From the NCBI GenBank assembly GCA_039815185.1, contig JBCBZT010000036.1, positions 23,916 to 87,915 of the forward strand: DNA of 64,000 bases, read 5' to 3'. This DNA comes from Cyanobacteria bacterium P01_A01_bin.123. Lineage in GTDB: Bacteria; Cyanobacteriota; Cyanobacteriia; Phormidesmidales; Phormidesmidaceae. The notes beneath the pieces are model-generated. The model saw only the letters and a program-made list of their open reading frames with translations, made no database searches and was not told the origin of the DNA. Shown here piece after piece: positions 1 to 64,000 of the stretch (position 1 is the stretch's first letter; every line of letters starts with the position of its first letter). The translations under genes and the position numbers were made by a program.

Positions 1-834
1 TTTGTCGGGGTCTTAGAACTGACTGAGAAATATACTTACGACAAGAAAAAGGAAGCGATTAACGTCTATCGGACCGACGAAGACAAGCACCCTGGGGTCA
101 AGGTCGTCTACGACCAAGGCAACATCAACTTGGCTGGCCCAATTTGGCTGCTGCTGCGTGATCCCCATCCCCTGTTCCCGAAATATCAGATCGATCCGGC
201 GGCTTCTCGAGAAATGTTTCGCGATCGCGGCTGGAAAACCGTCGTTGGTTTCCAAACGCGTAACCCGATTCACCGGGCCCACGAATATATTCAAAAATGT
301 GCTCTAGAGACCGTTGATGGTCTGTTCTTGCATCCACTTGTTGGTGCAACCAAGAGCGATGACATTCCGGCAGATGTCAGAATGCGCTGCTACGAAATCA
401 TGATGGAGCACTATTTCCCGCAAGATCGGGTGATTCTAGCGATTAACCCCTCAGCAATGCGGTACGCTGGCCCTAGGGAAGCAATTTTCCACGCCCTGAT
501 TCGGAAGAATTATGGCTGTACTCACTTCATCGTGGGTCGTGACCATGCTGGTGTGGGTGACTACTACGGCACCTATGATGCCCAGCACATTTTTGATGAG
601 TTTATGCCCGGCGAACTCGGCATTACACCCATGAAGTTTGAGCACGCTTTTTACTGCAAGCGGACAAGCACCATGGCCACTACTAAAACGAGTCCCAGTA
701 AACCTGAAGAAAGGGTTCACCTGTCAGGGACTAAGGTGAGAGGAATGTTGCGTGAGGGTAAATTGCCCCCACCAGAGTTCTCTCGCCCTGAGGTGGCCGC
801 TGAGTTGGCTCGGGCGATGCAAGTTCCCCAATAG
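1..834 (+). CDS. sat: sulfate adenylyltransferase (ATP sulfurylase), 5' part outside the window
   Basis: Frame open from base 1 ([11 protein letters not shown]...). Motifs [38 protein letters not shown]. Confidence 0.96.
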
Positions 835-840
835 GGCCGA

Positions 841-873
841 GCCAGTCAAGCTGCCGAAGGCAGTTTGACTGGC
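841..873. terminator. stem-loop just after sat
   Basis: GCCAGTCAAGCTGCC-GAA-GGCAGTTTGACTGGC, a 15-bp stem with one G:U pair. No clear U-tract, so it may be an mRNA-stabilising hairpin instead. Confidence 0.5.
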
Positions 874-917
874 AAATACTCTATAACCAACACGTCTAAA
901 AGGAAACGTAAACCCCC

Positions 918-3344
918 GTGGGATCGAACCGACGAGTATTTTTACAGCAAGCGGGACTGCTTCTCAGTGCTTTGGGCCTAAGTGAAGCAGGGTTGTTGGG
1001 TTTGGCCGGACGCTATCAGCAGGCATTAGCACAACCGACTCGGCGAAAGCTGGCATTGCTCGTTGGCATTAATCGCTATCCTAGGGGGGTTTGCGATTTG
1101 GTGTCTCCAGCTCAAAACGTGGGCTTAAAGGGGGCGCTTACCGATGTTGAACTCCAGCGAGAGCTTCTGATTACGCGCTTTGGATTTAGCCCCAGCGACA
1201 TTGTGACGCTGGTTGATGGTGCCGCAACGCGACAAGGCATTACTGATACCTTTATCCACCACCTCGGCAATCAGGCCAGTGCCGATGATGTGGTGTTGTT
1301 TCACTTTAGCGGCTATGGCAGTCAGTTCAAGTTAATGGGGGCTGATAGCTCAGTTACCACAAGCCTAGTGCCCGTCGATGGCAAATTGCCTACGGAAGAC
1401 GCCCCCGCCGTCAATGATTTATTAATGGATACGGTGCGCTTGCTGCTGCAGTCTCTCAAGACGAACCAAGTGACGACGCTCTTCGACTGTGGCAGCGCCG
1501 ATTTGGGGCAGTTGAATTGGGGGAGCTTAAAGCTGCGATCGCGGCCCAATGTTCCCACCGGTGATATCAGTCCTGTGGTGACAGACTTGCAAGCTACGCT
1601 AATCAACCGCATCAAGGCCAGTAAAGGAGACATGGTCAAACCCCTCATTGGGGCATCCTCAGGGCCGTTACCAGGAATCGCGCTCCAGGCTGCGACACCC
1701 AATCAAATTGTCGTAGAAGGTGCCTGGAAAGGCTTTAACGCCGGGGTCTTTACCTACACGCTGACCCAGCAGCTTTGGAGTTTGGTACCCCCAGCTACGC
1801 TACGCTTTGCGCTCGGGCGCGCTACGGAAACGGTACAACTGATTAGCGGCTTAGCCCAACAACCTCAAATTCAGGGCCAACGGCAGGGTGAAAATTCGCT
1901 CAACCCTTACAATCTGCCTTTATCGGCTGATACTGCTGCTGACGGCGTGATTACTGAGATTACTGATGATGGCAAGCGCTGCAAACTTTGGTTGGGGGGT
2001 ATTTCAGCGGCTGTTTTGGAGTATTACGGCAACCAATCCTGGCTATCCGTCAGTGCCAGCACCGCAGCAGCCAAGCTGGCAAACACCAAAGCTAATGATC
2101 CGGCTGAAGCCACAACCAACAGCCCAGCAAATCAGGAACCAGAAAGCCAGGGCGATCCACCCCTACCGTTACTCAAGATTCAGTCACGCGACGGGTTGAT
2201 CGCCCAAGCCAGCTTACAGTCTGGCCAACCTATTGCCTTGCAGGTCGGCCAAACTGTCTATGAAACCAGCCGCGTCTTGCCACACAATGTGGATTTAGTC
2301 GTGGCTTTAGACAATAACCTCGAACGCATCGAACGGGTCGATGCCACCAGTGCCCTATCGGGTATTCCCTTTGTTTCATCGATTTTGGCGGGAGAACAAC
2401 CCGCAGACTGTCTCTTCGGCCACATTGTTCAGGAAGAATCAGCCACCTTAACGGCAGTATTGCCGAGCCAAACTCGTACTGATGTGGGTCTGTCTTTGAC
2501 CAAAGCTAGCTCCCAAGACGAAGCCTTAAATCTGGGCTATGGACTATTTTCACCCAGTCGGGAACTGATCCCAGGTACGATGGCCAAAGAAGAAGAAGCG
2601 ATCAAAACTGCGATTAGTCGAATCACACCTCAACTTCAAGTTTTGCTGGCGACTAAGCGATTACGCATGACGAAGAATCAAAGCTCTTCCCAGTTAGCCG
2701 TCCGTGCCAGTTTAGAGTTGACTGATCCCCAAGAGCGATTGGTCATGCAGCAAGAAACGGTGCGATCGCCACAGACTTTACCCAAAAGTCGACTGGCGTC
2801 CTTATTCACCAATGGGGAACGTGCTACTCAGGTTCCTGCGGGTGGGCGCCTCCGCTATCGATTAGCCAATTTTGGCGATCGCCCCTTGTACTACACGCTG
2901 ATTAGCTTTGATGGTCGTGGTCGAGCCTTAGCCCTCTACCCCAACGGCATTGTTGACAACAGCGGGGACGAGGAAATTATCAAAGCTGCCGCCCGAGAGA
3001 ATAAAATTGACCCTGGCGATATTCAAGTCATGCCTCAATCTGGCATCGACTGGATTGCTGATGCTTCCAGCAATTGGGTTGAAACCCATCTGGTTTTTAG
3101 CATTCAACCGCTCTATCAAACCTTCAATGCCCTTTGGCAGGCGATGAAAACCAGCGGTAACGGGGGACGAATTACCCCATTAACTCAGCCTTTAGAGATT
3201 ACCCAAGCGGTTTTGAGTGATTTACAACAGGCTAGCTTGTCTCTCAGTGGAGACAGCGTCCCCCAAGACATTTATCGCTTCGATGTCAAAGCTTGGACGA
3301 ATTTGAGTTTTGTCTACGAAATCATCCAAAATTCGGATCCGTAG
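918..3344 (+). CDS. caspase-family (peptidase C14, orthocaspase) protein with altered catalytic dyad
   Basis: ALLVGINRY, DVELQRELL, FHFSGYGS (Y in place of catalytic H), LFDCGS. Twin-arginine-like N-terminus NRRVFLQ. Confidence 0.85.
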   Translation: MGSNRRVFLQQAGLLLSALGLSEAGLLGLAGRYQQALAQPTRRKLALLVGINRYPRGVCDLVSPAQNVGLKGALTDVELQRELLITRFGFSPSDIVTLVDGAATRQGITDTFIHHLGNQASADDVVLFHFSGYGSQFKLMGADSSVTTSLVPVDGKLPTEDAPAVNDLLMDTVRLLLQSLKTNQVTTLFDCGSADLGQLNWGSLKLRSRPNVPTGDISPVVTDLQATLINRIKASKGDMVKPLIGASSGPLPGIALQAATPNQIVVEGAWKGFNAGVFTYTLTQQLWSLVPPATLRFALGRATETVQLISGLAQQPQIQGQRQGENSLNPYNLPLSADTAADGVITEITDDGKRCKLWLGGISAAVLEYYGNQSWLSVSASTAAAKLANTKANDPAEATTNSPANQEPESQGDPPLPLLKIQSRDGLIAQASLQSGQPIALQVGQTVYETSRVLPHNVDLVVALDNNLERIERVDATSALSGIPFVSSILAGEQPADCLFGHIVQEESATLTAVLPSQTRTDVGLSLTKASSQDEALNLGYGLFSPSRELIPGTMAKEEEAIKTAISRITPQLQVLLATKRLRMTKNQSSSQLAVRASLELTDPQERLVMQQETVRSPQTLPKSRLASLFTNGERATQVPAGGRLRYRLANFGDRPLYYTLISFDGRGRALALYPNGIVDNSGDEEIIKAAARENKIDPGDIQVMPQSGIDWIADASSNWVETHLVFSIQPLYQTFNALWQAMKTSGNGGRITPLTQPLEITQAVLSDLQQASLSLSGDSVPQDIYRFDVKAWTNLSFVYEIIQNSDP

Positions 3345-3527
3345 TTGGCCATGTTTACCCGAGCGTTATTTGAATGCAGGGGGGTGGCAATGGCTTATCG
3401 TTGACGTCTTCATGTCAAATTGGCTTAGATTATCCGGAATGAATGGGGCTTAGCGGTAAAAGGCGTAAGCAACTTTGAAGATGCAGATGGCGGGGATTGA
3501 CAGCGGGAGACGTGAGCTAAATATCAG

Positions 3528-4430
3528 ATGAGAAGACTCAACATTTGCCCCCCAGCCTTGCTACGTGGAATGGGAATGGCCGCAACTGTAATAGCGCTTG
3601 TCGGTTGGGGGAATTGGAGCAGCGCAAAAGCGGCGACTGCTCAACCTGTAGCCTTGAAGCCAGTTAATATTGAGAATGCAGGGCCTGCCCGGGTTGACTT
3701 GCTTGACTCGAGATTCTGTCCTAGCGATTTGGAAGTGGCGATCGCCTCAATTATCAATAACGCTCGATTTGACAGTGCCCGTTGGGGCATCTCAATTGAG
3801 TCGCTTTCTGACCAAACGGCGCTTTATCGGCACAACTCAGACACGTCCCTAATTCCCGCTTCTAATATCAAACTCTTGACAACGGCAGCGGCATTACAAA
3901 TTGTCAGCGATCGCAGCCCCCAGGATCTCTTCAATCTTGAAAGCTGGATCACGGTGGTCAATCGCGATAGCCACAATGCCTACGCCGATGATCTACTACG
4001 CCGAGTGGGCGGGCAACATGCGGTTCAGCAAGCCCTCACCCCCCTGGGCATTGACCCTGATAGTTACGAACAGGTCGATGGTTCGGGGTTGTCCCGCCAG
4101 AATCGAGCAACCCCAACAGCATTCGTAACCCTGTTGAAAAGTATGCACGCCCATAATGAGCGTGATTTGTTTTATCGCTCTTTACCTGTGGCCGGCGTCA
4201 GCGGTACATTGCGAAATCGCTTTCGAGCCACATCTATTCAGGGTAGACTCCACGCCAAGACGGGTACGCTTCGCGGGGTGCGGGCATTGTCAGGTTATTT
4301 GGAAACGCCAAACTACGGCACGGTTGCGCTTAGCATCCTAATTAATCAGTCGGGGCAATCAGGACAGGTGATGCTTGGCGCAATTGACCAGATTGTGCAG
4401 CAAACAGCCCGTGTGGCACCCTGCGATTGA
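3528..4430 (+). CDS. dacB: D-alanyl-D-alanine carboxypeptidase/endopeptidase (PBP4, peptidase S13), short form
   Basis: PASNIKL (SxxK), SHN (SxN), DGSGLSRQN, AKTGTL. N-terminal signal. Confidence 0.88.
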   Translation: MRRLNICPPALLRGMGMAATVIALVGWGNWSSAKAATAQPVALKPVNIENAGPARVDLLDSRFCPSDLEVAIASIINNARFDSARWGISIESLSDQTALYRHNSDTSLIPASNIKLLTTAAALQIVSDRSPQDLFNLESWITVVNRDSHNAYADDLLRRVGGQHAVQQALTPLGIDPDSYEQVDGSGLSRQNRATPTAFVTLLKSMHAHNERDLFYRSLPVAGVSGTLRNRFRATSIQGRLHAKTGTLRGVRALSGYLETPNYGTVALSILINQSGQSGQVMLGAIDQIVQQTARVAPCD

Positions 4431-4472
4431 ACAGAAGAGTATGCATTTCTGCCTAGCCCCAACTATTCCCAA

Positions 4473-4931
4473 CTATTGAGGAGCCACTCGCAAATTAATT
4501 GTGGCGGTCACCTCAGCATGGAGCTTGATGTCAATCCGGTATTCGCCAAGCTGGTTGATGTGGGGTACCGAGATATCGCGGCTGTCGATTTCCTTACCCG
4601 TGTTGGTTTGAATCACTTCAGCCACTTCGCTAGCCGTAACCGTACCAAAGATGGCATCCCCTTCACCCGCCTGCTTTTTGACCGTAAACATGCCGATGGT
4701 GCTCAGGGCAGTTTTCATGGATTCAGCTTCTTGCTTAATGGCGAGCAGACGCTGCCGCTCTGCTTCGCGACGACGCTCCACTTGCTTCAAAATGCCTGGG
4801 GTCGTCCGAACCGCCATGCCTTGGGGAATCAGGTAGTTGCGGGCATAACCGGGGGCAACCTCAACCAAATCACCAGATTTGCCAAGCTTACGGATATCTT
4901 CGTTGAGCACTAACTGGATGCGCTTTGCCAT
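4473..4931 (-). CDS. rplI: 50S ribosomal protein L9
   Basis: [29 protein letters not shown]. Confidence 0.98.
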
Positions 4932-5180
4932 AGTCTTCAGTATTGTTTCTTTAGTCTTCTTTGGGATGAGCGTCGTCTATAAGAGCAAGTTTGAAATAAA
5001 GCCCAGTTGTTTAATCTATCAAATTAGATAGGGACGCGCAATCTTCGAGAAGAGCCAATTTGCCTATCTCTGGGATACAGCACATATGGCATTCGATGTC
5101 GAAAGAGAAGAGCAGGAAGGGCTGATTGTTCGCTTAACCGCTAAGCTAAACTCTAGAAACCTGCTCCAACGCGGATTGAG

Positions 5181-6005
5181 ATGACTCCAACTGGCTATCA
5201 ACCCCAATCCATCGATACCAGCATCGAGGCGGATCAGCTCCTCTTTACGCTGCTGCGGCAGCGGAGCAATGCGGATCGGCTACTGATGGCGATCGCCCAG
5301 CATGAAGGGTTCCGGGCGTTGTTTTTGGCTGGGTTACGCAAACGCTTCAACCAACTGACGCCAAAAATTGTGGCGACAGCTTTCCTCAAAGCAGATTACC
5401 CAGACGCCTTCACCCCATTCGGCAATGAGATGACCTGGATTCAAGATTCCATTGGGCTTGCCCTCCAGTTGCACGAAGTATTTGAGGCATTAGAGATCCC
5501 TTACTACGTGACAGGTGGCGTTGCGGCCATCAACTACGGCGAATATCGTACCACCACAGATGTGGACATCGTCCTGAGCGTATCGGCAGATGATATTCGC
5601 CAACTGGCCACTGATCTAGCGCAAATCGGGTTCTATGTCCCTGGCGTTGAAGATGCTGTATCAGGGCGCATGAGGACGCTTCAAATCACCCATATGGAGA
5701 CAATCGCTAGGGCTGATTTAGTTGTCGCCGGGGATGAAGCGTTCGACATCGCTAAATTTCAGCGACGCCAGGTTACCAAAATTCCTGGTCGGGGTAGCCT
5801 CTATTTTGCTTCACCAGAAGATGTGGTGCTCAACAAGTTGAGGTGGCGGCAACGGGGGCAGTCCGAAAAGCAATGGCGGGATGTCCTTGGTGTCCTCAAG
5901 GTGCAGTCAACTGCTCTCGACATCAACTATCTACAGGAATGGGCTGAAAGATTAGGCCTCAGTACTGATCTGGCAACAGCAATGCAACAAGCAGGATTGA
6001 GCTAA
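5181..6005 (+). CDS. nucleotidyltransferase-family protein with an extra N-terminal domain (toxin-antitoxin-like)
   Basis: TGGVA...RTTTDVDIV (polymerase-beta-type GG...DxD), SPEDVVLNKL, KQWRDV. Confidence 0.7.
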   Translation: MTPTGYQPQSIDTSIEADQLLFTLLRQRSNADRLLMAIAQHEGFRALFLAGLRKRFNQLTPKIVATAFLKADYPDAFTPFGNEMTWIQDSIGLALQLHEVFEALEIPYYVTGGVAAINYGEYRTTTDVDIVLSVSADDIRQLATDLAQIGFYVPGVEDAVSGRMRTLQITHMETIARADLVVAGDEAFDIAKFQRRQVTKIPGRGSLYFASPEDVVLNKLRWRQRGQSEKQWRDVLGVLKVQSTALDINYLQEWAERLGLSTDLATAMQQAGLS

Positions 6006-6079
6006 CCACTCCAGGCCACTATCCCCTCACCAAATTGTGGCTCACCAATTCTTGAGCTTTGGGTAACGGATAATGGCGT

Positions 6080-8461
6080 TTAATTATGACCTGCTCCTTC
6101 CTGCTCTGCCACAATTCGTTTGACCTGCACCACGCTATCGGGGTTGAGGGAGATTGAGTCTATCCCCTGCTCCACTAAAAATGCTGCAAACTCAGGATAA
6201 TCGCTGGGGGCTTGGCCGCAGATGCCGACCTTGCGTCCGGCAGCGTGGGCGGTTTTAATTACGTGGGCGATCGCCAACTTGACGGCCTCATCCTGCTCAT
6301 CAAACAGCTCAGCCAGTTCCCCAGAGTCGCGATCGACCCCCAGCACCAGCTGAGTCAAATCATTGCTGCCAATGGAAAAGCCGTCGAACCGTTCCGCGAA
6401 TTTGTCGGCCAAGAACACGTTGGCGGGGATTTCGCACATGACGTAGACCTGCAAACCGTTTTCGCCCCGCTGAAGGCCGTTGTCGGCCAGGACTTGCAAC
6501 ACCCGGTCGGCTTCGCTCACCTTGCGGCAAAACGGCACCATGATAATCACATTGTCGAAGCCCATTTGTTCTCGCACCCGCTTGATGGCCTGACACTCTA
6601 GGGCAAAGCCAGCCCGATAGCGATCGCTGTAATACCGGGCTGCCCCCCGAAAGCCCAACATCGGGTTCGATTCGGGTGGTTCAAATTCTCGTCCACCAAT
6701 CAGGTCAGCGTATTCATTTGTTTTGAAATCGCTAAGGCGCACGATCACTGGATGGGGATATTGAGAGGCTGCAATTTTGCCAATGCCGCGAGACAGGTTA
6801 TCGACAAAATATTCCCGCTTGTCTTTGTAGCCCTGGGTCATGTTGCGGATAGTTTGCCAAGCGTCGCGATCGCTGAGCTTGTCGTAGTTCACCAGGGCCA
6901 TGGGGTGAATTTTGATCAGGTTGTTGATAATAAACTCCATCCGGGCCAGGCCAATGCCTTTTGCAGGCAGCTGCCACCAGTGGAATGCGGCTGAAGGACT
7001 GGCAATATTCATCATGAGCTGGGTGCGGGTGGGGGGCACACTCGCTAGATCGACATCCACCGATTCAAAGTTGAGTAATCCGGGATAAACAACGCCGCGA
7101 TCGCCTTCGGCACAGGAAATCGTCACCGCCTGATCGTTTTTCAAGATGCGAGTGGCGTCACCCGTGCCCACGATCGCCGGAATTCCCAGCTCTCGACTAA
7201 CGATGGCGGCGTGGCAGGTGCGACCGCCGTAGTCGGTGACGATACCCGCGACTCGCTTCATTACGGGCACCCAGTCGGGATCGGTCATTTCAGTGACCAA
7301 GACGCTCCCATCCGTCACCCGATCAATATCCTTAGGATCCAGGACTCGGCAGACTTTGCCCGCTGCGATCGCATCCCCAATGCTCAACCCCTGCAAAATG
7401 GGGGCTGCTTTATCTCTGAGCTTGTAGGTTTTGAGCGTGCCGCCGGTTTTTTGCGACTGCACGGTTTCCGGACGTGCCTGGACGACAAACAACTCTCCCG
7501 TGTCCCCATCCTTGGCCCACTCCACATCCATCGGGCCACCATAGTGAGCTTCAATCGCAACGGCCCATCGGGCCAGCTGCAAGATTTCATCATCACTCAC
7601 CACAAAAGCTTTCCGTTCTTTTCCGGTAGTATCAACGGTTTTCACAGTGGCCTTGCTGCTCTCGCTGGCATAGACCATTTTTTGGGTCTTGCTGCCCTTG
7701 GTCTTTTCAATAATCGGGCTGTAACCCGCTTTGAGCAGGGGTTTGAACACTGTGAACTGATCGGGCGTTACGCTACCCTGCACCACCGTTTCTCCTAGCC
7801 CCCAAGCCCCGGTTAGCAGTACCGCATCTGGGAAACCCGACTCGGTGTCAATCGAAAACATGACGCCAGCACAGGCTTTATCCGAGCGCACCATTTTTTG
7901 CACCCCGATGGATAAAGCCACTGTCATATGGTCGAACTGCTTTTCTTCCCGGTAGCTGATGGCCCGATTAGTAAACAAAGAGGCATAGCACTTACGGCAG
8001 GCATCTAAGAGCTCCGTTTCGCCGCTAATATTCAAAAAAGTTTCTTGCTGTCCAGCAAAGCTGGCGTCGGGCAGGTCTTCGGCGGTGGCGCTGCTGCGCA
8101 CGGCAGTATCGGCTTCGGTGACGCCATAGCGTTGGCTAAGGTCGCGATAGGCTTGGCGGATGGCGGCTTCAAGTTCTTCGGGAAAGGAGGCCATCAGAAA
8201 CAAGCGGCGGATCGCTTTGCCCGTATCAGCCAAGCGTTGTTTGCCTTGATTGAAGGCATCAAGTTGGCATTGGATGGCGTCGGCAAGTTGGTTGAACTTT
8301 ACAAAAGTGCGATAAGCATCTGAGGTGATAGCGAACCCACCGGGCACTTGAACACCCTGCGATTTGAGGGTGCTAATTAATTCACCCAGGGAAGCATTTT
8401 TACCCCCGACACGCTCGATATCTTGGTTATTAAGCTGTTCTAACCAGAGAATATAGTCCAT
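6080..8461 (-). CDS. ppsA: phosphoenolpyruvate synthase
   Basis: VGGKNASLGE, VRSSATAEDLPDASFAGQQET, GGRTCHAAIVSRE (phospho-His), FSIGSNDLTQ. Confidence 0.97.
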   Translation of the reverse strand: MDYILWLEQLNNQDIERVGGKNASLGELISTLKSQGVQVPGGFAITSDAYRTFVKFNQLADAIQCQLDAFNQGKQRLADTGKAIRRLFLMASFPEELEAAIRQAYRDLSQRYGVTEADTAVRSSATAEDLPDASFAGQQETFLNISGETELLDACRKCYASLFTNRAISYREEKQFDHMTVALSIGVQKMVRSDKACAGVMFSIDTESGFPDAVLLTGAWGLGETVVQGSVTPDQFTVFKPLLKAGYSPIIEKTKGSKTQKMVYASESSKATVKTVDTTGKERKAFVVSDDEILQLARWAVAIEAHYGGPMDVEWAKDGDTGELFVVQARPETVQSQKTGGTLKTYKLRDKAAPILQGLSIGDAIAAGKVCRVLDPKDIDRVTDGSVLVTEMTDPDWVPVMKRVAGIVTDYGGRTCHAAIVSRELGIPAIVGTGDATRILKNDQAVTISCAEGDRGVVYPGLLNFESVDVDLASVPPTRTQLMMNIASPSAAFHWWQLPAKGIGLARMEFIINNLIKIHPMALVNYDKLSDRDAWQTIRNMTQGYKDKREYFVDNLSRGIGKIAASQYPHPVIVRLSDFKTNEYADLIGGREFEPPESNPMLGFRGAARYYSDRYRAGFALECQAIKRVREQMGFDNVIIMVPFCRKVSEADRVLQVLADNGLQRGENGLQVYVMCEIPANVFLADKFAERFDGFSIGSNDLTQLVLGVDRDSGELAELFDEQDEAVKLAIAHVIKTAHAAGRKVGICGQAPSDYPEFAAFLVEQGIDSISLNPDSVVQVKRIVAEQEGAGHN

Positions 8462-8748
8462 TCCGATTCAAGCCTCCACTGCCTTGACCTCAACCCCGGC
8501 AAAACCCGTGACTTATTTACTCGGTGACTTATTGACTAGAAATAAGAGGCCTAAAAATCGCTCATTTCTCGATTATGGCAACCCATGATTGCCATGTTAA
8601 GTCATATGCTCAACCAACATTCGGCCTCAAGCTTCGGTTCAAAATAAGGATGAGGCAATTCATCAAGCGGGGCAGCTTTATTGGGATTTCGATGACCCAA
8701 ATGCTGGCTGGGGTGGGGGGAAATCCAAACGGTAACAACCAAACTGCG

Positions 8749-8820
8749 AAGCCAGTCGTTCAGCACCTAGCTCAAAAAGCCTTGGGTTGCAGCACGGCTG
8801 AGGAGATGTGTCACCGATGA
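8749..8820 (+). pseudogene. possible C-terminal remnant of PTS enzyme I / FruB
   Basis: Encodes ...VQHLAQKALGCSTAEEMCHR*, resembling enzyme I C-termini. Its TGA overlaps the fruK-like ATG (ATGA, 8817-8820). Confidence 0.4.
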
Positions 8821-9761
8821 TCCCAACACGCATTGCGACGGTCACCCTAAATCCTGCCATTGACCAAACCGTGGCGATTGCTAATTTTCAACCCAATGCA
8901 GTTAACCGCATCAGTTGGGAGCAAGCTGATGCGGGCGGCAAGGGGGTAAATGTTGCTGCCTTTTTGGCAGACTACGGGTGTCAAGTCAGCGCTACCGGAT
9001 TTTTAGGCCAGGACAATCCTGACCTGTTTGAAAAGCTGTTTTATCAGAAGCAAATTGACGATCGCTTTATTCGCATCCCTGGCAAAACGCGGGTCAACGT
9101 CAAAATTGTCGATGACGCCCAGGGCCAAGTGACCGACATTAACTTTCCAGGACAAGAAGAACATCCCGGAGATTTGAATAAGCTGGAAAGCGCGATCGCG
9201 TCCTTGGCTCAGTCTCACCAGTGGTTTATCTTCTCAGGTAGTGTCCCGGTGGGACTGCCCACGACGATCTATCACGACCTAATTGAACCCCTTAAGGATC
9301 GAGATATCCCGGTGGTGATTGACACCAGCGGCGCTGCCCTGCGCCACGCCCTGTCGGCCCAACCTTATCTGATTAAGCCCAACCTTGCGGAACTGCGCGA
9401 GTTGATGGATCAACCGTTGGATACCGAAGCCAACATTGTTAAGGCAGCCCGGCAACTGGTCAACTTCGGAATTTGCCATGTGGTGGTGTCAATGGGCGGA
9501 GAGGGAGCCTTATTTATCAACGAGCAAACCATAATCCAGGCCCAACCCCCTCGGATCGAAGTGAAAAGCACCGTCGGTGCGGGGGATGCCTTGGTTGCTG
9601 GGTTGGTTGCAGGCCTCTCCCATGGCAAACCCTGGGCGGACTGTGCTGCTTTGGCCACCGCCTTTGCTATGGCGGCCCTGAGCCAGATTGGAGCTGGTCT
9701 GCCATCCCGCGATGTCGTTGATCAAAATTGCGATCGCGTCACCCTACGATTTTTAGATTGA
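8817..9761 (+). CDS. pfkB: 1-phosphofructokinase family hexose kinase (PfkB/FruK)
   Basis: TVTLNPAID, AGGKGVNVA, IKPNLAEL, STVGAGDA. Alternative GTG start at 8808. Confidence 0.92.
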   Translation: MIPTRIATVTLNPAIDQTVAIANFQPNAVNRISWEQADAGGKGVNVAAFLADYGCQVSATGFLGQDNPDLFEKLFYQKQIDDRFIRIPGKTRVNVKIVDDAQGQVTDINFPGQEEHPGDLNKLESAIASLAQSHQWFIFSGSVPVGLPTTIYHDLIEPLKDRDIPVVIDTSGAALRHALSAQPYLIKPNLAELRELMDQPLDTEANIVKAARQLVNFGICHVVVSMGGEGALFINEQTIIQAQPPRIEVKSTVGAGDALVAGLVAGLSHGKPWADCAALATAFAMAALSQIGAGLPSRDVVDQNCDRVTLRFLD

Positions 9762-9830
9762 AACTTTAGACAGTGCAGCTCAAACGCCTCTCTTTTGGGC
9801 AAGTTATGCAGAAAAAAAGTGGGTAAAGCC

Positions 9831-9850
9831 GACTAAAACAATCGTTAGAG
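9831..9850 (+). other. attI-like or cassette left-junction site
   Basis: GACTAAA-ACAATC-GTTAGAG. The GTTAGAG core nearly complements the ATCTAAC box of the attC at 12548. Confidence 0.45.
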
Positions 9851-9874
9851 TGCATCGAGACACAGTGCTTCGGC

Positions 9875-9900
9875 TGTCCGCTTTCGACCCAAAACGGACA
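9875..9900. repeat. 26-nt palindromic motif, left copy
   Basis: TGTCCG-CTTTCGACCCAAAA-CGGACA. Matches the copy at 12478-12503 at 17/26 positions in direct orientation. Confidence 0.6.
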
Positions 9901-10014
9901 TTGCTGGCATTACATCCAAAGTTGCTCCCTTATTGTCCCACCCGGACTTGAACAAATTAGCTCCCCTCTGGGTGAGTTCACAACGTCGCAGCGCGACATG
10001 CAGTGCACATCAAT

Positions 10015-10180
10015 TTATCTCCAGATAGGCCAGTGCCACATCAGCAAGGCCATCCACCAGATCGTCAACTTGCTGCTGCCGCTTGGCGATATCCCGATGC
10101 TTGCGTTGGGTAGCGTTTGCCGTGGCCGGTCCAGCCAAAATTTGATGCCCTCACGCAGGATGCTGGATATTCCATAGTCG
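10015..10180 (-). pseudogene. frameshifted fragment, possibly a LysR substrate-binding domain
   Basis: SILREGIKFWLDRPRQTLPNASIGI in one frame, then QQVDDLVDGLADVALAYLE in a shifted frame. Confidence 0.3.
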
Positions 10181-10255
10181 CGGGCGCCTCCCGAGCTCGA
10201 CGATGCCTTGGCTTGCTGACTCCGCACAGCTTCCGGACTCGAGCTTTTGAACAAG

Positions 10256-10295
10256 TTGACCGATGATTTGACCATTAGTTTGACCGATGGTCAAA
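10256..10295. promoter_or_regulatory. probable TetR operator
   Basis: TTGACC at 10256, 10268 and 10280 (12-bp period). The last is part of the palindrome TTTGACC-GAT-GGTCAAA (10279-10295), directly upstream of a TetR gene. Confidence 0.65.
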
Positions 10296-10340
10296 TCAGT
10301 GCTAGGTTGTGTTGGAAACATGAGTCAGAGAGGACAAAAC

Positions 10341-11750
10341 ATGAGTCAGAGAAGACAAGCGGTGCCCTCGTCCGAACACCAACGGGAAATGTTGCTGGAG
10401 GCCGCCACCGCCGAGTTTGCAGTGAATGGCTTCGAGGCGACCTCCATCCAGAAAGTTGCTTCGGCCGCCGGTGTCAGCAAAGCTAAGATCTTCTATTACT
10501 TCGACAACAAAGAGGATCTCTACACTCGAGTACTGGACCGGACCCTCCAGCCCCTCCTTGCGCCCCTCGAGTCCGTCCCACAGGCGAGCTCGGCCGAGTC
10601 GTATTGGACCTCGCTCGAATCGGGACTGAACTTCGCGTTCGAGTTCAGCCGCCAAGATCTGTGCGCTGCTGCGCTCGTACGGGATCTCTATCGCCGCGGC
10701 GGGGACTCTGCATCGCTTCAACGCCTACTTGACCGCGCCCGAGCTGCGATCAGTACGTGGTTGCGCGACGGGCGGCAGCTCGGGGCTGTGAGGACAGACC
10801 TGCCCGTGCTGATTCTCGCCGAAGCTGTCGTAGGAGCACTCGTCCACGTGGACCGCTGGCTGGCTTCGCATACCGACGCCGATGGTGCAGCCGAGGATCT
10901 CCTATCTAGCGCGTCGCTTGCCGCACTTGCGCGCGACGCCCTCCAACAACGCCCACCTTCGGAGTGCGAGTCAGAGGTCACCTACGCCGCCGAGGACGTC
11001 CCCCGCGAAACCGACGCCTACCTCGACGTTTCCGCGACGGTGACGCGCCGGGTCACCATGCGCAATGGCCGCCATCGGCATCCCGCCCCTAGCTTCGATC
11101 GCGAGGGCTTCCAGCTCATCGCCGCACCGACGGTGTTTGCCCAACCGCCTAGCGACAGCGAAGCAAGGGTGGCCTATGGCGCGATCGAAGCGGCGCTCAA
11201 GGATCGCCTCGGAGCTTCCTTCGCCTGGGTATTCGATCATACGGTGCGGCATACGGAGCACACTCCGGGGCGACGTCCCCCGATTCGCATCGTCCACGCG
11301 GATTACGGACGCGGAGCAGGCGTTCGTAGACTCTGGGAGTTACTCCCACACGCCAAGGCTGAACGATGGGCAGGCTCCCGCGTCATCGTGGCGAATCTCT
11401 GGCAATCGGTAGCCGGGGTTGTTCACTCCACGCCTCTGGCCTTCGTAGACATCACCTCCGTTCGCGACGAGGACTTTATCCCGGTTACGGTTCACTACCC
11501 CGACCGAGACGGGGAGGTCGGTTACTACCGGCCCAACAAAGACCACCGCTGGTACTGGTTTCCGTTCCTGCGTCCCTCCGAGTCATTGTTGTTCAAAACC
11601 TTCGACGAACTGCCGGGCGAGCATCACTGGTCCTGCCCCCACGCCGCCTTTACAGCCCCCAACTCTCCCAAGGAGCTTGCGGGGCGACGAACGAGCATCG
11701 AATTCCGGATCTTGCTTGCTTTCGAGCACGACTCGCGAGGTGCAGCATGA
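10341..11750 (+). CDS. TetR/AcrR regulator fused to a CmcJ/NvfI-family oxidoreductase domain
   Basis: N-terminal HTH (EFAVNGFEATSIQKVASAAGVSKAKIFYYFDNKEDL). C-terminal VHADY, NLWQ, HRWYWFP, FKTFD, CPHAAF, RTSIEFR. Alternative starts at 10320 and 10287. Confidence 0.8.
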   Translation: MSQRRQAVPSSEHQREMLLEAATAEFAVNGFEATSIQKVASAAGVSKAKIFYYFDNKEDLYTRVLDRTLQPLLAPLESVPQASSAESYWTSLESGLNFAFEFSRQDLCAAALVRDLYRRGGDSASLQRLLDRARAAISTWLRDGRQLGAVRTDLPVLILAEAVVGALVHVDRWLASHTDADGAAEDLLSSASLAALARDALQQRPPSECESEVTYAAEDVPRETDAYLDVSATVTRRVTMRNGRHRHPAPSFDREGFQLIAAPTVFAQPPSDSEARVAYGAIEAALKDRLGASFAWVFDHTVRHTEHTPGRRPPIRIVHADYGRGAGVRRLWELLPHAKAERWAGSRVIVANLWQSVAGVVHSTPLAFVDITSVRDEDFIPVTVHYPDRDGEVGYYRPNKDHRWYWFPFLRPSESLLFKTFDELPGEHHWSCPHAAFTAPNSPKELAGRRTSIEFRILLAFEHDSRGAA

Positions 11751-12448
11751 GCCTACTCCAACCATTCGGAGACCGAATCTGGATCTGCGACGGGCCACAG
11801 GTGCGGATGATGACGATCCCGTTTGCAACGCGCATGACCATCGTCGAACTCGAGCCCGGAAATCTCTGGGTCCATTCGCCGCTCGAACCCACCCCGGAGG
11901 TACAGGAGGCAGTCGAAGCGCTTGGTGCCGTGAAGTTCATCGTCGCGCCGAATAAGATTCACAGCCTTGGAGTCGGCCCGTGGAAGGAGCGATACCCGTC
12001 GGCCGAGGTCTGGGGCTCTCCCCGCTTCCGCGAGCGGCACCCAGGCGCTCTCGTCAACCACGTCATTGAGACGGATACTCCGCAGGCGTGGGGCGGTCAG
12101 ATCGACGCCCTCTGCTTCGGTGGAAGCAGCTTTCTCGACGAGGTCGTCTTCTACCACAGACGTTCGGGGACGTTGATCCTCACCGATCTCATCCAGCGCC
12201 ACGATCCAGCGGGAGAATCCTGGTTCTGGCGTTTCGTCAAACGCACTGTGGGCGTCCTTGGCCCGTCGGGCGGAACCGCCAAGGATCTGAGGAGTACCTT
12301 CGGTGATCTCGATGCGGCCCGAGCCAGCGCGGAGGCGCTCCTTCGTTGGGACTTCGACCGCGTAGCGATCGCGCACGGCATTTGCATCACCGAAGATGCC
12401 CATCGCACCGTCAAGAAAGCCTTCGACTGGGCGCTCAAAACCGATTGA
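11747..12448 (+). CDS. DUF4336 domain protein (metallo-beta-lactamase-like fold)
   Basis: TRMTIVEL, LWVHSP, VAPNKIH, EVVFYH, LILTDLI, WDFDRVAIAHG. ATGA overlap with the upstream stop fixes the start at 11747. Confidence 0.85.
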   Translation: MSLLQPFGDRIWICDGPQVRMMTIPFATRMTIVELEPGNLWVHSPLEPTPEVQEAVEALGAVKFIVAPNKIHSLGVGPWKERYPSAEVWGSPRFRERHPGALVNHVIETDTPQAWGGQIDALCFGGSSFLDEVVFYHRRSGTLILTDLIQRHDPAGESWFWRFVKRTVGVLGPSGGTAKDLRSTFGDLDAARASAEALLRWDFDRVAIAHGICITEDAHRTVKKAFDWALKTD

Positions 12449-12477
12449 TCATGCCGATAAGTGAGAGACTGAGTTTA

Positions 12478-12503
12478 CGTCCGCTATTGGCCGACAGCAG
12501 ACG
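12478..12503. repeat. 26-nt palindromic motif, right copy
   Basis: CGTCCGCT-ATTGGCCGAC-AGCAGACG; a direct-orientation relative of 9875-9900. Confidence 0.55.
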
Positions 12504-12547
12504 ATTACGCACTCAAATCAGCAATCTAATAGGTTACGGCGCATACG

Positions 12548-12646
12548 ATCTAACCTGACTTTGAAGCTGACGTGGCAACCTGTCACGGACCTTGCTCGTA
12601 CAAGTCCTGCGCCAGAACAGCGCTACAGCTTAACTCGGCGTTAGAG
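12548..12646 (+). mobile_element. integron attC recombination site
   Basis: R'' ATCTAAC (RYYYAAC), L'' region TTGAAGCTG, internal GGACCTTG/CAAGTCC stem, L' region CAGCTTAA, R' GTTAGAG. 99 bp. Confidence 0.75.
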
Positions 12647-12662
12647 ATCCGATTTAGATGAA

Positions 12663-12765
12663 GCAATGCGACGCGACGCATCAATCCGTCAACTAGAAAC
12701 ACTCATTTTGGGGCGTCGTTGCAATTACATTCACCATCATCCACTGCGCCACAGGTTGTATAAAA
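12663..12765 (+). pseudogene. REP-associated tyrosine transposase (RAYT) relic, copy 1
   Basis: Translates SIRQLETLILGRRCNYIHHHPLRHRLYK (compare the RAYT motif YIHxNPVxHGL). Homologous to 37076-37175. Confidence 0.5.
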
Positions 12766-12925
12766 GTGCGATCGCCTGCTAGAACTCAACCACCAGCGCT
12801 ACGTTGAGGAAGTAGCCCAGGGTTTACACGATAAGAAAGTAAAAGCCGAAAACGAAAGCCACCTCAAATTTAGACATTACCCTAGAAGCAACCGCCACTG
12901 AAGCACAAACTAACCTCTTGTACCT

Positions 12926-13180
12926 ATGCAAACCATCCAAATCCAACTGCCCGACACCATCTTCTCTGCCCTACGCAAAGCCCCCAAGGAGTTTGTGCAA
13001 GCAATGCGCATCGCTGCCGCTGTCAAGTGGTACGAACTGGGTGAAATTTCCCAAGGAAAAGCCGCCGAGGTCGCTGGCCTCAGCCGAGCAGCCTTTATCA
13101 ACACCCTGGCCCACTATCAGGTCTCAGTCTTTCAGTACACTGCCGAAGACCTTGCCGAGGAGCTAGCCGACATTGTCTGA
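12926..13180 (+). CDS. UPF0175 family protein (putative antitoxin)
   Basis: MRIAAAVKWYELGEISQGKAAEVAGLSRAAF. Confidence 0.88.
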   Translation: MQTIQIQLPDTIFSALRKAPKEFVQAMRIAAAVKWYELGEISQGKAAEVAGLSRAAFINTLAHYQVSVFQYTAEDLAEELADIV

Positions 13181-13255
13181 CCCTGCCCTCAATGTCGTCA
13201 TCAACACCTCGCCCCTGATTGTCCTTTTCAAAAGTGGTCTGGCTGAGCGGTTTCC
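13173..13255 (+). pseudogene. truncated DUF3368/PIN-like toxin partner
   Basis: Overlaps the UPF0175 stop. VVINTSPLIVLFKSGLAE matches DUF3368 N-termini, after which the sequence becomes unrelated. Confidence 0.65.
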
Positions 13256-13420
13256 TGGAGTCAATCGCCGCTCCTCAGTTTTGGGCGGAGTTTCCTGGAG
13301 ATCCTGGGTTGGGCTTGATGTAAACTCTCCATGGGTATGTTCTCATGGCCAACTGCAGGATATAAAAACTACAATTTATTGGGGCATATCCTCAATTAAT
13401 ATCGGGGCATTACATCTGAA

Positions 13421-14113
13421 ATGCCGCCGATGAGACCTTTGCTTAAATCTAAAGATCAAAAATACCGACAGCTGCTGATCGTTCTGATCTTTACATTTGT
13501 CGTTTCTCCATTTTTGCGGGATGGGATAGGTAATATTTTCTCTATTTCGCTACTGCTGTATACCATCATCATTGTTATCAAAAGCTTTGCGCTACCCAGA
13601 CGCTTGATGATGGTGTACGGTGCGATTGCAATCATTGCCTTTTGCTTCGGGGTAATGTCTAGCCTTGGCTGGATCAGTTACCTAAATCAGCCCCTGAGGC
13701 TGATCTCCCAAACTATTTTTGCCCTCTACCTAACAGGGGCCGCCTACTGGATTGGCCGAGATATCTTTACCGCTCCCGAGGTTACCATCGATATCGTGAG
13801 AGGTGGAATCAGTGTTTACCTGCTGATTGGGTTTATCTGGGCCTTGCTATACGGCATTGTCAATACCCTGGATGCTAATGCCTTCTCCCAACCCCTGGTC
13901 CAGATAGGCTCTTACCTCAGGACAATTCACTTTAGTTTTACCACCCTGACCACCCTGGGGTATGGCGATATTGTTCCCCTGAGCGAGGTTGCCCAGGTAC
14001 TGACAAACCTAGAGGCCATCATAGGGCAGATGTATTCCTCTGTTTTTATTGCCATTTTGATTGGGAGCTATTTGTCACAGCGGTCTAGGCCCCATGGTAA
14101 CGAAGAGATGTAA
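13421..14113 (+). CDS. potassium channel family protein
   Basis: Pore motif FSFTTLTTLGYGDIVP and several TM helices. Start may be 13430. Confidence 0.9.
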   Translation: MPPMRPLLKSKDQKYRQLLIVLIFTFVVSPFLRDGIGNIFSISLLLYTIIIVIKSFALPRRLMMVYGAIAIIAFCFGVMSSLGWISYLNQPLRLISQTIFALYLTGAAYWIGRDIFTAPEVTIDIVRGGISVYLLIGFIWALLYGIVNTLDANAFSQPLVQIGSYLRTIHFSFTTLTTLGYGDIVPLSEVAQVLTNLEAIIGQMYSSVFIAILIGSYLSQRSRPHGNEEM

Positions 14114-14119
14114 GATAAA

Positions 14120-14484
14120 CCACACACGATCGCGCTCATTTCCACCGGCTCACCGCCAAAGATCAACCGCTCTACGGCCCCTTTGAGAATTTCAAAGCAG
14201 GCAATGCCCAGAAATGCGGCAATTCCCAGTGCTCCCACCGCCTCAAACTTCTGGTGTCCATAGGGATGATCGCGATCAGGTTGGGGAGAGGCCAACTGAT
14301 TGATCACTAGGCCCAACACGTTATTCGCACTGTCAGTCACGCTATGCAGGGCATCGGCCATCAGGCTGAGGGAGCCCGTCCACCAGCCCACCCAGCCTTT
14401 GAGCAATACCACCGTCAAATTGAGCAGCAGCGTAGTCACCAGCACTCGCCGCACCGCACCCCGATGATCGACAATTGCAGCCAT
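14120..14484 (-). pseudogene. cation diffusion facilitator (CDF) transporter, 3'-truncated
   Basis: SLSLMADALHSVTDSANN, PDRDHPYGHQKFE. Homology ends after ~120 aa at an ACGATCGC near-HIP1 site, against the convergent K-channel gene. Confidence 0.8.
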
Positions 14485-14549
14485 ATCCTGAATCACAGCT
14501 CTACATCCCCCGCAACATCCCTCTAGGGGCATTGTAAGAAACCAAAGGG

Positions 14550-15386
14550 TTAACAGTCGGCTTCCGGGATGGGAAAGATCTGAAATGAATAGGCTTTCAC
14601 TTCGTTGGCAGCTTGGAAGGGATGGTCGCTGACCTTTTGCTTGATGATGTCGTCGATAATCTGATATTTACTGCTGCCAATAATTTTGGGATCTTCTATG
14701 AGTGATCCAGAGCCATCGATCACAACCCCCACAGTGACCAACCCGGGGCTCGGGTCTAAACACTCGTTCAACGGATAAGTCACCGATATCAACTCGGGAA
14801 TTGAAGCATCTTCGGCTGAAACACTATGGTTTGCAAGCACATTCGCTTTCCACTGATCTAGCTCATCCCTGACATTGGCAGTGTTTCCAGCATTGGAATT
14901 GTAAGCATAGTTTTGACGGTCTGCGGCGCGGCTGTAGAGGTCTTGATCGTCTGTATCGTCTCCAGTATCGCTGCCACTCTCCTCGTCAGAGCCGTCGTCG
15001 TTGACGTTTGAATTGCCAGTTGTGGTGTCGGCGTCAGCGTTTTCCGGTTCGGTGTCTGTCTCATCGTTAGTTAGGGGCGGAGCAGCAGCGGCTTGAGCCG
15101 GGGTAGGCTGGGGCCGGGGTTGTTGGGCCGATTGTGAATTGGGTTCCGCCTTAGGTTCAGGGGTAGGCTCTACCTCGGGTTCAGGGAGTTTGGGTAGGCG
15201 GGCGACTTGAATGGTTTCGGTTTCTGTGGGCAGGGGTTGAACGATCGGCTCTTCTTCAGCTTGCTGACCTGGCATTGGCACAAACATCAGCACAACGGCG
15301 TGAGCCCCCACGCTCAGTAAAAACATGGGGAACAAAAATGACTTAAGCGATCGCCGCAGGTGCTGAAAATCAACCAATAGACTCAT
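14550..15386 (-). CDS. TonB-like proline-rich membrane-anchored protein
   Basis: N-terminal TM with SVGAH, EP/PQ-rich linker, C-terminal YP...GSSKYQIIDD region resembling TonB-C. Confidence 0.55.
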   Translation of the reverse strand: MSLLVDFQHLRRSLKSFLFPMFLLSVGAHAVVLMFVPMPGQQAEEEPIVQPLPTETETIQVARLPKLPEPEVEPTPEPKAEPNSQSAQQPRPQPTPAQAAAAPPLTNDETDTEPENADADTTTGNSNVNDDGSDEESGSDTGDDTDDQDLYSRAADRQNYAYNSNAGNTANVRDELDQWKANVLANHSVSAEDASIPELISVTYPLNECLDPSPGLVTVGVVIDGSGSLIEDPKIIGSSKYQIIDDIIKQKVSDHPFQAANEVKAYSFQIFPIPEADC

Positions 15387-15575
15387 GGCGTTGACCGTTA
15401 CTTCAGAGGCTACAATAGCGCAGGAACCACTTGGAGACGATACGGGATAGCCTAATTCGCGAAATTTTTATTTAGCAAATATTAAGGCTTCCAACGTCTA
15501 CCCTAAGTTAAATCCTAGATGGCCCATTTCGGGTATAGGTTATGCAGGTGGACAGTTCGGAGAGTGGCAGAAGCA

Positions 15576-17477
15576 ATGGAGCGACGCGAAAATGCAACCC
15601 TGCTAGTGTCCGTGATCCTCTTGGGCCTAGCCCTAGCAGTTCTTCTAACCCTAGAGGCCAGCATGCAGTCCCCATCAGGCCGCGATCGCAGTGAGTTTGT
15701 CGGGAGTGGACAGTTGTTGAGCGATCCGTTTTTGCAGGCACCCACCGAATCTTCGGTACGGGTAGTGTGGTTCACCGAATTTGAAGGGATTAACCATGTT
15801 GTCGCCTATGGCAACTCTGAACAGATGGTGCCCAGAGCTAATCTGCAATCTCTAACGACTGATGATTTGGGTGAAACCGTTGAGGCGACCAACCGCCGGC
15901 TGAGTCGCATCAGAGAAGATCAAGATTCTAAACTACCTGTAGGCCAGTCCTATGAAGCGCCTTCCATTCGGCCAATTTGGCGTCACGAAGCTGAGATCTC
16001 TGGGCTCGTACCAGGGCAACGGGTGCCTTACCAGGTCTTGAGTGCTGGGGTCGGTGGCCAGCTTTATAAGAGTCGGATGTTTTCCTTAGCAGCAGCTCCC
16101 CCTACCGCCCAGCCATTGACGATTTTACTCACCTCTGACCATCAGTTAATGCCGATGACGCCGACAAATTTGCAAAAGGCAGCAGAAACTGCTGAGCAAG
16201 GCATTGACGCAGTCTTTGTCGCGGGTGATTTAGTGAATATTCCTGACCGGGCGTCAGAGTGGTTTGACGATAGCCGGGGCAACGCCTTTTTCCCAAGTTT
16301 GCAGGGGCTTGCTCAGGCTACCTTAGAGCGAGGCAACCAAACCACTCAGTATCAAGGGGGTGAAATTATTCAGCATGCACCCTTGTTCCCAGCCGTCGGC
16401 AATCATGAGGTAATGGGGCGATTTTCTCAAACAGCCCCACTCAACCAGCAGTTTAACGACCCCGTCCCCTGGAGTAGCGCTCAAAAAATTTATGACCAGC
16501 AGGCTCAGATCTTTAACCCCGAAGCAGATCCAGTCTTGGCGGCCCAGTGGTTAAAGAATAATTCGTTCAATACAGACACCTACGAAGAAATTTTTTCGTT
16601 GCCGGCCAGCCCGATTCCAGGGTCGCCAGATTTTACCACCCGCTACTATGCCACCACGTTTGGCGATGTGCGGTTAGTGTCGTTGTTTGTCACCAACATC
16701 TGGCGATCGCCAGCCTTAGACGCTAAAACTCGGGGGCGCTACCGCGAACAGGCCGCTCATCTCAATACCCCAGATCAATGGGGCCACGGCCAGCATATTT
16801 TTCTATCTATTGAAGACGGCAGTGCTCAATATCGCTGGCTCGAACAAGAATTAGCCAGCGAAGCCTTTCAACAAGCCAAGTACAAGGTGGTGATGTTTCA
16901 CCATCCGCCCCACAGCTTGGGAGACAACATTGTGCCACCTTACGCCAATCCGGTTGTGGTCAGCGATCGCAACCCGGATGGCAGCCTAAAAGCCGTCCGC
17001 TACGAATATCCCAAAGATCAAGATGAGATCATTCGCGATTTGATTCCCCTGTTAGAGCGTGCTGGGGTACAGCTGGTGCTCTACGGCCACTCCCACCTGT
17101 GGAACCGCTTTGTCAGCCCCAGCGGCATGCATTTCTTGGAAACCTCGAATGTAGGCAATACCTATGGGGCGTATTGGGGCGACAAGACTCGTCCAGTCCC
17201 TACCGATGAGGTCGCAGGCAAGGCAGATCTTGGCCCCTTCCAAATCGATAATTATATTGCAGTAGGCGACCCCAATGGCTTGGAACCCGTCATCCCGACC
17301 CGAGCCCCGCTGACTAATGAGGCTGGGGAAGTAATCCCCTATATCGCTAGCAATGATATTACCGTATTTAGCCTGTTTGATACGGGTTCTGGTAGCGTCA
17401 GTAGCTATTACTTTGATACGCGCAAACCGCGATCGGCGGTGGTGAAATTTGACGAATTTAACCTGGAAGACGCCTGA
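15576..17477 (+). CDS. metallophosphoesterase (purple acid phosphatase-like) with N-terminal FN3-like domain
   Basis: TSDHQ, AGDLVN, GNHE, FHHP, GHSH. Alternative start at 15519. Confidence 0.88.
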   Translation: MERRENATLLVSVILLGLALAVLLTLEASMQSPSGRDRSEFVGSGQLLSDPFLQAPTESSVRVVWFTEFEGINHVVAYGNSEQMVPRANLQSLTTDDLGETVEATNRRLSRIREDQDSKLPVGQSYEAPSIRPIWRHEAEISGLVPGQRVPYQVLSAGVGGQLYKSRMFSLAAAPPTAQPLTILLTSDHQLMPMTPTNLQKAAETAEQGIDAVFVAGDLVNIPDRASEWFDDSRGNAFFPSLQGLAQATLERGNQTTQYQGGEIIQHAPLFPAVGNHEVMGRFSQTAPLNQQFNDPVPWSSAQKIYDQQAQIFNPEADPVLAAQWLKNNSFNTDTYEEIFSLPASPIPGSPDFTTRYYATTFGDVRLVSLFVTNIWRSPALDAKTRGRYREQAAHLNTPDQWGHGQHIFLSIEDGSAQYRWLEQELASEAFQQAKYKVVMFHHPPHSLGDNIVPPYANPVVVSDRNPDGSLKAVRYEYPKDQDEIIRDLIPLLERAGVQLVLYGHSHLWNRFVSPSGMHFLETSNVGNTYGAYWGDKTRPVPTDEVAGKADLGPFQIDNYIAVGDPNGLEPVIPTRAPLTNEAGEVIPYIASNDITVFSLFDTGSGSVSSYYFDTRKPRSAVVKFDEFNLEDA

Positions 17478-18133
17478 TATACTCCCCGGATAGCGTTGTT
17501 GCTCGGGTGAGCCAACCATGGGGATAAGCTGTGCATCTTATGATAACCGCCACAATACTTTGTGGGGTCGTGAAGTCATGTTGCTGTTTTAGTGAGGCAG
17601 TTGAGCGATGCCAATTCTTCTTGCATAGCCGAGAATTTCCTACCCTACGTTTTTACGACAGAGCAGTCTTCGCTATCGATAAATTCCCTTCAAGAGGCGT
17701 TCAATCTGCAAATGGACACTAAGCCAAGCGCAGATTGGGTGTGGTGGATAGTCGGGTATCCCCAATCTTGAAACAGGATTGAACATGAGAAAGTTCTCAT
17801 ACTTTGTTCACCAACAACTTAAAACAATCCGATTTACTTTGGGTAGGCTCAGATAGTTTGGCTTCCTAAAGAGTTTCAAAGGTGAAAAATTCATTCGGTT
17901 ACTTGAGCGAGATGGGCTAGCCCGCGCTAAAAACATTGATGCTGAAGCTATGTAATGCACAGCTCCAGAAAGAGTAATTGCTGATACTTTTAGTTGACGA
18001 TGATGATAGCAGTGGCGGCCAATCAGTATGCTGTGGGAACATCTCTACAGCTACGCTAGTCCCATTAAGGCAGATGCATCTTCAATTTTGAACAATCGTC
18101 ATTGCCCGACGTTTTACTATTCGGCTAGTTTTC

Positions 18134-19330
18134 ATGTTGATCCGGCATCTCAATCGCTATCAACAGAAATTTTTGTTTCTGTTGACCATCACGATTATCT
18201 ACGTTGCGCTGGTGGCCTGGCTTGACCTCTTGCAGGGACCTTACTGGTGGGATGAAGAAACTTTCTGGCAGACCAGCCTAACTTTTAGTGATCGCTTGTT
18301 GCCCAGTATTGATGATTTAAGAGACTACAATGAGCTCAGTACGCCGCTGCCATTCATCATTTTTGGGGCACTAGAATACCTATTCCATCAAGGAATATTT
18401 GCAGGCCGACTGCTGAACTTGATTTTGTCTCTCAGCATCATCTTTATTATTGGCTGGCCTAGCAAGGATAAAGGTGGACGAGCCATTTTGTGTTTGGTTG
18501 GTCTATTGATGTGTCCCTATTACCTTTGGTTGAGTGGTCGTTTATACACCGAAATGATTGCTTGTTTCTGGGTGATCATGGGGTTAATGGGTTACGTTCG
18601 CAATCGCTATCTTTTGAGCTGTATTGCTTTCATCCTAGCGATCGCATCGCGGCAGTATATGTTGGCTTTCCCAGCTGCAATTGTCACTTATGAATTTATT
18701 GTTGCAATGACTGAAGTCATACAGCAACGTCAAATCAGCTTAGCTAAACAGTGGAAGTGGCTGGCACCTCTAATAGCTACCTTGTCAATTTTTGGATGGT
18801 TCTATATGTTTCAGGGGCTAGCTCCTGAAACCGGCATAGCAGGTCGGAAAACGCCTGAAGTTCAGCAAACACTCTGGGCACTAACGCCGGGCGGCGCGAT
18901 TAATTTTTTGTCCTTTATTGGCCTCTACATCGTTATTCCAGAGTTGATACTGTTCTATCATCAGGGTATACTCCAAACCTTGAAGCGGCAGTGGCGTAAA
19001 ACTGCCCTCATTACAGCTGGTTTATCGGTTTACTTCCTTTTGTTTCCACCGTTATCAGTCGCTGCTGGAAATGTTGATAAAATTGTCGATCTTCTACCTC
19101 ATGATTTTTTACAAATAGCTTTTCTTTATAGTTTGTCATGGCTGGCTTGTGTTCGATTCTGTCAACCAAATTTAATATCCTTCATCGTTCTATTTAACAG
19201 CTTGATTATGTTTAAGGCATTCCCTTGGGATCGATATGTCTTACCATTGGCAGTTGCTTTTTGGTACTTAAAGTCGACTGGGCTTGTCGATCAATTTAAT
19301 ATCTTTCAGAAGCAAGATATGGCGACCTAA
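18134..19330 (+). CDS. polytopic membrane protein, GT-C-like glycosyltransferase
   Basis: WWDE motif after the first TM, many TM helices, YTE, RQY, RYVLP; sits at the start of the glyco cluster. Confidence 0.6.
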   Translation: MLIRHLNRYQQKFLFLLTITIIYVALVAWLDLLQGPYWWDEETFWQTSLTFSDRLLPSIDDLRDYNELSTPLPFIIFGALEYLFHQGIFAGRLLNLILSLSIIFIIGWPSKDKGGRAILCLVGLLMCPYYLWLSGRLYTEMIACFWVIMGLMGYVRNRYLLSCIAFILAIASRQYMLAFPAAIVTYEFIVAMTEVIQQRQISLAKQWKWLAPLIATLSIFGWFYMFQGLAPETGIAGRKTPEVQQTLWALTPGGAINFLSFIGLYIVIPELILFYHQGILQTLKRQWRKTALITAGLSVYFLLFPPLSVAAGNVDKIVDLLPHDFLQIAFLYSLSWLACVRFCQPNLISFIVLFNSLIMFKAFPWDRYVLPLAVAFWYLKSTGLVDQFNIFQKQDMAT

Positions 19331-19699
19331 TGGGAACAAGCTATTCAGTAAACTCGCCTGCATAAATCCCAATCACTGTTGAGGGCTCTTTGATCAAAAA
19401 CATGATTGAGCAAAAAAATCTGTGACAACATGATTTTGTAGCCAGATTATGCAGGATTAGCCTATGAGTAAAAAGCATGTAATCTATCTAGGTAAAACTA
19501 CATAAAGTTCCTGTGAATACGCTGAGAAAGTCCTTGCAAAATCCCGTAGAAAATTTTATTTCTAGTTTAGTTTGTGTAAGATCTTTTGGCCTGTGATTTG
19601 ATCAGCAAGATCTATAAAGCCTAGGGTGTAAACAAACTCTTTCTGATTTCAGATTGATATTTCAGCTATTGCCAACCTTAGCAGTTGCCAATTCTAGCA

Positions 19700-20698
19700 A
19701 TGTCTTCAATCAGTATTTCAATTGTGCTTCCTGTCTACAATGGCGGAGAGATATTTCGAGCAAGCTTAGCTAGCATCCGGCAAAGCCTGCGACCTCCCGA
19801 CGAGATCATTGTGGTATCTGACGGTGACACGGACGGCTCTTGGCGCGTAGCCGAAGAATTTGGCGCGAAGGTATTGCGGTTAGACGGCCCAAATGGCCCT
19901 GCCCGTGCCAGAAATGTCGGTGCACAAGCAGCTGGGGGGGACATCTTGTTTTTCATGGATGCGGATGTCACGCTCCATGCCGACACATTGAGTTTAATTG
20001 AGCAGCGGTTTCAGCAACAGCTAGACCTAGCAGCACTGATTGGCTCCTATGATGATGCGCCGGGGGCCAGTAACTTTCTCTCGCAGTACAAGAACCTATT
20101 TCATCACTACACCCATCAGGAAGCTTCTGAAGTTGCATTCACCTTCTGGGGAGCGTGTGGGGCGATTCGTAGGTCAGTGTTTCAGGCGGTTGATGGGTTT
20201 GATGAGGGCTATCGGAAGCCCTGTATTGAGGATATTGAGTTGGGCTATCGGCTCAAACGGGCTGGTTACACTATCCAGCTATGCAAAGATATTCAGGTAA
20301 AACATTTGAAGCGTTGGGAGCCATTGTCTTTGCTAAGGGCAGAAATTTTTTACAGAGCCCTACCTTGGATAGATCTGATTCTGCGCGATCGCCGCTTGGA
20401 TGCTGACCTCAACCTAAACAATACCAGCCGGATTAGCGTCGCATTTGTTTTTGCCCTACTTGGGAGTTTAGCCGTTAGTCTTTTCCTGCCGCAGATATTG
20501 TGGGCCCCTGCCGCCTTGGCAGTGGGGTTAGTGGTGATCAATTGGGATGTTTATCGTTTTTTCTACCAGAAGCGGGGGCTGTGGTTTACGTTGCGCGTCA
20601 TTCCCTGGCACTGGCTCTACTTCTTATATGGGGGAGCGGCCTTTGTCTACGGCACGCTGAAGTATTCCCTGGTACAGCTATTTGAGCCTGGAGTTTAA
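19700..20698 (+). CDS. glycosyltransferase family 2
   Basis: SIVLPVYN, GPARARN, FMDAD, IEDIELGYRL. Confidence 0.92.
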   Translation: MSSISISIVLPVYNGGEIFRASLASIRQSLRPPDEIIVVSDGDTDGSWRVAEEFGAKVLRLDGPNGPARARNVGAQAAGGDILFFMDADVTLHADTLSLIEQRFQQQLDLAALIGSYDDAPGASNFLSQYKNLFHHYTHQEASEVAFTFWGACGAIRRSVFQAVDGFDEGYRKPCIEDIELGYRLKRAGYTIQLCKDIQVKHLKRWEPLSLLRAEIFYRALPWIDLILRDRRLDADLNLNNTSRISVAFVFALLGSLAVSLFLPQILWAPAALAVGLVVINWDVYRFFYQKRGLWFTLRVIPWHWLYFLYGGAAFVYGTLKYSLVQLFEPGV

Positions 20699-20775
20699 GT
20701 TAATTCTAGCGCCCGCAGATCGAGATAGTGCACAACCTTAAAGCTACAAAAATTATCAATTGCTGGAGTCAATAA

Positions 20776-22269
20776 ATGAAGAATTCCCATCCTGTAGTGA
20801 TTATTGGTGGTGGGCCGGCTGGCCTCACAACGGGATACGAGTTGATGAAACATGGTGTTAACTCAATCATTCTAGAAAAAGCTGATAAAGTTGGCGGTAT
20901 TTCTCGCACAGAAACTTACAAAGGCTATCGATTTGATATTGGCGGTCATCGCTTTTTTACAAAGGTCAGCGAGGTTCAGCGAGTTTGGCAGGAGATTTTG
21001 GCGGACGACTTTATCCAGGTTCCTCGATTGTCGCGCATCTACTATGATGGCAAGTTTTATGACTACCCCATTTCAGTCGTTAAGACGCTTCGAAACATCG
21101 GGCTAATCCAAAGTACTCAGGTCATTATTAGTTATCTAAAGGCAAAGCTACACAAACGATTAAACCCTCAATTTGAACCTGAAACCTTTGAAGAATGGGT
21201 CACTGATTGCTTTGGAGAACGACTTTATCGAATCTTTTTCAAAACTTATACCGAGAAAGTTTGGGGGATTCCATGCAGTCAAATTCGAGCCGATTGGGCC
21301 GCCCAGCGAATTCAAAATATGTCTTTAAAGCAAGTCTTGATCAATGCCCTGTTTGGGAGCCAAAACGCCAAGAGCCTGATCAAAAAATTTGACTATCCCC
21401 GCCTAGGGCCAGGCATGATGTGGGAACGTTGCCAGGAAATCTTGGAAACGGAAGGCTCTCCCGTTCACCTGAATACAAAAGTCATCAAAGTCGAACGTGA
21501 CGGTACTTGCATCACGAAGGTGCTTGCTCAGCAGGGCGATCGCACCTTTGAATTTGTGGGTGACCAGTTCGTCAATTCTATGCCCTTAGCGTTGCTGGTT
21601 CGTCGTCTTGATCCTTTGCCCCCAGACTATGTTTTGGCTGCAGCTGACGGTCTCAAATACCGCGATTTCCTGATTGTCTCATTGGTGATTAATCGCGATC
21701 ACCTGTTTCCAGATAACTGGCTCTATATCCATAGCCCTAAATTTAAAGTGGGCCGTATCCAAAACTTTAAAAATTGGAGTCCGGCCATGGTGCCCGACGC
21801 CAGCAAAACTTGCTTAGGCATGGAGTATTTTTGCAGCAAAGGGGATCATCTCTGGGAGATGTCAGACAAACAGTTGATTAAACTCGCTTCCCAAGAAATT
21901 GTGCAACTGGATCTAGGCGTTGAAGCCAGCGATGTTGAAGATGGTTGTGTGATCCGTCAGCTTAAAGCTTATCCCGTTTATGACGGTGAATATCGTCGGC
22001 ATCTCCAGGTTTTACAAGACTATGTTGAAACCTTTGACAACTTGCAAACTGTTGGACGCAACGGCATGCACCGTTACAACAATCAGGATCACTCCATGCT
22101 CACAGCTTTGCTGGCGGCTAAGAACATCTTGGGTGAGAACCACGATTTGTGGAATGTAAACGTTGAACGGTCTTATCACGAGAACTTTACCGATGAAGAG
22201 TGGTCGAAGCTTAGGGAGCCCTCTGCACAGTCTGTGACTGATCTAAAACCATTATCCCGTGCTGCTTAA
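20776..22269 (+). CDS. NAD(P)/FAD-dependent oxidoreductase (amine oxidase / UDP-galactopyranose mutase-like)
   Basis: IIGGGPAGLT, DIGGHRFF, GRNGMHRYNNQDHSM. Confidence 0.88.
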   Translation: MKNSHPVVIIGGGPAGLTTGYELMKHGVNSIILEKADKVGGISRTETYKGYRFDIGGHRFFTKVSEVQRVWQEILADDFIQVPRLSRIYYDGKFYDYPISVVKTLRNIGLIQSTQVIISYLKAKLHKRLNPQFEPETFEEWVTDCFGERLYRIFFKTYTEKVWGIPCSQIRADWAAQRIQNMSLKQVLINALFGSQNAKSLIKKFDYPRLGPGMMWERCQEILETEGSPVHLNTKVIKVERDGTCITKVLAQQGDRTFEFVGDQFVNSMPLALLVRRLDPLPPDYVLAAADGLKYRDFLIVSLVINRDHLFPDNWLYIHSPKFKVGRIQNFKNWSPAMVPDASKTCLGMEYFCSKGDHLWEMSDKQLIKLASQEIVQLDLGVEASDVEDGCVIRQLKAYPVYDGEYRRHLQVLQDYVETFDNLQTVGRNGMHRYNNQDHSMLTALLAAKNILGENHDLWNVNVERSYHENFTDEEWSKLREPSAQSVTDLKPLSRAA

Positions 22270-22332
22270 TAGGGTGTCAGTAAAGTGCGGTAGGGGCTAT
22301 TGGAGCAATTAATTTTGAAAGGTGTTCAAGCT

Positions 22333-23466
22333 ATGAACTTGCCAAAAGTTACCATTGTGGTTTCACCACGGGAACGGTTTAGCTATACCCAGACTTCCTT
22401 GGAGAGTATCTATGAACATACCCAAATTCCTTTTGAATTGGTGTATGTGGATGGCTATTCGCCTAAGTCTATCAAAGACTACCTGGCTGCCCAAGCTACG
22501 GAAAAAGGGTTTGAATTGGTTCGAGTCGACCACTTTTTGACGCCAAATCAGGCCCGCAATACTGGTGTGGCCCGAGTGAACACCCAGTATGTGGTGTTTA
22601 TTGACAATGATGTTGTGGTTTCTCCCGGTTGGTTGAAAGCGCTAGTACAGTGTGCTGAAGAAACTGACGCGGCTATTGTCGGACCGTTGACTTGTCAAGA
22701 TGAACCCATTCATGAAACCGTCCATTTTGCCAATGGGGTAGCTCGCATCATCGTTGATGTGAAAGGACAGCGGCGACTGCGTGAAAAAATGTCTCGCCAG
22801 GGGCAGCAAGTGGCTGATACCGTGGCAAAACTCCAACGGACTCAGGCAGAACTGGTCGAATTTCACTGCATGCTGGTGAACATGGCTGTCTTCAAAACAA
22901 TGGGGGCATTAGATGAACGGTTCCTCAACACCAAAGAACATGTTGATCTCTGTCTCGGCGTTGCTGAGGCCGGAGGCAAAATCTATTTTGAGCCCACATC
23001 TGTGATTACCTATGTGCAGGGTATTACTTGGAATTGGGCAGATTTGCATTACTACATGCTGCGCTGGAGTGATGCCTGGGAAAAAGCAAGCTTGGCTCAC
23101 TTGGCACAAAAGTGGAATTTGCCAGAGAGCATTTATTTCACACACAAATACAAAGCGATGGGCTGGCGTCGGAGAAATATGATCCTATCGCCATTATTAG
23201 ATCGTCTAACCTTCGGTCTATTCAAGGGTCGATTGTTTGAGAAGCTGACATTTGGTCTTGTAAGCAGCCGATTCTTGGAAAAGGTGTTGATGTATGGGGT
23301 GTTGGCACCTATCGACCGAGTTGTGAATCGATATCTGAGCGATCGCCATGGGTACAAATGGTTGAATCAGCTTGTATCCGAACCCAACCCCCAGTATGCC
23401 AATCTGTCGGAGGCTTTAAGTAGATCGCTTAACAGCAAAATTGATGAAAATTCTCCTGTTACATGA
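22333..23466 (+). CDS. glycosyltransferase family 2
   Basis: VTIVVSPRE, PNQARN, FIDND, EHVDLC. Confidence 0.88.
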   Translation: MNLPKVTIVVSPRERFSYTQTSLESIYEHTQIPFELVYVDGYSPKSIKDYLAAQATEKGFELVRVDHFLTPNQARNTGVARVNTQYVVFIDNDVVVSPGWLKALVQCAEETDAAIVGPLTCQDEPIHETVHFANGVARIIVDVKGQRRLREKMSRQGQQVADTVAKLQRTQAELVEFHCMLVNMAVFKTMGALDERFLNTKEHVDLCLGVAEAGGKIYFEPTSVITYVQGITWNWADLHYYMLRWSDAWEKASLAHLAQKWNLPESIYFTHKYKAMGWRRRNMILSPLLDRLTFGLFKGRLFEKLTFGLVSSRFLEKVLMYGVLAPIDRVVNRYLSDRHGYKWLNQLVSEPNPQYANLSEALSRSLNSKIDENSPVT

Positions 23467-24673
23467 TTATGGCACTGCAACTGGAGGCGCTGAGTTGCAG
23501 ATCCTGTCGCTGCGCCAGGATTTACTCAATCGCGGTCATCAAGTGCGTTTGCTCTCAAGTCGTGCGATTCCCGTTGAGGGCTATCCTCAGTTGGCTGACC
23601 ACACTTGCTTCGGAGCCAATTCAAAATTGCGGGTGTTGGCTCAAACCGCCAACCCTTCTGCCTATTGGCAACTGTACAGAGTACTGCGCGAGTTTCAGCC
23701 TGATATTGTCCATATCAGAATATTCCTGACACAGCTGTCTCCGCTGATTTTGCCTCTACTGCAGGAAATCCCCTGCATCTATCAAACCGCGCTGTACACG
23801 GCGATTTGTCCTGTCGGCACAAATGTGCTGCCTGACCGTAGTCCCTGTCGCTCTTCTCCGGGGCGAGTGTGCCTCTCGTCAGGCTGTCTCACCTGGAAGG
23901 CTTGGGCGGCGCTCATGCTACAGCAGCACCTTTGGCAACGTTGGCGACCTGCCATTGATCGGATTGTTGCCCTCAGTCACGCCATGAAGGCAGAACTTGA
24001 GCAAGCTGGGCTAGGGCCGATTGAGGTGATTCACAATGGTGTGCCGCAGCGATCGCAGCGACCCCCGCTAACCCATCCACCGACCGTTGCCTATGCGGGT
24101 CGCTTAGTGCCAGAGAAGGGAATCCATGTTTTGATTAAAGCCTTCGCGATCGCGAAGACTCATGCCCCCCAAGCCCGTCTACTGATTGCGGGACAAGGCA
24201 ATGCAGAGAGCGAACTGCGAGCCTTGTCTGCAGAATTAGGCGTCTCTGACAGCATTACTTGGCTGGGGCACCTATCACGCTCAGCGCTAGAGCATCAGTT
24301 TGATCAGGCATGGGTGCAAGTGATGTCGTCTTTGTGGGCCGAACCCTTTGGTAACGTGACCACTGAAGCGATGATGCGCGGCACTGCGGTCATTGCCAGT
24401 GCAGTCGGAGCGCAGCCAGAGATTGTCACACACGAAGAAACTGGCTTTTTGGTTCCGCCAGGGGATGTCGATGCATTAGCCGCCTGCCTAACTCGGCTGT
24501 TACTCAATCAAGAACTGGCAGAAACGATGGGGAATGCTGGCAGGGCACGTGCCCTTGAATCGTTTAGTGAAGATCGTCGAACCGATCAGTTTATCGCGCT
24601 TTATCAGCTTGTCAGAGAGCAATATTCCGCTCGCCCTATGCCCACGTCTTATCCAGAGGTTTCGTCATTATGA
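23444..24673 (+). CDS. glycosyltransferase family 4
   Basis: TGGAE, YAGRLVPEKG, EPFGNVTTEAMMRG. Confidence 0.92.
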   Translation: MKILLLHDYGTATGGAELQILSLRQDLLNRGHQVRLLSSRAIPVEGYPQLADHTCFGANSKLRVLAQTANPSAYWQLYRVLREFQPDIVHIRIFLTQLSPLILPLLQEIPCIYQTALYTAICPVGTNVLPDRSPCRSSPGRVCLSSGCLTWKAWAALMLQQHLWQRWRPAIDRIVALSHAMKAELEQAGLGPIEVIHNGVPQRSQRPPLTHPPTVAYAGRLVPEKGIHVLIKAFAIAKTHAPQARLLIAGQGNAESELRALSAELGVSDSITWLGHLSRSALEHQFDQAWVQVMSSLWAEPFGNVTTEAMMRGTAVIASAVGAQPEIVTHEETGFLVPPGDVDALAACLTRLLLNQELAETMGNAGRARALESFSEDRRTDQFIALYQLVREQYSARPMPTSYPEVSSL

Positions 24674-25602
24674 GTGCTCCTCTGCTCAGCATTATTATTC
24701 CGACCTATAACCGTCCTGAACTGTTATCTAGAGCCGTTAACAGTGCGCTTAGCCAGACGGTAACAAATATTGAAGTTATTGTCGTTGACGATAACTCTAC
24801 ACCAGCGGTGACGTTGCCACCGCAGGAACGACTCAGGGTGGTTCGCATAACGCCTAATCAAGGCGGCTCGGCCGCTCGCAATCAGGGCGCCAAGGCTGCC
24901 CAATCGCGCTGGATCACCTACTTGGATGATGATGATGAATTGATGCCTGACATGGTCGAAAAGGCCATGGCAGCGATCTCAAAAATTCCTCAAGATCTAC
25001 CTAGTCCCGTTGCTGTGCTGTTTGGGCTAGCCGTTGTAAACCCCCAAGGACAGGTGTTAACCACCCACCTACCGCCAACGTTGCCGCGAGGTTCACACTT
25101 TTGTTTAGAAGAAATTCGTCCTGACCAATCGTTTTACTCCAAGCAGACCTTAGTGGTTGAGCGAGAGGTGCTGTTAGGGATGGGCGGATTCGATCCAAGT
25201 TTTACCTCGCGGGTGCATACTGAATTATTTCTACGGCTGAACTCGGTCTGTTCTTTATGGGGAATTCCAGAGGTCACTTATCGTCTATCGACCCATGGCG
25301 GTACCCGGGTCTCTTCAAATTCGCAGCGTCGTCAGCAAAATTTTGAGCGCCTCCTGACTAAGCACCATGCGTTGTTTGCTAACCACTCTTCCAAAAAGTT
25401 TGCAGATTTTGTCTTTAATCATGCCGATATGGTGCAAAGAAGTGGGCAGTATTGGCTGGCAGCAAAAGCCTTGGGACATGCTTTGATCATCCATCCTCTA
25501 CACACAATCTCCCGATTAGGCTCTCCCTATAAGAAGCGGATATTGGGGATATTCTCTTTCCTTAAAAATTACTTTTTTGTCTCTACACAGCCTGGAGCAT
25601 AG
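24670..25602 (+). CDS. glycosyltransferase family 2
   Basis: SIIIPTYNRP, VVDDNS, AARNQG, YLDDDD. Confidence 0.92.
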   Translation: MSAPLLSIIIPTYNRPELLSRAVNSALSQTVTNIEVIVVDDNSTPAVTLPPQERLRVVRITPNQGGSAARNQGAKAAQSRWITYLDDDDELMPDMVEKAMAAISKIPQDLPSPVAVLFGLAVVNPQGQVLTTHLPPTLPRGSHFCLEEIRPDQSFYSKQTLVVEREVLLGMGGFDPSFTSRVHTELFLRLNSVCSLWGIPEVTYRLSTHGGTRVSSNSQRRQQNFERLLTKHHALFANHSSKKFADFVFNHADMVQRSGQYWLAAKALGHALIIHPLHTISRLGSPYKKRILGIFSFLKNYFFVSTQPGA

Positions 25603-25608
25603 TATTTT

Positions 25609-27111
25609 ATGGCCAAATCTGACCGCCACTTTGAAACGACAGCACTACAAGCTAATTTAAATCAGCGTTCACTACAGTCTGGCCTGATTGCTGTGGCGGC
25701 TCAGCCGATTAAGTTCATCATCGGTGTTGGTGGCACCATGGTGTTAGCTCGCCTATTGGTTCCGGCTGATTTTGGACTGTTGGCGATGGTACAGCCGTTG
25801 TTGAGTATTGTCGATAGCCTTAGCAATCTGGGGCTAGAAACTGCCACAATACAGCGCCAAGAATTTAATCCAGAGCAGGCCAGCGCCATATTCTGGCTTT
25901 CCTTAAAAATTAATGCCCTAGTCATTGGCGGGATGATGGTTGCGGGCCCTCTATTGGCCTGGTTTTATGGTCAGCCAGAATTGACGATGATCGTCTTATG
26001 TTTGGCCATCGGTATCACGAGTCTTTGTCTGTCATTTCAGCATTTGTCTTTGTTGAAGCGGCAAATGCAGTTTGAACTTTTGACCACCATTGAAGTGGTT
26101 GCCATGGTGGTCAGTGCAGTGGTGGCGATCGCAGCGGCCTGGCTAGGGTTGGGATACTGGGCATTAGTGTTGCAATTGACTGTCCTTCAAGTCATCAAGG
26201 GCATTGCCTATTGGATTTTTTGCGATTGGCGACCGCACCGCACTGTCAAGTCTTCTCAATTCAAAACGGATCTCCGCTCAACGCTTTCCTATGGAATTCA
26301 TCTCACGGGCTTCCGCTGCATTAGCCGGGTGGGCATGAAGATGGATCGGGTGCTGCTGGGGTACTTTGGCGGTGCTAGTGCGCTGGGGCTCTATTCGATG
26401 GCCTATCAATGGGCTTATTTTCCGTTTTGGCAGATTTATCACCCATTATTTGATGTAGCAGTGTCTAGTTTTAGCCGCAGTTTATCCAACCCAGAACGCT
26501 ACCGAAGCTATTGCCAAAGAGGATTATTACTGATTTTTGCGGTTTGTATGCCAGCCTTGGCTTGCCTGTTTGTCACTGCTCAGTCAGTCATTTTACTGAT
26601 ATTGGGTGAACAATGGCTCGATATCGTACCGATGTTTCGAGTGCTGATTGTGGCGGTCTTTGTGGGGGGAATGTATCGCGTCACGAAGTGGATTTATGTC
26701 TCGGCCGGGCAAACCCAACGTCAGTTTCGCTGGAGCCTGATTCATACCCCCGTGATGATCACTGCGACCGCGATCGGTGTGCAATGGGGAGCCTATGGCG
26801 TTGCCGTGGGTTATACCGTCGGCATGTGTTTGTTGAGCTACCCCGCAGTGGTTTATTGCGTACGGCAAGCGCCGATTACGCTGGGCGATTTTTTAGGGTC
26901 TGTTTGGCGACCTGCGATCGCATCTATTCTATCGGCAATTTTGCTTTATTGCGCTCAATTGCTGATACCGCCAACGAAGATTTTAATCGTTGATTTGTGT
27001 GCTTCAGGTCTGATTTATACCCTCTTTTATATTTGTATTTGGCCAATGTTGCCAGGAGGCTATGCCCAGGGTAGATCTTTTATCTCAGCATTGCTGAGTA
27101 AGCTCCGCTAA
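25609..27111 (+). CDS. Wzx-type polysaccharide flippase (WzxC-like)
   Basis: LARLLVPADFGL, ALGLYSMAY, roughly 12-14 TM helices. Confidence 0.9.
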   Translation: MAKSDRHFETTALQANLNQRSLQSGLIAVAAQPIKFIIGVGGTMVLARLLVPADFGLLAMVQPLLSIVDSLSNLGLETATIQRQEFNPEQASAIFWLSLKINALVIGGMMVAGPLLAWFYGQPELTMIVLCLAIGITSLCLSFQHLSLLKRQMQFELLTTIEVVAMVVSAVVAIAAAWLGLGYWALVLQLTVLQVIKGIAYWIFCDWRPHRTVKSSQFKTDLRSTLSYGIHLTGFRCISRVGMKMDRVLLGYFGGASALGLYSMAYQWAYFPFWQIYHPLFDVAVSSFSRSLSNPERYRSYCQRGLLLIFAVCMPALACLFVTAQSVILLILGEQWLDIVPMFRVLIVAVFVGGMYRVTKWIYVSAGQTQRQFRWSLIHTPVMITATAIGVQWGAYGVAVGYTVGMCLLSYPAVVYCVRQAPITLGDFLGSVWRPAIASILSAILLYCAQLLIPPTKILIVDLCASGLIYTLFYICIWPMLPGGYAQGRSFISALLSKLR

Positions 27112-27313
27112 CTGTGCGCTTAGGTCTGAGTCTTAGCAAGGTAAAGGGCTGATATAACTATCTAAAATTCAGCATTAGTGGCTTGAATGTATGCCAAGAA
27201 ATGTGATTAAGGCCAGTTAGCTTTCACAGTAATCATTCAGGAAATATGGGATTTTTTCAGTAGATTAACGGGAACGTATTGAGTTTACAAGATGTTTTAC
27301 AGGTGGGATTTAT

Positions 27314-28855
27314 ATGCTTATCGATAGTCTTGAGATGGGTGAGCAAACGAAACTGCGGGGGCAGATCGTGGTACTTGGTTCTGGCATCGCAGGCGCTGAG
27401 GTGGCAACCTATCTAGCCCGCCATGGCCGAGAGGTCGTACTTGTGGAAAGCGGACGTGAACAATTCGACCCGTCGATTCAGGCATTAAATGATGTCATCT
27501 TTTTGGGCAAACGCCATCGCGATTTAAATCCAAACTCTTACTACCACCAATATTTGCCACCGGCACTCCGGGGCGTGAGTCGCGTTCGTCAGTTTGGGGG
27601 GACAAGCAACGTCTGGACTGGTAAGTGGAAATACCTGCAGCCGTGGGATTTTGACGGTAGACCTTGGATCGCTGACAGTGGCTGGCCTATTAGCTTTGCG
27701 GATCTGCTTGAACACTACCGTTCTGCAGCGAAAGATTACGGGTTTGGTGATTTAGAGGCAGAGGCCGTGCGTCCTGAGATTATGGCGCTGCGGGCCAAGC
27801 TTGCTACCAGCGGGTTGAAAATCAGCAGCTTCTACTGGGAGCAGACACCCACACGCACAGCAGTGCGCTTTGGTGAAGAAATGCGTCAATCCAAAAATTT
27901 ACAAGTTGTGTTGGGGGCAACCGCCACTGAGTTGCAGCTTGATGCGTCCTGTCAACGGGTAAAGGCCGTAGCTTGTCGCTCGCTTGAGGGTCGAGAGCTG
28001 ATTGTTGAAGGTGATACCGTTGTGCTGGCAACTGGCGCGTTTGAAACGGCACGTCTCCTCCTGGCTTCTGACCGTCAACTCCCAGGGGGGATTGGCAATG
28101 CCCATGATCTCGTGGGGCGCTTCTACACCGATCATCCCAAGCACCACACTGGAAAATTATGGCCAGGCTCCCTGGCTCAAGCGTATGCCCATGAATTGCA
28201 ATATGCGCCCAAGCCCCGTTTCTGCATCTGCTTTGCCCTGGATGATGCGACCCAACAAGATCAAGAACTGCTTGAACATGTTTTGTACCTGCAACCAATC
28301 TACGAAGGGTTAGTGGATCGACTGCAGCGAACTTTGCGAGGTCGTCCGGTTTGCCGAGATGGCAATGGCCCAGTGGTTCACTACCGCGTCAAGTTTGTGA
28401 CTGAACAGGCTCCCCACAAAGACAGCCGGATTAAACTCGGAACAGAACGTGACACCCTTGGCCAACGTAAGCTAGCGGTCGATTGGTGCTTTACGGATCA
28501 CGATCGGCATTCGATGGCGAAGACGCTACAGCTTTTGACGCAGCGATTTGCAGAAGTTGGGTTGGGAACCTTTGACTTTGGGGAGGATCCGCCAAGTTTA
28601 GAAACCATGACTGACGCCGCCCACCAAATGGGTACTACGCGTATGGCCAATAGTCCTGAGGCGGGTGTGGTTGACACCAATTGTCGAGTGTTTGGCACTG
28701 AAAACCTCTATGTCGCAGGTTCGGCCGTGTTTCCGACTGGGCCGTCATATTCACCTACCTTTACCATCTTGGCGTTGGCGCGTCGTCTGGGTCAGCATTT
28801 GCTGCAAGCAACCCCGACACCGCTTGGCAGTTACAGTGAGCTACATCGATTCTGA
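27314..28855 (+). CDS. GMC family oxidoreductase
   Basis: GSGIAG, FGGTSNVW, AHQMGTTRM, NLYVAGSAVFPT, PTFTILALA. Confidence 0.9.
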   Translation: MLIDSLEMGEQTKLRGQIVVLGSGIAGAEVATYLARHGREVVLVESGREQFDPSIQALNDVIFLGKRHRDLNPNSYYHQYLPPALRGVSRVRQFGGTSNVWTGKWKYLQPWDFDGRPWIADSGWPISFADLLEHYRSAAKDYGFGDLEAEAVRPEIMALRAKLATSGLKISSFYWEQTPTRTAVRFGEEMRQSKNLQVVLGATATELQLDASCQRVKAVACRSLEGRELIVEGDTVVLATGAFETARLLLASDRQLPGGIGNAHDLVGRFYTDHPKHHTGKLWPGSLAQAYAHELQYAPKPRFCICFALDDATQQDQELLEHVLYLQPIYEGLVDRLQRTLRGRPVCRDGNGPVVHYRVKFVTEQAPHKDSRIKLGTERDTLGQRKLAVDWCFTDHDRHSMAKTLQLLTQRFAEVGLGTFDFGEDPPSLETMTDAAHQMGTTRMANSPEAGVVDTNCRVFGTENLYVAGSAVFPTGPSYSPTFTILALARRLGQHLLQATPTPLGSYSELHRF

Positions 28856-28924
28856 TAGGACTGTTCTACCGACAGAATTTTTGACGATAATTCGTTGTCG
28901 TGTCAATGATTTGAAGCTTGAACT

Positions 28925-29845
28925 ATGACTCCCCAGAATCTTGAGTTTTCTATTGTTATTCCAACCTATAATCGTCCCGAGCGTCTGCAACAGTGTTTGA
29001 TGAGCATTGGTGTTTTGGACTATCCTCGCGATCGCTTTGAAGTGATTGTGGTAGACGATGGCAGTCAGATGTCTCTGGAGCCAGTTGTTAACCGATTTGA
29101 ATCGCAGTTTTCATTACGCTTGATGCGGCAATCTAATGCTGGCCCTGCAAGCGCTCGTAACGCTGGGGCAGCGGTAGCGCAGGGTCACTATTTGGTGTTC
29201 ACAGACGATGATTGCCAACCCGCTAAAGATTGGTTGACAGCACTGGCAGAAACCCTAGAAAAATGCCCTGATACTTTGGTGGGGGGGCATACGATAAACG
29301 CATTGCCCGAAAATCTTTACTCGACTGCCAGTCAGCTACTGATTGATTACCTCTATGACTATTACAATCAATGCCAGGAAGAGGTAACCTTCTTTGCCTC
29401 TAATAACTTTGCTGTACCCCGGACTCCCTATCAAACAATAGGTGGATTTGACACCAGTTTTCCCCTAGCCGCAGGAGAAGATCGTGAGTTTTGCGATCGC
29501 TGGCGACACCACCAATTTAAAATGTGCTACGCACCCGCGATGCAGATTAATCACACCCATACGCTGACGTTAAAGTCCTTTTGGCGACAGCATTTTAATT
29601 ATGGTCGAGGGGCTTTCTATTTCCACAAAATTCGGAGTCAACGGCAGGCAGAACCCATTAAGGTGGAGCCACTTTCCTTCTATATCAACTTGCTAACCTA
29701 TCCTGGGTTGCAGAGCCTAGGTTGGCGTGCGCCGTTTCTATCAGGCCTTTTCTTACTATCGCAAATTGCTAACGTGGTGGGGTTCTTTTGGGAAAGGTAT
29801 CAACAGACCTCTCTTCCACCGACACCAACCTCCGCGACATCTTAA
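28925..29845 (+). CDS. glycosyltransferase family 2
   Basis: SIVIPTYNRP, GPASARN, FTDDDC, AGEDREF. Confidence 0.92.
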   Translation: MTPQNLEFSIVIPTYNRPERLQQCLMSIGVLDYPRDRFEVIVVDDGSQMSLEPVVNRFESQFSLRLMRQSNAGPASARNAGAAVAQGHYLVFTDDDCQPAKDWLTALAETLEKCPDTLVGGHTINALPENLYSTASQLLIDYLYDYYNQCQEEVTFFASNNFAVPRTPYQTIGGFDTSFPLAAGEDREFCDRWRHHQFKMCYAPAMQINHTHTLTLKSFWRQHFNYGRGAFYFHKIRSQRQAEPIKVEPLSFYINLLTYPGLQSLGWRAPFLSGLFLLSQIANVVGFFWERYQQTSLPPTPTSATS

Positions 29846-29872
29846 CCACCAAGGAGACACCGATTTTGCCAC

Positions 29873-31627
29873 TTATTCCAGGCCGGGATCGCTATTTTTG
29901 GCAGGAATAAATCCAGCTTTGAACCCTCTGTTGGGATTGCGGAGTCGGACATCCAAATTGTTTGGCGAACAGGGAATCGGGGCATCCCAGCACTGTCCTC
30001 TTCTGTCATTGATGGGTTTCACATAGGCAATATCAAAGGACTGTTGGGGTTCTACTGCTGTCGTTGGCATCATGGGTGGGAGTAACCAGCGCTCTCGAAG
30101 ATTGGTACTCGTCAAATAAATTGCACCTAAAATTCCGAGCCCAAACCAAAAGATTTTGAGTCTACGGTTAGTTGGGAGTCGAGGGAAAGATGGCTGCAAT
30201 CGCCACTGAACTACTTTTTGAGCGCAAGGGATGCCTAAAATCGCGATCGCGATCGTGGGAATTAGGGTGAAATATCCCAAGCCAAAGCGAATCATAGGTG
30301 CCTGGAAAAGAATGAATACCATACCGATCAAGCCCAGGCAAAATAGCCAGGGGGTGCCAAGGATGCCCTGGCGTCGAGCGGCCTTGTAGGTAAACCCTGT
30401 GAGGGCAACCGATAGGATGAGTAGTAGCAACATAATGACATTCAAGCGGGCAAACTTGAGCCATTCCCAAAGTCGCCACAGCAGGGCGTTGGTTCCGGAT
30501 GGGGGAGATCCTAGGGCATGCTCCCAAAGCTGGACGACTTTAGCGGCCTCGCTGGCAGTGGTTTCAGAAACACGCCAGGGTAGGTCGATGCATAATGCTG
30601 AAGAGGGGTAGAGCGGACAGCCAGAATGGATAATCCCTGCAGCCGTAAAGGGGACTAAAAGCAAGATGGATAGCCCGCCACCGACAAGCAACCGCCGAAG
30701 GTTTTGAGGCTGTTGCCCCCAGTAAAATAACCCCGCAATGGGTAAAAGTGGCAGTGCTGATAACTTAATGGAGATGGCTCCAACAGCCAGTATTAAGGGG
30801 ATTAATGATGCATCCCAAAGGGGCTTGTGAAAAGGCACAGAATTAGCATTACCCTGTCTGGGTAGGGCAGGGTTAGCAACGGTCAAAATGCTCCAGGCGA
30901 CGGCAACTGTAAGAAAGATGACCGGGATATCGGGTGAAGACGATATTAATATGGCTGATAGAAATGTCGTGAGGGTGATTGCAGGCAAAATTAGAACGGA
31001 TGCAATCACGATAAATTTATCGGTGACTCTGGCACGTCCTGACATCCATCTGTGCAAGGCAATTAGCCCGTGCCCAGTTGCAACTAGTAGGATGAACCCG
31101 TTAGTCACGACACTGGTTTGAGAGGCGATCGCTGCGGGGTTAAACGGGGCTGCTAGGGCAAACCAAGTTGAGGTGAATCCAAAATTGCTCAATATTAATG
31201 CTAAACCAGGTACAGTCCCGAATTCTGAAAGCCACCGAATGGCGCCATAGTGATACAACCCGGTATCGAACCAATTGTTGCGTTGGCTGGTGTAGGCCGC
31301 GATCAAAATTCCCCATCCGATTAACCCGAATAGAACGGGGCGTGATATTGTCTGCCGAATTTTACGAAATTCTACCCGCATGGGTGGCCACATCAGCAGC
31401 AGTAGCAATGCTAAGGCAATGCCCAGACCTACCATCGGCGATAGGGGCAGCGCGATTGCAATCAACAGTAATCCTTGGGAGAGCAATACCGTGCCAAGCC
31501 ATAGCGCTACCATGACGCGATCGCCCACACGGTCAAAACAGTCTGCGTTTAACCCTTGGATCAACGCGGTGCCCACAATCCAAGCTAACGTAGCCAGTAT
31601 GCTCCATGCAGCAATGAAATAAAGCAT
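29873..31627 (-). CDS. polytopic membrane protein (LIC_10190-like, possible GT-C)
   Basis: FDTGLYH, VPGLA, SSSPD, SGCPLYP, C-terminal CWDAPIPC. Confidence 0.7.
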   Translation of the reverse strand: MLYFIAAWSILATLAWIVGTALIQGLNADCFDRVGDRVMVALWLGTVLLSQGLLLIAIALPLSPMVGLGIALALLLLLMWPPMRVEFRKIRQTISRPVLFGLIGWGILIAAYTSQRNNWFDTGLYHYGAIRWLSEFGTVPGLALILSNFGFTSTWFALAAPFNPAAIASQTSVVTNGFILLVATGHGLIALHRWMSGRARVTDKFIVIASVLILPAITLTTFLSAILISSSPDIPVIFLTVAVAWSILTVANPALPRQGNANSVPFHKPLWDASLIPLILAVGAISIKLSALPLLPIAGLFYWGQQPQNLRRLLVGGGLSILLLVPFTAAGIIHSGCPLYPSSALCIDLPWRVSETTASEAAKVVQLWEHALGSPPSGTNALLWRLWEWLKFARLNVIMLLLLILSVALTGFTYKAARRQGILGTPWLFCLGLIGMVFILFQAPMIRFGLGYFTLIPTIAIAILGIPCAQKVVQWRLQPSFPRLPTNRRLKIFWFGLGILGAIYLTSTNLRERWLLPPMMPTTAVEPQQSFDIAYVKPINDRRGQCWDAPIPCSPNNLDVRLRNPNRGFKAGFIPAKNSDPGLE

Positions 31628-31883
31628 CGCCGGTTTTCCTCTTTTCCAAACGTTGTGTTTGTCGCAGGATGTAACTCCATCCACTGACTTGAAGCTACTC
31701 TGTTGGAGTCGTCAAGGACTTAGCACAGCCCCACGGAGGAATCACTCCCTCTAACTTAGTCCTAAAGTTGGGACTATTGGGACTATATTGTTTTGGCCAG
31801 GGCAGCCTCATTATATTTTGATGCAGCATCAACGCGGAAGTAGACATTGCAGGGCTTTAATGCCAGGGTTTCAATGGCTTTGA

Positions 31884-31931
31884 TCTGACAACCCTGCCCC
31901 CAGATCAAATCTGGGGGGCAGGGTTGTCAGA
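31884..31931. repeat. long hairpin downstream of eno
   Basis: TCTGACAACCCTGCCCCCAGAT-CAA-ATCTGGGGGGCAGGGTTGTCAGA, a 22-bp stem with one bulge. Confidence 0.8.
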
Positions 31932-32061
31932 AGAATTTCTAGCGTGGGGACTTTACGGTTGGGGTAGGGATGGGAGTCTTCTCACCCCTACCAACCTGTG
32001 CCAAGAATTCCTTTGTTTGCTTGAAACGACACAGTTACAGCGGGAGCGGCGGCGTTAACCC

Positions 32062-33402
<1,341 letters not shown>

Positions 33403-33476
33403 TTACCACCCCTAACTTACCGATCGCTTTGCCCAGTTCCTTAGAACCGCAGACAATTTAAATCTTTCCGGGGAAA

Positions 33477-33580
33477 TATGGCGCTGGCCAGATTGCTTAA
33501 TGCACCGGGTAGCACTGGGATACTCAGCACACAGGCAATCTGGGTCGCTGTAACCACAAAGCTTTGTGGTTACAGCGATA
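33477..33580 (-). repeat. ~105 bp structured dispersed repeat, copy 1 (inverted relative to the others)
   Basis: GGCCAGATTGCTTAATGCACC...GCAATCTGG and the palindrome GTAACCACAAAGCTTTGTGGTTAC. Confidence 0.85.
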
Positions 33581-33646
33581 TCCCAACACGCGCTTTTAAG
33601 ATTTTGCTCCACAATAGAAGAGTTGCTCCCCAATGAACACAAGCTT

Positions 33647-34084
33647 ATGCGACTACTGCACACCATGCTGCGGGTGAAAAACCTAGAAGAGTCTTTGCAG
33701 TTTTACTGCGATGTCTTGGGTATGAAACTCCTGCGCCAAAAGGACTACCCCGGTGGCGAGTTTACCCTGGCCTTTGTGGGTTATGGCGACGAAGCCGACC
33801 ATAGCGTGCTAGAGCTGACCTACAACTGGGGCAAAGACGAGTACGACCTAGGGGACGCCTATGGCCACATTGCCCTCGGGGTTGATGACATCTACGGTAC
33901 CTGTGCTCAAATTCGCCTGAAGGGCGGCAAAGTGGTGCGAGAACCCGGCCCGATGAAGCACGGCTCGACGGTGATTGCCTTTGTAGAAGATCCCAATGGG
34001 TACAAGGTGGAGTTGATCCAACTCAGCACCCGAGGCTCGGCTCAGGCTCAATCTTCCAGTCAATCTGAACCCGTGGCGGGATAA
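33647..34084 (+). CDS. gloA: lactoylglutathione lyase (glyoxalase I)
   Basis: [40 protein letters not shown]. Confidence 0.96.
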
Positions 34085-34094
34085 CGGAGGAACT

Positions 34095-34859
34095 ATGCAT
34101 CTCATCTTGCCCAAACCCTACCGTAGCGGTCTCACTGCGCTTGCCAGCCTCGTCTTGATAGTCAGCCTAGGCTGTTCGCCCACCCCCCCTGAACCCGATC
34201 AACCCACTGACCCTGAGCCCCAGGCCGCAGTACCCGACGAAGCGGCTCAAGTTGATGCTCAAGCTGAGTGGGATGCTCAACAGCAACACATTGCCTCAGT
34301 GATTGAGACGAAGGATCGGGCTGAGCTGATTGGGAATTCACCGACCAAGGGCTCGCCGGATGCTGAGATCGTGCTGTTTAAATTTTCTGATTTTGAATGC
34401 CCTTACTGCGCGATCGCCTCGGGAGACATGAAAACCTTCATGGACGGTCGCGAAGATGTGCTTTACGTGTATAAGCACTTCCCGCTGAATCGCATTCACC
34501 CAGAGGCGACCCCTGCAGCTAGGGCAGCTTGGGCGGCTCAGCAGCAAGACCAGTTTTGGCTTTATCATGACGGGTTGTTTGCTTACCAAGCGCGTTTGGG
34601 CGAAGACCTATACATAGAACTTGCCGAAGAAATTGGGTTGGATGTTGAGCAATTCAATCGCGATCGCAATAGTGAAGCTGCTGCTGCCGCTGTCGAAAGC
34701 GACCTAAAGTTAGCGGAAGAACTGGAACTCAGGGGGACTCCGGCGTTCTTGATCAACGATTTGCTGGTTCCCGGTGGTGCGCCGCTAGAGTTCTTTGAAG
34801 AGGCCGTGATCAGAATTCAAGAACATAACGAAGCGCAGTCCAGTCAGGCGGATAGCTAG
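34095..34859 (+). CDS. DsbA-family thioredoxin-fold lipoprotein
   Basis: FSDFECPYC, YKHFPL, GTPAF; lipobox-like SLGC. Confidence 0.9.
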   Translation: MHLILPKPYRSGLTALASLVLIVSLGCSPTPPEPDQPTDPEPQAAVPDEAAQVDAQAEWDAQQQHIASVIETKDRAELIGNSPTKGSPDAEIVLFKFSDFECPYCAIASGDMKTFMDGREDVLYVYKHFPLNRIHPEATPAARAAWAAQQQDQFWLYHDGLFAYQARLGEDLYIELAEEIGLDVEQFNRDRNSEAAAAAVESDLKLAEELELRGTPAFLINDLLVPGGAPLEFFEEAVIRIQEHNEAQSSQADS

Positions 34860-35236
34860 GTTGTGTGGCAAGAGGGTATTGCCTGCCGAATCGACGGCTC
34901 GATACAGGTACCTGTTGCTCTTTTTAATTTTGATGTAGGTTTCATCCACTCGCCCGAATCATTGCTGGATCTGGCTTGCCGTAGCGCACAAAGCTTTGTG
35001 GCTACGGCAAGCCAGATTGCTTGGGTGTTGGGCATCCCAGGGATACTAGGTGCATTAAGCAATCTGGCCAGTGCTATAGATACCGACGGTAACGCTGATC
35101 CAGTAACGGGCTACAAGCCTGCACCCAGCGATAGATTGTCGTGTGGCCAAACTCAATCCCGCACTCGACCATCATCGCTTCTAAATCTCAGTAGCTCAAG
35201 CCATAACCATCTACACTCTGTTTTTGCAACAGAGCC
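34859..35236. mobile_element. IS6-family remnant
   Basis: Ends GGTTGTGTGGCAA and TTGCAACAGAGCC (IS6-type inverted repeats). Minus strand ~34872-34952 encodes RVDETYIKIKKSNRYLYRAVDSAGNTL. Confidence 0.75.
34969..35078 (+). repeat. ~105 bp structured dispersed repeat, copy 2, inside the IS6 remnant
   Basis: GTAGCGCACAAAGCTTTGTGGCTAC...GCCAGATTGC...GGTGCATTAAGCAATCTGGCCAGTGCTATA. Confidence 0.85.
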
Positions 35237-35470
35237 CTTTTGAAGACCTCAGACGCGAATGGCAGAATCGTATGCCTTCATGATCGCAGAGAGCGATTTA
35301 TGAAGACCGTTGAGGAACTGGAAGCCTGATTCCAGTCTGCTTAAACAGAAATAGGGAGAGGGGCGATCGCGAATGACGAGCAAGTGAAATTTGACTACTC
35401 AATTCTGACAAATTCCGCTCTGCTGGTCCATCACGTGATATTCCTACACTAGAGTGCCTTGAGAGTGAAC

Positions 35471-36919
35471 ATGATAATAGACCATGAACCCCTTACCCTT
35501 GTTTGGATTGTCCTGCCCTTGTTTGTGGGGTTCAGCATTTATCTTTTGCCCAAATTGGATCGCGTTCTGGCAGTCACCATTTCCTTGATTTCGTTGGGCT
35601 ACGGGTTATGGTATGTACTCAATCCGGCACCTATAACTTTACAACTATTAGATAGCTATGGCGTCAGCTTGCTCATCGACGGCCTGAGCGGTTTCTTTAT
35701 TTTGACCAATGCCATCGTAACCCTGGCGGTCATTCTTTACTGTTGGCAGAGTGGAAAAGAAGCTTTCTTCTACACCCAAGCCATCATTTTGCATGGCAGC
35801 GTTAATGCAGTATTTGTTAGTGCAGATTTGATCAGCGTCTATGTTGCTCTAGAAGTCATCAGTATTGCCGCATTTTTGCTAATCGCCTACCCTCGCACTG
35901 ACCGTTCCATTTGGGTAGGGCTGCGTTATTTATTTGTGAGTAATACAGCCATGCTGTTTTACCTGATGGGGGCAGTGTTGGTCTATCAAGCCAGCAATTC
36001 GTTTGCCTTTACGGGAATATCACAGGCTCCAGCAGAGGCTATTGCATTCATTTTTGTCGGCCTTTTGGCCAAAGGCGGGATCTTTGTTTCAGGGCTATGG
36101 CTGCCCCTGACCCATTCTGAATCGGAAACACCGATATCCGCTTTACTGTCAGGCGTTGTTGTCAAAGCAGGTGTCTTTCCGCTCGTCCGGTTTGCACTCA
36201 TGGTGCCTGAGATTGACTCTATCGTTCGCATCTTTGGTGTGGCAACCGCGCTTTTAGGTGTCAGCTACGCCGTATTTTCTAAAGATGCCAAGCGCATACT
36301 CGCATTTCACACGGTTTCTCAGCTCGGGTTTATCTTGGCGGCACCGGCTGTAGGCGGCTTTTATGCGCTCACCCACGGCCTGGTGAAATCGGCCCTTTTT
36401 CTGATTGTCGGCAACTTACCGAGTCGCAACATCAAAGTGCTGAAAGAAAATCCCATACCCATCTCTCTTTGGATCACGCTGGCGATCGCGAGTTTTTCGA
36501 TCTCGGGCTTTCCACTCCTGGCGGGATTTGGCGCTAAAGTACTCACCTCAAAGAATCTAGTCCCCTGGCAAGTGATCGGCATGAATATCGCCGCATTAGG
36601 AACAGCCATCTCATTTGCTAAGTTTATTTTTCTGCCCCATACTCTAGAGCGCTCTGCATATACTGTGAAAAAGGGCTTTTGGCCAGCTGTGGTGCTGTTA
36701 CTGAGCGGATTGGTTCTGGCGAATGGCTTTTACTATGAAGCCTATAGCTTGCAAAACAGTGTTAAACCGCTCATTACTATTGCAGCCGGTTGGCTGGCGT
36801 ATTTACTGATCTTCCAAAAGTTATCGATTAAATTACCACGTGCGGCTGAGCAGTTTGACCATTTGATCGGTGCCATGAGCCTAATGTTAACTTTCCTTTT
36901 TTGGATGGTGCTTGCATAG
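35471..36919 (+). CDS. mrpD: Mrp-type Na+/H+ antiporter subunit D (orphan)
   Basis: DLISVYVALE, WLPLTHSESETP, SGVVVKAG, KRILAFHTVSQLG, THGLVKSALF. Confidence 0.85.
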   Translation: MIIDHEPLTLVWIVLPLFVGFSIYLLPKLDRVLAVTISLISLGYGLWYVLNPAPITLQLLDSYGVSLLIDGLSGFFILTNAIVTLAVILYCWQSGKEAFFYTQAIILHGSVNAVFVSADLISVYVALEVISIAAFLLIAYPRTDRSIWVGLRYLFVSNTAMLFYLMGAVLVYQASNSFAFTGISQAPAEAIAFIFVGLLAKGGIFVSGLWLPLTHSESETPISALLSGVVVKAGVFPLVRFALMVPEIDSIVRIFGVATALLGVSYAVFSKDAKRILAFHTVSQLGFILAAPAVGGFYALTHGLVKSALFLIVGNLPSRNIKVLKENPIPISLWITLAIASFSISGFPLLAGFGAKVLTSKNLVPWQVIGMNIAALGTAISFAKFIFLPHTLERSAYTVKKGFWPAVVLLLSGLVLANGFYYEAYSLQNSVKPLITIAAGWLAYLLIFQKLSIKLPRAAEQFDHLIGAMSLMLTFLFWMVLA

Positions 36920-36957
36920 ATTGGCTATCGAGACTTGCTGTTGCGGTTGGCGATCGC
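36920..36957 (+). pseudogene. N-terminal stub of mrpE
   Basis: IGYRDLLLRLAI directly after mrpD resembles cyanobacterial MrpE starts. Start codon damaged (GCATAGATT); ends at HIP1 36950-36957. Confidence 0.5.
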
Positions 36958-36958
36958 A

Positions 36959-37034
36959 CTGGTTCCCGGTGGTGCGCCGCTAGAGTTCTTCAAAGAAACC
37001 ATTGTTCGTATCAAAGCCTATAAGAAGCGCAGTC
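36959..37034 (+). repeat. degenerate second copy of the dsbA-like gene 3' end
   Basis: 36959-36990 is identical over 32 nt to 34764-34795. It continues as diverged KETIVRIKAY...EAQS versus EEAVIRIQEHNEAQS. Confidence 0.85.
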
Positions 37035-37075
37035 TGAATAACGGACGTTTAGTGCGATTGTTCGCTTTGTAGGAT

Positions 37076-37175
37076 GCATTGCGACAAATCAATCCGTTAA
37101 CTAGGAATACGCGTTTTGGGTTGGTATTGCAATTATATTCACCACAATCTGGTGCGGCATGGGTTGTGCAAAGGT
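37076..37175 (+). pseudogene. RAYT transposase relic, copy 2
   Basis: Translates SIR*LGIRVLGWYCNYIHHNLVRHGLCK. Homologous to 12663-12765. Confidence 0.55.
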
Positions 37176-37321
37176 TTAAGGACATGGTCATATATCAGCT
37201 TTCAGTGATTTATTAGCGATGGTGTCTATCTGCCAGATTAGGAGTAAGGGTAGAACCGAAAAAGCCTGCGGGGTTTTGGGATATTTGACTTGATGCATCG
37301 CGACACGTTCTACGCGATGAA

Positions 37322-37364
37322 GCGATCGCGCTTGATCCAGTAATTTTCGGGGTTGAGGGTTCAT
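37322..37364 (-). pseudogene. N-terminal stub of an integron integrase (IntI)
   Basis: MNPQPRKLLDQAR matches the IntI start pattern P(K/R)KLLDQVR. Divergent from the cassette gene; breaks at HIP1 37322-37329. Confidence 0.6.
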
Positions 37365-37473
37365 AGGTGGTAGATGCAGCACATGATCCTAACTTTGACA
37401 TGCATAAATTGAGACCTACGGATAAACCTGGGTGACTATACTGTGACACCTTCAATATATCTACTCAATGTCG

Positions 37474-37491
37474 ATCCGATAAGAGTTAAAC
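37474..37491 (+). other. candidate attI core site
   Basis: ATCCGATAAGA-GTTAAAC (GTTRRRY at 37485-37491), between the IntI stub and the RT gene. Confidence 0.35.
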
Positions 37492-37605
37492 CTCTTGGCC
37501 TGAGCGTTATTGGCAACTCCTGCACATCAAATTCGTTAGCATACGTGCAACATTCAATACAAGAGGCTATGATCGTGGGCAATTTTGAAGGCTTCCTCAC
37601 AGAAC

Positions 37606-39996
37606 ATGTTAACCAGGAATGAGCTTTGGGATAAATTCGCAAATTATGAAAATTTTCTATTGGCTTGGCAAAGAACCGTAAATGTCACCAGCCGAATGGT
37701 TCATGAAAAGCTAGGAATGGAAATATTTGCATATAATCTCCAATCTAATCTTGAAGATTTGGTGCAGCAGGTCAAATCAGAAGATTTCCCTTACTCGCCT
37801 CTTGCTGATCACAAAGTTTACCTCCCAAAGCCATCGACTACTCTACGCACTATGTCATTGATGGCTGTTCCAGATGTAATTGTGTATCAAGCACTAGTTA
37901 ATGTGATTGCTGATCACTCTCATTTTCACCTTGTAAGTCATGAAAATGAACACGTTTTAGGAAACCTTTATGCAGGAACCGGAAGGCGTTGGATGCTACA
38001 GCCATGGAAGCGCCAATATTCCAGGTTTGTAAAGCGCGTTGAGAAGTTATACGGCATTGGGAATTCTTGGATTGCCTCAACAGATATAGTGGCTTTTTAT
38101 GACACTATTGATCATGAGAGACTATTGAGTCTAATTCGACAATATTGTGGCAAAGAAGATAAGTTTGAGAGCCTTTTTCGCCAATGTTTGTCCAAGTGGT
38201 CAGCACATAATGCAACTTCTACTATGGGTCGAGGTATCCCACAAGGTAGCAATGCATCTGACTTCCTTGCCAATCTATATTTACATGGAATAGATTGTAA
38301 GCTTATCTCTAGCGGATACCATTACATTCGATATGTTGATGATGTCAGAATTCTTGGGCCAGATAAATCAACTGTTCAGCGTGGTCTTATATTATTTGAT
38401 CTTGAACTAAAGTGTGCTGGATTGGTAGCCCAAGTTTCAAAAACAAGCGTTCATGAAATTGAAGATATAGAGAAAGAAGTTTCGCGGCTCAGATTTATAA
38501 TCACCGATCCAACTGGTACAGGTGAATATATTCTTCTTGAGACGCCTTCTCTACCTACTAGTGAGCAGGCTGGATCAGTCGAAAGCTTGGTAGAAAACAC
38601 ACCAAGTGAGCAAACAGAGTTTGAACAAAACGAATCGTGTAAAGATTGCCCTGATGAAGAGGAGGAAGGCTATGTTCCAGATCAAAATATTGATATACAT
38701 GAATACAAATCTAAAAAACTTCAGGAACAATTACGCAATAAATTCTTAGAGGCATTTAACTTATTAAACGATCTCGCCCGAGCTAAAGAAGCTGAGTCTC
38801 ACATAACCTTTTGTTTATATCGACTTGAACCTCATATCACACTACGCAGCCAAGCAATTACCTTACTATCTAGGTTGCCTTGGCGATCTGAAGCGATATC
38901 AGCTTTCTTAGGGCGATTTAAGAGTGATTCTTTTGTCATAGAGGAGTTAAGAAAATTTATATCTGAGCATACAGTTTATTCTTGGCATCGTGCCAATACT
39001 CTTTGGACGCTATACAAAACAAGTGCAGCTAAGGATGTCGCACCTCAATGCAGGGAATGGTTGGCTAATGATCAACTTGATTGGTATGCAAGAACAATTG
39101 CAGCAAGAATATTAGCAGAAGTTCCGAGTCAACACTCCTACCTAGTTGAATGCTTAAAAAAAGAGCAGAACAACACAAATGAAGATGGTGAGGCAACTTC
39201 TGTACTCCGTCAGGAATTAGCTTACAGTGCTTTTCGAAGAATAAAATCGTTTAAGAAACAATTAGCATTACTACAACTTATTTGTTCAGATAAAAGCCCT
39301 ATACTTCATCGACTAGCCATTTATATTCTTCAACAGCCTAAGTGCAAAGTAAAGTGGAACGATCTCAAATCTTATCATAATAACTTAAGTATACTATCAG
39401 GTTTGATTGAGAAATTAGGCATATCAGATGATGTATCAAAGCCTTGCTTTATAGCTGAGACTATAACAAGAACATATCAAATTTATTTGCCTAAGACTGA
39501 TCTTCGATTTCTCTATTCAAATCACTATGATAAGGCCATTGAAACTCTACGAGAATCCGTAATCTCTTTCCAAAAATCTCCTAGTTTATATGTGAGAAGC
39601 TTTCACCAATTTACACACACAACACTAATTGCATTTTATGAATATGCCCTTCCTTCAGAAGGAGGGATACGGACTTCGTATTACCACGATCTTATTCACA
39701 GAAAAGTATTTAAGGAAAAATGCCCGATTAGTGTGAGTACGTGGGAGAGGCTAAATGAGATGAGAAACCTTGTTGATCACCCGATAGACAAGAAAACTCA
39801 ATCTCATTCCAAAAAAATTACCGTCCAAGAAATTGAGTTTTTGCATAAACAAATTAAGGTGGCTCTTCAAGAACTCTTTGATTTTTGGTTGAGTATAAAG
39901 GTGCCGAAAAGCGATACAGCGACTTCAGATGCTATATTGACATCAGTTGAAGTCAGTACTGAAATAATTGAAGCTACCGTAACTACTGTATCCTAG
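37606..39996 (+). CDS. UG/Abi-type reverse transcriptase with helical-repeat region and C-terminal HEPN-like motif
   Basis: LPKP..TLR, TDIVAFYDTIDH, GIPQGSNASDFLANLYL, YIRYVDD (38332-38343). Acidic linker, helical middle region, RNLVDH (39763-39780). AT-rich; no HIP1 site seen. Confidence 0.9.
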   Translation: MLTRNELWDKFANYENFLLAWQRTVNVTSRMVHEKLGMEIFAYNLQSNLEDLVQQVKSEDFPYSPLADHKVYLPKPSTTLRTMSLMAVPDVIVYQALVNVIADHSHFHLVSHENEHVLGNLYAGTGRRWMLQPWKRQYSRFVKRVEKLYGIGNSWIASTDIVAFYDTIDHERLLSLIRQYCGKEDKFESLFRQCLSKWSAHNATSTMGRGIPQGSNASDFLANLYLHGIDCKLISSGYHYIRYVDDVRILGPDKSTVQRGLILFDLELKCAGLVAQVSKTSVHEIEDIEKEVSRLRFIITDPTGTGEYILLETPSLPTSEQAGSVESLVENTPSEQTEFEQNESCKDCPDEEEEGYVPDQNIDIHEYKSKKLQEQLRNKFLEAFNLLNDLARAKEAESHITFCLYRLEPHITLRSQAITLLSRLPWRSEAISAFLGRFKSDSFVIEELRKFISEHTVYSWHRANTLWTLYKTSAAKDVAPQCREWLANDQLDWYARTIAARILAEVPSQHSYLVECLKKEQNNTNEDGEATSVLRQELAYSAFRRIKSFKKQLALLQLICSDKSPILHRLAIYILQQPKCKVKWNDLKSYHNNLSILSGLIEKLGISDDVSKPCFIAETITRTYQIYLPKTDLRFLYSNHYDKAIETLRESVISFQKSPSLYVRSFHQFTHTTLIAFYEYALPSEGGIRTSYYHDLIHRKVFKEKCPISVSTWERLNEMRNLVDHPIDKKTQSHSKKITVQEIEFLHKQIKVALQELFDFWLSIKVPKSDTATSDAILTSVEVSTEIIEATVTTVS

Positions 39997-40006
39997 TCAT
40001 GATGAA

Positions 40007-40092
40007 GTCTAATAATTCGCTTGGAGCACATTAACAGAAGCTCCTAGTGTATTGCGGTGGCTGTCTACAGCTGCTCGAGCAAATCGTTAGGT
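40007..40092 (+). mobile_element. integron attC-like site closing the RT cassette
   Basis: GTCTAAT-AATTCGCTTGGAGC ... GCTCGAGCAAATC-GTTAGGT; an imperfect inverted repeat with one extra base in the left arm. 86 bp, starting 10 nt after the RT stop. Confidence 0.72.
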
Positions 40093-40174
40093 AGTAGTGG
40101 ATCTTCCCTTCCAAATCTTTAATTATACTTTCTGATGACGGGAAACTTCCTGTAGTGCGATCGCTTCTAGTGCA

Positions 40175-41617
40175 CTAAGGGGCAAACAGCTTCTCTAACT
40201 GCTTTTGCACCCAGGCGACCGGATTCGTATCGTAATCATTGTTGATCAACCCAAGCTCTCGCAGGCGGCGATTTTGCTGGGTGAGTTCTTTTTCGTGGCG
40301 ACCCATTTCTTTCACGATCAAATCATAAAGGCGGGGCTGGCTTTTTAAAATCTGATTGAAGCCTTGGGGCGTGATCGCAAATACAGTCGTTTCTTCGACG
40401 GCTTCGATAGTGACTGTGCGGGGAATACCGAGCATCAACGAGAATTCACCCACGAACTGTCCTGCTTTGAGCACCGTGGGGGGGTGCTCGGCGTCATCGA
40501 TGGTATAGCTCACCGCGCCGGTCAAAATGATATAAAACGCATCACCGGGATCTCCCTTCTTAAACAGCACTTCACCCTTGCTCAAACGTCTGCGATAGCC
40601 AATTTCCACCAGCTTCCGCAACTCCACTGTGCTGCATTTTTCAATGTAAGGAATCTGACGCAGCAAATCTCTGACGGCGACAGGTTTGGGGTAGGTTTCA
40701 TTGAAGGTTTGAGTCTCCCGATGCATCTGGATATGGCGTTCATAATCTGCCGGAGAGGACTGGACCACCAAATTAGGGTTGCGGTGCCAAACGTCATAGC
40801 GGGGTGACGCCAGTCGAATGCGGTGCTGCCTCAGGTTTTGATCGATGATGAACCGTAAAGAACTTTCGGTTTTGTGCTTCAGATCAATGTGATTGATCCA
40901 AATCCACAGCACAAAGTCTAAAGAGTTTTCGCCAAAACCCGTGAAATAAACTTCTGGCGGATATTCGTAAGAGACGGTTGCTTCTAAATATGCCGAATCG
41001 AGTAGCGCCTCAATCACCACCACAGGATCGCTTTCGTGGGCAACGCTAACGTAGACAGGCACCCAGCCTTTGGTGTTGTGATAAGTCCAGTTGATCACAT
41101 GGGTGCCCACAAGGCTGCTGTTGGGGATGACGATATGCCGTTTGGTAATGGTCTGAATCACCGTAGAACGCAGGGAAATTTCGGCAATGTATCCCGAGAG
41201 CCCTTCCCACTCTACAAAATCGCCCACTTTAAGCTTTTGTTCGACCAATATGGCGATGCCGCTGGTGAAGTTGCGAGTCAGATCTTGCAAGCCAAAGCCA
41301 ATGCCAATGCCCAAGCTACCCACCAAGACGGCAATAGAGGCAAGGTTGATGCCTAGGGCTTGCAGCAATATGATGCAAACCATCATCCCTGCCCCGTAGC
41401 TGGTAATCGTGGCAATCGATTCACGGGTACCTTGCTTAAATCCTAAGCGTCCTAAAATCTGGTTCGATAGTAGACGCTTAAAACCTAGGGAAAACAGCAG
41501 CGCCATCAGCAGGGCGAGCATAAACTGCGCGATCGCGCTCAGGGTCAAAGCTGAGCCACCAATGTTGAGAAATGGCGTGTCCAGCACTTGCTGAAGCGTC
41601 TCTAGAAAATTGCCCAT
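40175..41617 (-). CDS. MscS mechanosensitive channel with C-terminal cyclic-nucleotide-binding domain
   Basis: GIGIGFGLQD, KVGDFVE, IPNS; C-terminal GDPGDAFYIILTG, VGEFSL, PRTVT. Confidence 0.92.
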   Translation of the reverse strand: MGNFLETLQQVLDTPFLNIGGSALTLSAIAQFMLALLMALLFSLGFKRLLSNQILGRLGFKQGTRESIATITSYGAGMMVCIILLQALGINLASIAVLVGSLGIGIGFGLQDLTRNFTSGIAILVEQKLKVGDFVEWEGLSGYIAEISLRSTVIQTITKRHIVIPNSSLVGTHVINWTYHNTKGWVPVYVSVAHESDPVVVIEALLDSAYLEATVSYEYPPEVYFTGFGENSLDFVLWIWINHIDLKHKTESSLRFIIDQNLRQHRIRLASPRYDVWHRNPNLVVQSSPADYERHIQMHRETQTFNETYPKPVAVRDLLRQIPYIEKCSTVELRKLVEIGYRRRLSKGEVLFKKGDPGDAFYIILTGAVSYTIDDAEHPPTVLKAGQFVGEFSLMLGIPRTVTIEAVEETTVFAITPQGFNQILKSQPRLYDLIVKEMGRHEKELTQQNRRLRELGLINNDYDTNPVAWVQKQLEKLFAP

Positions 41618-41917
41618 CGACTCAAAGACCGCGATTACTTTTCCAAGGGAATTATGACAGGCAGGTTGTGCCGACGGGGGGCAGGGGTAAAACGGTTACC
41701 CCTGCAGATCGGCTTGAAGAACGACCCCAAAGATCCAGCTAGCCTCTCTCAATGGTCAGTTGTGAAAATGTTAGATTCGAAGCAATGGGTTTTGAGCCAG
41801 GTTGTAGTGGGGGTGGCTGCGGCGGGGGTGGCTGCGGTGAGGGATAGGCAGGTTGTTCTCAGAGCATGAAAACCAGGATGGATGGCAATTTTTTTACCTT
41901 AATACCGATCTAGATCT

Positions 41918-42763
41918 ATGCAGAAATCTGGTTGGGATGCCCGCCGTCGAAATCGCAATATGGGTACTGCCAAGTCTGGTCATGGCCAAGACAAGCGGCT
42001 CACTATCCCAGAGTCATGGGCCGACAACCGTCGCTTTTACGAAAGGCTCCACAACCCAGTTGCACTAGCACGTGAAATCAACGGACATAGACTTACGTTT
42101 CTGATCGAAGCGACGCACGCTGATTTTTGTCATGCCTGCACCCCCCAAGATATTGAACGGGTGCTTGAGCTGATACCACTGGATCATCTCGCGCCGATCA
42201 GACTGATTGTGTTGAGACAGCCGAAGCGTAAAGAACTTATCCTCAATCCGGTTTGGGGGAGGCTCCAGTATTGGGCTGATATGGGGCCATACTCAGGGCC
42301 TGCGATCCACCTCGAAGCACAGCCTGTCAATGCCACCTATCGATGGCCCAAGTCGCTAACCCCAGATCAGGCACTTGAATTGAACCGTCTCGAACAAGAG
42401 GGGCACCAGATTCGCAGCGATCGCCGATATCATCACATCACGAGCAACTTCGAAGCCCTGCGGTATACCCAGCTTTATCGCACCACCCCCCATGAGATTG
42501 GCCACTATGTCGATTATTTGGAAAGCGTGACGATCCCCGCAGGCGAAGATGTAGTTGAACGGCAGCAGTTAGACAATCGGTATGCGTCTAAACCCACGAA
42601 AGATAAAGAAGACTTCGCCAACCGCTACGCAACTGAGTTCCTGACACAGCAAGTCCAAAGAGGCCGTTTACCGTTCGATCGATTATTGGATCGTAAACAA
42701 CTGAAAAAGGCTGGGCTTGATCCTGCATGGTTTAGTCATCCTCATGCGGTTGATCCGCTTTAA
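41918..42763 (+). CDS. hypothetical protein with an HEIGH (zincin-like) motif
   Basis: 281 aa ORF; HEIGHYVD followed by EDFANRYA. Confidence 0.7.
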   Translation: MQKSGWDARRRNRNMGTAKSGHGQDKRLTIPESWADNRRFYERLHNPVALAREINGHRLTFLIEATHADFCHACTPQDIERVLELIPLDHLAPIRLIVLRQPKRKELILNPVWGRLQYWADMGPYSGPAIHLEAQPVNATYRWPKSLTPDQALELNRLEQEGHQIRSDRRYHHITSNFEALRYTQLYRTTPHEIGHYVDYLESVTIPAGEDVVERQQLDNRYASKPTKDKEDFANRYATEFLTQQVQRGRLPFDRLLDRKQLKKAGLDPAWFSHPHAVDPL

Positions 42764-43514
42764 GCATTGCCATCCAGGTCATGTCATCCTGACTCAATGA
42801 AGGATTAGGGGGTTGTGCATAATCAATCGCTAAATCTAGAGCTGCCTCGGCATAAATTTGGTTTAGGAGGGCAGCTAAATCAATCACAGGTTCAGGGTCA
42901 CTTGACCTCAACGGTAATGGAAAGCGAGGGATCGCTTCCCTTAAGTCAAACGGATAGCGAGCTGCTGTTGGACGGTCGCGGACACAACTGACCAAGATTT
43001 GATAATCAGACTTCCGTCCTCCTTCTACTGGCATTGGTTTCCCGGTTCTGAGCAAATCAATTTCAACCAGATGAGTCGGACTCGATAAGATGCTTTGCCG
43101 TTTCTCCAAATATTGAGTACGACCTTCCCCAGCACGTTTGTTCTTGGGGGAAAGCAGCTCAACAACTGTAACAACTCGGTTTGTTTCCACTTCCCGAATT
43201 TCTAAGTAGCGTTCAGTAATTTCTTCGGTCATCGGCACGCTAACACGCTCTGGTTTGCTCAATACAGCAGTCCGTTGAGCAGCCTCAACCCTAACTGTGG
43301 GTCTTTTTTCAAATACTGATGTATCTGGGATACCGACCAAAATGGCATCCAAGTAAACCCTTTTTTCCACCGCAGCTCGATATTTAGGGGTTATTTCCAG
43401 ATTCAGCGTTCTCATCAGAGCACCGATTAGCCCGTAGTGAACCTCTGGCCACAGAGCAGGGTTTTCGAGATATGGGTTCATGCCTGGAAAAGCAGGTCGA
43501 TTAGCCATAGTCAT
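42732..43514 (-). CDS. DUF4058 family protein
   Basis: FPGMNPYLE, ELLSPKNK, HLVEIDLLR. Confidence 0.88.
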   Translation of the reverse strand: MTMANRPAFPGMNPYLENPALWPEVHYGLIGALMRTLNLEITPKYRAAVEKRVYLDAILVGIPDTSVFEKRPTVRVEAAQRTAVLSKPERVSVPMTEEITERYLEIREVETNRVVTVVELLSPKNKRAGEGRTQYLEKRQSILSSPTHLVEIDLLRTGKPMPVEGGRKSDYQILVSCVRDRPTAARYPFDLREAIPRFPLPLRSSDPEPVIDLAALLNQIYAEAALDLAIDYAQPPNPSLSQDDMTWMAMLKADQPHEDD

Positions 43515-43659
43515 GCGATCGCGCCTAATACTTGCTCTTATTCTATCGATGCGGCATCCGATGACGTTGTTCAAGCCAAACGCGAATTTCGGTGTCTATT
43601 CTACTCATCCCCTCCACCGTAAGCAGTCTTAATTAGACAAACAAACAGTTGATTGCATT

Positions 43660-43686
43660 GCATCTATCAGGGAAGTTGATAGATGC
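43660..43686. promoter_or_regulatory. LysR-type binding site
   Basis: GCATCTATCA-N7-TGATAGATGC, containing T-N11-A, upstream of the LysR gene. Confidence 0.65.
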
Positions 43687-43738
43687 GATCGTTCATCACC
43701 TGCCACAATGCGGATATTGAAAGTGGGATAGGTTTGCA

Positions 43739-44650
43739 ATGGGGCTTGAACGATCAAACCAGCTTAAACCCGCTCAGCTCCAAGTGTTGCTTACGGTGGC
43801 CGACTGCGGCAGTTTTAGTGAAGCGGCACTACAGCTCCAGCTTTCACAGTCTGCGATTAGCTATACCATTGCCAGCCTCGAAGAAGAACTCGGTGTGGTG
43901 CTGTTTTCCAGGGGACGCTATGGGGCCACGCTAACGCCAATTGGGGCGGAAATTACCGAGCGGGCAAAGCAACTGCTGTATTTGGTCGATGACATCTACC
44001 ACCAAGCCAATTTAGCGAAAGGGTTGCAGGGAGGCCAGATTCGGATTTCCGCCTTTCGCAGCGCGGGCACCCATATCTTGCCTGAGGTGATTGCCCAATA
44101 TTGCCAGCGATACCCCGAGATTGCAGTCCGCATTGCCGAACACGATGACCGTCCTGATGTTGAGGAAGATTTACGTAAAGGTAAGGCCGATGTGGGCATC
44201 ACTTATCTCCCGGCAGCTCGATATTTAGAAATTTGGCCGCTGATGCAGGATGAGTTTGTGATTTTATTTCCACCAGGGTTTGAGCTGGCTGGGGAAAACC
44301 TGACTTGGCAAGAAGTAATGGCTTACCCACTGATCATGGCTCCTGACGGGGACCTCTGCGACGCGATGGTCTATGCCCACTGTGCCAAATACGGCATCGA
44401 TTTAAAGCCGACCTATCACATCCGCTCAGATGCCACCATCGTCAACATGGTGGCCCAGGGGATTGGTGCAGCCATTAGCCCCCGGTTAGCGGCAGAACCG
44501 ATTCCGGCAGGGGTGAAAGTATACAGCTTACCGAAACCAGTCTTTCGTAACATCTGTGTGGCAACGCTGGCGGATGCGCTGCTGTCTCCAGCCGTGTTTG
44601 CGTTTTTGGATTTGCTTAAACAGACGGTGAGCTCAGGCGATAGTGTGTAG
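43739..44650 (+). CDS. LysR family transcriptional regulator
   Basis: GSFSEAALQLQLSQSAISYTIASLEEELGVVLF. Confidence 0.95.
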   Translation: MGLERSNQLKPAQLQVLLTVADCGSFSEAALQLQLSQSAISYTIASLEEELGVVLFSRGRYGATLTPIGAEITERAKQLLYLVDDIYHQANLAKGLQGGQIRISAFRSAGTHILPEVIAQYCQRYPEIAVRIAEHDDRPDVEEDLRKGKADVGITYLPAARYLEIWPLMQDEFVILFPPGFELAGENLTWQEVMAYPLIMAPDGDLCDAMVYAHCAKYGIDLKPTYHIRSDATIVNMVAQGIGAAISPRLAAEPIPAGVKVYSLPKPVFRNICVATLADALLSPAVFAFLDLLKQTVSSGDSV

Positions 44651-44682
44651 TGATTGCTCATGACTATTCTTTAAAATCCAAT

Positions 44683-46227
44683 TCAGCTTGAACCACTACC
44701 CAGTAAAAATAATCCAATCATGGTGACACTATTCCAGGCGCTGTGGAGCATAATCGGGGCGAGTAAGTTACGCGATCGCGTATAGACAAACCCGAGCATT
44801 GCCCCCAGTGTCATCAACGGCAGCACCTCTGACAGGCTGAGGTGGGCGGCGGCAAAGACAAAACTGCTGAGCGCGATCGCGCCCCAAACCGGCATATACC
44901 GCGTTAGCGACGGCAGCAAAAAACCGCGAAATAGAATTTCTTCAAAGATGGGCGCGGCGACTGATGCAGTCAGCAAAAACGCAATCAGCGCCACTGAATC
45001 GCTCTCTTCTAAAACCGTTTGCAACAGCGGATTGCTACCCCCTTGTCCTTGCCAAAACTGTTGGTTGAGCAACGATATGCCAATCATCAGGGGTAGGGCA
45101 CAAAAGTAGCCACCGATGCCCCACAATAGCCAATTGCTACGCCAGCGAAACTGAAACCAACCTTCTGGCAGGGGTAGATAGGGGCGAATCGAGGCGTAGA
45201 TGACACTCACGCCGATGACGGCCATTAGCACGTAGTAGCCCATGGAATATAGCGCCCGCCCCCGACTCCCGAGGGCCGCAATATTTAAACCCAACTGCCC
45301 GAGCAAAAAGGGAAGCAACAGTTGACCCGTGAAGAAGAATCCTAAAATCAATACCTGCCAAATGATTTCCCCTGTCCAAGGCGTTTCCCAACCCTTATTT
45401 TCATTTTGGGCAATCCAGGCGTCTTTGCCCCGCAGCAGACGCTGGGTGATCAGCGTAATCAAAGTGGCCGCGCCCAAGAGACACCCCACCGTGGGTAACA
45501 CACCGACAACAATCACCTTGTACAGGGCGCTTTCAGCAGCATCCTGTTCGGCTGCTTGGAGACGACGTAGGGCACTGGTGCGGTTTTGCAACCCGTAAAG
45601 CTGGGCTAGGGCTTGATTGCGAAACCAGCCGTCCAGATTCGTTTCAATTAACCCTTCCGCACCGTTAGGTAAGCTGGCTGGCTGGCTCCAAAGGCCGCTG
45701 AGGGTGGTGGCAGTTTGGGCGATCGCATCCGTACCGCTACCCGACTGTTGCAGGATGCGCCAGGTTTTCAACGCAGCGTCTGTCTCACCCAGTTCTGCTT
45801 GTAAGAGACCAATCCGCAAATCTAACTGCTGCTGCAAGATCACCTGCTGCTGGATAGCGATCTGGAGTCGATTGGGCCGGGCTAGCGAACTGCCATTACC
45901 CGAATTGTCTAGGGGAGCTTGGGCGATCGCGGTTTCCGCTTTATCGATATTATTGGTAGCGTCTTGGCGCACTGATTGGTACTGGTCTAAGGTCGTTTGT
46001 AAGGGCTCATCCCCCAACAATGCTTGCCGCAACTGCTCGACAGTGGCCGAGTCAACCCCTTCCCCTTGCCACTCGGTTGCCTGCAAGAACAAATCAGCCT
46101 GATAAAGCTGCAGGCGGCTGGTCACCTGGGGCTGTTGCCAACTGCTAATTAAGGAACTCCCGACCGCGAGGGCTACTAACGCCGTCAACACGGTCAAAAT
46201 CAGTCGTCTAAGTACGGTCATACCCAT
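44683..46227 (-). CDS. CPBP (CAAX/Abi) intramembrane metalloprotease
   Basis: APIFEEILFRG, FAAAH, IMLHSAWN. Start is 46227 or 46221. Confidence 0.9.
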   Translation of the reverse strand: MGMTVLRRLILTVLTALVALAVGSSLISSWQQPQVTSRLQLYQADLFLQATEWQGEGVDSATVEQLRQALLGDEPLQTTLDQYQSVRQDATNNIDKAETAIAQAPLDNSGNGSSLARPNRLQIAIQQQVILQQQLDLRIGLLQAELGETDAALKTWRILQQSGSGTDAIAQTATTLSGLWSQPASLPNGAEGLIETNLDGWFRNQALAQLYGLQNRTSALRRLQAAEQDAAESALYKVIVVGVLPTVGCLLGAATLITLITQRLLRGKDAWIAQNENKGWETPWTGEIIWQVLILGFFFTGQLLLPFLLGQLGLNIAALGSRGRALYSMGYYVLMAVIGVSVIYASIRPYLPLPEGWFQFRWRSNWLLWGIGGYFCALPLMIGISLLNQQFWQGQGGSNPLLQTVLEESDSVALIAFLLTASVAAPIFEEILFRGFLLPSLTRYMPVWGAIALSSFVFAAAHLSLSEVLPLMTLGAMLGFVYTRSRNLLAPIMLHSAWNSVTMIGLFLLGSGSS

Positions 46228-46402
46228 TGAAAGAAGGTTTAATCCAAACAGCCATCGTTGCAATAGCGGGGTTTGCCCAGCTCGGCTACTGGGTGCATTA
46301 TCGCATCGTTTCTTAACCAGATTCAGGAAGCAGATTGGGTGTAGGATAGCGCAACCCATCGGGTTAGAATCTGACTGGCTGAGCGACAGAGAGGATAAAC
46401 CC

Positions 46403-47776
46403 CTGAAAACCCGCATTATTCTAGTCCGACATGGTCAAAGCTCCTATAATCTCCAAGGCCGAATTCAAGGCCATTGTGACGAGTCTTCCCTGACTGAGCT
46501 GGGTCAACAGCAAGCTCGCAAAGTCGGTTCTGCTTTGCTGGGCATCAGCTTTGACGCCGTTTACGCCAGCTCGTTGCAGCGGGCTAGTCAAACAGCCGCT
46601 TTAGTGGTTGCAATGCTGCGATCGCAGACACCCAATCTCCCCGATCCCATCTGCCAAGACACCCTCAAAGAAATTAGCCTTCCCCTGTGGGAAGGCTTAT
46701 CTTTTGAAGCGGCAGAGACCAAATATCCTACGGAATACAAAGCTTGGCGACAGCAGCCTGAAGCGTTTTGCATGCAGTTGCCCAAAGATCAGGATTCCGG
46801 AGATGGCGGGACAGAAGCGTTCTATCCCATGCGTGAGCTGTATCAGCGGGCTCAAGAATTTTGGCAAACCCTATTACCTAACCATCCGGGTCAAACGATA
46901 TTGGTGGTGGCCCATAGCGCCATTAACCGCGCCCTGATTAGCGTTGCGCTAGACATTGGCCCCGAAAAGCACAACCAACTCGATCAAGCCAACTGCTGCA
47001 TCAGCGTCCTCAACTTTTCTGGCACGCTGGGAGACAAGGTTCAGATCGAGTCTATGAACCTGACCAGCCATATGGGCCAACCATTGCCACCCATGCGCAA
47101 AACCCACCGGGGGCCCAGGATGTTGCTGGTGCGCCACGGCGAAACCGACTGGAACCGCGACAAACGCTTCCAAGGCCAGCGGGACATCCCCCTCAACGAT
47201 AATGGACGGGCTCAGGGGGCGAAAGCGGCCGAATTTCTCAAAGCCATCCCCATTGATGCCGCCGTCAGCAGCTCCATGCTGCGCCCTAAGGAGACCGCCG
47301 AACTCATTTTGCAACATCACCCTGGCCTTGATCTGCGGCTCGAAGATGGCCTACGGGAAATCGGCCACGGTGAATGGGAAGGCATGCTTGAAGCGGACAT
47401 TGAAGCGGGATATCCTGGCCTGTTGCAACAGTGGCAAGACGCCCCCGAAACGGTGCAAATGCCTGGGGGTGAAAACTTGCAGGAGGTCTGGCAGCGAGCG
47501 ATCGCAGCTTGGAAAGCTATCGTTGCCGCCCACAGCGGCAGCGACACCCCTAAAACTGTATTAGTCACCGCCCACGACGCCGTCAACAAAGCCATTCTTT
47601 GCCACGTGCTGGGGTTCGAGCCCAATCAGTTTTGGACTTTCAAACAGGGTAACGGTGCCGTCAGCGTCATTGACTACCCCGACGGCGTTGGTAGCCCGCC
47701 AGTCCTCAAAGCCATGAATATTACCACCCACCTGACTGCCGGGATTTTTGACCAAACGGCGGCGGGAGCGCTTTAG
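46403..47776 (+). CDS. two-domain histidine phosphatase family protein
   Basis: Two RHG motifs (ILVRHGQS upstream of the track's start, and LLVRHGETDWN). Probable CTG start at 46403 after GAGAGGA. Confidence 0.9.
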   Translation: MKTRIILVRHGQSSYNLQGRIQGHCDESSLTELGQQQARKVGSALLGISFDAVYASSLQRASQTAALVVAMLRSQTPNLPDPICQDTLKEISLPLWEGLSFEAAETKYPTEYKAWRQQPEAFCMQLPKDQDSGDGGTEAFYPMRELYQRAQEFWQTLLPNHPGQTILVVAHSAINRALISVALDIGPEKHNQLDQANCCISVLNFSGTLGDKVQIESMNLTSHMGQPLPPMRKTHRGPRMLLVRHGETDWNRDKRFQGQRDIPLNDNGRAQGAKAAEFLKAIPIDAAVSSSMLRPKETAELILQHHPGLDLRLEDGLREIGHGEWEGMLEADIEAGYPGLLQQWQDAPETVQMPGGENLQEVWQRAIAAWKAIVAAHSGSDTPKTVLVTAHDAVNKAILCHVLGFEPNQFWTFKQGNGAVSVIDYPDGVGSPPVLKAMNITTHLTAGIFDQTAAGAL

Positions 47777-47787
47777 TCGCTGAACCA

Positions 47788-49050
47788 ATGACAGCAACTT
47801 TAATCCAACAAGTGCGCATACTTGACCCGGTCTCTGGGACAGATCGAGTCGGGGATGTGCTGATTGAGGCGGGGGTGCTGAGCGCGATCGCAGACCAGAT
47901 TCCGCCACCACCAGAGGCAGAGTGTATTAACGGAGCAGGCAAAATTTTTGCCCCTGCTCTAGTTGATCTCTATAGCCACAGTGGGGAACCGGGCTATGAA
48001 TCGCGGGAAACCTTGGCGTCGTTGCGGCAAAGCGCGATCGCGGGGGGGTTTTCGCGGGTGTGTTTGCTGCCAACGACGCAACCAGCTCTGGACAATCCGG
48101 CATTAGTCGGGCAAATTCTAGCCGGCAATCATCAGGGGCAGGGGGCTAATTTTTTTGTCTGGGGCACGGCTACCCAAGCGGCCCAGGGGCAGGCGATGGC
48201 TGAACTGGGGGACTTAGACCAGGCAGGGGTGGTTGGGTTCGGGGATGGTCGCCCCTTAGCAGACTGGTTATTAGTTAATCGCCTGTTGGACTATGCTCAA
48301 CTGTTTGGCAAACCCGTAGCCCTGTGGCCAAGATTGACTGCCTTAGCCGGGAGTGGCGTGATTCGGGATGGCGTGACGGCTCTCCAACTGGGCATGCCAG
48401 GAGATCCGGTGTCTTCGGAAACTGCTGCGCTGGCGGCATTGTTAGAATGTGTGGCTGATTTCAAGGTGCCGGTGCACCTCATGCGGATTTCCACCGCCCG
48501 TGGCGTCGCCCTGATTGAGCGGGCTAAAGCCCAAGGGCTGCCGATTAGCGCCAGTACGACCTGGATGCACCTGTGTTTCAACACTGCCGATTTACAGTCC
48601 TATGATCCCAATTTGAACCTCGCCCCACCCCTAGGCAACCCTGAAGATCAGCAGGCGTTGATTGCTGCGGTAGCAGGGGGCATCCTCGATGGCATCGCTG
48701 TGGAACATACCCCTTACACCTACGAAGAAAAGACCGTCGCCTTCAGCGATGCCCCCCCCGGCGCGATTGGCCTAGAACTGGTGCTGCCCCTGCTGTGGCA
48801 AAAACTGGTGGCTACCCAAATTTGGTCGCCGCTGACATTGTGGAATGCCCTGAGTGCGCACCCTGCCAGGTGTCTACAGCAATCGCCTCCCCAGTTGGCT
48901 GTCGGCGACTCAGCCGAAGCGTTGTTGTTTGATCCCCACCAAACCTGGCAGGTGCGTCAACCCATGCTCAAATCTTTAGCCACTAATACCCCCTGGTATG
49001 GCAAGATGCTCACCGGCAAAGTGCTCCAAACCTGGACTCAGCCCGCTTAA
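47788..49050 (+). CDS. pyrC: dihydroorotase-family protein (PyrC'-like)
   Basis: DLYSHSGEPG, AGGFSRV, PPLG, EHTPY. Metal ligands deviate from active PyrC. Confidence 0.82.
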   Translation: MTATLIQQVRILDPVSGTDRVGDVLIEAGVLSAIADQIPPPPEAECINGAGKIFAPALVDLYSHSGEPGYESRETLASLRQSAIAGGFSRVCLLPTTQPALDNPALVGQILAGNHQGQGANFFVWGTATQAAQGQAMAELGDLDQAGVVGFGDGRPLADWLLVNRLLDYAQLFGKPVALWPRLTALAGSGVIRDGVTALQLGMPGDPVSSETAALAALLECVADFKVPVHLMRISTARGVALIERAKAQGLPISASTTWMHLCFNTADLQSYDPNLNLAPPLGNPEDQQALIAAVAGGILDGIAVEHTPYTYEEKTVAFSDAPPGAIGLELVLPLLWQKLVATQIWSPLTLWNALSAHPARCLQQSPPQLAVGDSAEALLFDPHQTWQVRQPMLKSLATNTPWYGKMLTGKVLQTWTQPA

Positions 49051-49868
49051 TAGAGTGCCTGCATCAAGCGTCGTCGATAGGGTTGGGTCAGTTCATGGTC
49101 TTCGCCTAAGAGGTTAAACAGGCTAACCATGGCTTTGCGGGCACCGTCTTTTTGATAGGCGCGATCGCGCCCGACAATCTCTAAAAATTCTGCTAGAGCG
49201 GTTTCATAATCTGCGGCGATCGCAGCCTGACAACCCTTCAGATACCGCTCATCGAGTTCTGTTTCAACCGTTAAATTTGCCGCCTGCTGTTTGAAGCCAA
49301 TCAGCGATCGCAGTCCTTCTGCCTTGGGAAAAAACGCTTTGTCTTGGGGAGTAATGCCCTGCAATAGTTTTTCAGCCGAATCAATCCGATCTTGGCCGAT
49401 CAAAAACTTTGCTGCCTCAATGATCAACCGTTGATCGTTGGGATACTGCTCAATTAACTGGACGAATAACCGCTTGACCGTATCCAGCTCACCCTTAGAC
49501 TGAGCTGTTCGAACTGCGGCCAACCCTGTTTCTAGCCCAGAAGACAACCCCAGTTTGCCTAACAAAGCCCGAATGTCAGATTCAGGAATAACCCCAACAA
49601 AGCCATCCACCACTTGCCCTTCCCAAAACACTTTGACATCGGGTACGCCCTCCACACCGTAGGCGTTGGCCAAGGCTGGATTTTGGTCAATGTCAACTTT
49701 TGCTAACACCATGTCGTAGTCTTGGGCCAAGTTTTCGAGCATGGGTTTGAGCATTTGGCAAGGGCCACACCAAGTCGCAAAAAAATCCACAACCACCGGT
49801 TGATTGTGGGACTCAATCAACACGGCTGATTCAAATTGTGAATCGCTCACCTCAACAACGGTACCCAT
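49047..49868 (-). CDS. thioredoxin-TPR chaperedoxin (YbbN/CnoX-like)
   Basis: WCGPC; C-terminal ARKAMV..F..LG...YRRRL. Confidence 0.9.
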   Translation of the reverse strand: MGTVVEVSDSQFESAVLIESHNQPVVVDFFATWCGPCQMLKPMLENLAQDYDMVLAKVDIDQNPALANAYGVEGVPDVKVFWEGQVVDGFVGVIPESDIRALLGKLGLSSGLETGLAAVRTAQSKGELDTVKRLFVQLIEQYPNDQRLIIEAAKFLIGQDRIDSAEKLLQGITPQDKAFFPKAEGLRSLIGFKQQAANLTVETELDERYLKGCQAAIAADYETALAEFLEIVGRDRAYQKDGARKAMVSLFNLLGEDHELTQPYRRRLMQALY

Positions 49869-50183
49869 GGAATGTCACACCCCAACTGAAGAACAACAGG
49901 ACAATCTAAATAAACCCTATCCCAGGCTAGACCTGGCGTTTTACCGACAGGGAAACTCCCCATTCCAAGCTAGATTTGGGATAACTCGACAAGACATCCC
50001 ATCCGATTTGAGCCTGAGTTTTTAGCTTAAGAAAAAACCATGGATTTAAATAGGGACGGAATTTAATTCTAGACTGGCGGGCATAATTGCTGGAGGGCAA
50101 CCTACTGGAATATCCCTACATCAGTAGAATAACTAAATGCTATTCTGCGGATCTTCGGGTAACTCGACCGTTTCACGCTGACT

Positions 50184-51689
50184 ATGTCGCAGTCTCCATT
50201 GTCTTCTACGCCAGCAATCTCTCCTGCCAATATTTTGGTGGTAGACGACAATCCCATGAATTTACGCGCATTGTCAAAACTCCTACAGCAACAAGGGCAT
50301 CAAGTCCGTAAGGCCCGCAGCGGCATGATGGCGCTTAAAGCTGTCCATGCAGACGCGCCAGATCTGATTCTGCTGGATATTCGCATGCCAGAGATGGACG
50401 GGTTTAGCGTTTGTGAACAGCTTAAAGCTGCTCCAGAAACTCGGGAAATCCCAGTGATTTTTCTGAGCGCATCAGACAGTACTGAAGATAAAGTCCGCAG
50501 TTTTCAAGTGGGCGGCAATGACTTTATCAGTAAACCCTTCTACCTGGAAGAGGTGATTGCTCGCGTTTCTAGCCAATTGCATCTCTTGCGTCAACGGCAG
50601 CACCTGAGTGAGCAAAATGCCGCCTTGCTCCAAGAGGTGCGAGAACGCGCTAAGGCGGAAGCAGCTTTGCGGGAGGCAGAACTCAAATATCGCAGCATTT
50701 TTGAAAATGCGAACGAAGGGATTTTTCAATCTACGCTGGACGGACAATATCTCAGCGTTAATCCAGCCATGGCCCGGATCTATGGCTATGGGTCAACCCA
50801 AGCACTGCAGGAGACGGTGACAGACATTGGGCAACTTTATGTTCAGCCCAAGCGGCGACAAGAACTGCGGGTCTATCTGCAGCAGTATGGCGAAATTGCT
50901 GGGGTCGAATCGGAAGTGTATCGCAAAGACGGCGATCGCATTTGGATTAGCGAAAGCATGCGCACGGTGACCGATGACGCTGGCAACATGCTCTATTTTG
51001 AGGGCACGGTGCAAGATATTACCGAACAGCATCGCCTAGAAGCTGAACTCCGTCATCAACGCCAACAATCAGAAAGATTGCTGTTCAACGTATTACCCTA
51101 TCAAATTGCTCAACGGTTACGGCAAGGGGCACACAACATCGCAGAGAGCTTTGATCAAGTCAGCGTTTTATTTGCAGACCTGGTGAGCTTTACGGAAGTT
51201 TCAACCCAAATGTCTCCTAAAGCCTTGGTTGAGTCATTGAGCGAAATCTTTTTGACTTTTGATCATCTAGTTGAACAATACAAACTGGAAAAAATTAAAA
51301 CCATCGGGGATGAATATATGGTGGCTGGGGGGTTGCCCCTTTCTTGTGAAGATCACATCGAGGCGATCGCCCAACTGGCCCTCGACATGCAGGCTTCTAT
51401 TGGCCAGTTTTATCGCCCCAATGGTCAACCCTTTCAACTGCGTATTGGGATTAATGCTGGCCCCGTTGTTGCCGGAGTAATCGGCATTAAGCGATTTACC
51501 TATGATTTGTGGGGCGATACGGTCAACACGGCTAGCCGTATGGAGACCACTGCCTCAGCGGGTCGAATTCAGGTGCCCGAAGCCCTCTACCAGCAGCTAG
51601 CCGCCAAATTCTTATTGGAACCTCGCGGCACCATTGCCGTGAAAGGAAGAGGCGACATGACGACCTATTGGTTGCTGAGTCAAAAGTAA
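50184..51689 (+). CDS. REC-PAS-adenylate/guanylate cyclase
   Basis: VVDDNP, LLDIRMP; PAS domain; FADLVSFT, KIKTIGD, YDLWGDTVNTASRME. Confidence 0.93.
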   Translation: MSQSPLSSTPAISPANILVVDDNPMNLRALSKLLQQQGHQVRKARSGMMALKAVHADAPDLILLDIRMPEMDGFSVCEQLKAAPETREIPVIFLSASDSTEDKVRSFQVGGNDFISKPFYLEEVIARVSSQLHLLRQRQHLSEQNAALLQEVRERAKAEAALREAELKYRSIFENANEGIFQSTLDGQYLSVNPAMARIYGYGSTQALQETVTDIGQLYVQPKRRQELRVYLQQYGEIAGVESEVYRKDGDRIWISESMRTVTDDAGNMLYFEGTVQDITEQHRLEAELRHQRQQSERLLFNVLPYQIAQRLRQGAHNIAESFDQVSVLFADLVSFTEVSTQMSPKALVESLSEIFLTFDHLVEQYKLEKIKTIGDEYMVAGGLPLSCEDHIEAIAQLALDMQASIGQFYRPNGQPFQLRIGINAGPVVAGVIGIKRFTYDLWGDTVNTASRMETTASAGRIQVPEALYQQLAAKFLLEPRGTIAVKGRGDMTTYWLLSQK

Positions 51690-51780
51690 GGGCAGCGCCC
51701 ACCCTACACGACGGGAAATGGGCGACAGCCATTACATCATTTTCTACAATCTTAAACAGTCCCTACGTCTGACTCATTGC

Positions 51781-52551
51781 ATGTTTGCAACTCGCTTGCC
51801 CCTGTTTACGTTGGTTGCCATCTTGGCAACGCTGATGGTCAACACGTTGTCTAACTTCTTCCCTCCTGGGGGGCAAAATGTCGGCGAGATTTCTAATACG
51901 GTGTTGAGCGGTGTGTTGATTACACCCGCTAACTATGCCTTCGCGATTTGGGGTTTGATTTACATCGGGCTCATTGCTTACGGCGTTTATCAATTACGCC
52001 TCCATCCGCGCAAAGACCCGACTATTCAACGCGCCAGCCAGTTGTTGATTGTTGCCTGCTTAGCTCAGGTCGTTTGGATCCCGTTGTTTACGCTCCAGTG
52101 GTTTTGGGCCTCGGTCGGGGTAATGCTGTTGATTTTGCTGCCTTTGATGGGGGCTTACTTGGCATTGCACACCCCAAATCAGAATATTCGCCCGTCACGC
52201 CAGCGCCAATGGTATGCCCAGATCCCGTTTAGTGTCTATCTGGGGTGGATTTCAGTGGCAACGGTGGTGAATGTGGCGGCGGCCCTATACACCTCAAACT
52301 GGAACGGGTTTGGTCTAAGTCAGATTGGTTGGACGGTGGTGATGATTGTGATTGCCGCTGCGATCGCGGCTATAGTTGCCATACAACGAGGCGATGTTGC
52401 CTTTGTATTAGTTTTCGTATGGGCCCTAAGCGCGATCGCGGTACGCCATACAACCCTACCTGCAATTTGGATGCCTGCCGCGATTCTAGTCGTAGGACTC
52501 ATTGGCTTATTAATCGGAAGGGGAATCATTATGGTCAAGATACTGCGCTAG
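51781..52551 (+). CDS. TspO/MBR-related tryptophan-rich membrane protein
   Basis: ITPANYAFAIWGLIY, SVYLGWISVATVVN. Confidence 0.8.
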   Translation: MFATRLPLFTLVAILATLMVNTLSNFFPPGGQNVGEISNTVLSGVLITPANYAFAIWGLIYIGLIAYGVYQLRLHPRKDPTIQRASQLLIVACLAQVVWIPLFTLQWFWASVGVMLLILLPLMGAYLALHTPNQNIRPSRQRQWYAQIPFSVYLGWISVATVVNVAAALYTSNWNGFGLSQIGWTVVMIVIAAAIAAIVAIQRGDVAFVLVFVWALSAIAVRHTTLPAIWMPAAILVVGLIGLLIGRGIIMVKILR

Positions 52552-52596
52552 TCGTCAAGTAGGTAAGGGGCGCTACAATCCGCGCACCTCCTGTTT

Positions 52597-52875
52597 CTAC
52601 AAAGCAGATTTTTTCTCTAGCATGAACTGAAGAATGGCATAGGTGGTCATGGTGTCAAAGCGAAAGGTTTCGCCTTTGTAGGCCAAGATGTAATCTCCCT
52701 CAACTTCGCCACAGGCAGTGCAGGTGAATAGGCCCGAGGCCATGGTGCTAAAGCTGAGTTGACGAATCCGTTGCGTCATCCATGGGTCAAACTGACCAAA
52801 CACTGCTGGTTCAATACGGGTCAGACGCTGCACTTCGGCGGTCATCGTAATTATCTCCTGTGGCGAAGGTTGCAT
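52597..52875 (-). CDS. small hypothetical protein with CTACG, paralog of 56030-56287
   Basis: Shares FGQFD.W...IRQLS..TMA.G.FTCTACGEV.GDYI..YKGETFRFDT with the second copy. Confidence 0.7.
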   Translation of the reverse strand: MQPSPQEIITMTAEVQRLTRIEPAVFGQFDPWMTQRIRQLSFSTMASGLFTCTACGEVEGDYILAYKGETFRFDTMTTYAILQFMLEKKSAL

Positions 52876-52945
52876 GGGCTTGGTTTGCAATCAGTCTAGT
52901 CGCTTGGACAATATAGCAATAGCCCACTCTACGTCGGGTTCCACG

Positions 52946-53827
52946 TCAACCCAAGCCGCCGCCATCAATGTCAAACCGCATCCCTGACACATAGGACGCT
53001 GCATCAGAGGCTAACCACAACACGGCATTGGCAATTTCTTCCGGCTGGGCAACGCGCTGCATGGGGTAAGCAGCGACGAGTTGCTCTTCTGTGACATTCC
53101 AATCACGCTGTACCCGCTCCCACATGGGGGTATCGACGCCACCGGGCGCGATCGCGTTAATCCGAATTGTCTTGCCATATTCCTGGGCAGCCATCTTCGT
53201 CATGTGAATCACGGCTGCTTTGCTGGCTCCGTAGCCGATGATATTGGGGAAGGCGCGGTGGCCGCCGATGCTGGCGTTATTGATGATTGAGCCACCCGTT
53301 TCGAGCAGGTGGGGGATTTCGTACTTCATACCGAGGAAAACGCCTCTGGCGTTGGTACTCATCAGGTCATCAAATTCATCGATGTCAGTGTCGGCAATTT
53401 GGGCTGGGGGATAGTCAATCCCCGCATTGTTAAAGGCGATATCCAAACGGCCATACTGGGCGACGCAACCGTCTACGAAGGCTTGGACTGCCGGCGCGTT
53501 GCGCACATCCGCTTGCATATAGGTCGCTTCACCCCCCATCGCCCGGATCTCAGCTTCAACCTGTGCTCCCAACGCTTCGCGCCGACCACAAAAGAAGACA
53601 CTGGCACCGTCTCGGGCAAAGGCTGTAGCCGTAGTTGCCCCAATGCCTGAGGTCGCTCCAGTAATCAACACCACTTTTCCGGCAAATTTACCTGCGGGGT
53701 CGGCGGTTACAGGTTCGGGTTGGGGGTTGGGTTGAGCATTGGCTTTACCTGCAGAAACAGCTGTGGTTAAGCCAGCCGCCGCGATCGCGCCTGTGGTTAA
53801 AATCCGACGTCGAGTAAAGTTTGTCAT
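52946..53827 (-). CDS. SDR oxidoreductase with twin-arginine signal
   Basis: TRRRIL; TGATSGIG, NNAG, YGASK. Confidence 0.92.
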   Translation of the reverse strand: MTNFTRRRILTTGAIAAAGLTTAVSAGKANAQPNPQPEPVTADPAGKFAGKVVLITGATSGIGATTATAFARDGASVFFCGRREALGAQVEAEIRAMGGEATYMQADVRNAPAVQAFVDGCVAQYGRLDIAFNNAGIDYPPAQIADTDIDEFDDLMSTNARGVFLGMKYEIPHLLETGGSIINNASIGGHRAFPNIIGYGASKAAVIHMTKMAAQEYGKTIRINAIAPGGVDTPMWERVQRDWNVTEEQLVAAYPMQRVAQPEEIANAVLWLASDAASYVSGMRFDIDGGGLG

Positions 53828-53919
53828 GGTGTTATTCCTCCTTTTTCATCCATTACTATCGGCTCAGCCCGCCAAAAATACTTGAACCGCGTTGCTCAGT
53901 GTTAGACCAAAATTGCGGC

Positions 53920-54813
53920 CTAAGCGAGTTGCCCACCTGTGACATCCAAATCCATGCCATTGATGGCGGTTGCTTCATCCGAAGCCAAAAACATCACGGC
54001 TCTTGCCATTTCTGCGGGGGTCATAATTCGGGGGGTGACAAAGTTGGGGGCCATTTGCTCATAGGTCAAGCCTTGATACTCAAACGAGCGCCGCAGCATC
54101 GGCGTATCCACCGCTAAGGGTGAGATGGAATTGATGCGAATATTGCGGCTGGCATTGGCGCTAGCGGCGGCTTTGGTCAGGCCGATGACGGCGTGTTTGC
54201 TGGCGTTGTAGTGGGGCGTGTTAGCAAACCCGCGATGACCTGCCACAGAAGACATGTTGACGATCACGCCGCTGTTTTGCTCAATCATGATGGGTAGTTC
54301 GTAGCGCATTGAGTAAAACACCCCATCCAGGTTGGTAGCAATCATGTCGCGATAGTTGTCCAGATCCATGTCTTGAATCTCAACTGGGGTCATGAAGATC
54401 CCGGCATTGTTGAAAGCGATGTCTAAGCGCCCATAGGTTTCAACGGTGGCGTTGACGAACTGCTCGACCTGCTGCGGATCACGCACGTCAGATTGCATGT
54501 AGGTGGCTTCTCCTCCGAAAGCACGAATGTCGCTTTCCACTTGCTGCCCCAGGTTAGCCCGACGGCCATTGAAGCTGACCTTAGCGCCTTCTCGGGCAAA
54601 GGCTTTGGCGGTAGCTTCCCCAATGCCAGAAGTTGCACCTGTAATCAACACAACTTTTCCGGCAAATCGACCTTCTGGGTCAGCCCTTGAGGTTTCCGGT
54701 TCAGGCGGATTCAGGGCGTTGGCGTTGGCTTTACCCGCAGAAACAGCAGCAGCTAATCCAGCAGCGGCAACGGTGCCCGTCGCTAACATTTTGCGGCGAT
54801 TGAGGGTTGACAT
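53920..54813 (-). CDS. SDR oxidoreductase with twin-arginine signal
   Basis: NRRKML; TGATSGIG, NNAG, YNASK. Confidence 0.92.
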   Translation of the reverse strand: MSTLNRRKMLATGTVAAAGLAAAVSAGKANANALNPPEPETSRADPEGRFAGKVVLITGATSGIGEATAKAFAREGAKVSFNGRRANLGQQVESDIRAFGGEATYMQSDVRDPQQVEQFVNATVETYGRLDIAFNNAGIFMTPVEIQDMDLDNYRDMIATNLDGVFYSMRYELPIMIEQNSGVIVNMSSVAGHRGFANTPHYNASKHAVIGLTKAAASANASRNIRINSISPLAVDTPMLRRSFEYQGLTYEQMAPNFVTPRIMTPAEMARAVMFLASDEATAINGMDLDVTGGQLA

Positions 54814-55015
54814 GCTTTTTCAAAAAATGGAGTTGCTTAAGGTATTCACTGAAGTCAGAACACTTTGACAGGCAAGGATTCTGGAGATTAAAAATCGAGA
54901 GTGATTGAAATTTTCTCTAGATTTTAGACTATCAAAGCCTGACGAAGCATTGACTTAAATCAATTTATGCCAATATCCAATCGAGCGCTAGGAAGATATT
55001 GCTATCTTGCTGATG

Positions 55016-55118
55016 TATGGTCGTAGCCACAAAGCTTTGGGCTACGGCGAGCCAGATTGCTGGTAAGTTGAGCATCCCAGTGATACTAGGTGCATTAAGC
55101 AATCTAGCCAGCGATATA
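55016..55118 (+). repeat. ~105 bp structured dispersed repeat, copy 3
   Basis: Same motifs as copies 1, 2 and 4; overlaps the last codons and stop of the AraC gene. Confidence 0.85.
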
Positions 55119-55937
55119 ATTGCCGGGGGTTGTGCCGACCTGACGTTTGAAATGCCAGCCAAAATGGCTTTGATCATAGAACCCAGTCATTGCCGCGACG
55201 GTGATGATCGGTAGCCCCTGGGCTAAAAGCTTTCGCGCTTGGGCAATGCGCAGTTGGGTTTGGTAAGCGCTGGGCGACAATCCTACTGTTTTGCTAAACA
55301 TACGGCAGAAATGAAACCGGCTCAGATTTGCGATCGCAGCGAGTTCTTCTAGAGATACGTCCTTAGCAGGATGGGCATGTAGATAGTCACAAGCTTGCGC
55401 TACGCCATGGTGGAGAGGCTTCAATGGTTGATCAGCAGGCCGATTCAAGGCGTGGTTGGTAATCAGGTGGGTCAAAAAATCCCAGAGGGTCGTATCTTGC
55501 TCAAGCTTAGACGCTTGCCTGTTGACAACCGCCTGTAGCGCCAGGAACAAGCGATTTAAGTCAAGATCGGTGAGCTGCGTTGTCGCAAAAAAGGGTTCGC
55601 TGCTGGGCTTTTCGGCGATCTCCGCCGCTACGGTATGTAACCACGCTGGCTCAATATGGGCCATGGCAAAGTGGGCAGGATCGGGCAAAAAGGTGCGATC
55701 GCTGGGGGCATGCACTTCACCAGAGTGAATAATGCTCAGACTGCCTGTCGGAATCGGATGACGGGCTCCGCGATAAAAATACTCCCCCTGACAGTCAAAG
55801 CTCAAACCAAACTGGTATTCAACATGGGCATGCTTGGGCAGGGGTTCAACTGCCCCTGCCGAGTAAGCATACTGCTCTAGTAAAATGCCGCCAGATTCCC
55901 AAGCTTGCACAGAGACTTGTGCTGCTTTGTGTCGCAT
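55104..55937 (-). CDS. AraC family transcriptional regulator
   Basis: SLEELAAIANLSRFHFCRMF, GFYDQSHF. Confidence 0.93.
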   Translation of the reverse strand: MRHKAAQVSVQAWESGGILLEQYAYSAGAVEPLPKHAHVEYQFGLSFDCQGEYFYRGARHPIPTGSLSIIHSGEVHAPSDRTFLPDPAHFAMAHIEPAWLHTVAAEIAEKPSSEPFFATTQLTDLDLNRLFLALQAVVNRQASKLEQDTTLWDFLTHLITNHALNRPADQPLKPLHHGVAQACDYLHAHPAKDVSLEELAAIANLSRFHFCRMFSKTVGLSPSAYQTQLRIAQARKLLAQGLPIITVAAMTGFYDQSHFGWHFKRQVGTTPGNYIAG

Positions 55938-56029
55938 AACATCCTGCCGTTGACTTGTTCTACATCAATTTGATCAGACCTTGGCGGTGTCATAATCGGG
56001 AATGTCCCCCTCTAGAGAAATTATCGGCT

Positions 56030-56287
56030 ATGGATATTGAAATGCAGCGGCAGGGTAGTGTTGAGTCTGCCGTGTTTGGTCAGTTTGATGCCTGGATTAA
56101 AGAACAGATTCGTCAGCTCAGCGTCAACACCATGGCTAATGGTGTATTTACCTGTACTGCTTGTGGCGAAGTCGCAGGCGATTACATCGTGGATTACAAG
56201 GGCGAAACCTTTCGCTTTGACACGATCACGACCTACGCCTTCCTCCAATTCATTCTAGAGAACGCATCCGAGGGAACGGATGAGTGA
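56030..56287 (+). CDS. small hypothetical protein with CTACG, paralog of 52597-52875
   Basis: Clear protein and nucleotide similarity to the inverted copy. Confidence 0.7.
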   Translation: MDIEMQRQGSVESAVFGQFDAWIKEQIRQLSVNTMANGVFTCTACGEVAGDYIVDYKGETFRFDTITTYAFLQFILENASEGTDE

Positions 56288-56502
56288 ACAAGTTCAAACA
56301 GCAGATTCTGAATGATTTCAACCATCGTTCAAACTATGACAATGAGTTTCATAAACGAGCTGCGACTCAGCTAATTGAGGCCGCACACTTACAACCAGGC
56401 CAGTATGTTTTAGATATTGCAACAGGGATTGGACTGGCTGCGATCGCAGCGGCTCAAATTGTTGGGTCTACAGGTCATGTTTATAAACCTACGATTCGCT
56501 AG
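56284..56502 (+). pseudogene. truncated class I SAM methyltransferase (UbiE-like N-terminus)
   Basis: LQPGQYVLDIATGIG (motif I), then the ORF ends against the convergent AKR gene. Confidence 0.7.
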
Positions 56503-57604
56503 CCGCCACGCCAGCTCCACCCCCTTCGACTAAAACAGGCTGTTGATAATGCCCCGGCTTATCGCCCACCGTTGCACCGCCATTAATCATGCCTTGGAGT
56601 CCGGGTTCAAAGAAGGTATAGGGGAAGCGGGTTTCCGGTTTGCTAACCTGATCCAATCGCTGTTGCAGCTCCGTCGGAATTTCAAAGTCTAAAGCACCAA
56701 GGTTGTCTTCAAGTTGATGCAGCTTAGTTGCTCCGATAATGACTGAAGCTACGGCAGGGCGATTGACTACCCAGTTCAGTGCCACCTGAGCCATGGAGCG
56801 ATCCAGTTCCTTCGCAATGGATTCTAGTTCTGCAACGATTGCCCAATTTTTTTCGGTGAACTTATTGAAGGCTGGATTACCGCTGTCGGCTAGCATTGCT
56901 AAACGCCCCGAACCTTCACCGCCTTGCTCAGAAGGTTTGTATTTACCCGAGAGCAGCCCACTGGCTAAGGGCGACCAGACCATAATGCCTGTGCCCAGAT
57001 TTTTCGCTAGGGCTGTGTACTCAAACTCAATGTTGCGTTCTGCTAGGGAATATTCGAGTTGGACGGTGCTAATAGGTTCCCAGTGTCGCTCTTGAGCCAA
57101 GGTTTGCGCCTGGGCAATGTACCAAGCTGGGGCATCGGACAGGGCAACATAACGCACTTTGCCTGAGCGGACTAGGTCATCCAGGGTGCGCATTACTTCT
57201 GCAGCGGGCGTTACCTGGTCCCAGGTGTGCAGCATATACAGGTCGATGTAGTCGGTACCGAGGCGCTGGAGGGAACCCTCTACCGCGCGGAGAATATTCT
57301 TCCGTCCGTTACCGCCTGCATTGGGGTTGCCCGGTTCAGCGTTATAGCTAAATTTGGTGCTGACCACGACGCGATCGCGCGCCGCACTTTCTTTAATGAA
57401 CCGACCCAGCATCTGCTCGCTGTTGCCGTTGGTGTAGAGATCCGCCGTATCGACAAAGTTACCGCCCGCTGCCAAATAGGTCTCAAACAGTTGACGAGCA
57501 TTGGCTTCGTCTGCGCCCCACCCCCAGTCATCTCCAAAGGTCATGGTGCCGAGGGCTAAACGGCTAACCTTAAGGCCTGTATTACCTAGCGTGTAGTACT
57601 GCAT
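56489..57604 (-). CDS. aldo/keto reductase
   Basis: LALGTMTFG, DTADLY, SLQRLGTDYIDLY, WSPLASGLLSGKY. Confidence 0.95.
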   Translation of the reverse strand: MQYYTLGNTGLKVSRLALGTMTFGDDWGWGADEANARQLFETYLAAGGNFVDTADLYTNGNSEQMLGRFIKESAARDRVVVSTKFSYNAEPGNPNAGGNGRKNILRAVEGSLQRLGTDYIDLYMLHTWDQVTPAAEVMRTLDDLVRSGKVRYVALSDAPAWYIAQAQTLAQERHWEPISTVQLEYSLAERNIEFEYTALAKNLGTGIMVWSPLASGLLSGKYKPSEQGGEGSGRLAMLADSGNPAFNKFTEKNWAIVAELESIAKELDRSMAQVALNWVVNRPAVASVIIGATKLHQLEDNLGALDFEIPTELQQRLDQVSKPETRFPYTFFEPGLQGMINGGATVGDKPGHYQQPVLVEGGGAGVAASES

Positions 57605-57735
57605 GCATCATCTCCTAATGTGATTTTCTGTCGCGGGCTTACAGTTACCACTATCGGGCAAGGCTTAAAATGACTCTAGGACTCGATTGCTCAGTTTTGG
57701 TCAAAAATTGCGGTTCTCTCTTTTAGCCCCATCCT

Positions 57736-58632
57736 GTGCAAAGCCAAATTAATTTCGTCGATAGCCAAACGCTTACCCCAAACCCCAACGTCACGGCGGG
57801 GCACGTTATTGTGTCTAGCAAAGACCTCGCTTGGGACGGAATTTACATCGAAAAAGGGGAAAACGAAGGCTTTACGCCAGACGACATCACCGTGACGCAG
57901 CACTACTTTGCGATGAACACGGGGCCAGCCCTGGCGTGGGAATGGAAAGACGGCAACAGGTTTAGAATGCACCGCTACGAGACGGGCGATCTGTGGGTGA
58001 ATCCAGCCGGAGTGCCATTTTCCCATCGCATCAGCGGCCATAATCAGTTTGTGCTGCTGACCCTAGACCCCAGCAAAATCCTGGAGTTACTGCCGGATCA
58101 ACCGCTGCTTGAACGGCAGGTGTTTCGGCGGCAGCATCAAGCTCAAGATAAACACCTGCAAGTGTTAATGCAGGCGCTATTGATCGAAGCAGAAATGGGT
58201 GGTCCCAATGGACGGCTGTATGCCGATACCCTCTCAACGGCGTTGGCGACCCATTTTGTCAATCACTACAGTATCGATAGCCCGGTTGATTTTCTAAATC
58301 TGCATCCCATAGAACGCCAACGGCTGGGGAGCGTCCTCGACTATATTGAGGCTCACCTAACCGAAGATCTGAGCCTGGCAGATTTAGCGTTGACAGCAGG
58401 GCTTAGCAAGTTTCATTTCTCCAGGTTATTCAAAGATGTGATTGGCTTGACACCCCACAAATACGTACTGAAACGGCGGATTGAGCGGGCAACTCAGGTC
58501 TTGAAGCAGGGAGATTTAACCATTGCTCAAGTTGCCCACACCTTTGGCTTTACCGATCAATCCCACTTTACCCGCGTGTTTAAGCAAGTTAAGGGCGTAA
58601 CCCCCAAGCTTTTCATCAAAAGTTTGCGGTGA
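57736..58632 (+). CDS. AraC family transcriptional regulator
   Basis: LSLADLA...SKFHFSRLFK, GFTDQSHFTRVFK; divergent from the AKR gene. Confidence 0.93.
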   Translation: MQSQINFVDSQTLTPNPNVTAGHVIVSSKDLAWDGIYIEKGENEGFTPDDITVTQHYFAMNTGPALAWEWKDGNRFRMHRYETGDLWVNPAGVPFSHRISGHNQFVLLTLDPSKILELLPDQPLLERQVFRRQHQAQDKHLQVLMQALLIEAEMGGPNGRLYADTLSTALATHFVNHYSIDSPVDFLNLHPIERQRLGSVLDYIEAHLTEDLSLADLALTAGLSKFHFSRLFKDVIGLTPHKYVLKRRIERATQVLKQGDLTIAQVAHTFGFTDQSHFTRVFKQVKGVTPKLFIKSLR

Positions 58633-58688
58633 AGCTGTTTTAAGTTAGTCCCAGTTGCAATTTGTTGGAGAAAACCACGTTAGCTATT

Positions 58689-58793
58689 TATAGCGGTAGC
58701 CACAAAGCTTTGTGCGCTACCGCGAGCCAGATTGCTTGTGGACTCAGCATCCTAACGATACTCGGTGTATTGAACAATTTGGCCAACGCTATA
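58689..58793 (+). repeat. ~105 bp structured dispersed repeat, copy 4
   Basis: TATAGCG...GTAGCCACAAAGCTTTGTGCGCTAC...GCCAGATTGC...CAATTTGGCCAACGCTATA. Confidence 0.85.
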
Positions 58794-58886
58794 CATAAAA
58801 CTTTTCTGGCGTTGCGCTTTTGAGTGGGCATACATAAGAGATATGAACCTTTCTTTTAGGCTCCAGTTCACTGTATTGTCCAACGT

Positions 58887-61496
58887 ATGTCAAAAACTCA
58901 GCAGGCTGCCAGCCGTTACCAGATATCCTTGCGATTGATTTTGATTGTGCCATTTGTGGTGCAAATCTTTACTGCAGTAGGACTCGTCGGTTGGTTATCC
59001 TGGCGCAGTGGTCAGAGAGCAGTTAATGACCTAGCAACCAATCTGGGGCATGAAATTACTGCTCGGGTTCATCAGAAGCTCGCAAATCACCTTGAGATAG
59101 CTGAAACCGTTGTGCAGCTGAATATTGATGCAGTGCAGTTGGAAGCCCTTGATTTGGATCAACATCCAGAGGCGGCGGCATATCTATTTCAACAACTGCT
59201 GCGGTTTCCCCAGCTAACTGGTGTAACCCTTGCGACCGAGGCTCCTAACTATGTCGGAATTGCTGAAGCTAATGATGGTACTCGAGTATTAACGCTGTGG
59301 AATCGCTCCGATGTGGGGGTTGTGGACTATTTTCTCGACGGCAAAGGTCAGATCGTTGCCATCTCCAAAGTCGATCAAGACTATGACCATCGGCAGCGGC
59401 CTTGGTATGTCAACCCAACGATAGCAGGAATAGCTCAATGGCAAGCACCTTATCTCACCATCAACCCAGCGCGGTTAACTATTTCAATCGACCAGCCTTT
59501 TTATGATCAGGTTGGTAATCTATTAGGGGTTTCTGATGCCGAGTTGTCCTTGGCTAGTATTAGCGATTTTTTAAGCACATTAAAAGTTGGCAAAACCGGC
59601 CAAGTTTTTATCATAGAACGCACAGGTCATTTAGTAGCCACATCATCGGGCCAGCTGCCTTACCAATTAAACCCAGAGACTGAAGAACCCGAAAGGATTA
59701 GTGCAAGTGATAGTGATGATCGCCTAGTCGCAAGAACGACTGAATTTCTACACCAAAAATTTGAGGGCCTCGATCAGATTCAGGACAACCAACAACTGAG
59801 CTTTAGGCTAGATGGTCAATGCCAATTTGTTCAGGTGATGCCATTTCATTTAACAGAAGGTATGGATTGGCTAGTGGTGATTGCGGTGCCCGAGTCTGAT
59901 TTCATGGGCGAAATTCATCGCAACCGACAGACGACGGTGACCTTGTGTGGTGCAGCGCTGTTGTTGGCTACTGGGTTGGGGTTATTGACAACACGCTGGC
60001 TAGTGCACCCAGTACAAACGTTAGCGTTAGCAGCAAATGGGCTATCTCAAGGAAAATGGCAGCAGCCAGTGACCCTTCCTCGGGTGCAAGAACTAGCATG
60101 GTTGGCTCAAGCCTTTAACCGGATGGCGCATCAGCTACAATCCTATTTTCAAAAATTGGAATACAGCGCTTACCACGATGCACTGACTGGACTAACTAAC
60201 CGTAATGGGCTGCAGGTGGCTTTGCAAGCAGCGATGGATCAATCCGATGGCAACCTATTTGCAGTTTTCCTTCTGGATGTTGATAACTTTAAGCTAATTA
60301 ACGACAGTTTTGGTCATCTGGTTGGGGATCAGCTGCTCGTTGCGATCGCAGATCGGTTGAAGCAAATATTGGCAACAGCAACTGTCCTGCCACCTCAAAC
60401 ACAAATAACCTTAGCTCGGTTTGGCGGAGATGAGTTTTTCATCTTGGTGAACCCGGTGACTGATGTCACCCAGGCAATAGGAGTTGCCAGCCATTTGCTA
60501 GCAAATTTTCACTCCCCCTTTACGATCGATAATCGCGAATTCTTTATCAAGACCAGTATCGGTATTGTCCTGAGTCCGGTAGGCGGTGATCAGCCCGAGA
60601 GCTTTTTGCGCAATGCTGATATTGCCCTCTACGCAGCCAAAAATGCAGGTAAAGCCAGCTATAAGGTGTTTGATGCCAAGATGCATGCCATTGCTGTCGA
60701 GCGGCTGCAAATCGAAACTGACTTGCATCATGCGTTAAAACAGCAGGAGTTTATTCTGCACTACCAATCTGTTGTTGATCTCAAAACGTTTGAAATTAAG
60801 GGGTTTGAAGCGTTGATCCGTTGGCAGCATCCCCATCAAGGACTCATGCCACCGACATGTTTTATTCCCATTGCCGAAGAAAGCGAACTCATTTTGGACA
60901 TCGGTTGGTGGGTGATGGAAACAGCATGTCGTCAGATGTACATCTGGCAACAACAGTTTAATGACTGCCAGACCATGACAATGAGTATTAATTTTTCAAG
61001 TAAGCAAATTTTTGCCACGAACTGTCTTGACCAAGTTGAACATATCCTCAAGATCACAGGTGTAGATCCTCGGCAGATAATCCTTGAGATTACTGAAAGT
61101 TTATTTATGCAGGCTAATGATGCTACCGAATCTAAACTTCGATCGCTCAGAAATTTAGGGATTCAACTGAGTGTGGATGATTTTGGCACAGGCTATTCGT
61201 CCCTCAGTTATTTGTATCAATTTCCCCTCAGTGGATTGAAGGTTGATCGTAGCTTTATGCAACAGTTGCCTAACCATGCTCAAAAGACAGCCATCGTGGA
61301 AGCGATCATTTTGCTGGGGCAAAAGCTAGGCCTAATGGTGACCGCTGAAGGGGTTGAAACATTAGTGCAATTGGCGTGGCTGCAAGACAAGGGCATTGAG
61401 CAGGTGCAAGGGTTTTTATTTGCTCAACCATTGGCAGCTGAGACCCTCACAATGCAACTCGCGAATGACATCAAGCTAGCCCCCTTGGAGCACTAG
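58887..61496 (+). CDS. membrane-anchored Cache-HAMP-GGDEF-EAL c-di-GMP enzyme
   Basis: RQRPWY (dCache), HAMP, RFGGDEF, FEALIRW, DDFGTGYSSL. Confidence 0.93.
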   Translation: MSKTQQAASRYQISLRLILIVPFVVQIFTAVGLVGWLSWRSGQRAVNDLATNLGHEITARVHQKLANHLEIAETVVQLNIDAVQLEALDLDQHPEAAAYLFQQLLRFPQLTGVTLATEAPNYVGIAEANDGTRVLTLWNRSDVGVVDYFLDGKGQIVAISKVDQDYDHRQRPWYVNPTIAGIAQWQAPYLTINPARLTISIDQPFYDQVGNLLGVSDAELSLASISDFLSTLKVGKTGQVFIIERTGHLVATSSGQLPYQLNPETEEPERISASDSDDRLVARTTEFLHQKFEGLDQIQDNQQLSFRLDGQCQFVQVMPFHLTEGMDWLVVIAVPESDFMGEIHRNRQTTVTLCGAALLLATGLGLLTTRWLVHPVQTLALAANGLSQGKWQQPVTLPRVQELAWLAQAFNRMAHQLQSYFQKLEYSAYHDALTGLTNRNGLQVALQAAMDQSDGNLFAVFLLDVDNFKLINDSFGHLVGDQLLVAIADRLKQILATATVLPPQTQITLARFGGDEFFILVNPVTDVTQAIGVASHLLANFHSPFTIDNREFFIKTSIGIVLSPVGGDQPESFLRNADIALYAAKNAGKASYKVFDAKMHAIAVERLQIETDLHHALKQQEFILHYQSVVDLKTFEIKGFEALIRWQHPHQGLMPPTCFIPIAEESELILDIGWWVMETACRQMYIWQQQFNDCQTMTMSINFSSKQIFATNCLDQVEHILKITGVDPRQIILEITESLFMQANDATESKLRSLRNLGIQLSVDDFGTGYSSLSYLYQFPLSGLKVDRSFMQQLPNHAQKTAIVEAIILLGQKLGLMVTAEGVETLVQLAWLQDKGIEQVQGFLFAQPLAAETLTMQLANDIKLAPLEH

Positions 61497-61853
61497 TACT
61501 CGACGGTGAAAGTTAGCCAACCACTCAAGTTAGCTAGGACTCGGCACAGCAGCAGCCAGAATTTCATATCTTTTATAGGAATTTTTTTGAGGACTGTCTA
61601 AAGCGACTTTCTCAAAAGCAATCTATTTACTGAGTACTGCTTCAATGTGAGATTCAATAGCGAAGGTGGAATCTTTGCTTTCAAAGAACTTATTGACACA
61701 AAAACTTACAACAGCAAATTTACCATACCTGAGTGCTTGGCCGTAAGAAGTTGTACCCTATCTATCGTTGGTATAAGTCAACCTTTGAAGCAGATTACAA
61801 TACTCAACCCACGCATATAAAAATTGTGCTGTGAAAAATTACAGCAACAAGGA

Positions 61854-61897
61854 TTATATAATGACATCATCAGACTTATATAATGACATCATCAGAC
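61854..61897. repeat. perfect 22-bp tandem duplication
   Basis: TTATATAATGACATCATCAGAC twice. Confidence 0.9.
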
Positions 61898-61935
61898 TAG
61901 AGAGATAAAGCGACCGCGCTCAACAACCCGTGGCC

Positions 61936-62577
61936 ATGATTGCTACCCTCAATCCATCCCAAACCCAGCGAGTTACTCTCGATGGTATTTCATGGCATAC
62001 CTACCGAGCCATGTTGCGAGACATGGGTAATCACCGGGCGACTCGTCTACTCTACGATCAGGGATATCTTGAAATCACCATGCCATCTGAGCTGCATGAA
62101 ATCATTAATCGCCTAATCGATCGCATTATCACAGCACTTACCGAAGAACTGGGTCTCAAAATCAAGGCTTATGGTTCTACAACTTTAGACCGAGAAGACT
62201 TAGCTAAAGGGATTGAGCCTGATTCTTGCTATTACATTCAAAATGCAGACCAAATTCAAACCCGCTGTCTCAATCTAGAAACAGACCCACCACCTGACTT
62301 AGCCGTTGAAGTGGACATTACCAGTTCTTCGCAACGCCGATTTACTCTTTATCAGTCTCTACAAATTCCAGAGGTTTGGCGCTATACCGAAAAGCAGGGC
62401 ATCGTCTTTTATCAATTGCAAGCTGGAGAATACTGTGAGTGTTGTTATGGTTCGACTTTTTCAATGGTGTCTTCAGCCAAGCTGCTTGAGTTTTTGGCAA
62501 TGGCTGAAGATGAGGATGATAATACGGTGATTCGAGCAGTACGTAGTTGGATTAGAGCTGAGCAACTAGAGAAATAG
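61936..62577 (+). CDS. Uma2 family endonuclease
   Basis: ISWHTY, EPDSCYY, PPDLAVEVDITS, PEVWRY. Confidence 0.92.
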   Translation: MIATLNPSQTQRVTLDGISWHTYRAMLRDMGNHRATRLLYDQGYLEITMPSELHEIINRLIDRIITALTEELGLKIKAYGSTTLDREDLAKGIEPDSCYYIQNADQIQTRCLNLETDPPPDLAVEVDITSSSQRRFTLYQSLQIPEVWRYTEKQGIVFYQLQAGEYCECCYGSTFSMVSSAKLLEFLAMAEDEDDNTVIRAVRSWIRAEQLEK

Positions 62578-62740
62578 GAGTAGGCGCTGTCTTTATGAAT
62601 AAGCTACCATGTCTCTTTTATAACGCTTTGCGATGCCTTGCTGTATAAATTAAGAAATGCTAGTTTTTACAGATTAAACTCAGCCTAAAAGAGGGTAAAT
62701 CAATTGCATGGATTAGATATGCATCAATAAGTTACTTCTG

Positions 62741-63220
62741 ATGATGGAAAATATTTTAGCTATTCGTGAAGCAATTGAGAGCGACGAAGTCGTCATTGCT
62801 AACCATCTATGTCAAATTGCGCTCCAAATAGGTGTTTCGCCCAAATCTATCCGACGAGATTGGTTAGATAGGGCCACTAAATTTATTGATCGTGCTCGCC
62901 GAGAGCTTCAATACAAAGGTTTTATAGCAGAAATCAACGATTGTGTTGTAGGCTCAGCAAGTTGCCAGATTCTAGAACTCTACCCAATGGTAAGTCAGGA
63001 GTATCAGAAAGGATATATTTGGGGGGTATGTATAGAACCATCCTATCGAAGGCAAGGGATTGCTACAAGGTTAATGAAAGAGGCTATGGTGTACTTGAAA
63101 GGCATCGGTTGCACAAAGATAGTTTTGCATGCCTCGGAGACGGGGAGGTTACTTTATTCGAGCCTCGGCTATAGGGAAAGCAACGAAATGGTGTTAAGTC
63201 TTACCGACAAAGAAGCATAA
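62741..63220 (+). CDS. GNAT family N-acetyltransferase
   Basis: YRRQGIATRLM, LHAS..GR.LY..LGY. Confidence 0.9.
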   Translation: MMENILAIREAIESDEVVIANHLCQIALQIGVSPKSIRRDWLDRATKFIDRARRELQYKGFIAEINDCVVGSASCQILELYPMVSQEYQKGYIWGVCIEPSYRRQGIATRLMKEAMVYLKGIGCTKIVLHASETGRLLYSSLGYRESNEMVLSLTDKEA

Positions 63221-63314
63221 TGACCGATTAGTCAATAATCCTTTCTCTTTCATAACGCATTGTCTTGCCCAAAGACATAGAAAAAAGTGAAGCATAACGT
63301 ACAGTCTTAGTTCC

Positions 63315-63697
63315 CTATTGTAAAGCAAACATCTCATCTGTCATCCAGCATAACGATGCGAGAATCTGTCCAGTCGGAGGCAATGGATAGTCGTTGAGAT
63401 CAATCGTCAAAACATCACCCTTGAGCATCAAAAAGCGCCACTGGGTTCCACTGGTCACACAGCCATAAACGGCACCAACCTGCTGCTGTTCTTGATTAAA
63501 CTTTTGAGCCGCAATCATCGTGGCAACACATTGCCCCAAACCTGGTTTCAGATCGCCCTTCTTGGCTTCGGTAATCACCACCGCTGGAGCTTGAATAAAT
63601 AACTGCTCTGGCGAACGGCTAACGAGGAAATCGCAAATTCCATTCAGCCCTAACGCATCATCTACATTAAACTCTTCCCCCGAGAAGAAGCTGATCT
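63315..63697 (-). pseudogene. 3' part of a cyanobacterial PD-(D/E)xK-like hypothetical gene, cut by an IS
   Basis: ISFFSGEEFNVD..LGLNGICDFL...EAKK....GLGQCVATM...YGCVTSGTQWRFL; the frame runs into the IS end at 63698. Confidence 0.7.
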
Positions 63698-64000
63698 GGG
63701 AGCATCCCGAATGTGAAAAAACATTAGATTGCTAGGGAGCCATTGAGATAAGTACAGCGAAGAGAAAGCATAGCATTGACATTTTCAGCTTTCCAGTGAG
63801 CCCCCGAGATTTTCAACCGACGGTCAATCTGTTTGACAGCAGATGCTACTGCCCCAGAGCCAATGGTGGCCAACTGCTCAGCTTGTAGATAGCTGTAGTT
63901 GACAATACGCGCTTGGTGCTTATCGAGATAGGCACAAAAGTTGGCTGCTTGTTTTCGACGGCAATCGTTGAAGAGAGCTTTAGCCGCTTCTCGCTGACCG
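63698..64000 (-). mobile_element. ISKra4-family insertion sequence, 3' end (transposase C-terminus 63724-63999)
   Basis: FCAYLDKHQARIVNY...IGSGAVASAVKQIDRRLKISGAHW...RCTYLNG*; element end GGGAGCATCCCG. Confidence 0.85.

Follow-up and report, generated by a model that had tools for sequence, protein, structure and literature searches.

The window, a 64-kb stretch of DNA on contig C2 of the host cyanobacterium, carries a reverse transcriptase (RT) gene that lies between the remnant of an integron integrase gene (intI) with its attI site and an 86-nt attC-like element. The following features were identified:

37322-40092, host contig C2: the whole RT-bearing locus, comprising stub, promoter-like block, attI, RT cassette and attC
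37322..37329, no strand assigned: HIP1 palindrome GCGATCGC, at which the intI similarity stops in the alignment with contigs C36, C24 and C68, marking the truncation point
37326..37364, minus strand: intI stub, first 13 codons (MNPQPRKLLDQAR), with the ATG at 37364
37435..37463, minus strand: promoter-like block upstream of the stub, candidate PintI (TAGATA-17-TATAGT, consensus scan)
37470..37491, plus strand: attI core remnant, GTCGATCCGATAAGAG followed by TTAAAC, with the crossover G at 37485
37486..40086, plus strand: gene cassette of 2601 bp, delimited by homology to the metagenome copy L052, junction views and composition
37568..37573, plus strand: -10-like hexamer TATGAT in the cassette leader, conserved in six copies, a possible cassette-internal promoter
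37606..39996, plus strand: UG19-large RT gene, 796 aa from the ATG or 803 aa from a TTG at 37585
38056..38454, plus strand: RT catalytic core containing YVDD (Pfam RVT_1, residues 158-290)
39499..39894, plus strand: C-terminal HEPN-like domain (AF2 model and fold matches), with the Rx4H motif RNLVDH at 39763-39780
40007..40092, plus strand: worn attC, with R'' GTCTAAT at 40007-40013, L'' at 40019-40028, L' at 40072-40080 and R' GTTAGGT at 40086-40092

A coordinate check confirmed the positions of the stub, the GTTRRRY site, the RT gene and the 86-bp element given in the initial annotation. GTTAAAC occupies 37485-37491 and is directly preceded by CCGATAAGA, and the 86-nt element at 40007-40092, which starts with GTCTAAT and ends with GTTAGGT, lies 10 nt past the RT stop codon. 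The cassette forms a low-G+C island (0.33-0.43 versus 0.44-0.55 in the flanks). The intI-attI-gene-attC layout proposed in that annotation is real, as borne out by homology of the stub and spacer, breakpoints at the G/TT crossover (the slash marking the exchange point) and attC model matches.

The stub shares 9 of 13 residues and the same start with the intact IntI of this genome, whose N-terminus reads METRPRKLLDQVR. This full-length IntI is encoded on contig C36 (TIGR02249, 476 bits; cut-off 265), and several intI fragments are also present in the genome. On contig C2, no match was obtained with TIGR02249 even at E<=10, nor with tblastn, leaving 13 codons as the integrase at this locus. The loss of intI suggested earlier thus holds for the locus itself and fails for the genome, which retains the intact IntI on C36. 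Positions 37322-37462 of the window are 79.6% identical over 142 nt to another stub locus, that of contig C68 (blastn, E 1e-26, the match beginning at 37322), which is cut at the same codon and likewise at a GCGATCGC. Furthermore, the stub and spacer DNA can be aligned with the intact intI locus of C36 and with the two decayed copies on C24 and C68 as far as the G of GTT, past which the sequences diverge, so that genuine intI 5'/attI regions homologous to those of the window exist in the same genome.

The promoter-like block at 37435-37463 is kept in all three of these loci, and the attI core of C24 agrees with that of the window at 14 of the 16 nt leading up to the crossover. Behind this homologous attI, C24 carries an array whose attC sites score 61.9, 21.0 and 72.1 bits. 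By homology to C36, C24 and C68, the window site is therefore an attI, located upstream of intI with its crossover in GTT. It has been altered in two ways: about 105-110 bp found in the three other loci are missing between the core and the promoter block, with an ATG-to-G distance of 121 bp in the window versus about 225 bp in C36, and the left box reads TCCGAT in place of TCTAAT. We propose that the intI gene was cut at the HIP1 palindrome, which would have left the 13 codons, the promoter-like block and the internally shortened attI. A two-hexamer consensus scan of the DNA separating the stub from the RT gene found no plus-strand promoter, such as a Pc driving the cassettes. The -10-like hexamer of the cassette leader reads TATGAT, TATAAT, TAAGAT or TACAAT in the six copies, and judging from this conservation the RT gene is probably expressed from a promoter within the leader. 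A structured RNA in the leader was considered and rejected (RNAalifold, -1.49 kcal/mol with essentially no covariation).

At the other end of the cassette, the attC was searched with home-made covariance models rather than those of IntegronFinder. Model R1 included two attC sites of RT cassettes and was used to pick the 20 attC sites of this genome from which R2 was built without RT-cassette sequence; the seed choice of R2 is consequently not fully independent. In the window, the sole significant match of R2 was at 40007-40092 (23.3 bits, E 0.0031, this and the other E-values being rough owing to a shortened calibration), followed by a next best match of 11.5 bits; R1 scored 27.1 bits at the same place. 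The presumed attC is thus recognised by a covariance model within the window. Genome-wide the site is marginal, being absent from the 43 matches at E<=1 and reaching an E-value of 0.063 with R1. R'' and R' are complementary at four of seven positions, and R'' ends in AAT instead of AAC, with loss of the conserved C. The fold of the bottom strand is no more stable than that of shuffled sequences (z +0.43 for 111 nt; z -0.45 for the stretch without the first G). As a palindrome, the form in which the 86-bp element had been described, it is accordingly poor. The homologous attC of L052 is canonical (GTCTAAC...GTTAGAC) and its bottom strand does fold (-19.1 kcal/mol, z -5.2), for which reason we regard the window attC as a worn site. 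Of three observations that the initial annotation had named as speaking against an integron origin (no attC model match, no bottom-strand hairpin, and no alignment of stub and spacer with intI 5' regions), the second was made, while the model match and the alignment were both found.

Simpler searches contributed little. A strict scan for RYYYAAC...GTTRRRY returned nothing and misses even the real C24 array, because local R' boxes read GTTATCT or GTTAGCT, and a very relaxed attC motif scan yielded noise only. An inverted-repeat finder run on 39900-40200 did not report the proposed arms. Between 30000 and 48000, Rfam returned no family of relevance at E<=10; this result is silent on attC. With filters off, one match at E<=1 was present in the window, where recognition as a CALIN calls for at least two attC sites within 4 kb.

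The boundaries of the cassette are defined most sharply by comparison with independent copies. The metagenome copy L052 is 87.5% identical to the window over 2615 nt (blastn, 37485-40090), and the homology begins and ends at both predicted G/TT crossover points. In the window, L052, L053 and L034, TTA(G/A)ACC... is common to all straight after the G and the DNA before the G is unrelated; the cassette-side box of the window reads TTAAAC in place of TTAGAC. Overall, the 5' junction is common to four of eight copies and the 3' G/TT to four copies, with unrelated DNA outside. The RT gene is therefore part of a G/TT-bounded unit that recurs in different contexts, and the presence of the same cassette in other cyanobacterial DNA with unrelated surroundings indicates that it has been mobile as a unit. 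R2 also matched directly after the RT stop codon in L053 (45.4 bits), L052 (44.8 bits) and L051 (35.9 bits). The expectation that RT homologues are followed by attC was borne out for four of the seven close copies with 3' sequence, and failed for L050, L033 and L034 and for all 14 distant loci.

These comparisons bear on whether the RT gene could have arrived by another route, such as a genomic island, a transposon or a phage remnant, with integron-like ends arising by chance. A low-G+C island without other mobility genes, a weak palindrome and the lack of adjoining integron features at most RT homologues are what such a history would leave; chance is, however, hard to reconcile with stub and attI DNA homologous to three loci including an intact intI (E 1e-26), with L052 homology that stops exactly at both G/TT points, and with attC model matches at the predicted place in four copies. 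We consider this origin very improbable.

The RT gene was found in none of 100 other genomes sampled from the host's family. Among genome contigs, RT relatives emerged with an alignment as query and none with the single protein. No integron integrase occurs within 5 kb of the 16 genomic RT loci, where one weak generic tyrosine-recombinase match was obtained (L048). Since none of the 22 RT loci was matched by the four attI/stub regions in blastn at E<=0.1, the other RT copies do not lie beside this family of platforms. Orthologues of the neighbouring MscS gene are present in 17 of 31 genomes, and in six MscS regions that were fetched none of the window's other neighbours adjoin it; with synteny to relatives lost on this side, an empty site for comparison was not found.

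The cargo is a UG19-large RT, composed of an RT domain, alpha-helical repeats and a C-terminal HEPN domain. The PADLOC profile RT_UG19 is matched at E 1.3e-155 over positions 3-561 of 562, followed by UG21 at 9.9e-66, and Pfam RVT_1 at E 2e-14. Residues Y243, V244, D245 and D246 of the YVDD motif are invariant in 20 sequences, and most of 108 relatives at E<=1e-10 start at the ATG. The gene is under purifying selection, with dN/dS values of 0.10-0.19 against six copies. The predicted structure is all-helical from residue 370 onwards. Foldseek searches with the full model retrieved group II RTs, DRT4/UG15 (TMq 0.40-0.41), AbiK, Abi-P2 and AbiA, the alignments to the latter four being long. The last 257 aa were modelled with AF2 at a pLDDT of 82.8, and the best VIA-align matches of this model were HEPN proteins, namely 2hsb (Z 10.4), the C-terminal region of AbiA (Z 10.1) and the HEPN domain of sacsin (Z 9.6); HEPN fold matches spanned Z 8.3-10.4, a Z of about 10 lying in the range where helical bundles can match by arrangement alone. 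All 17 sequences compared carry the same R, N, V, H and P in the Rx4H motif. Pfam gave noise only on the C-terminal parts, and a PDB sequence search matched RT cores only.

Reverse transcriptase genes inside integrons are classically those of group IIC-attC introns, mobile elements that home into attC sites. Were the gene of this type, it would be an intruder and not cassette cargo. This runs counter to the assignment to UG19 (E 1.3e-155) with additional helical-repeat and HEPN domains, to the lack of any group II intron family of Rfam in 30000-48000 even at E<=10, and to the structure of the unit, which runs from attI at one end to an attC of its own at the other. Of all the explanations weighed here, an intron RT is the least probable.

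According to the available text of Mestre et al. 2022 (PMC9226505), UG19 belongs to Class 1, is predicted to act in defence and includes a large form whose C-terminal domain distantly resembles HEPN. The window protein resembles this UG19-large form in its full-length HMM match and its fused, distantly HEPN-like C-terminal domain. Among known systems, a close counterpart is AbiA of Lactococcus, a Class 1 UG/Abi abortive-infection protein that consists of an RT and a C-terminal HEPN domain (PDB 8oz7; HEPN: PMC3710099). The two proteins share the order of RT, helical region and C-terminal HEPN, full-length Foldseek also matches AbiA, and its C-terminal region is the second-best fold match (Z 10.1, rmsd 3.3, 126 aligned residues, 8% identity in the HEPN). 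Unlike AbiA, the window protein belongs to another UG/Abi group, as seen from PADLOC E-values of 1.9e-16 for AbiA versus 1.3e-155 for UG19. By analogy with AbiA and AbiK, single-gene phage defence of the abortive-infection type is the most likely function. The RT might synthesise DNA upon infection, possibly in an untemplated and protein-primed manner, and the HEPN RNase could act as the effector.

Taken together, we interpret 37322-40092 as the remnant of a chromosomal integron platform with one RT cassette, worn recombination sites and a likely defence cargo, to which we assign a probability of roughly 85%. The earlier reading of a defence RT captured as a cassette beside a decayed integron is supported. 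Judging by its junctions, the cassette probably entered through attI x attC recombination catalysed by the integrase. Because R'', the cassette-side box, the hairpin and the attI are all worn, it is probably immobile or poorly mobile now, despite the intact integrase elsewhere in the genome. That it became fixed is plausible given the loss of about 105-110 bp from the attI and the worn attC.

Alternatively, the stub, promoter and attI may have been kept as a solo landing pad that the intact integrase uses in trans, in which case the RT cassette would still be exchangeable. The same genome does encode an intact IntI and contains, on C68, a second solo module cut at the same codon, with the start, promoter-like block and attI core about 80% conserved; a low score like that of the window attC also occurs in a real array (the C24 site of 21.0 bits), and the available text of Cury et al. 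2016 discusses how an integrase may work on cassettes at other places in a genome (PMC4889954). A functional pad would, however, have to work with an attI that lacks about 105-110 bp of the three other loci and has its left box changed from TCTAAT to TCCGAT, and with an attC whose R'' has lost the conserved C and whose bottom strand has no fold; moreover, no attC or cassette was found adjoining the C68 module. We therefore regard a working pad as unlikely. Equally doubtful is its extension to a distributed integron, in which integrase-less modules cut at the same HIP1 palindrome would serve as pads, one intact integrase would act in trans, and large self-promoted UG19 and Drt8 cassettes would shuttle between the pads and scattered attC sites.

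Read as a decayed platform, the locus has partial counterparts in the literature. That integrons carry defence cassettes is already documented: cassettes with anti-phage systems are credited to Kieffer et al. 2025, Darracq et al. 2025 and Getz et al. 2025 in a review (PMC13434031) and two preprints (10.1101/2024.07.02.601719; 10.64898/2026.03.17.712381). Like these, the RT cassette places a defence-type gene between attI and attC crossovers, recurs in different contexts and occupies the first position beside attI. It differs in its host, a cyanobacterium as opposed to Vibrio or enterobacterial plasmids, in its decayed platform, and in a cargo of 796 aa in a 2.6-kb cassette, while the review describes the antiphage proteins of sedentary integrons as generally small (PMC13434031). 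The words 'reverse transcriptase' and 'DRT' do not occur in the available text of the mobile-integron preprint, nor do 'integron' and 'cyanobacteria' in that of the main article of Mestre et al. 2022 (PMC9226505). We found no paper on a UG19 or other UG/Abi RT as a cyanobacterial integron cassette; the 783 systems of the 2025 integron-defence work may include some.

As in the decayed integrons and CALIN described in the accessible sections of Cury et al. 2016, which report intI pseudogenes near 15 of 279 CALIN as well as integrons in Cyanobacteria, a cassette remains here after loss of the integrase (PMC4889954). In the terms of these sections, the locus departs from a CALIN in having one attC where the definition needs at least two, from their intI pseudogenes in that 13 codons fall far under the rule of >50% profile coverage, and from both CALIN and decayed integrons in an attI that is still recognisable by homology (PMC4889954). 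It thus exemplifies how a decayed platform would escape standard rules, with a 13-codon intI, a single worn attC and an attI seen only by within-genome comparison.

The locus extends the stockpiling of phage-defence genes by integrons to a large uncharacterised enzyme in a little-studied lineage and supplies clean natural boundaries for an uncharacterised single-gene defence candidate with RT-repeat-HEPN architecture. What nature moves is the whole 2.6-kb cassette including its leader, which is thus the obvious piece for cloning and phage tests. An RT had been called unusual cassette cargo for its size; it is not unique in this genome, as contig C131 carries a second RT cassette encoding a Drt8-type RT with a strong attC. 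Integron cassettes are thus able to carry large RT genes, two different ones being present here. Integrons, both intact and decayed, are common in the cyanobacterial family of the host, with IntI matches in 54 of 101 sampled genomes, 41 of them above the curated cut-off.

The evidence supports reading the locus as the decayed remains of an integron platform that carries a single cassette of 2601 bp, encoding a UG19 reverse transcriptase (RT); its elements and neighbours are arranged as follows (window positions).

35459-36919, forward strand: NDH/Mrp-antiporter-like gene, neighbour of the RT gene
37322-37329: HIP1 palindrome (position checked)
37364, reverse strand: ATG of the stub, a 13-codon intI remnant beside the RT gene (position checked)
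37463 to 37435, reverse strand: TAGATA-17-TATAGT, candidate PintI, a sequence match in a conserved block
37485-37491: GTTAAAC, attI crossover box (position checked)
37585 (TTG) or 37606 (ATG) to 39996, forward strand: RT open reading frame
40007-40013: GTCTAAT, R'' box of attC (position checked)
40086-40092: GTTAGGT, R' box of attC (position checked)
40175-41617, reverse strand: MscS channel gene with a cyclic-nucleotide-binding domain, neighbour of the RT gene

Most relatives start at the ATG, which gives an RT of 796 aa, and the coordinate check places the 86-nt element 10 nt past its stop codon as originally described. The G+C content of ~37350-40100 is 0.33-0.43, lower than in the flanks (0.44-0.55 on either side). 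Between the antiporter-like gene and the stub, a 400-bp stretch without coding sequence (36920-37322) contains short dispersed repeats, copies of which occur at 75-84% identity elsewhere on the same contig (C2, of which the window covers 23916-87915) and on contigs C8, C124, C35 and C55; the deletion that took out intI may have left this stretch as its scar.

The initial annotation had read the RT gene, from sequence alone, as an integron cassette beside a deleted integrase; its observation is confirmed and its interpretation supported. Contig C36 of the genome carries the gene for a full-length integron integrase (476 bits on TIGR02249, curated cut-off 265 bits) and C14, C39, C5 and C24 carry IntI fragments, whereas no IntI was detected on C2 by TIGR02249, even at E<=10, or by tblastn. 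The intact IntI begins with METRPRKLLDQVR and the stub reads MNPQPRKLLDQAR, sharing the start and 9 of 13 residues. Furthermore, 37322-37485 aligns at the DNA level with the intI start, upstream block and attI of C36, C24 and C68, the last of which was matched by blastn of 37300-37520 against the genome (79.6% over 142 nt, E 1e-26). In all four loci the similarity ends at the G of the crossover point G|TT, and in C24 a true cassette array with attC sites comes after attI.

attI cores of the four loci
C24: GTCGATCTAATAAGAG|TTAGCC
C68: ...CTAATGAGAG|TTGGAC
C36: ...CTAATAAATAG|TTAGAC
Window: GTCGATCCGATAAGAG|TTAAAC

Two defects mark the window copy. Similarity to intI is lost past codon 13 at a GCGATCGC palindrome, and the copy lacks ~105-110 bp that in C24, C36 and C68 separate the promoter-like block from the attI core, leaving 121 bp from ATG to G vs ~225 bp in C36. 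A second integrase-less module on C68 (~255-545, locus L010) comprises 13-14 intI codons, the promoter-like block and a full-length attI. It is cut at the same codon, again at a GCGATCGC palindrome, past which the DNA is unrelated; no attC adjoining it was found. The identical cut could be explained by an old common truncation followed by duplication, or by a HIP1-linked deletion hotspot.

A search with the RT protein gave 108 relatives at E<=1e-10, of which those with a name are nearly all cyanobacterial, and RT copies were fetched on five metagenome contigs and at 16 genome loci.

Matches of close RT copies to window 36900-40400 (blastn)
L052 (88% amino acid identity): 37485-40090, 87.5% over 2615 nt
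L033: 37508-39989
L054: 37525-37796, at a contig end
L050: 37557-40026
L053: 37560-39898 plus 39946-39989
L051: 37572-40026
L034: 37624-39894

In the best copy, L052, the homology thus coincides exactly with the stretch from one predicted crossover point to the other and does not extend past either. At the 5' junction, TTA(G/A)ACC(T/C)C... follows straight after the G in the window, L052, L053 and L034, preceded by unrelated DNA, and at the 3' junction the window, L052, L053 and L051 each finish with ...CG|TT, beyond which the DNA is unrelated. Together with a match to an attC model, these breakpoints and common junctions support reading the RT gene as an integron cassette. No empty site could be reconstructed for comparison. 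The 5' parts of L050, L033 and L034 are replaced or worn. In L054 (1100-1300), the 3' end of a transposase-like ORF cuts into the cassette leader, and RelE/HigB-like toxin genes lie upstream of the cassette in L050 (1-100) and L034 (4300-4620); the RT is often among cassette-type or mobile genes.

Two home-made attC covariance models were used rather than those of IntegronFinder, with canonical sites taken from a motif-plus-structure scan of the genome and from the C24 array. R1 was built from seven sites, with those of L052 and L053 among them and the window site left out, and found 25 sites in the genome; R2 was built from 20 of these after realignment, all from the window's genome, none on C2 and none from RT-cassette copies. 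With filters off, R2 gave one significant match in the 64-kb window, at the predicted site (40007-40092, forward strand, 23.3 bits, E 0.0031), followed by a second-best match of 11.5 bits (E 2.1); its E-values are rough and its seeds were picked with R1, which itself scores the site at 27.1 bits (E 5e-4). At whole-genome scale the site is marginal (R1 E 0.063) and absent from the 43 R2 matches at E<=1. In the C24 array, the middle site, between two strong ones, scores 21.0 bits, so a site as low-scoring as the window's can be a genuine array member.

The L052 attC is of textbook form (GTCTAAC ... GTTAGAC), with fully complementary R'' and R', the latter recreated in the circular form by the cassette-side TTAGAC, and its bottom strand folds at -19.1 kcal/mol (z -5.2). 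The window attC is its homologue, altered in R'' (AAC to AAT), the L boxes and the central stem. Its bottom strand folds no better than shuffled sequence (z +0.43 and -0.45 in two runs).

Some RT homologs are followed by attC. Across the 21 RT loci, R2 matched L053 (3013-3099, 45.4 bits), L052 (2641-2730, 44.8 bits) and L051 (2931-3017, 35.9 bits), each 10-30 nt past the RT stop and on the RT strand, plus one weak site (E 0.92), but nothing behind the RT in L050, L033 and L034 or, with this genome-specific model, in 14 more distant loci (50-64% identity). No integron integrase lay within 5 kb of the RT gene at any of the 16 genome loci, and L048 has a single weak 31% match to a tyrosine-recombinase C-terminus. 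The cassette form is accordingly documented for the RT subclade nearest to the window copy and for no other.

PADLOC classifies the cargo as RT_UG19 (E 1.3e-155, profile positions 3-561 of 562), and RVT_1 is its only Pfam match. UG19 belongs to Class 1 of the UG/Abi RTs, in which the RT is joined to repeat domains; its large form has a C-terminal domain with very distant HEPN likeness, and its defence role was predicted from individual loci (Mestre et al. 2022, PMC9226505). Our model, fold and motif results agree with that description. The whole-protein AF2 model (pLDDT 73.8) is all-helical after residue 370 and aligns over long stretches with DRT4/UG15 (TMq 0.40-0.41), AbiK, Abi-P2 and AbiA. 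For the model of the last 257 residues (pLDDT 82.8), an all-against-representatives structure search returned HEPN proteins as best matches: 2hsb (Z 10.4, rmsd 3.1, 119 aligned), AbiA residues 478-628 (Z 10.1), Sacsin HEPN (Z 9.6), 4nqf (Z 9.2), HEPN toxin 7ae2 (Z 8.3) and Csm6 (Z 7.2). An RN-x-V-x-HP motif, invariant in 17/17 sequences, is consistent with Rx4-6H, the defining signature of HEPN RNases (PMC3710099). By analogy with AbiA/AbiK, the RT would make DNA and the HEPN RNase would act as effector in abortive infection. Values of dN/dS against six copies (0.10-0.19) indicate that the gene is kept by selection. The 120-nt leader holds no conserved RNA structure; its conserved -10-like hexamer suggests that the cassette carries its own promoter.

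Integrons in Cyanobacteria have been reported, as have intI pseudogenes near 15 of 279 cassette clusters (Cury et al. 2016, PMC4889954), and anti-phage stores in integron cassettes are established (783 systems in 30,000 genomes), their proteins tending to be small (review PMC13434031; see also preprints 10.1101/2024.07.02.601719 and 10.64898/2026.03.17.712381). In the literature covered, we found no description of a UG/Abi RT as a cyanobacterial integron cassette. The locus is of value mainly as a naturally delimited unit for testing UG19, and as evidence that integron cassettes are a vehicle for large RT defence genes in cyanobacteria.

Among 100 further genomes sampled from the family, none had the UG19 gene at E<=1e-80. 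Of 101 sampled family genomes, 54 have IntI matches, which in 41 exceed the curated cut-off, and many hold several truncated or stop-containing fragments, so decay of the integron platform appears common in this lineage, the window locus being one example. The 43 R2 sites are spread over many contigs, with pairs 1-3 kb apart on C19, C40, C46, C21, C24 and C131, a distribution that suggests numerous small cassette clusters without an integrase, as well as lone cassettes. One of these contigs encodes a second RT of Drt8 type (C131:48261-49933, or 1262-2934 of L057; 524 aa; PADLOC E 7e-158), with a 61-bit attC 8 nt past its stop and, ~155 nt upstream of its start, GG|TTATGC in agreement with the R'' of that attC; it is probably another RT cassette.

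A decayed integron on C24 (15564-19359; L009 2565-6360) retains a 71-78-codon intI fragment, its start changed to ATA, and attI. Its array opens with a 1.5-kb cassette holding a 226-aa ORF plus an antitoxin/PIN-toxin pair, followed by a GNAT-like 141-aa ORF, a 238-aa ORF and a 114-aa ORF, with attC sites of 61.9, 21.0 and 72.1 bits between them. A family of short elements of ~66-110 nt with the palindrome (C/G)AGAAACCGGGTTTCT at both ends (for example C118:53855-53920, C1:38899-38969 and C53:4118-4423) looks MITE-like and is unrelated to attC.
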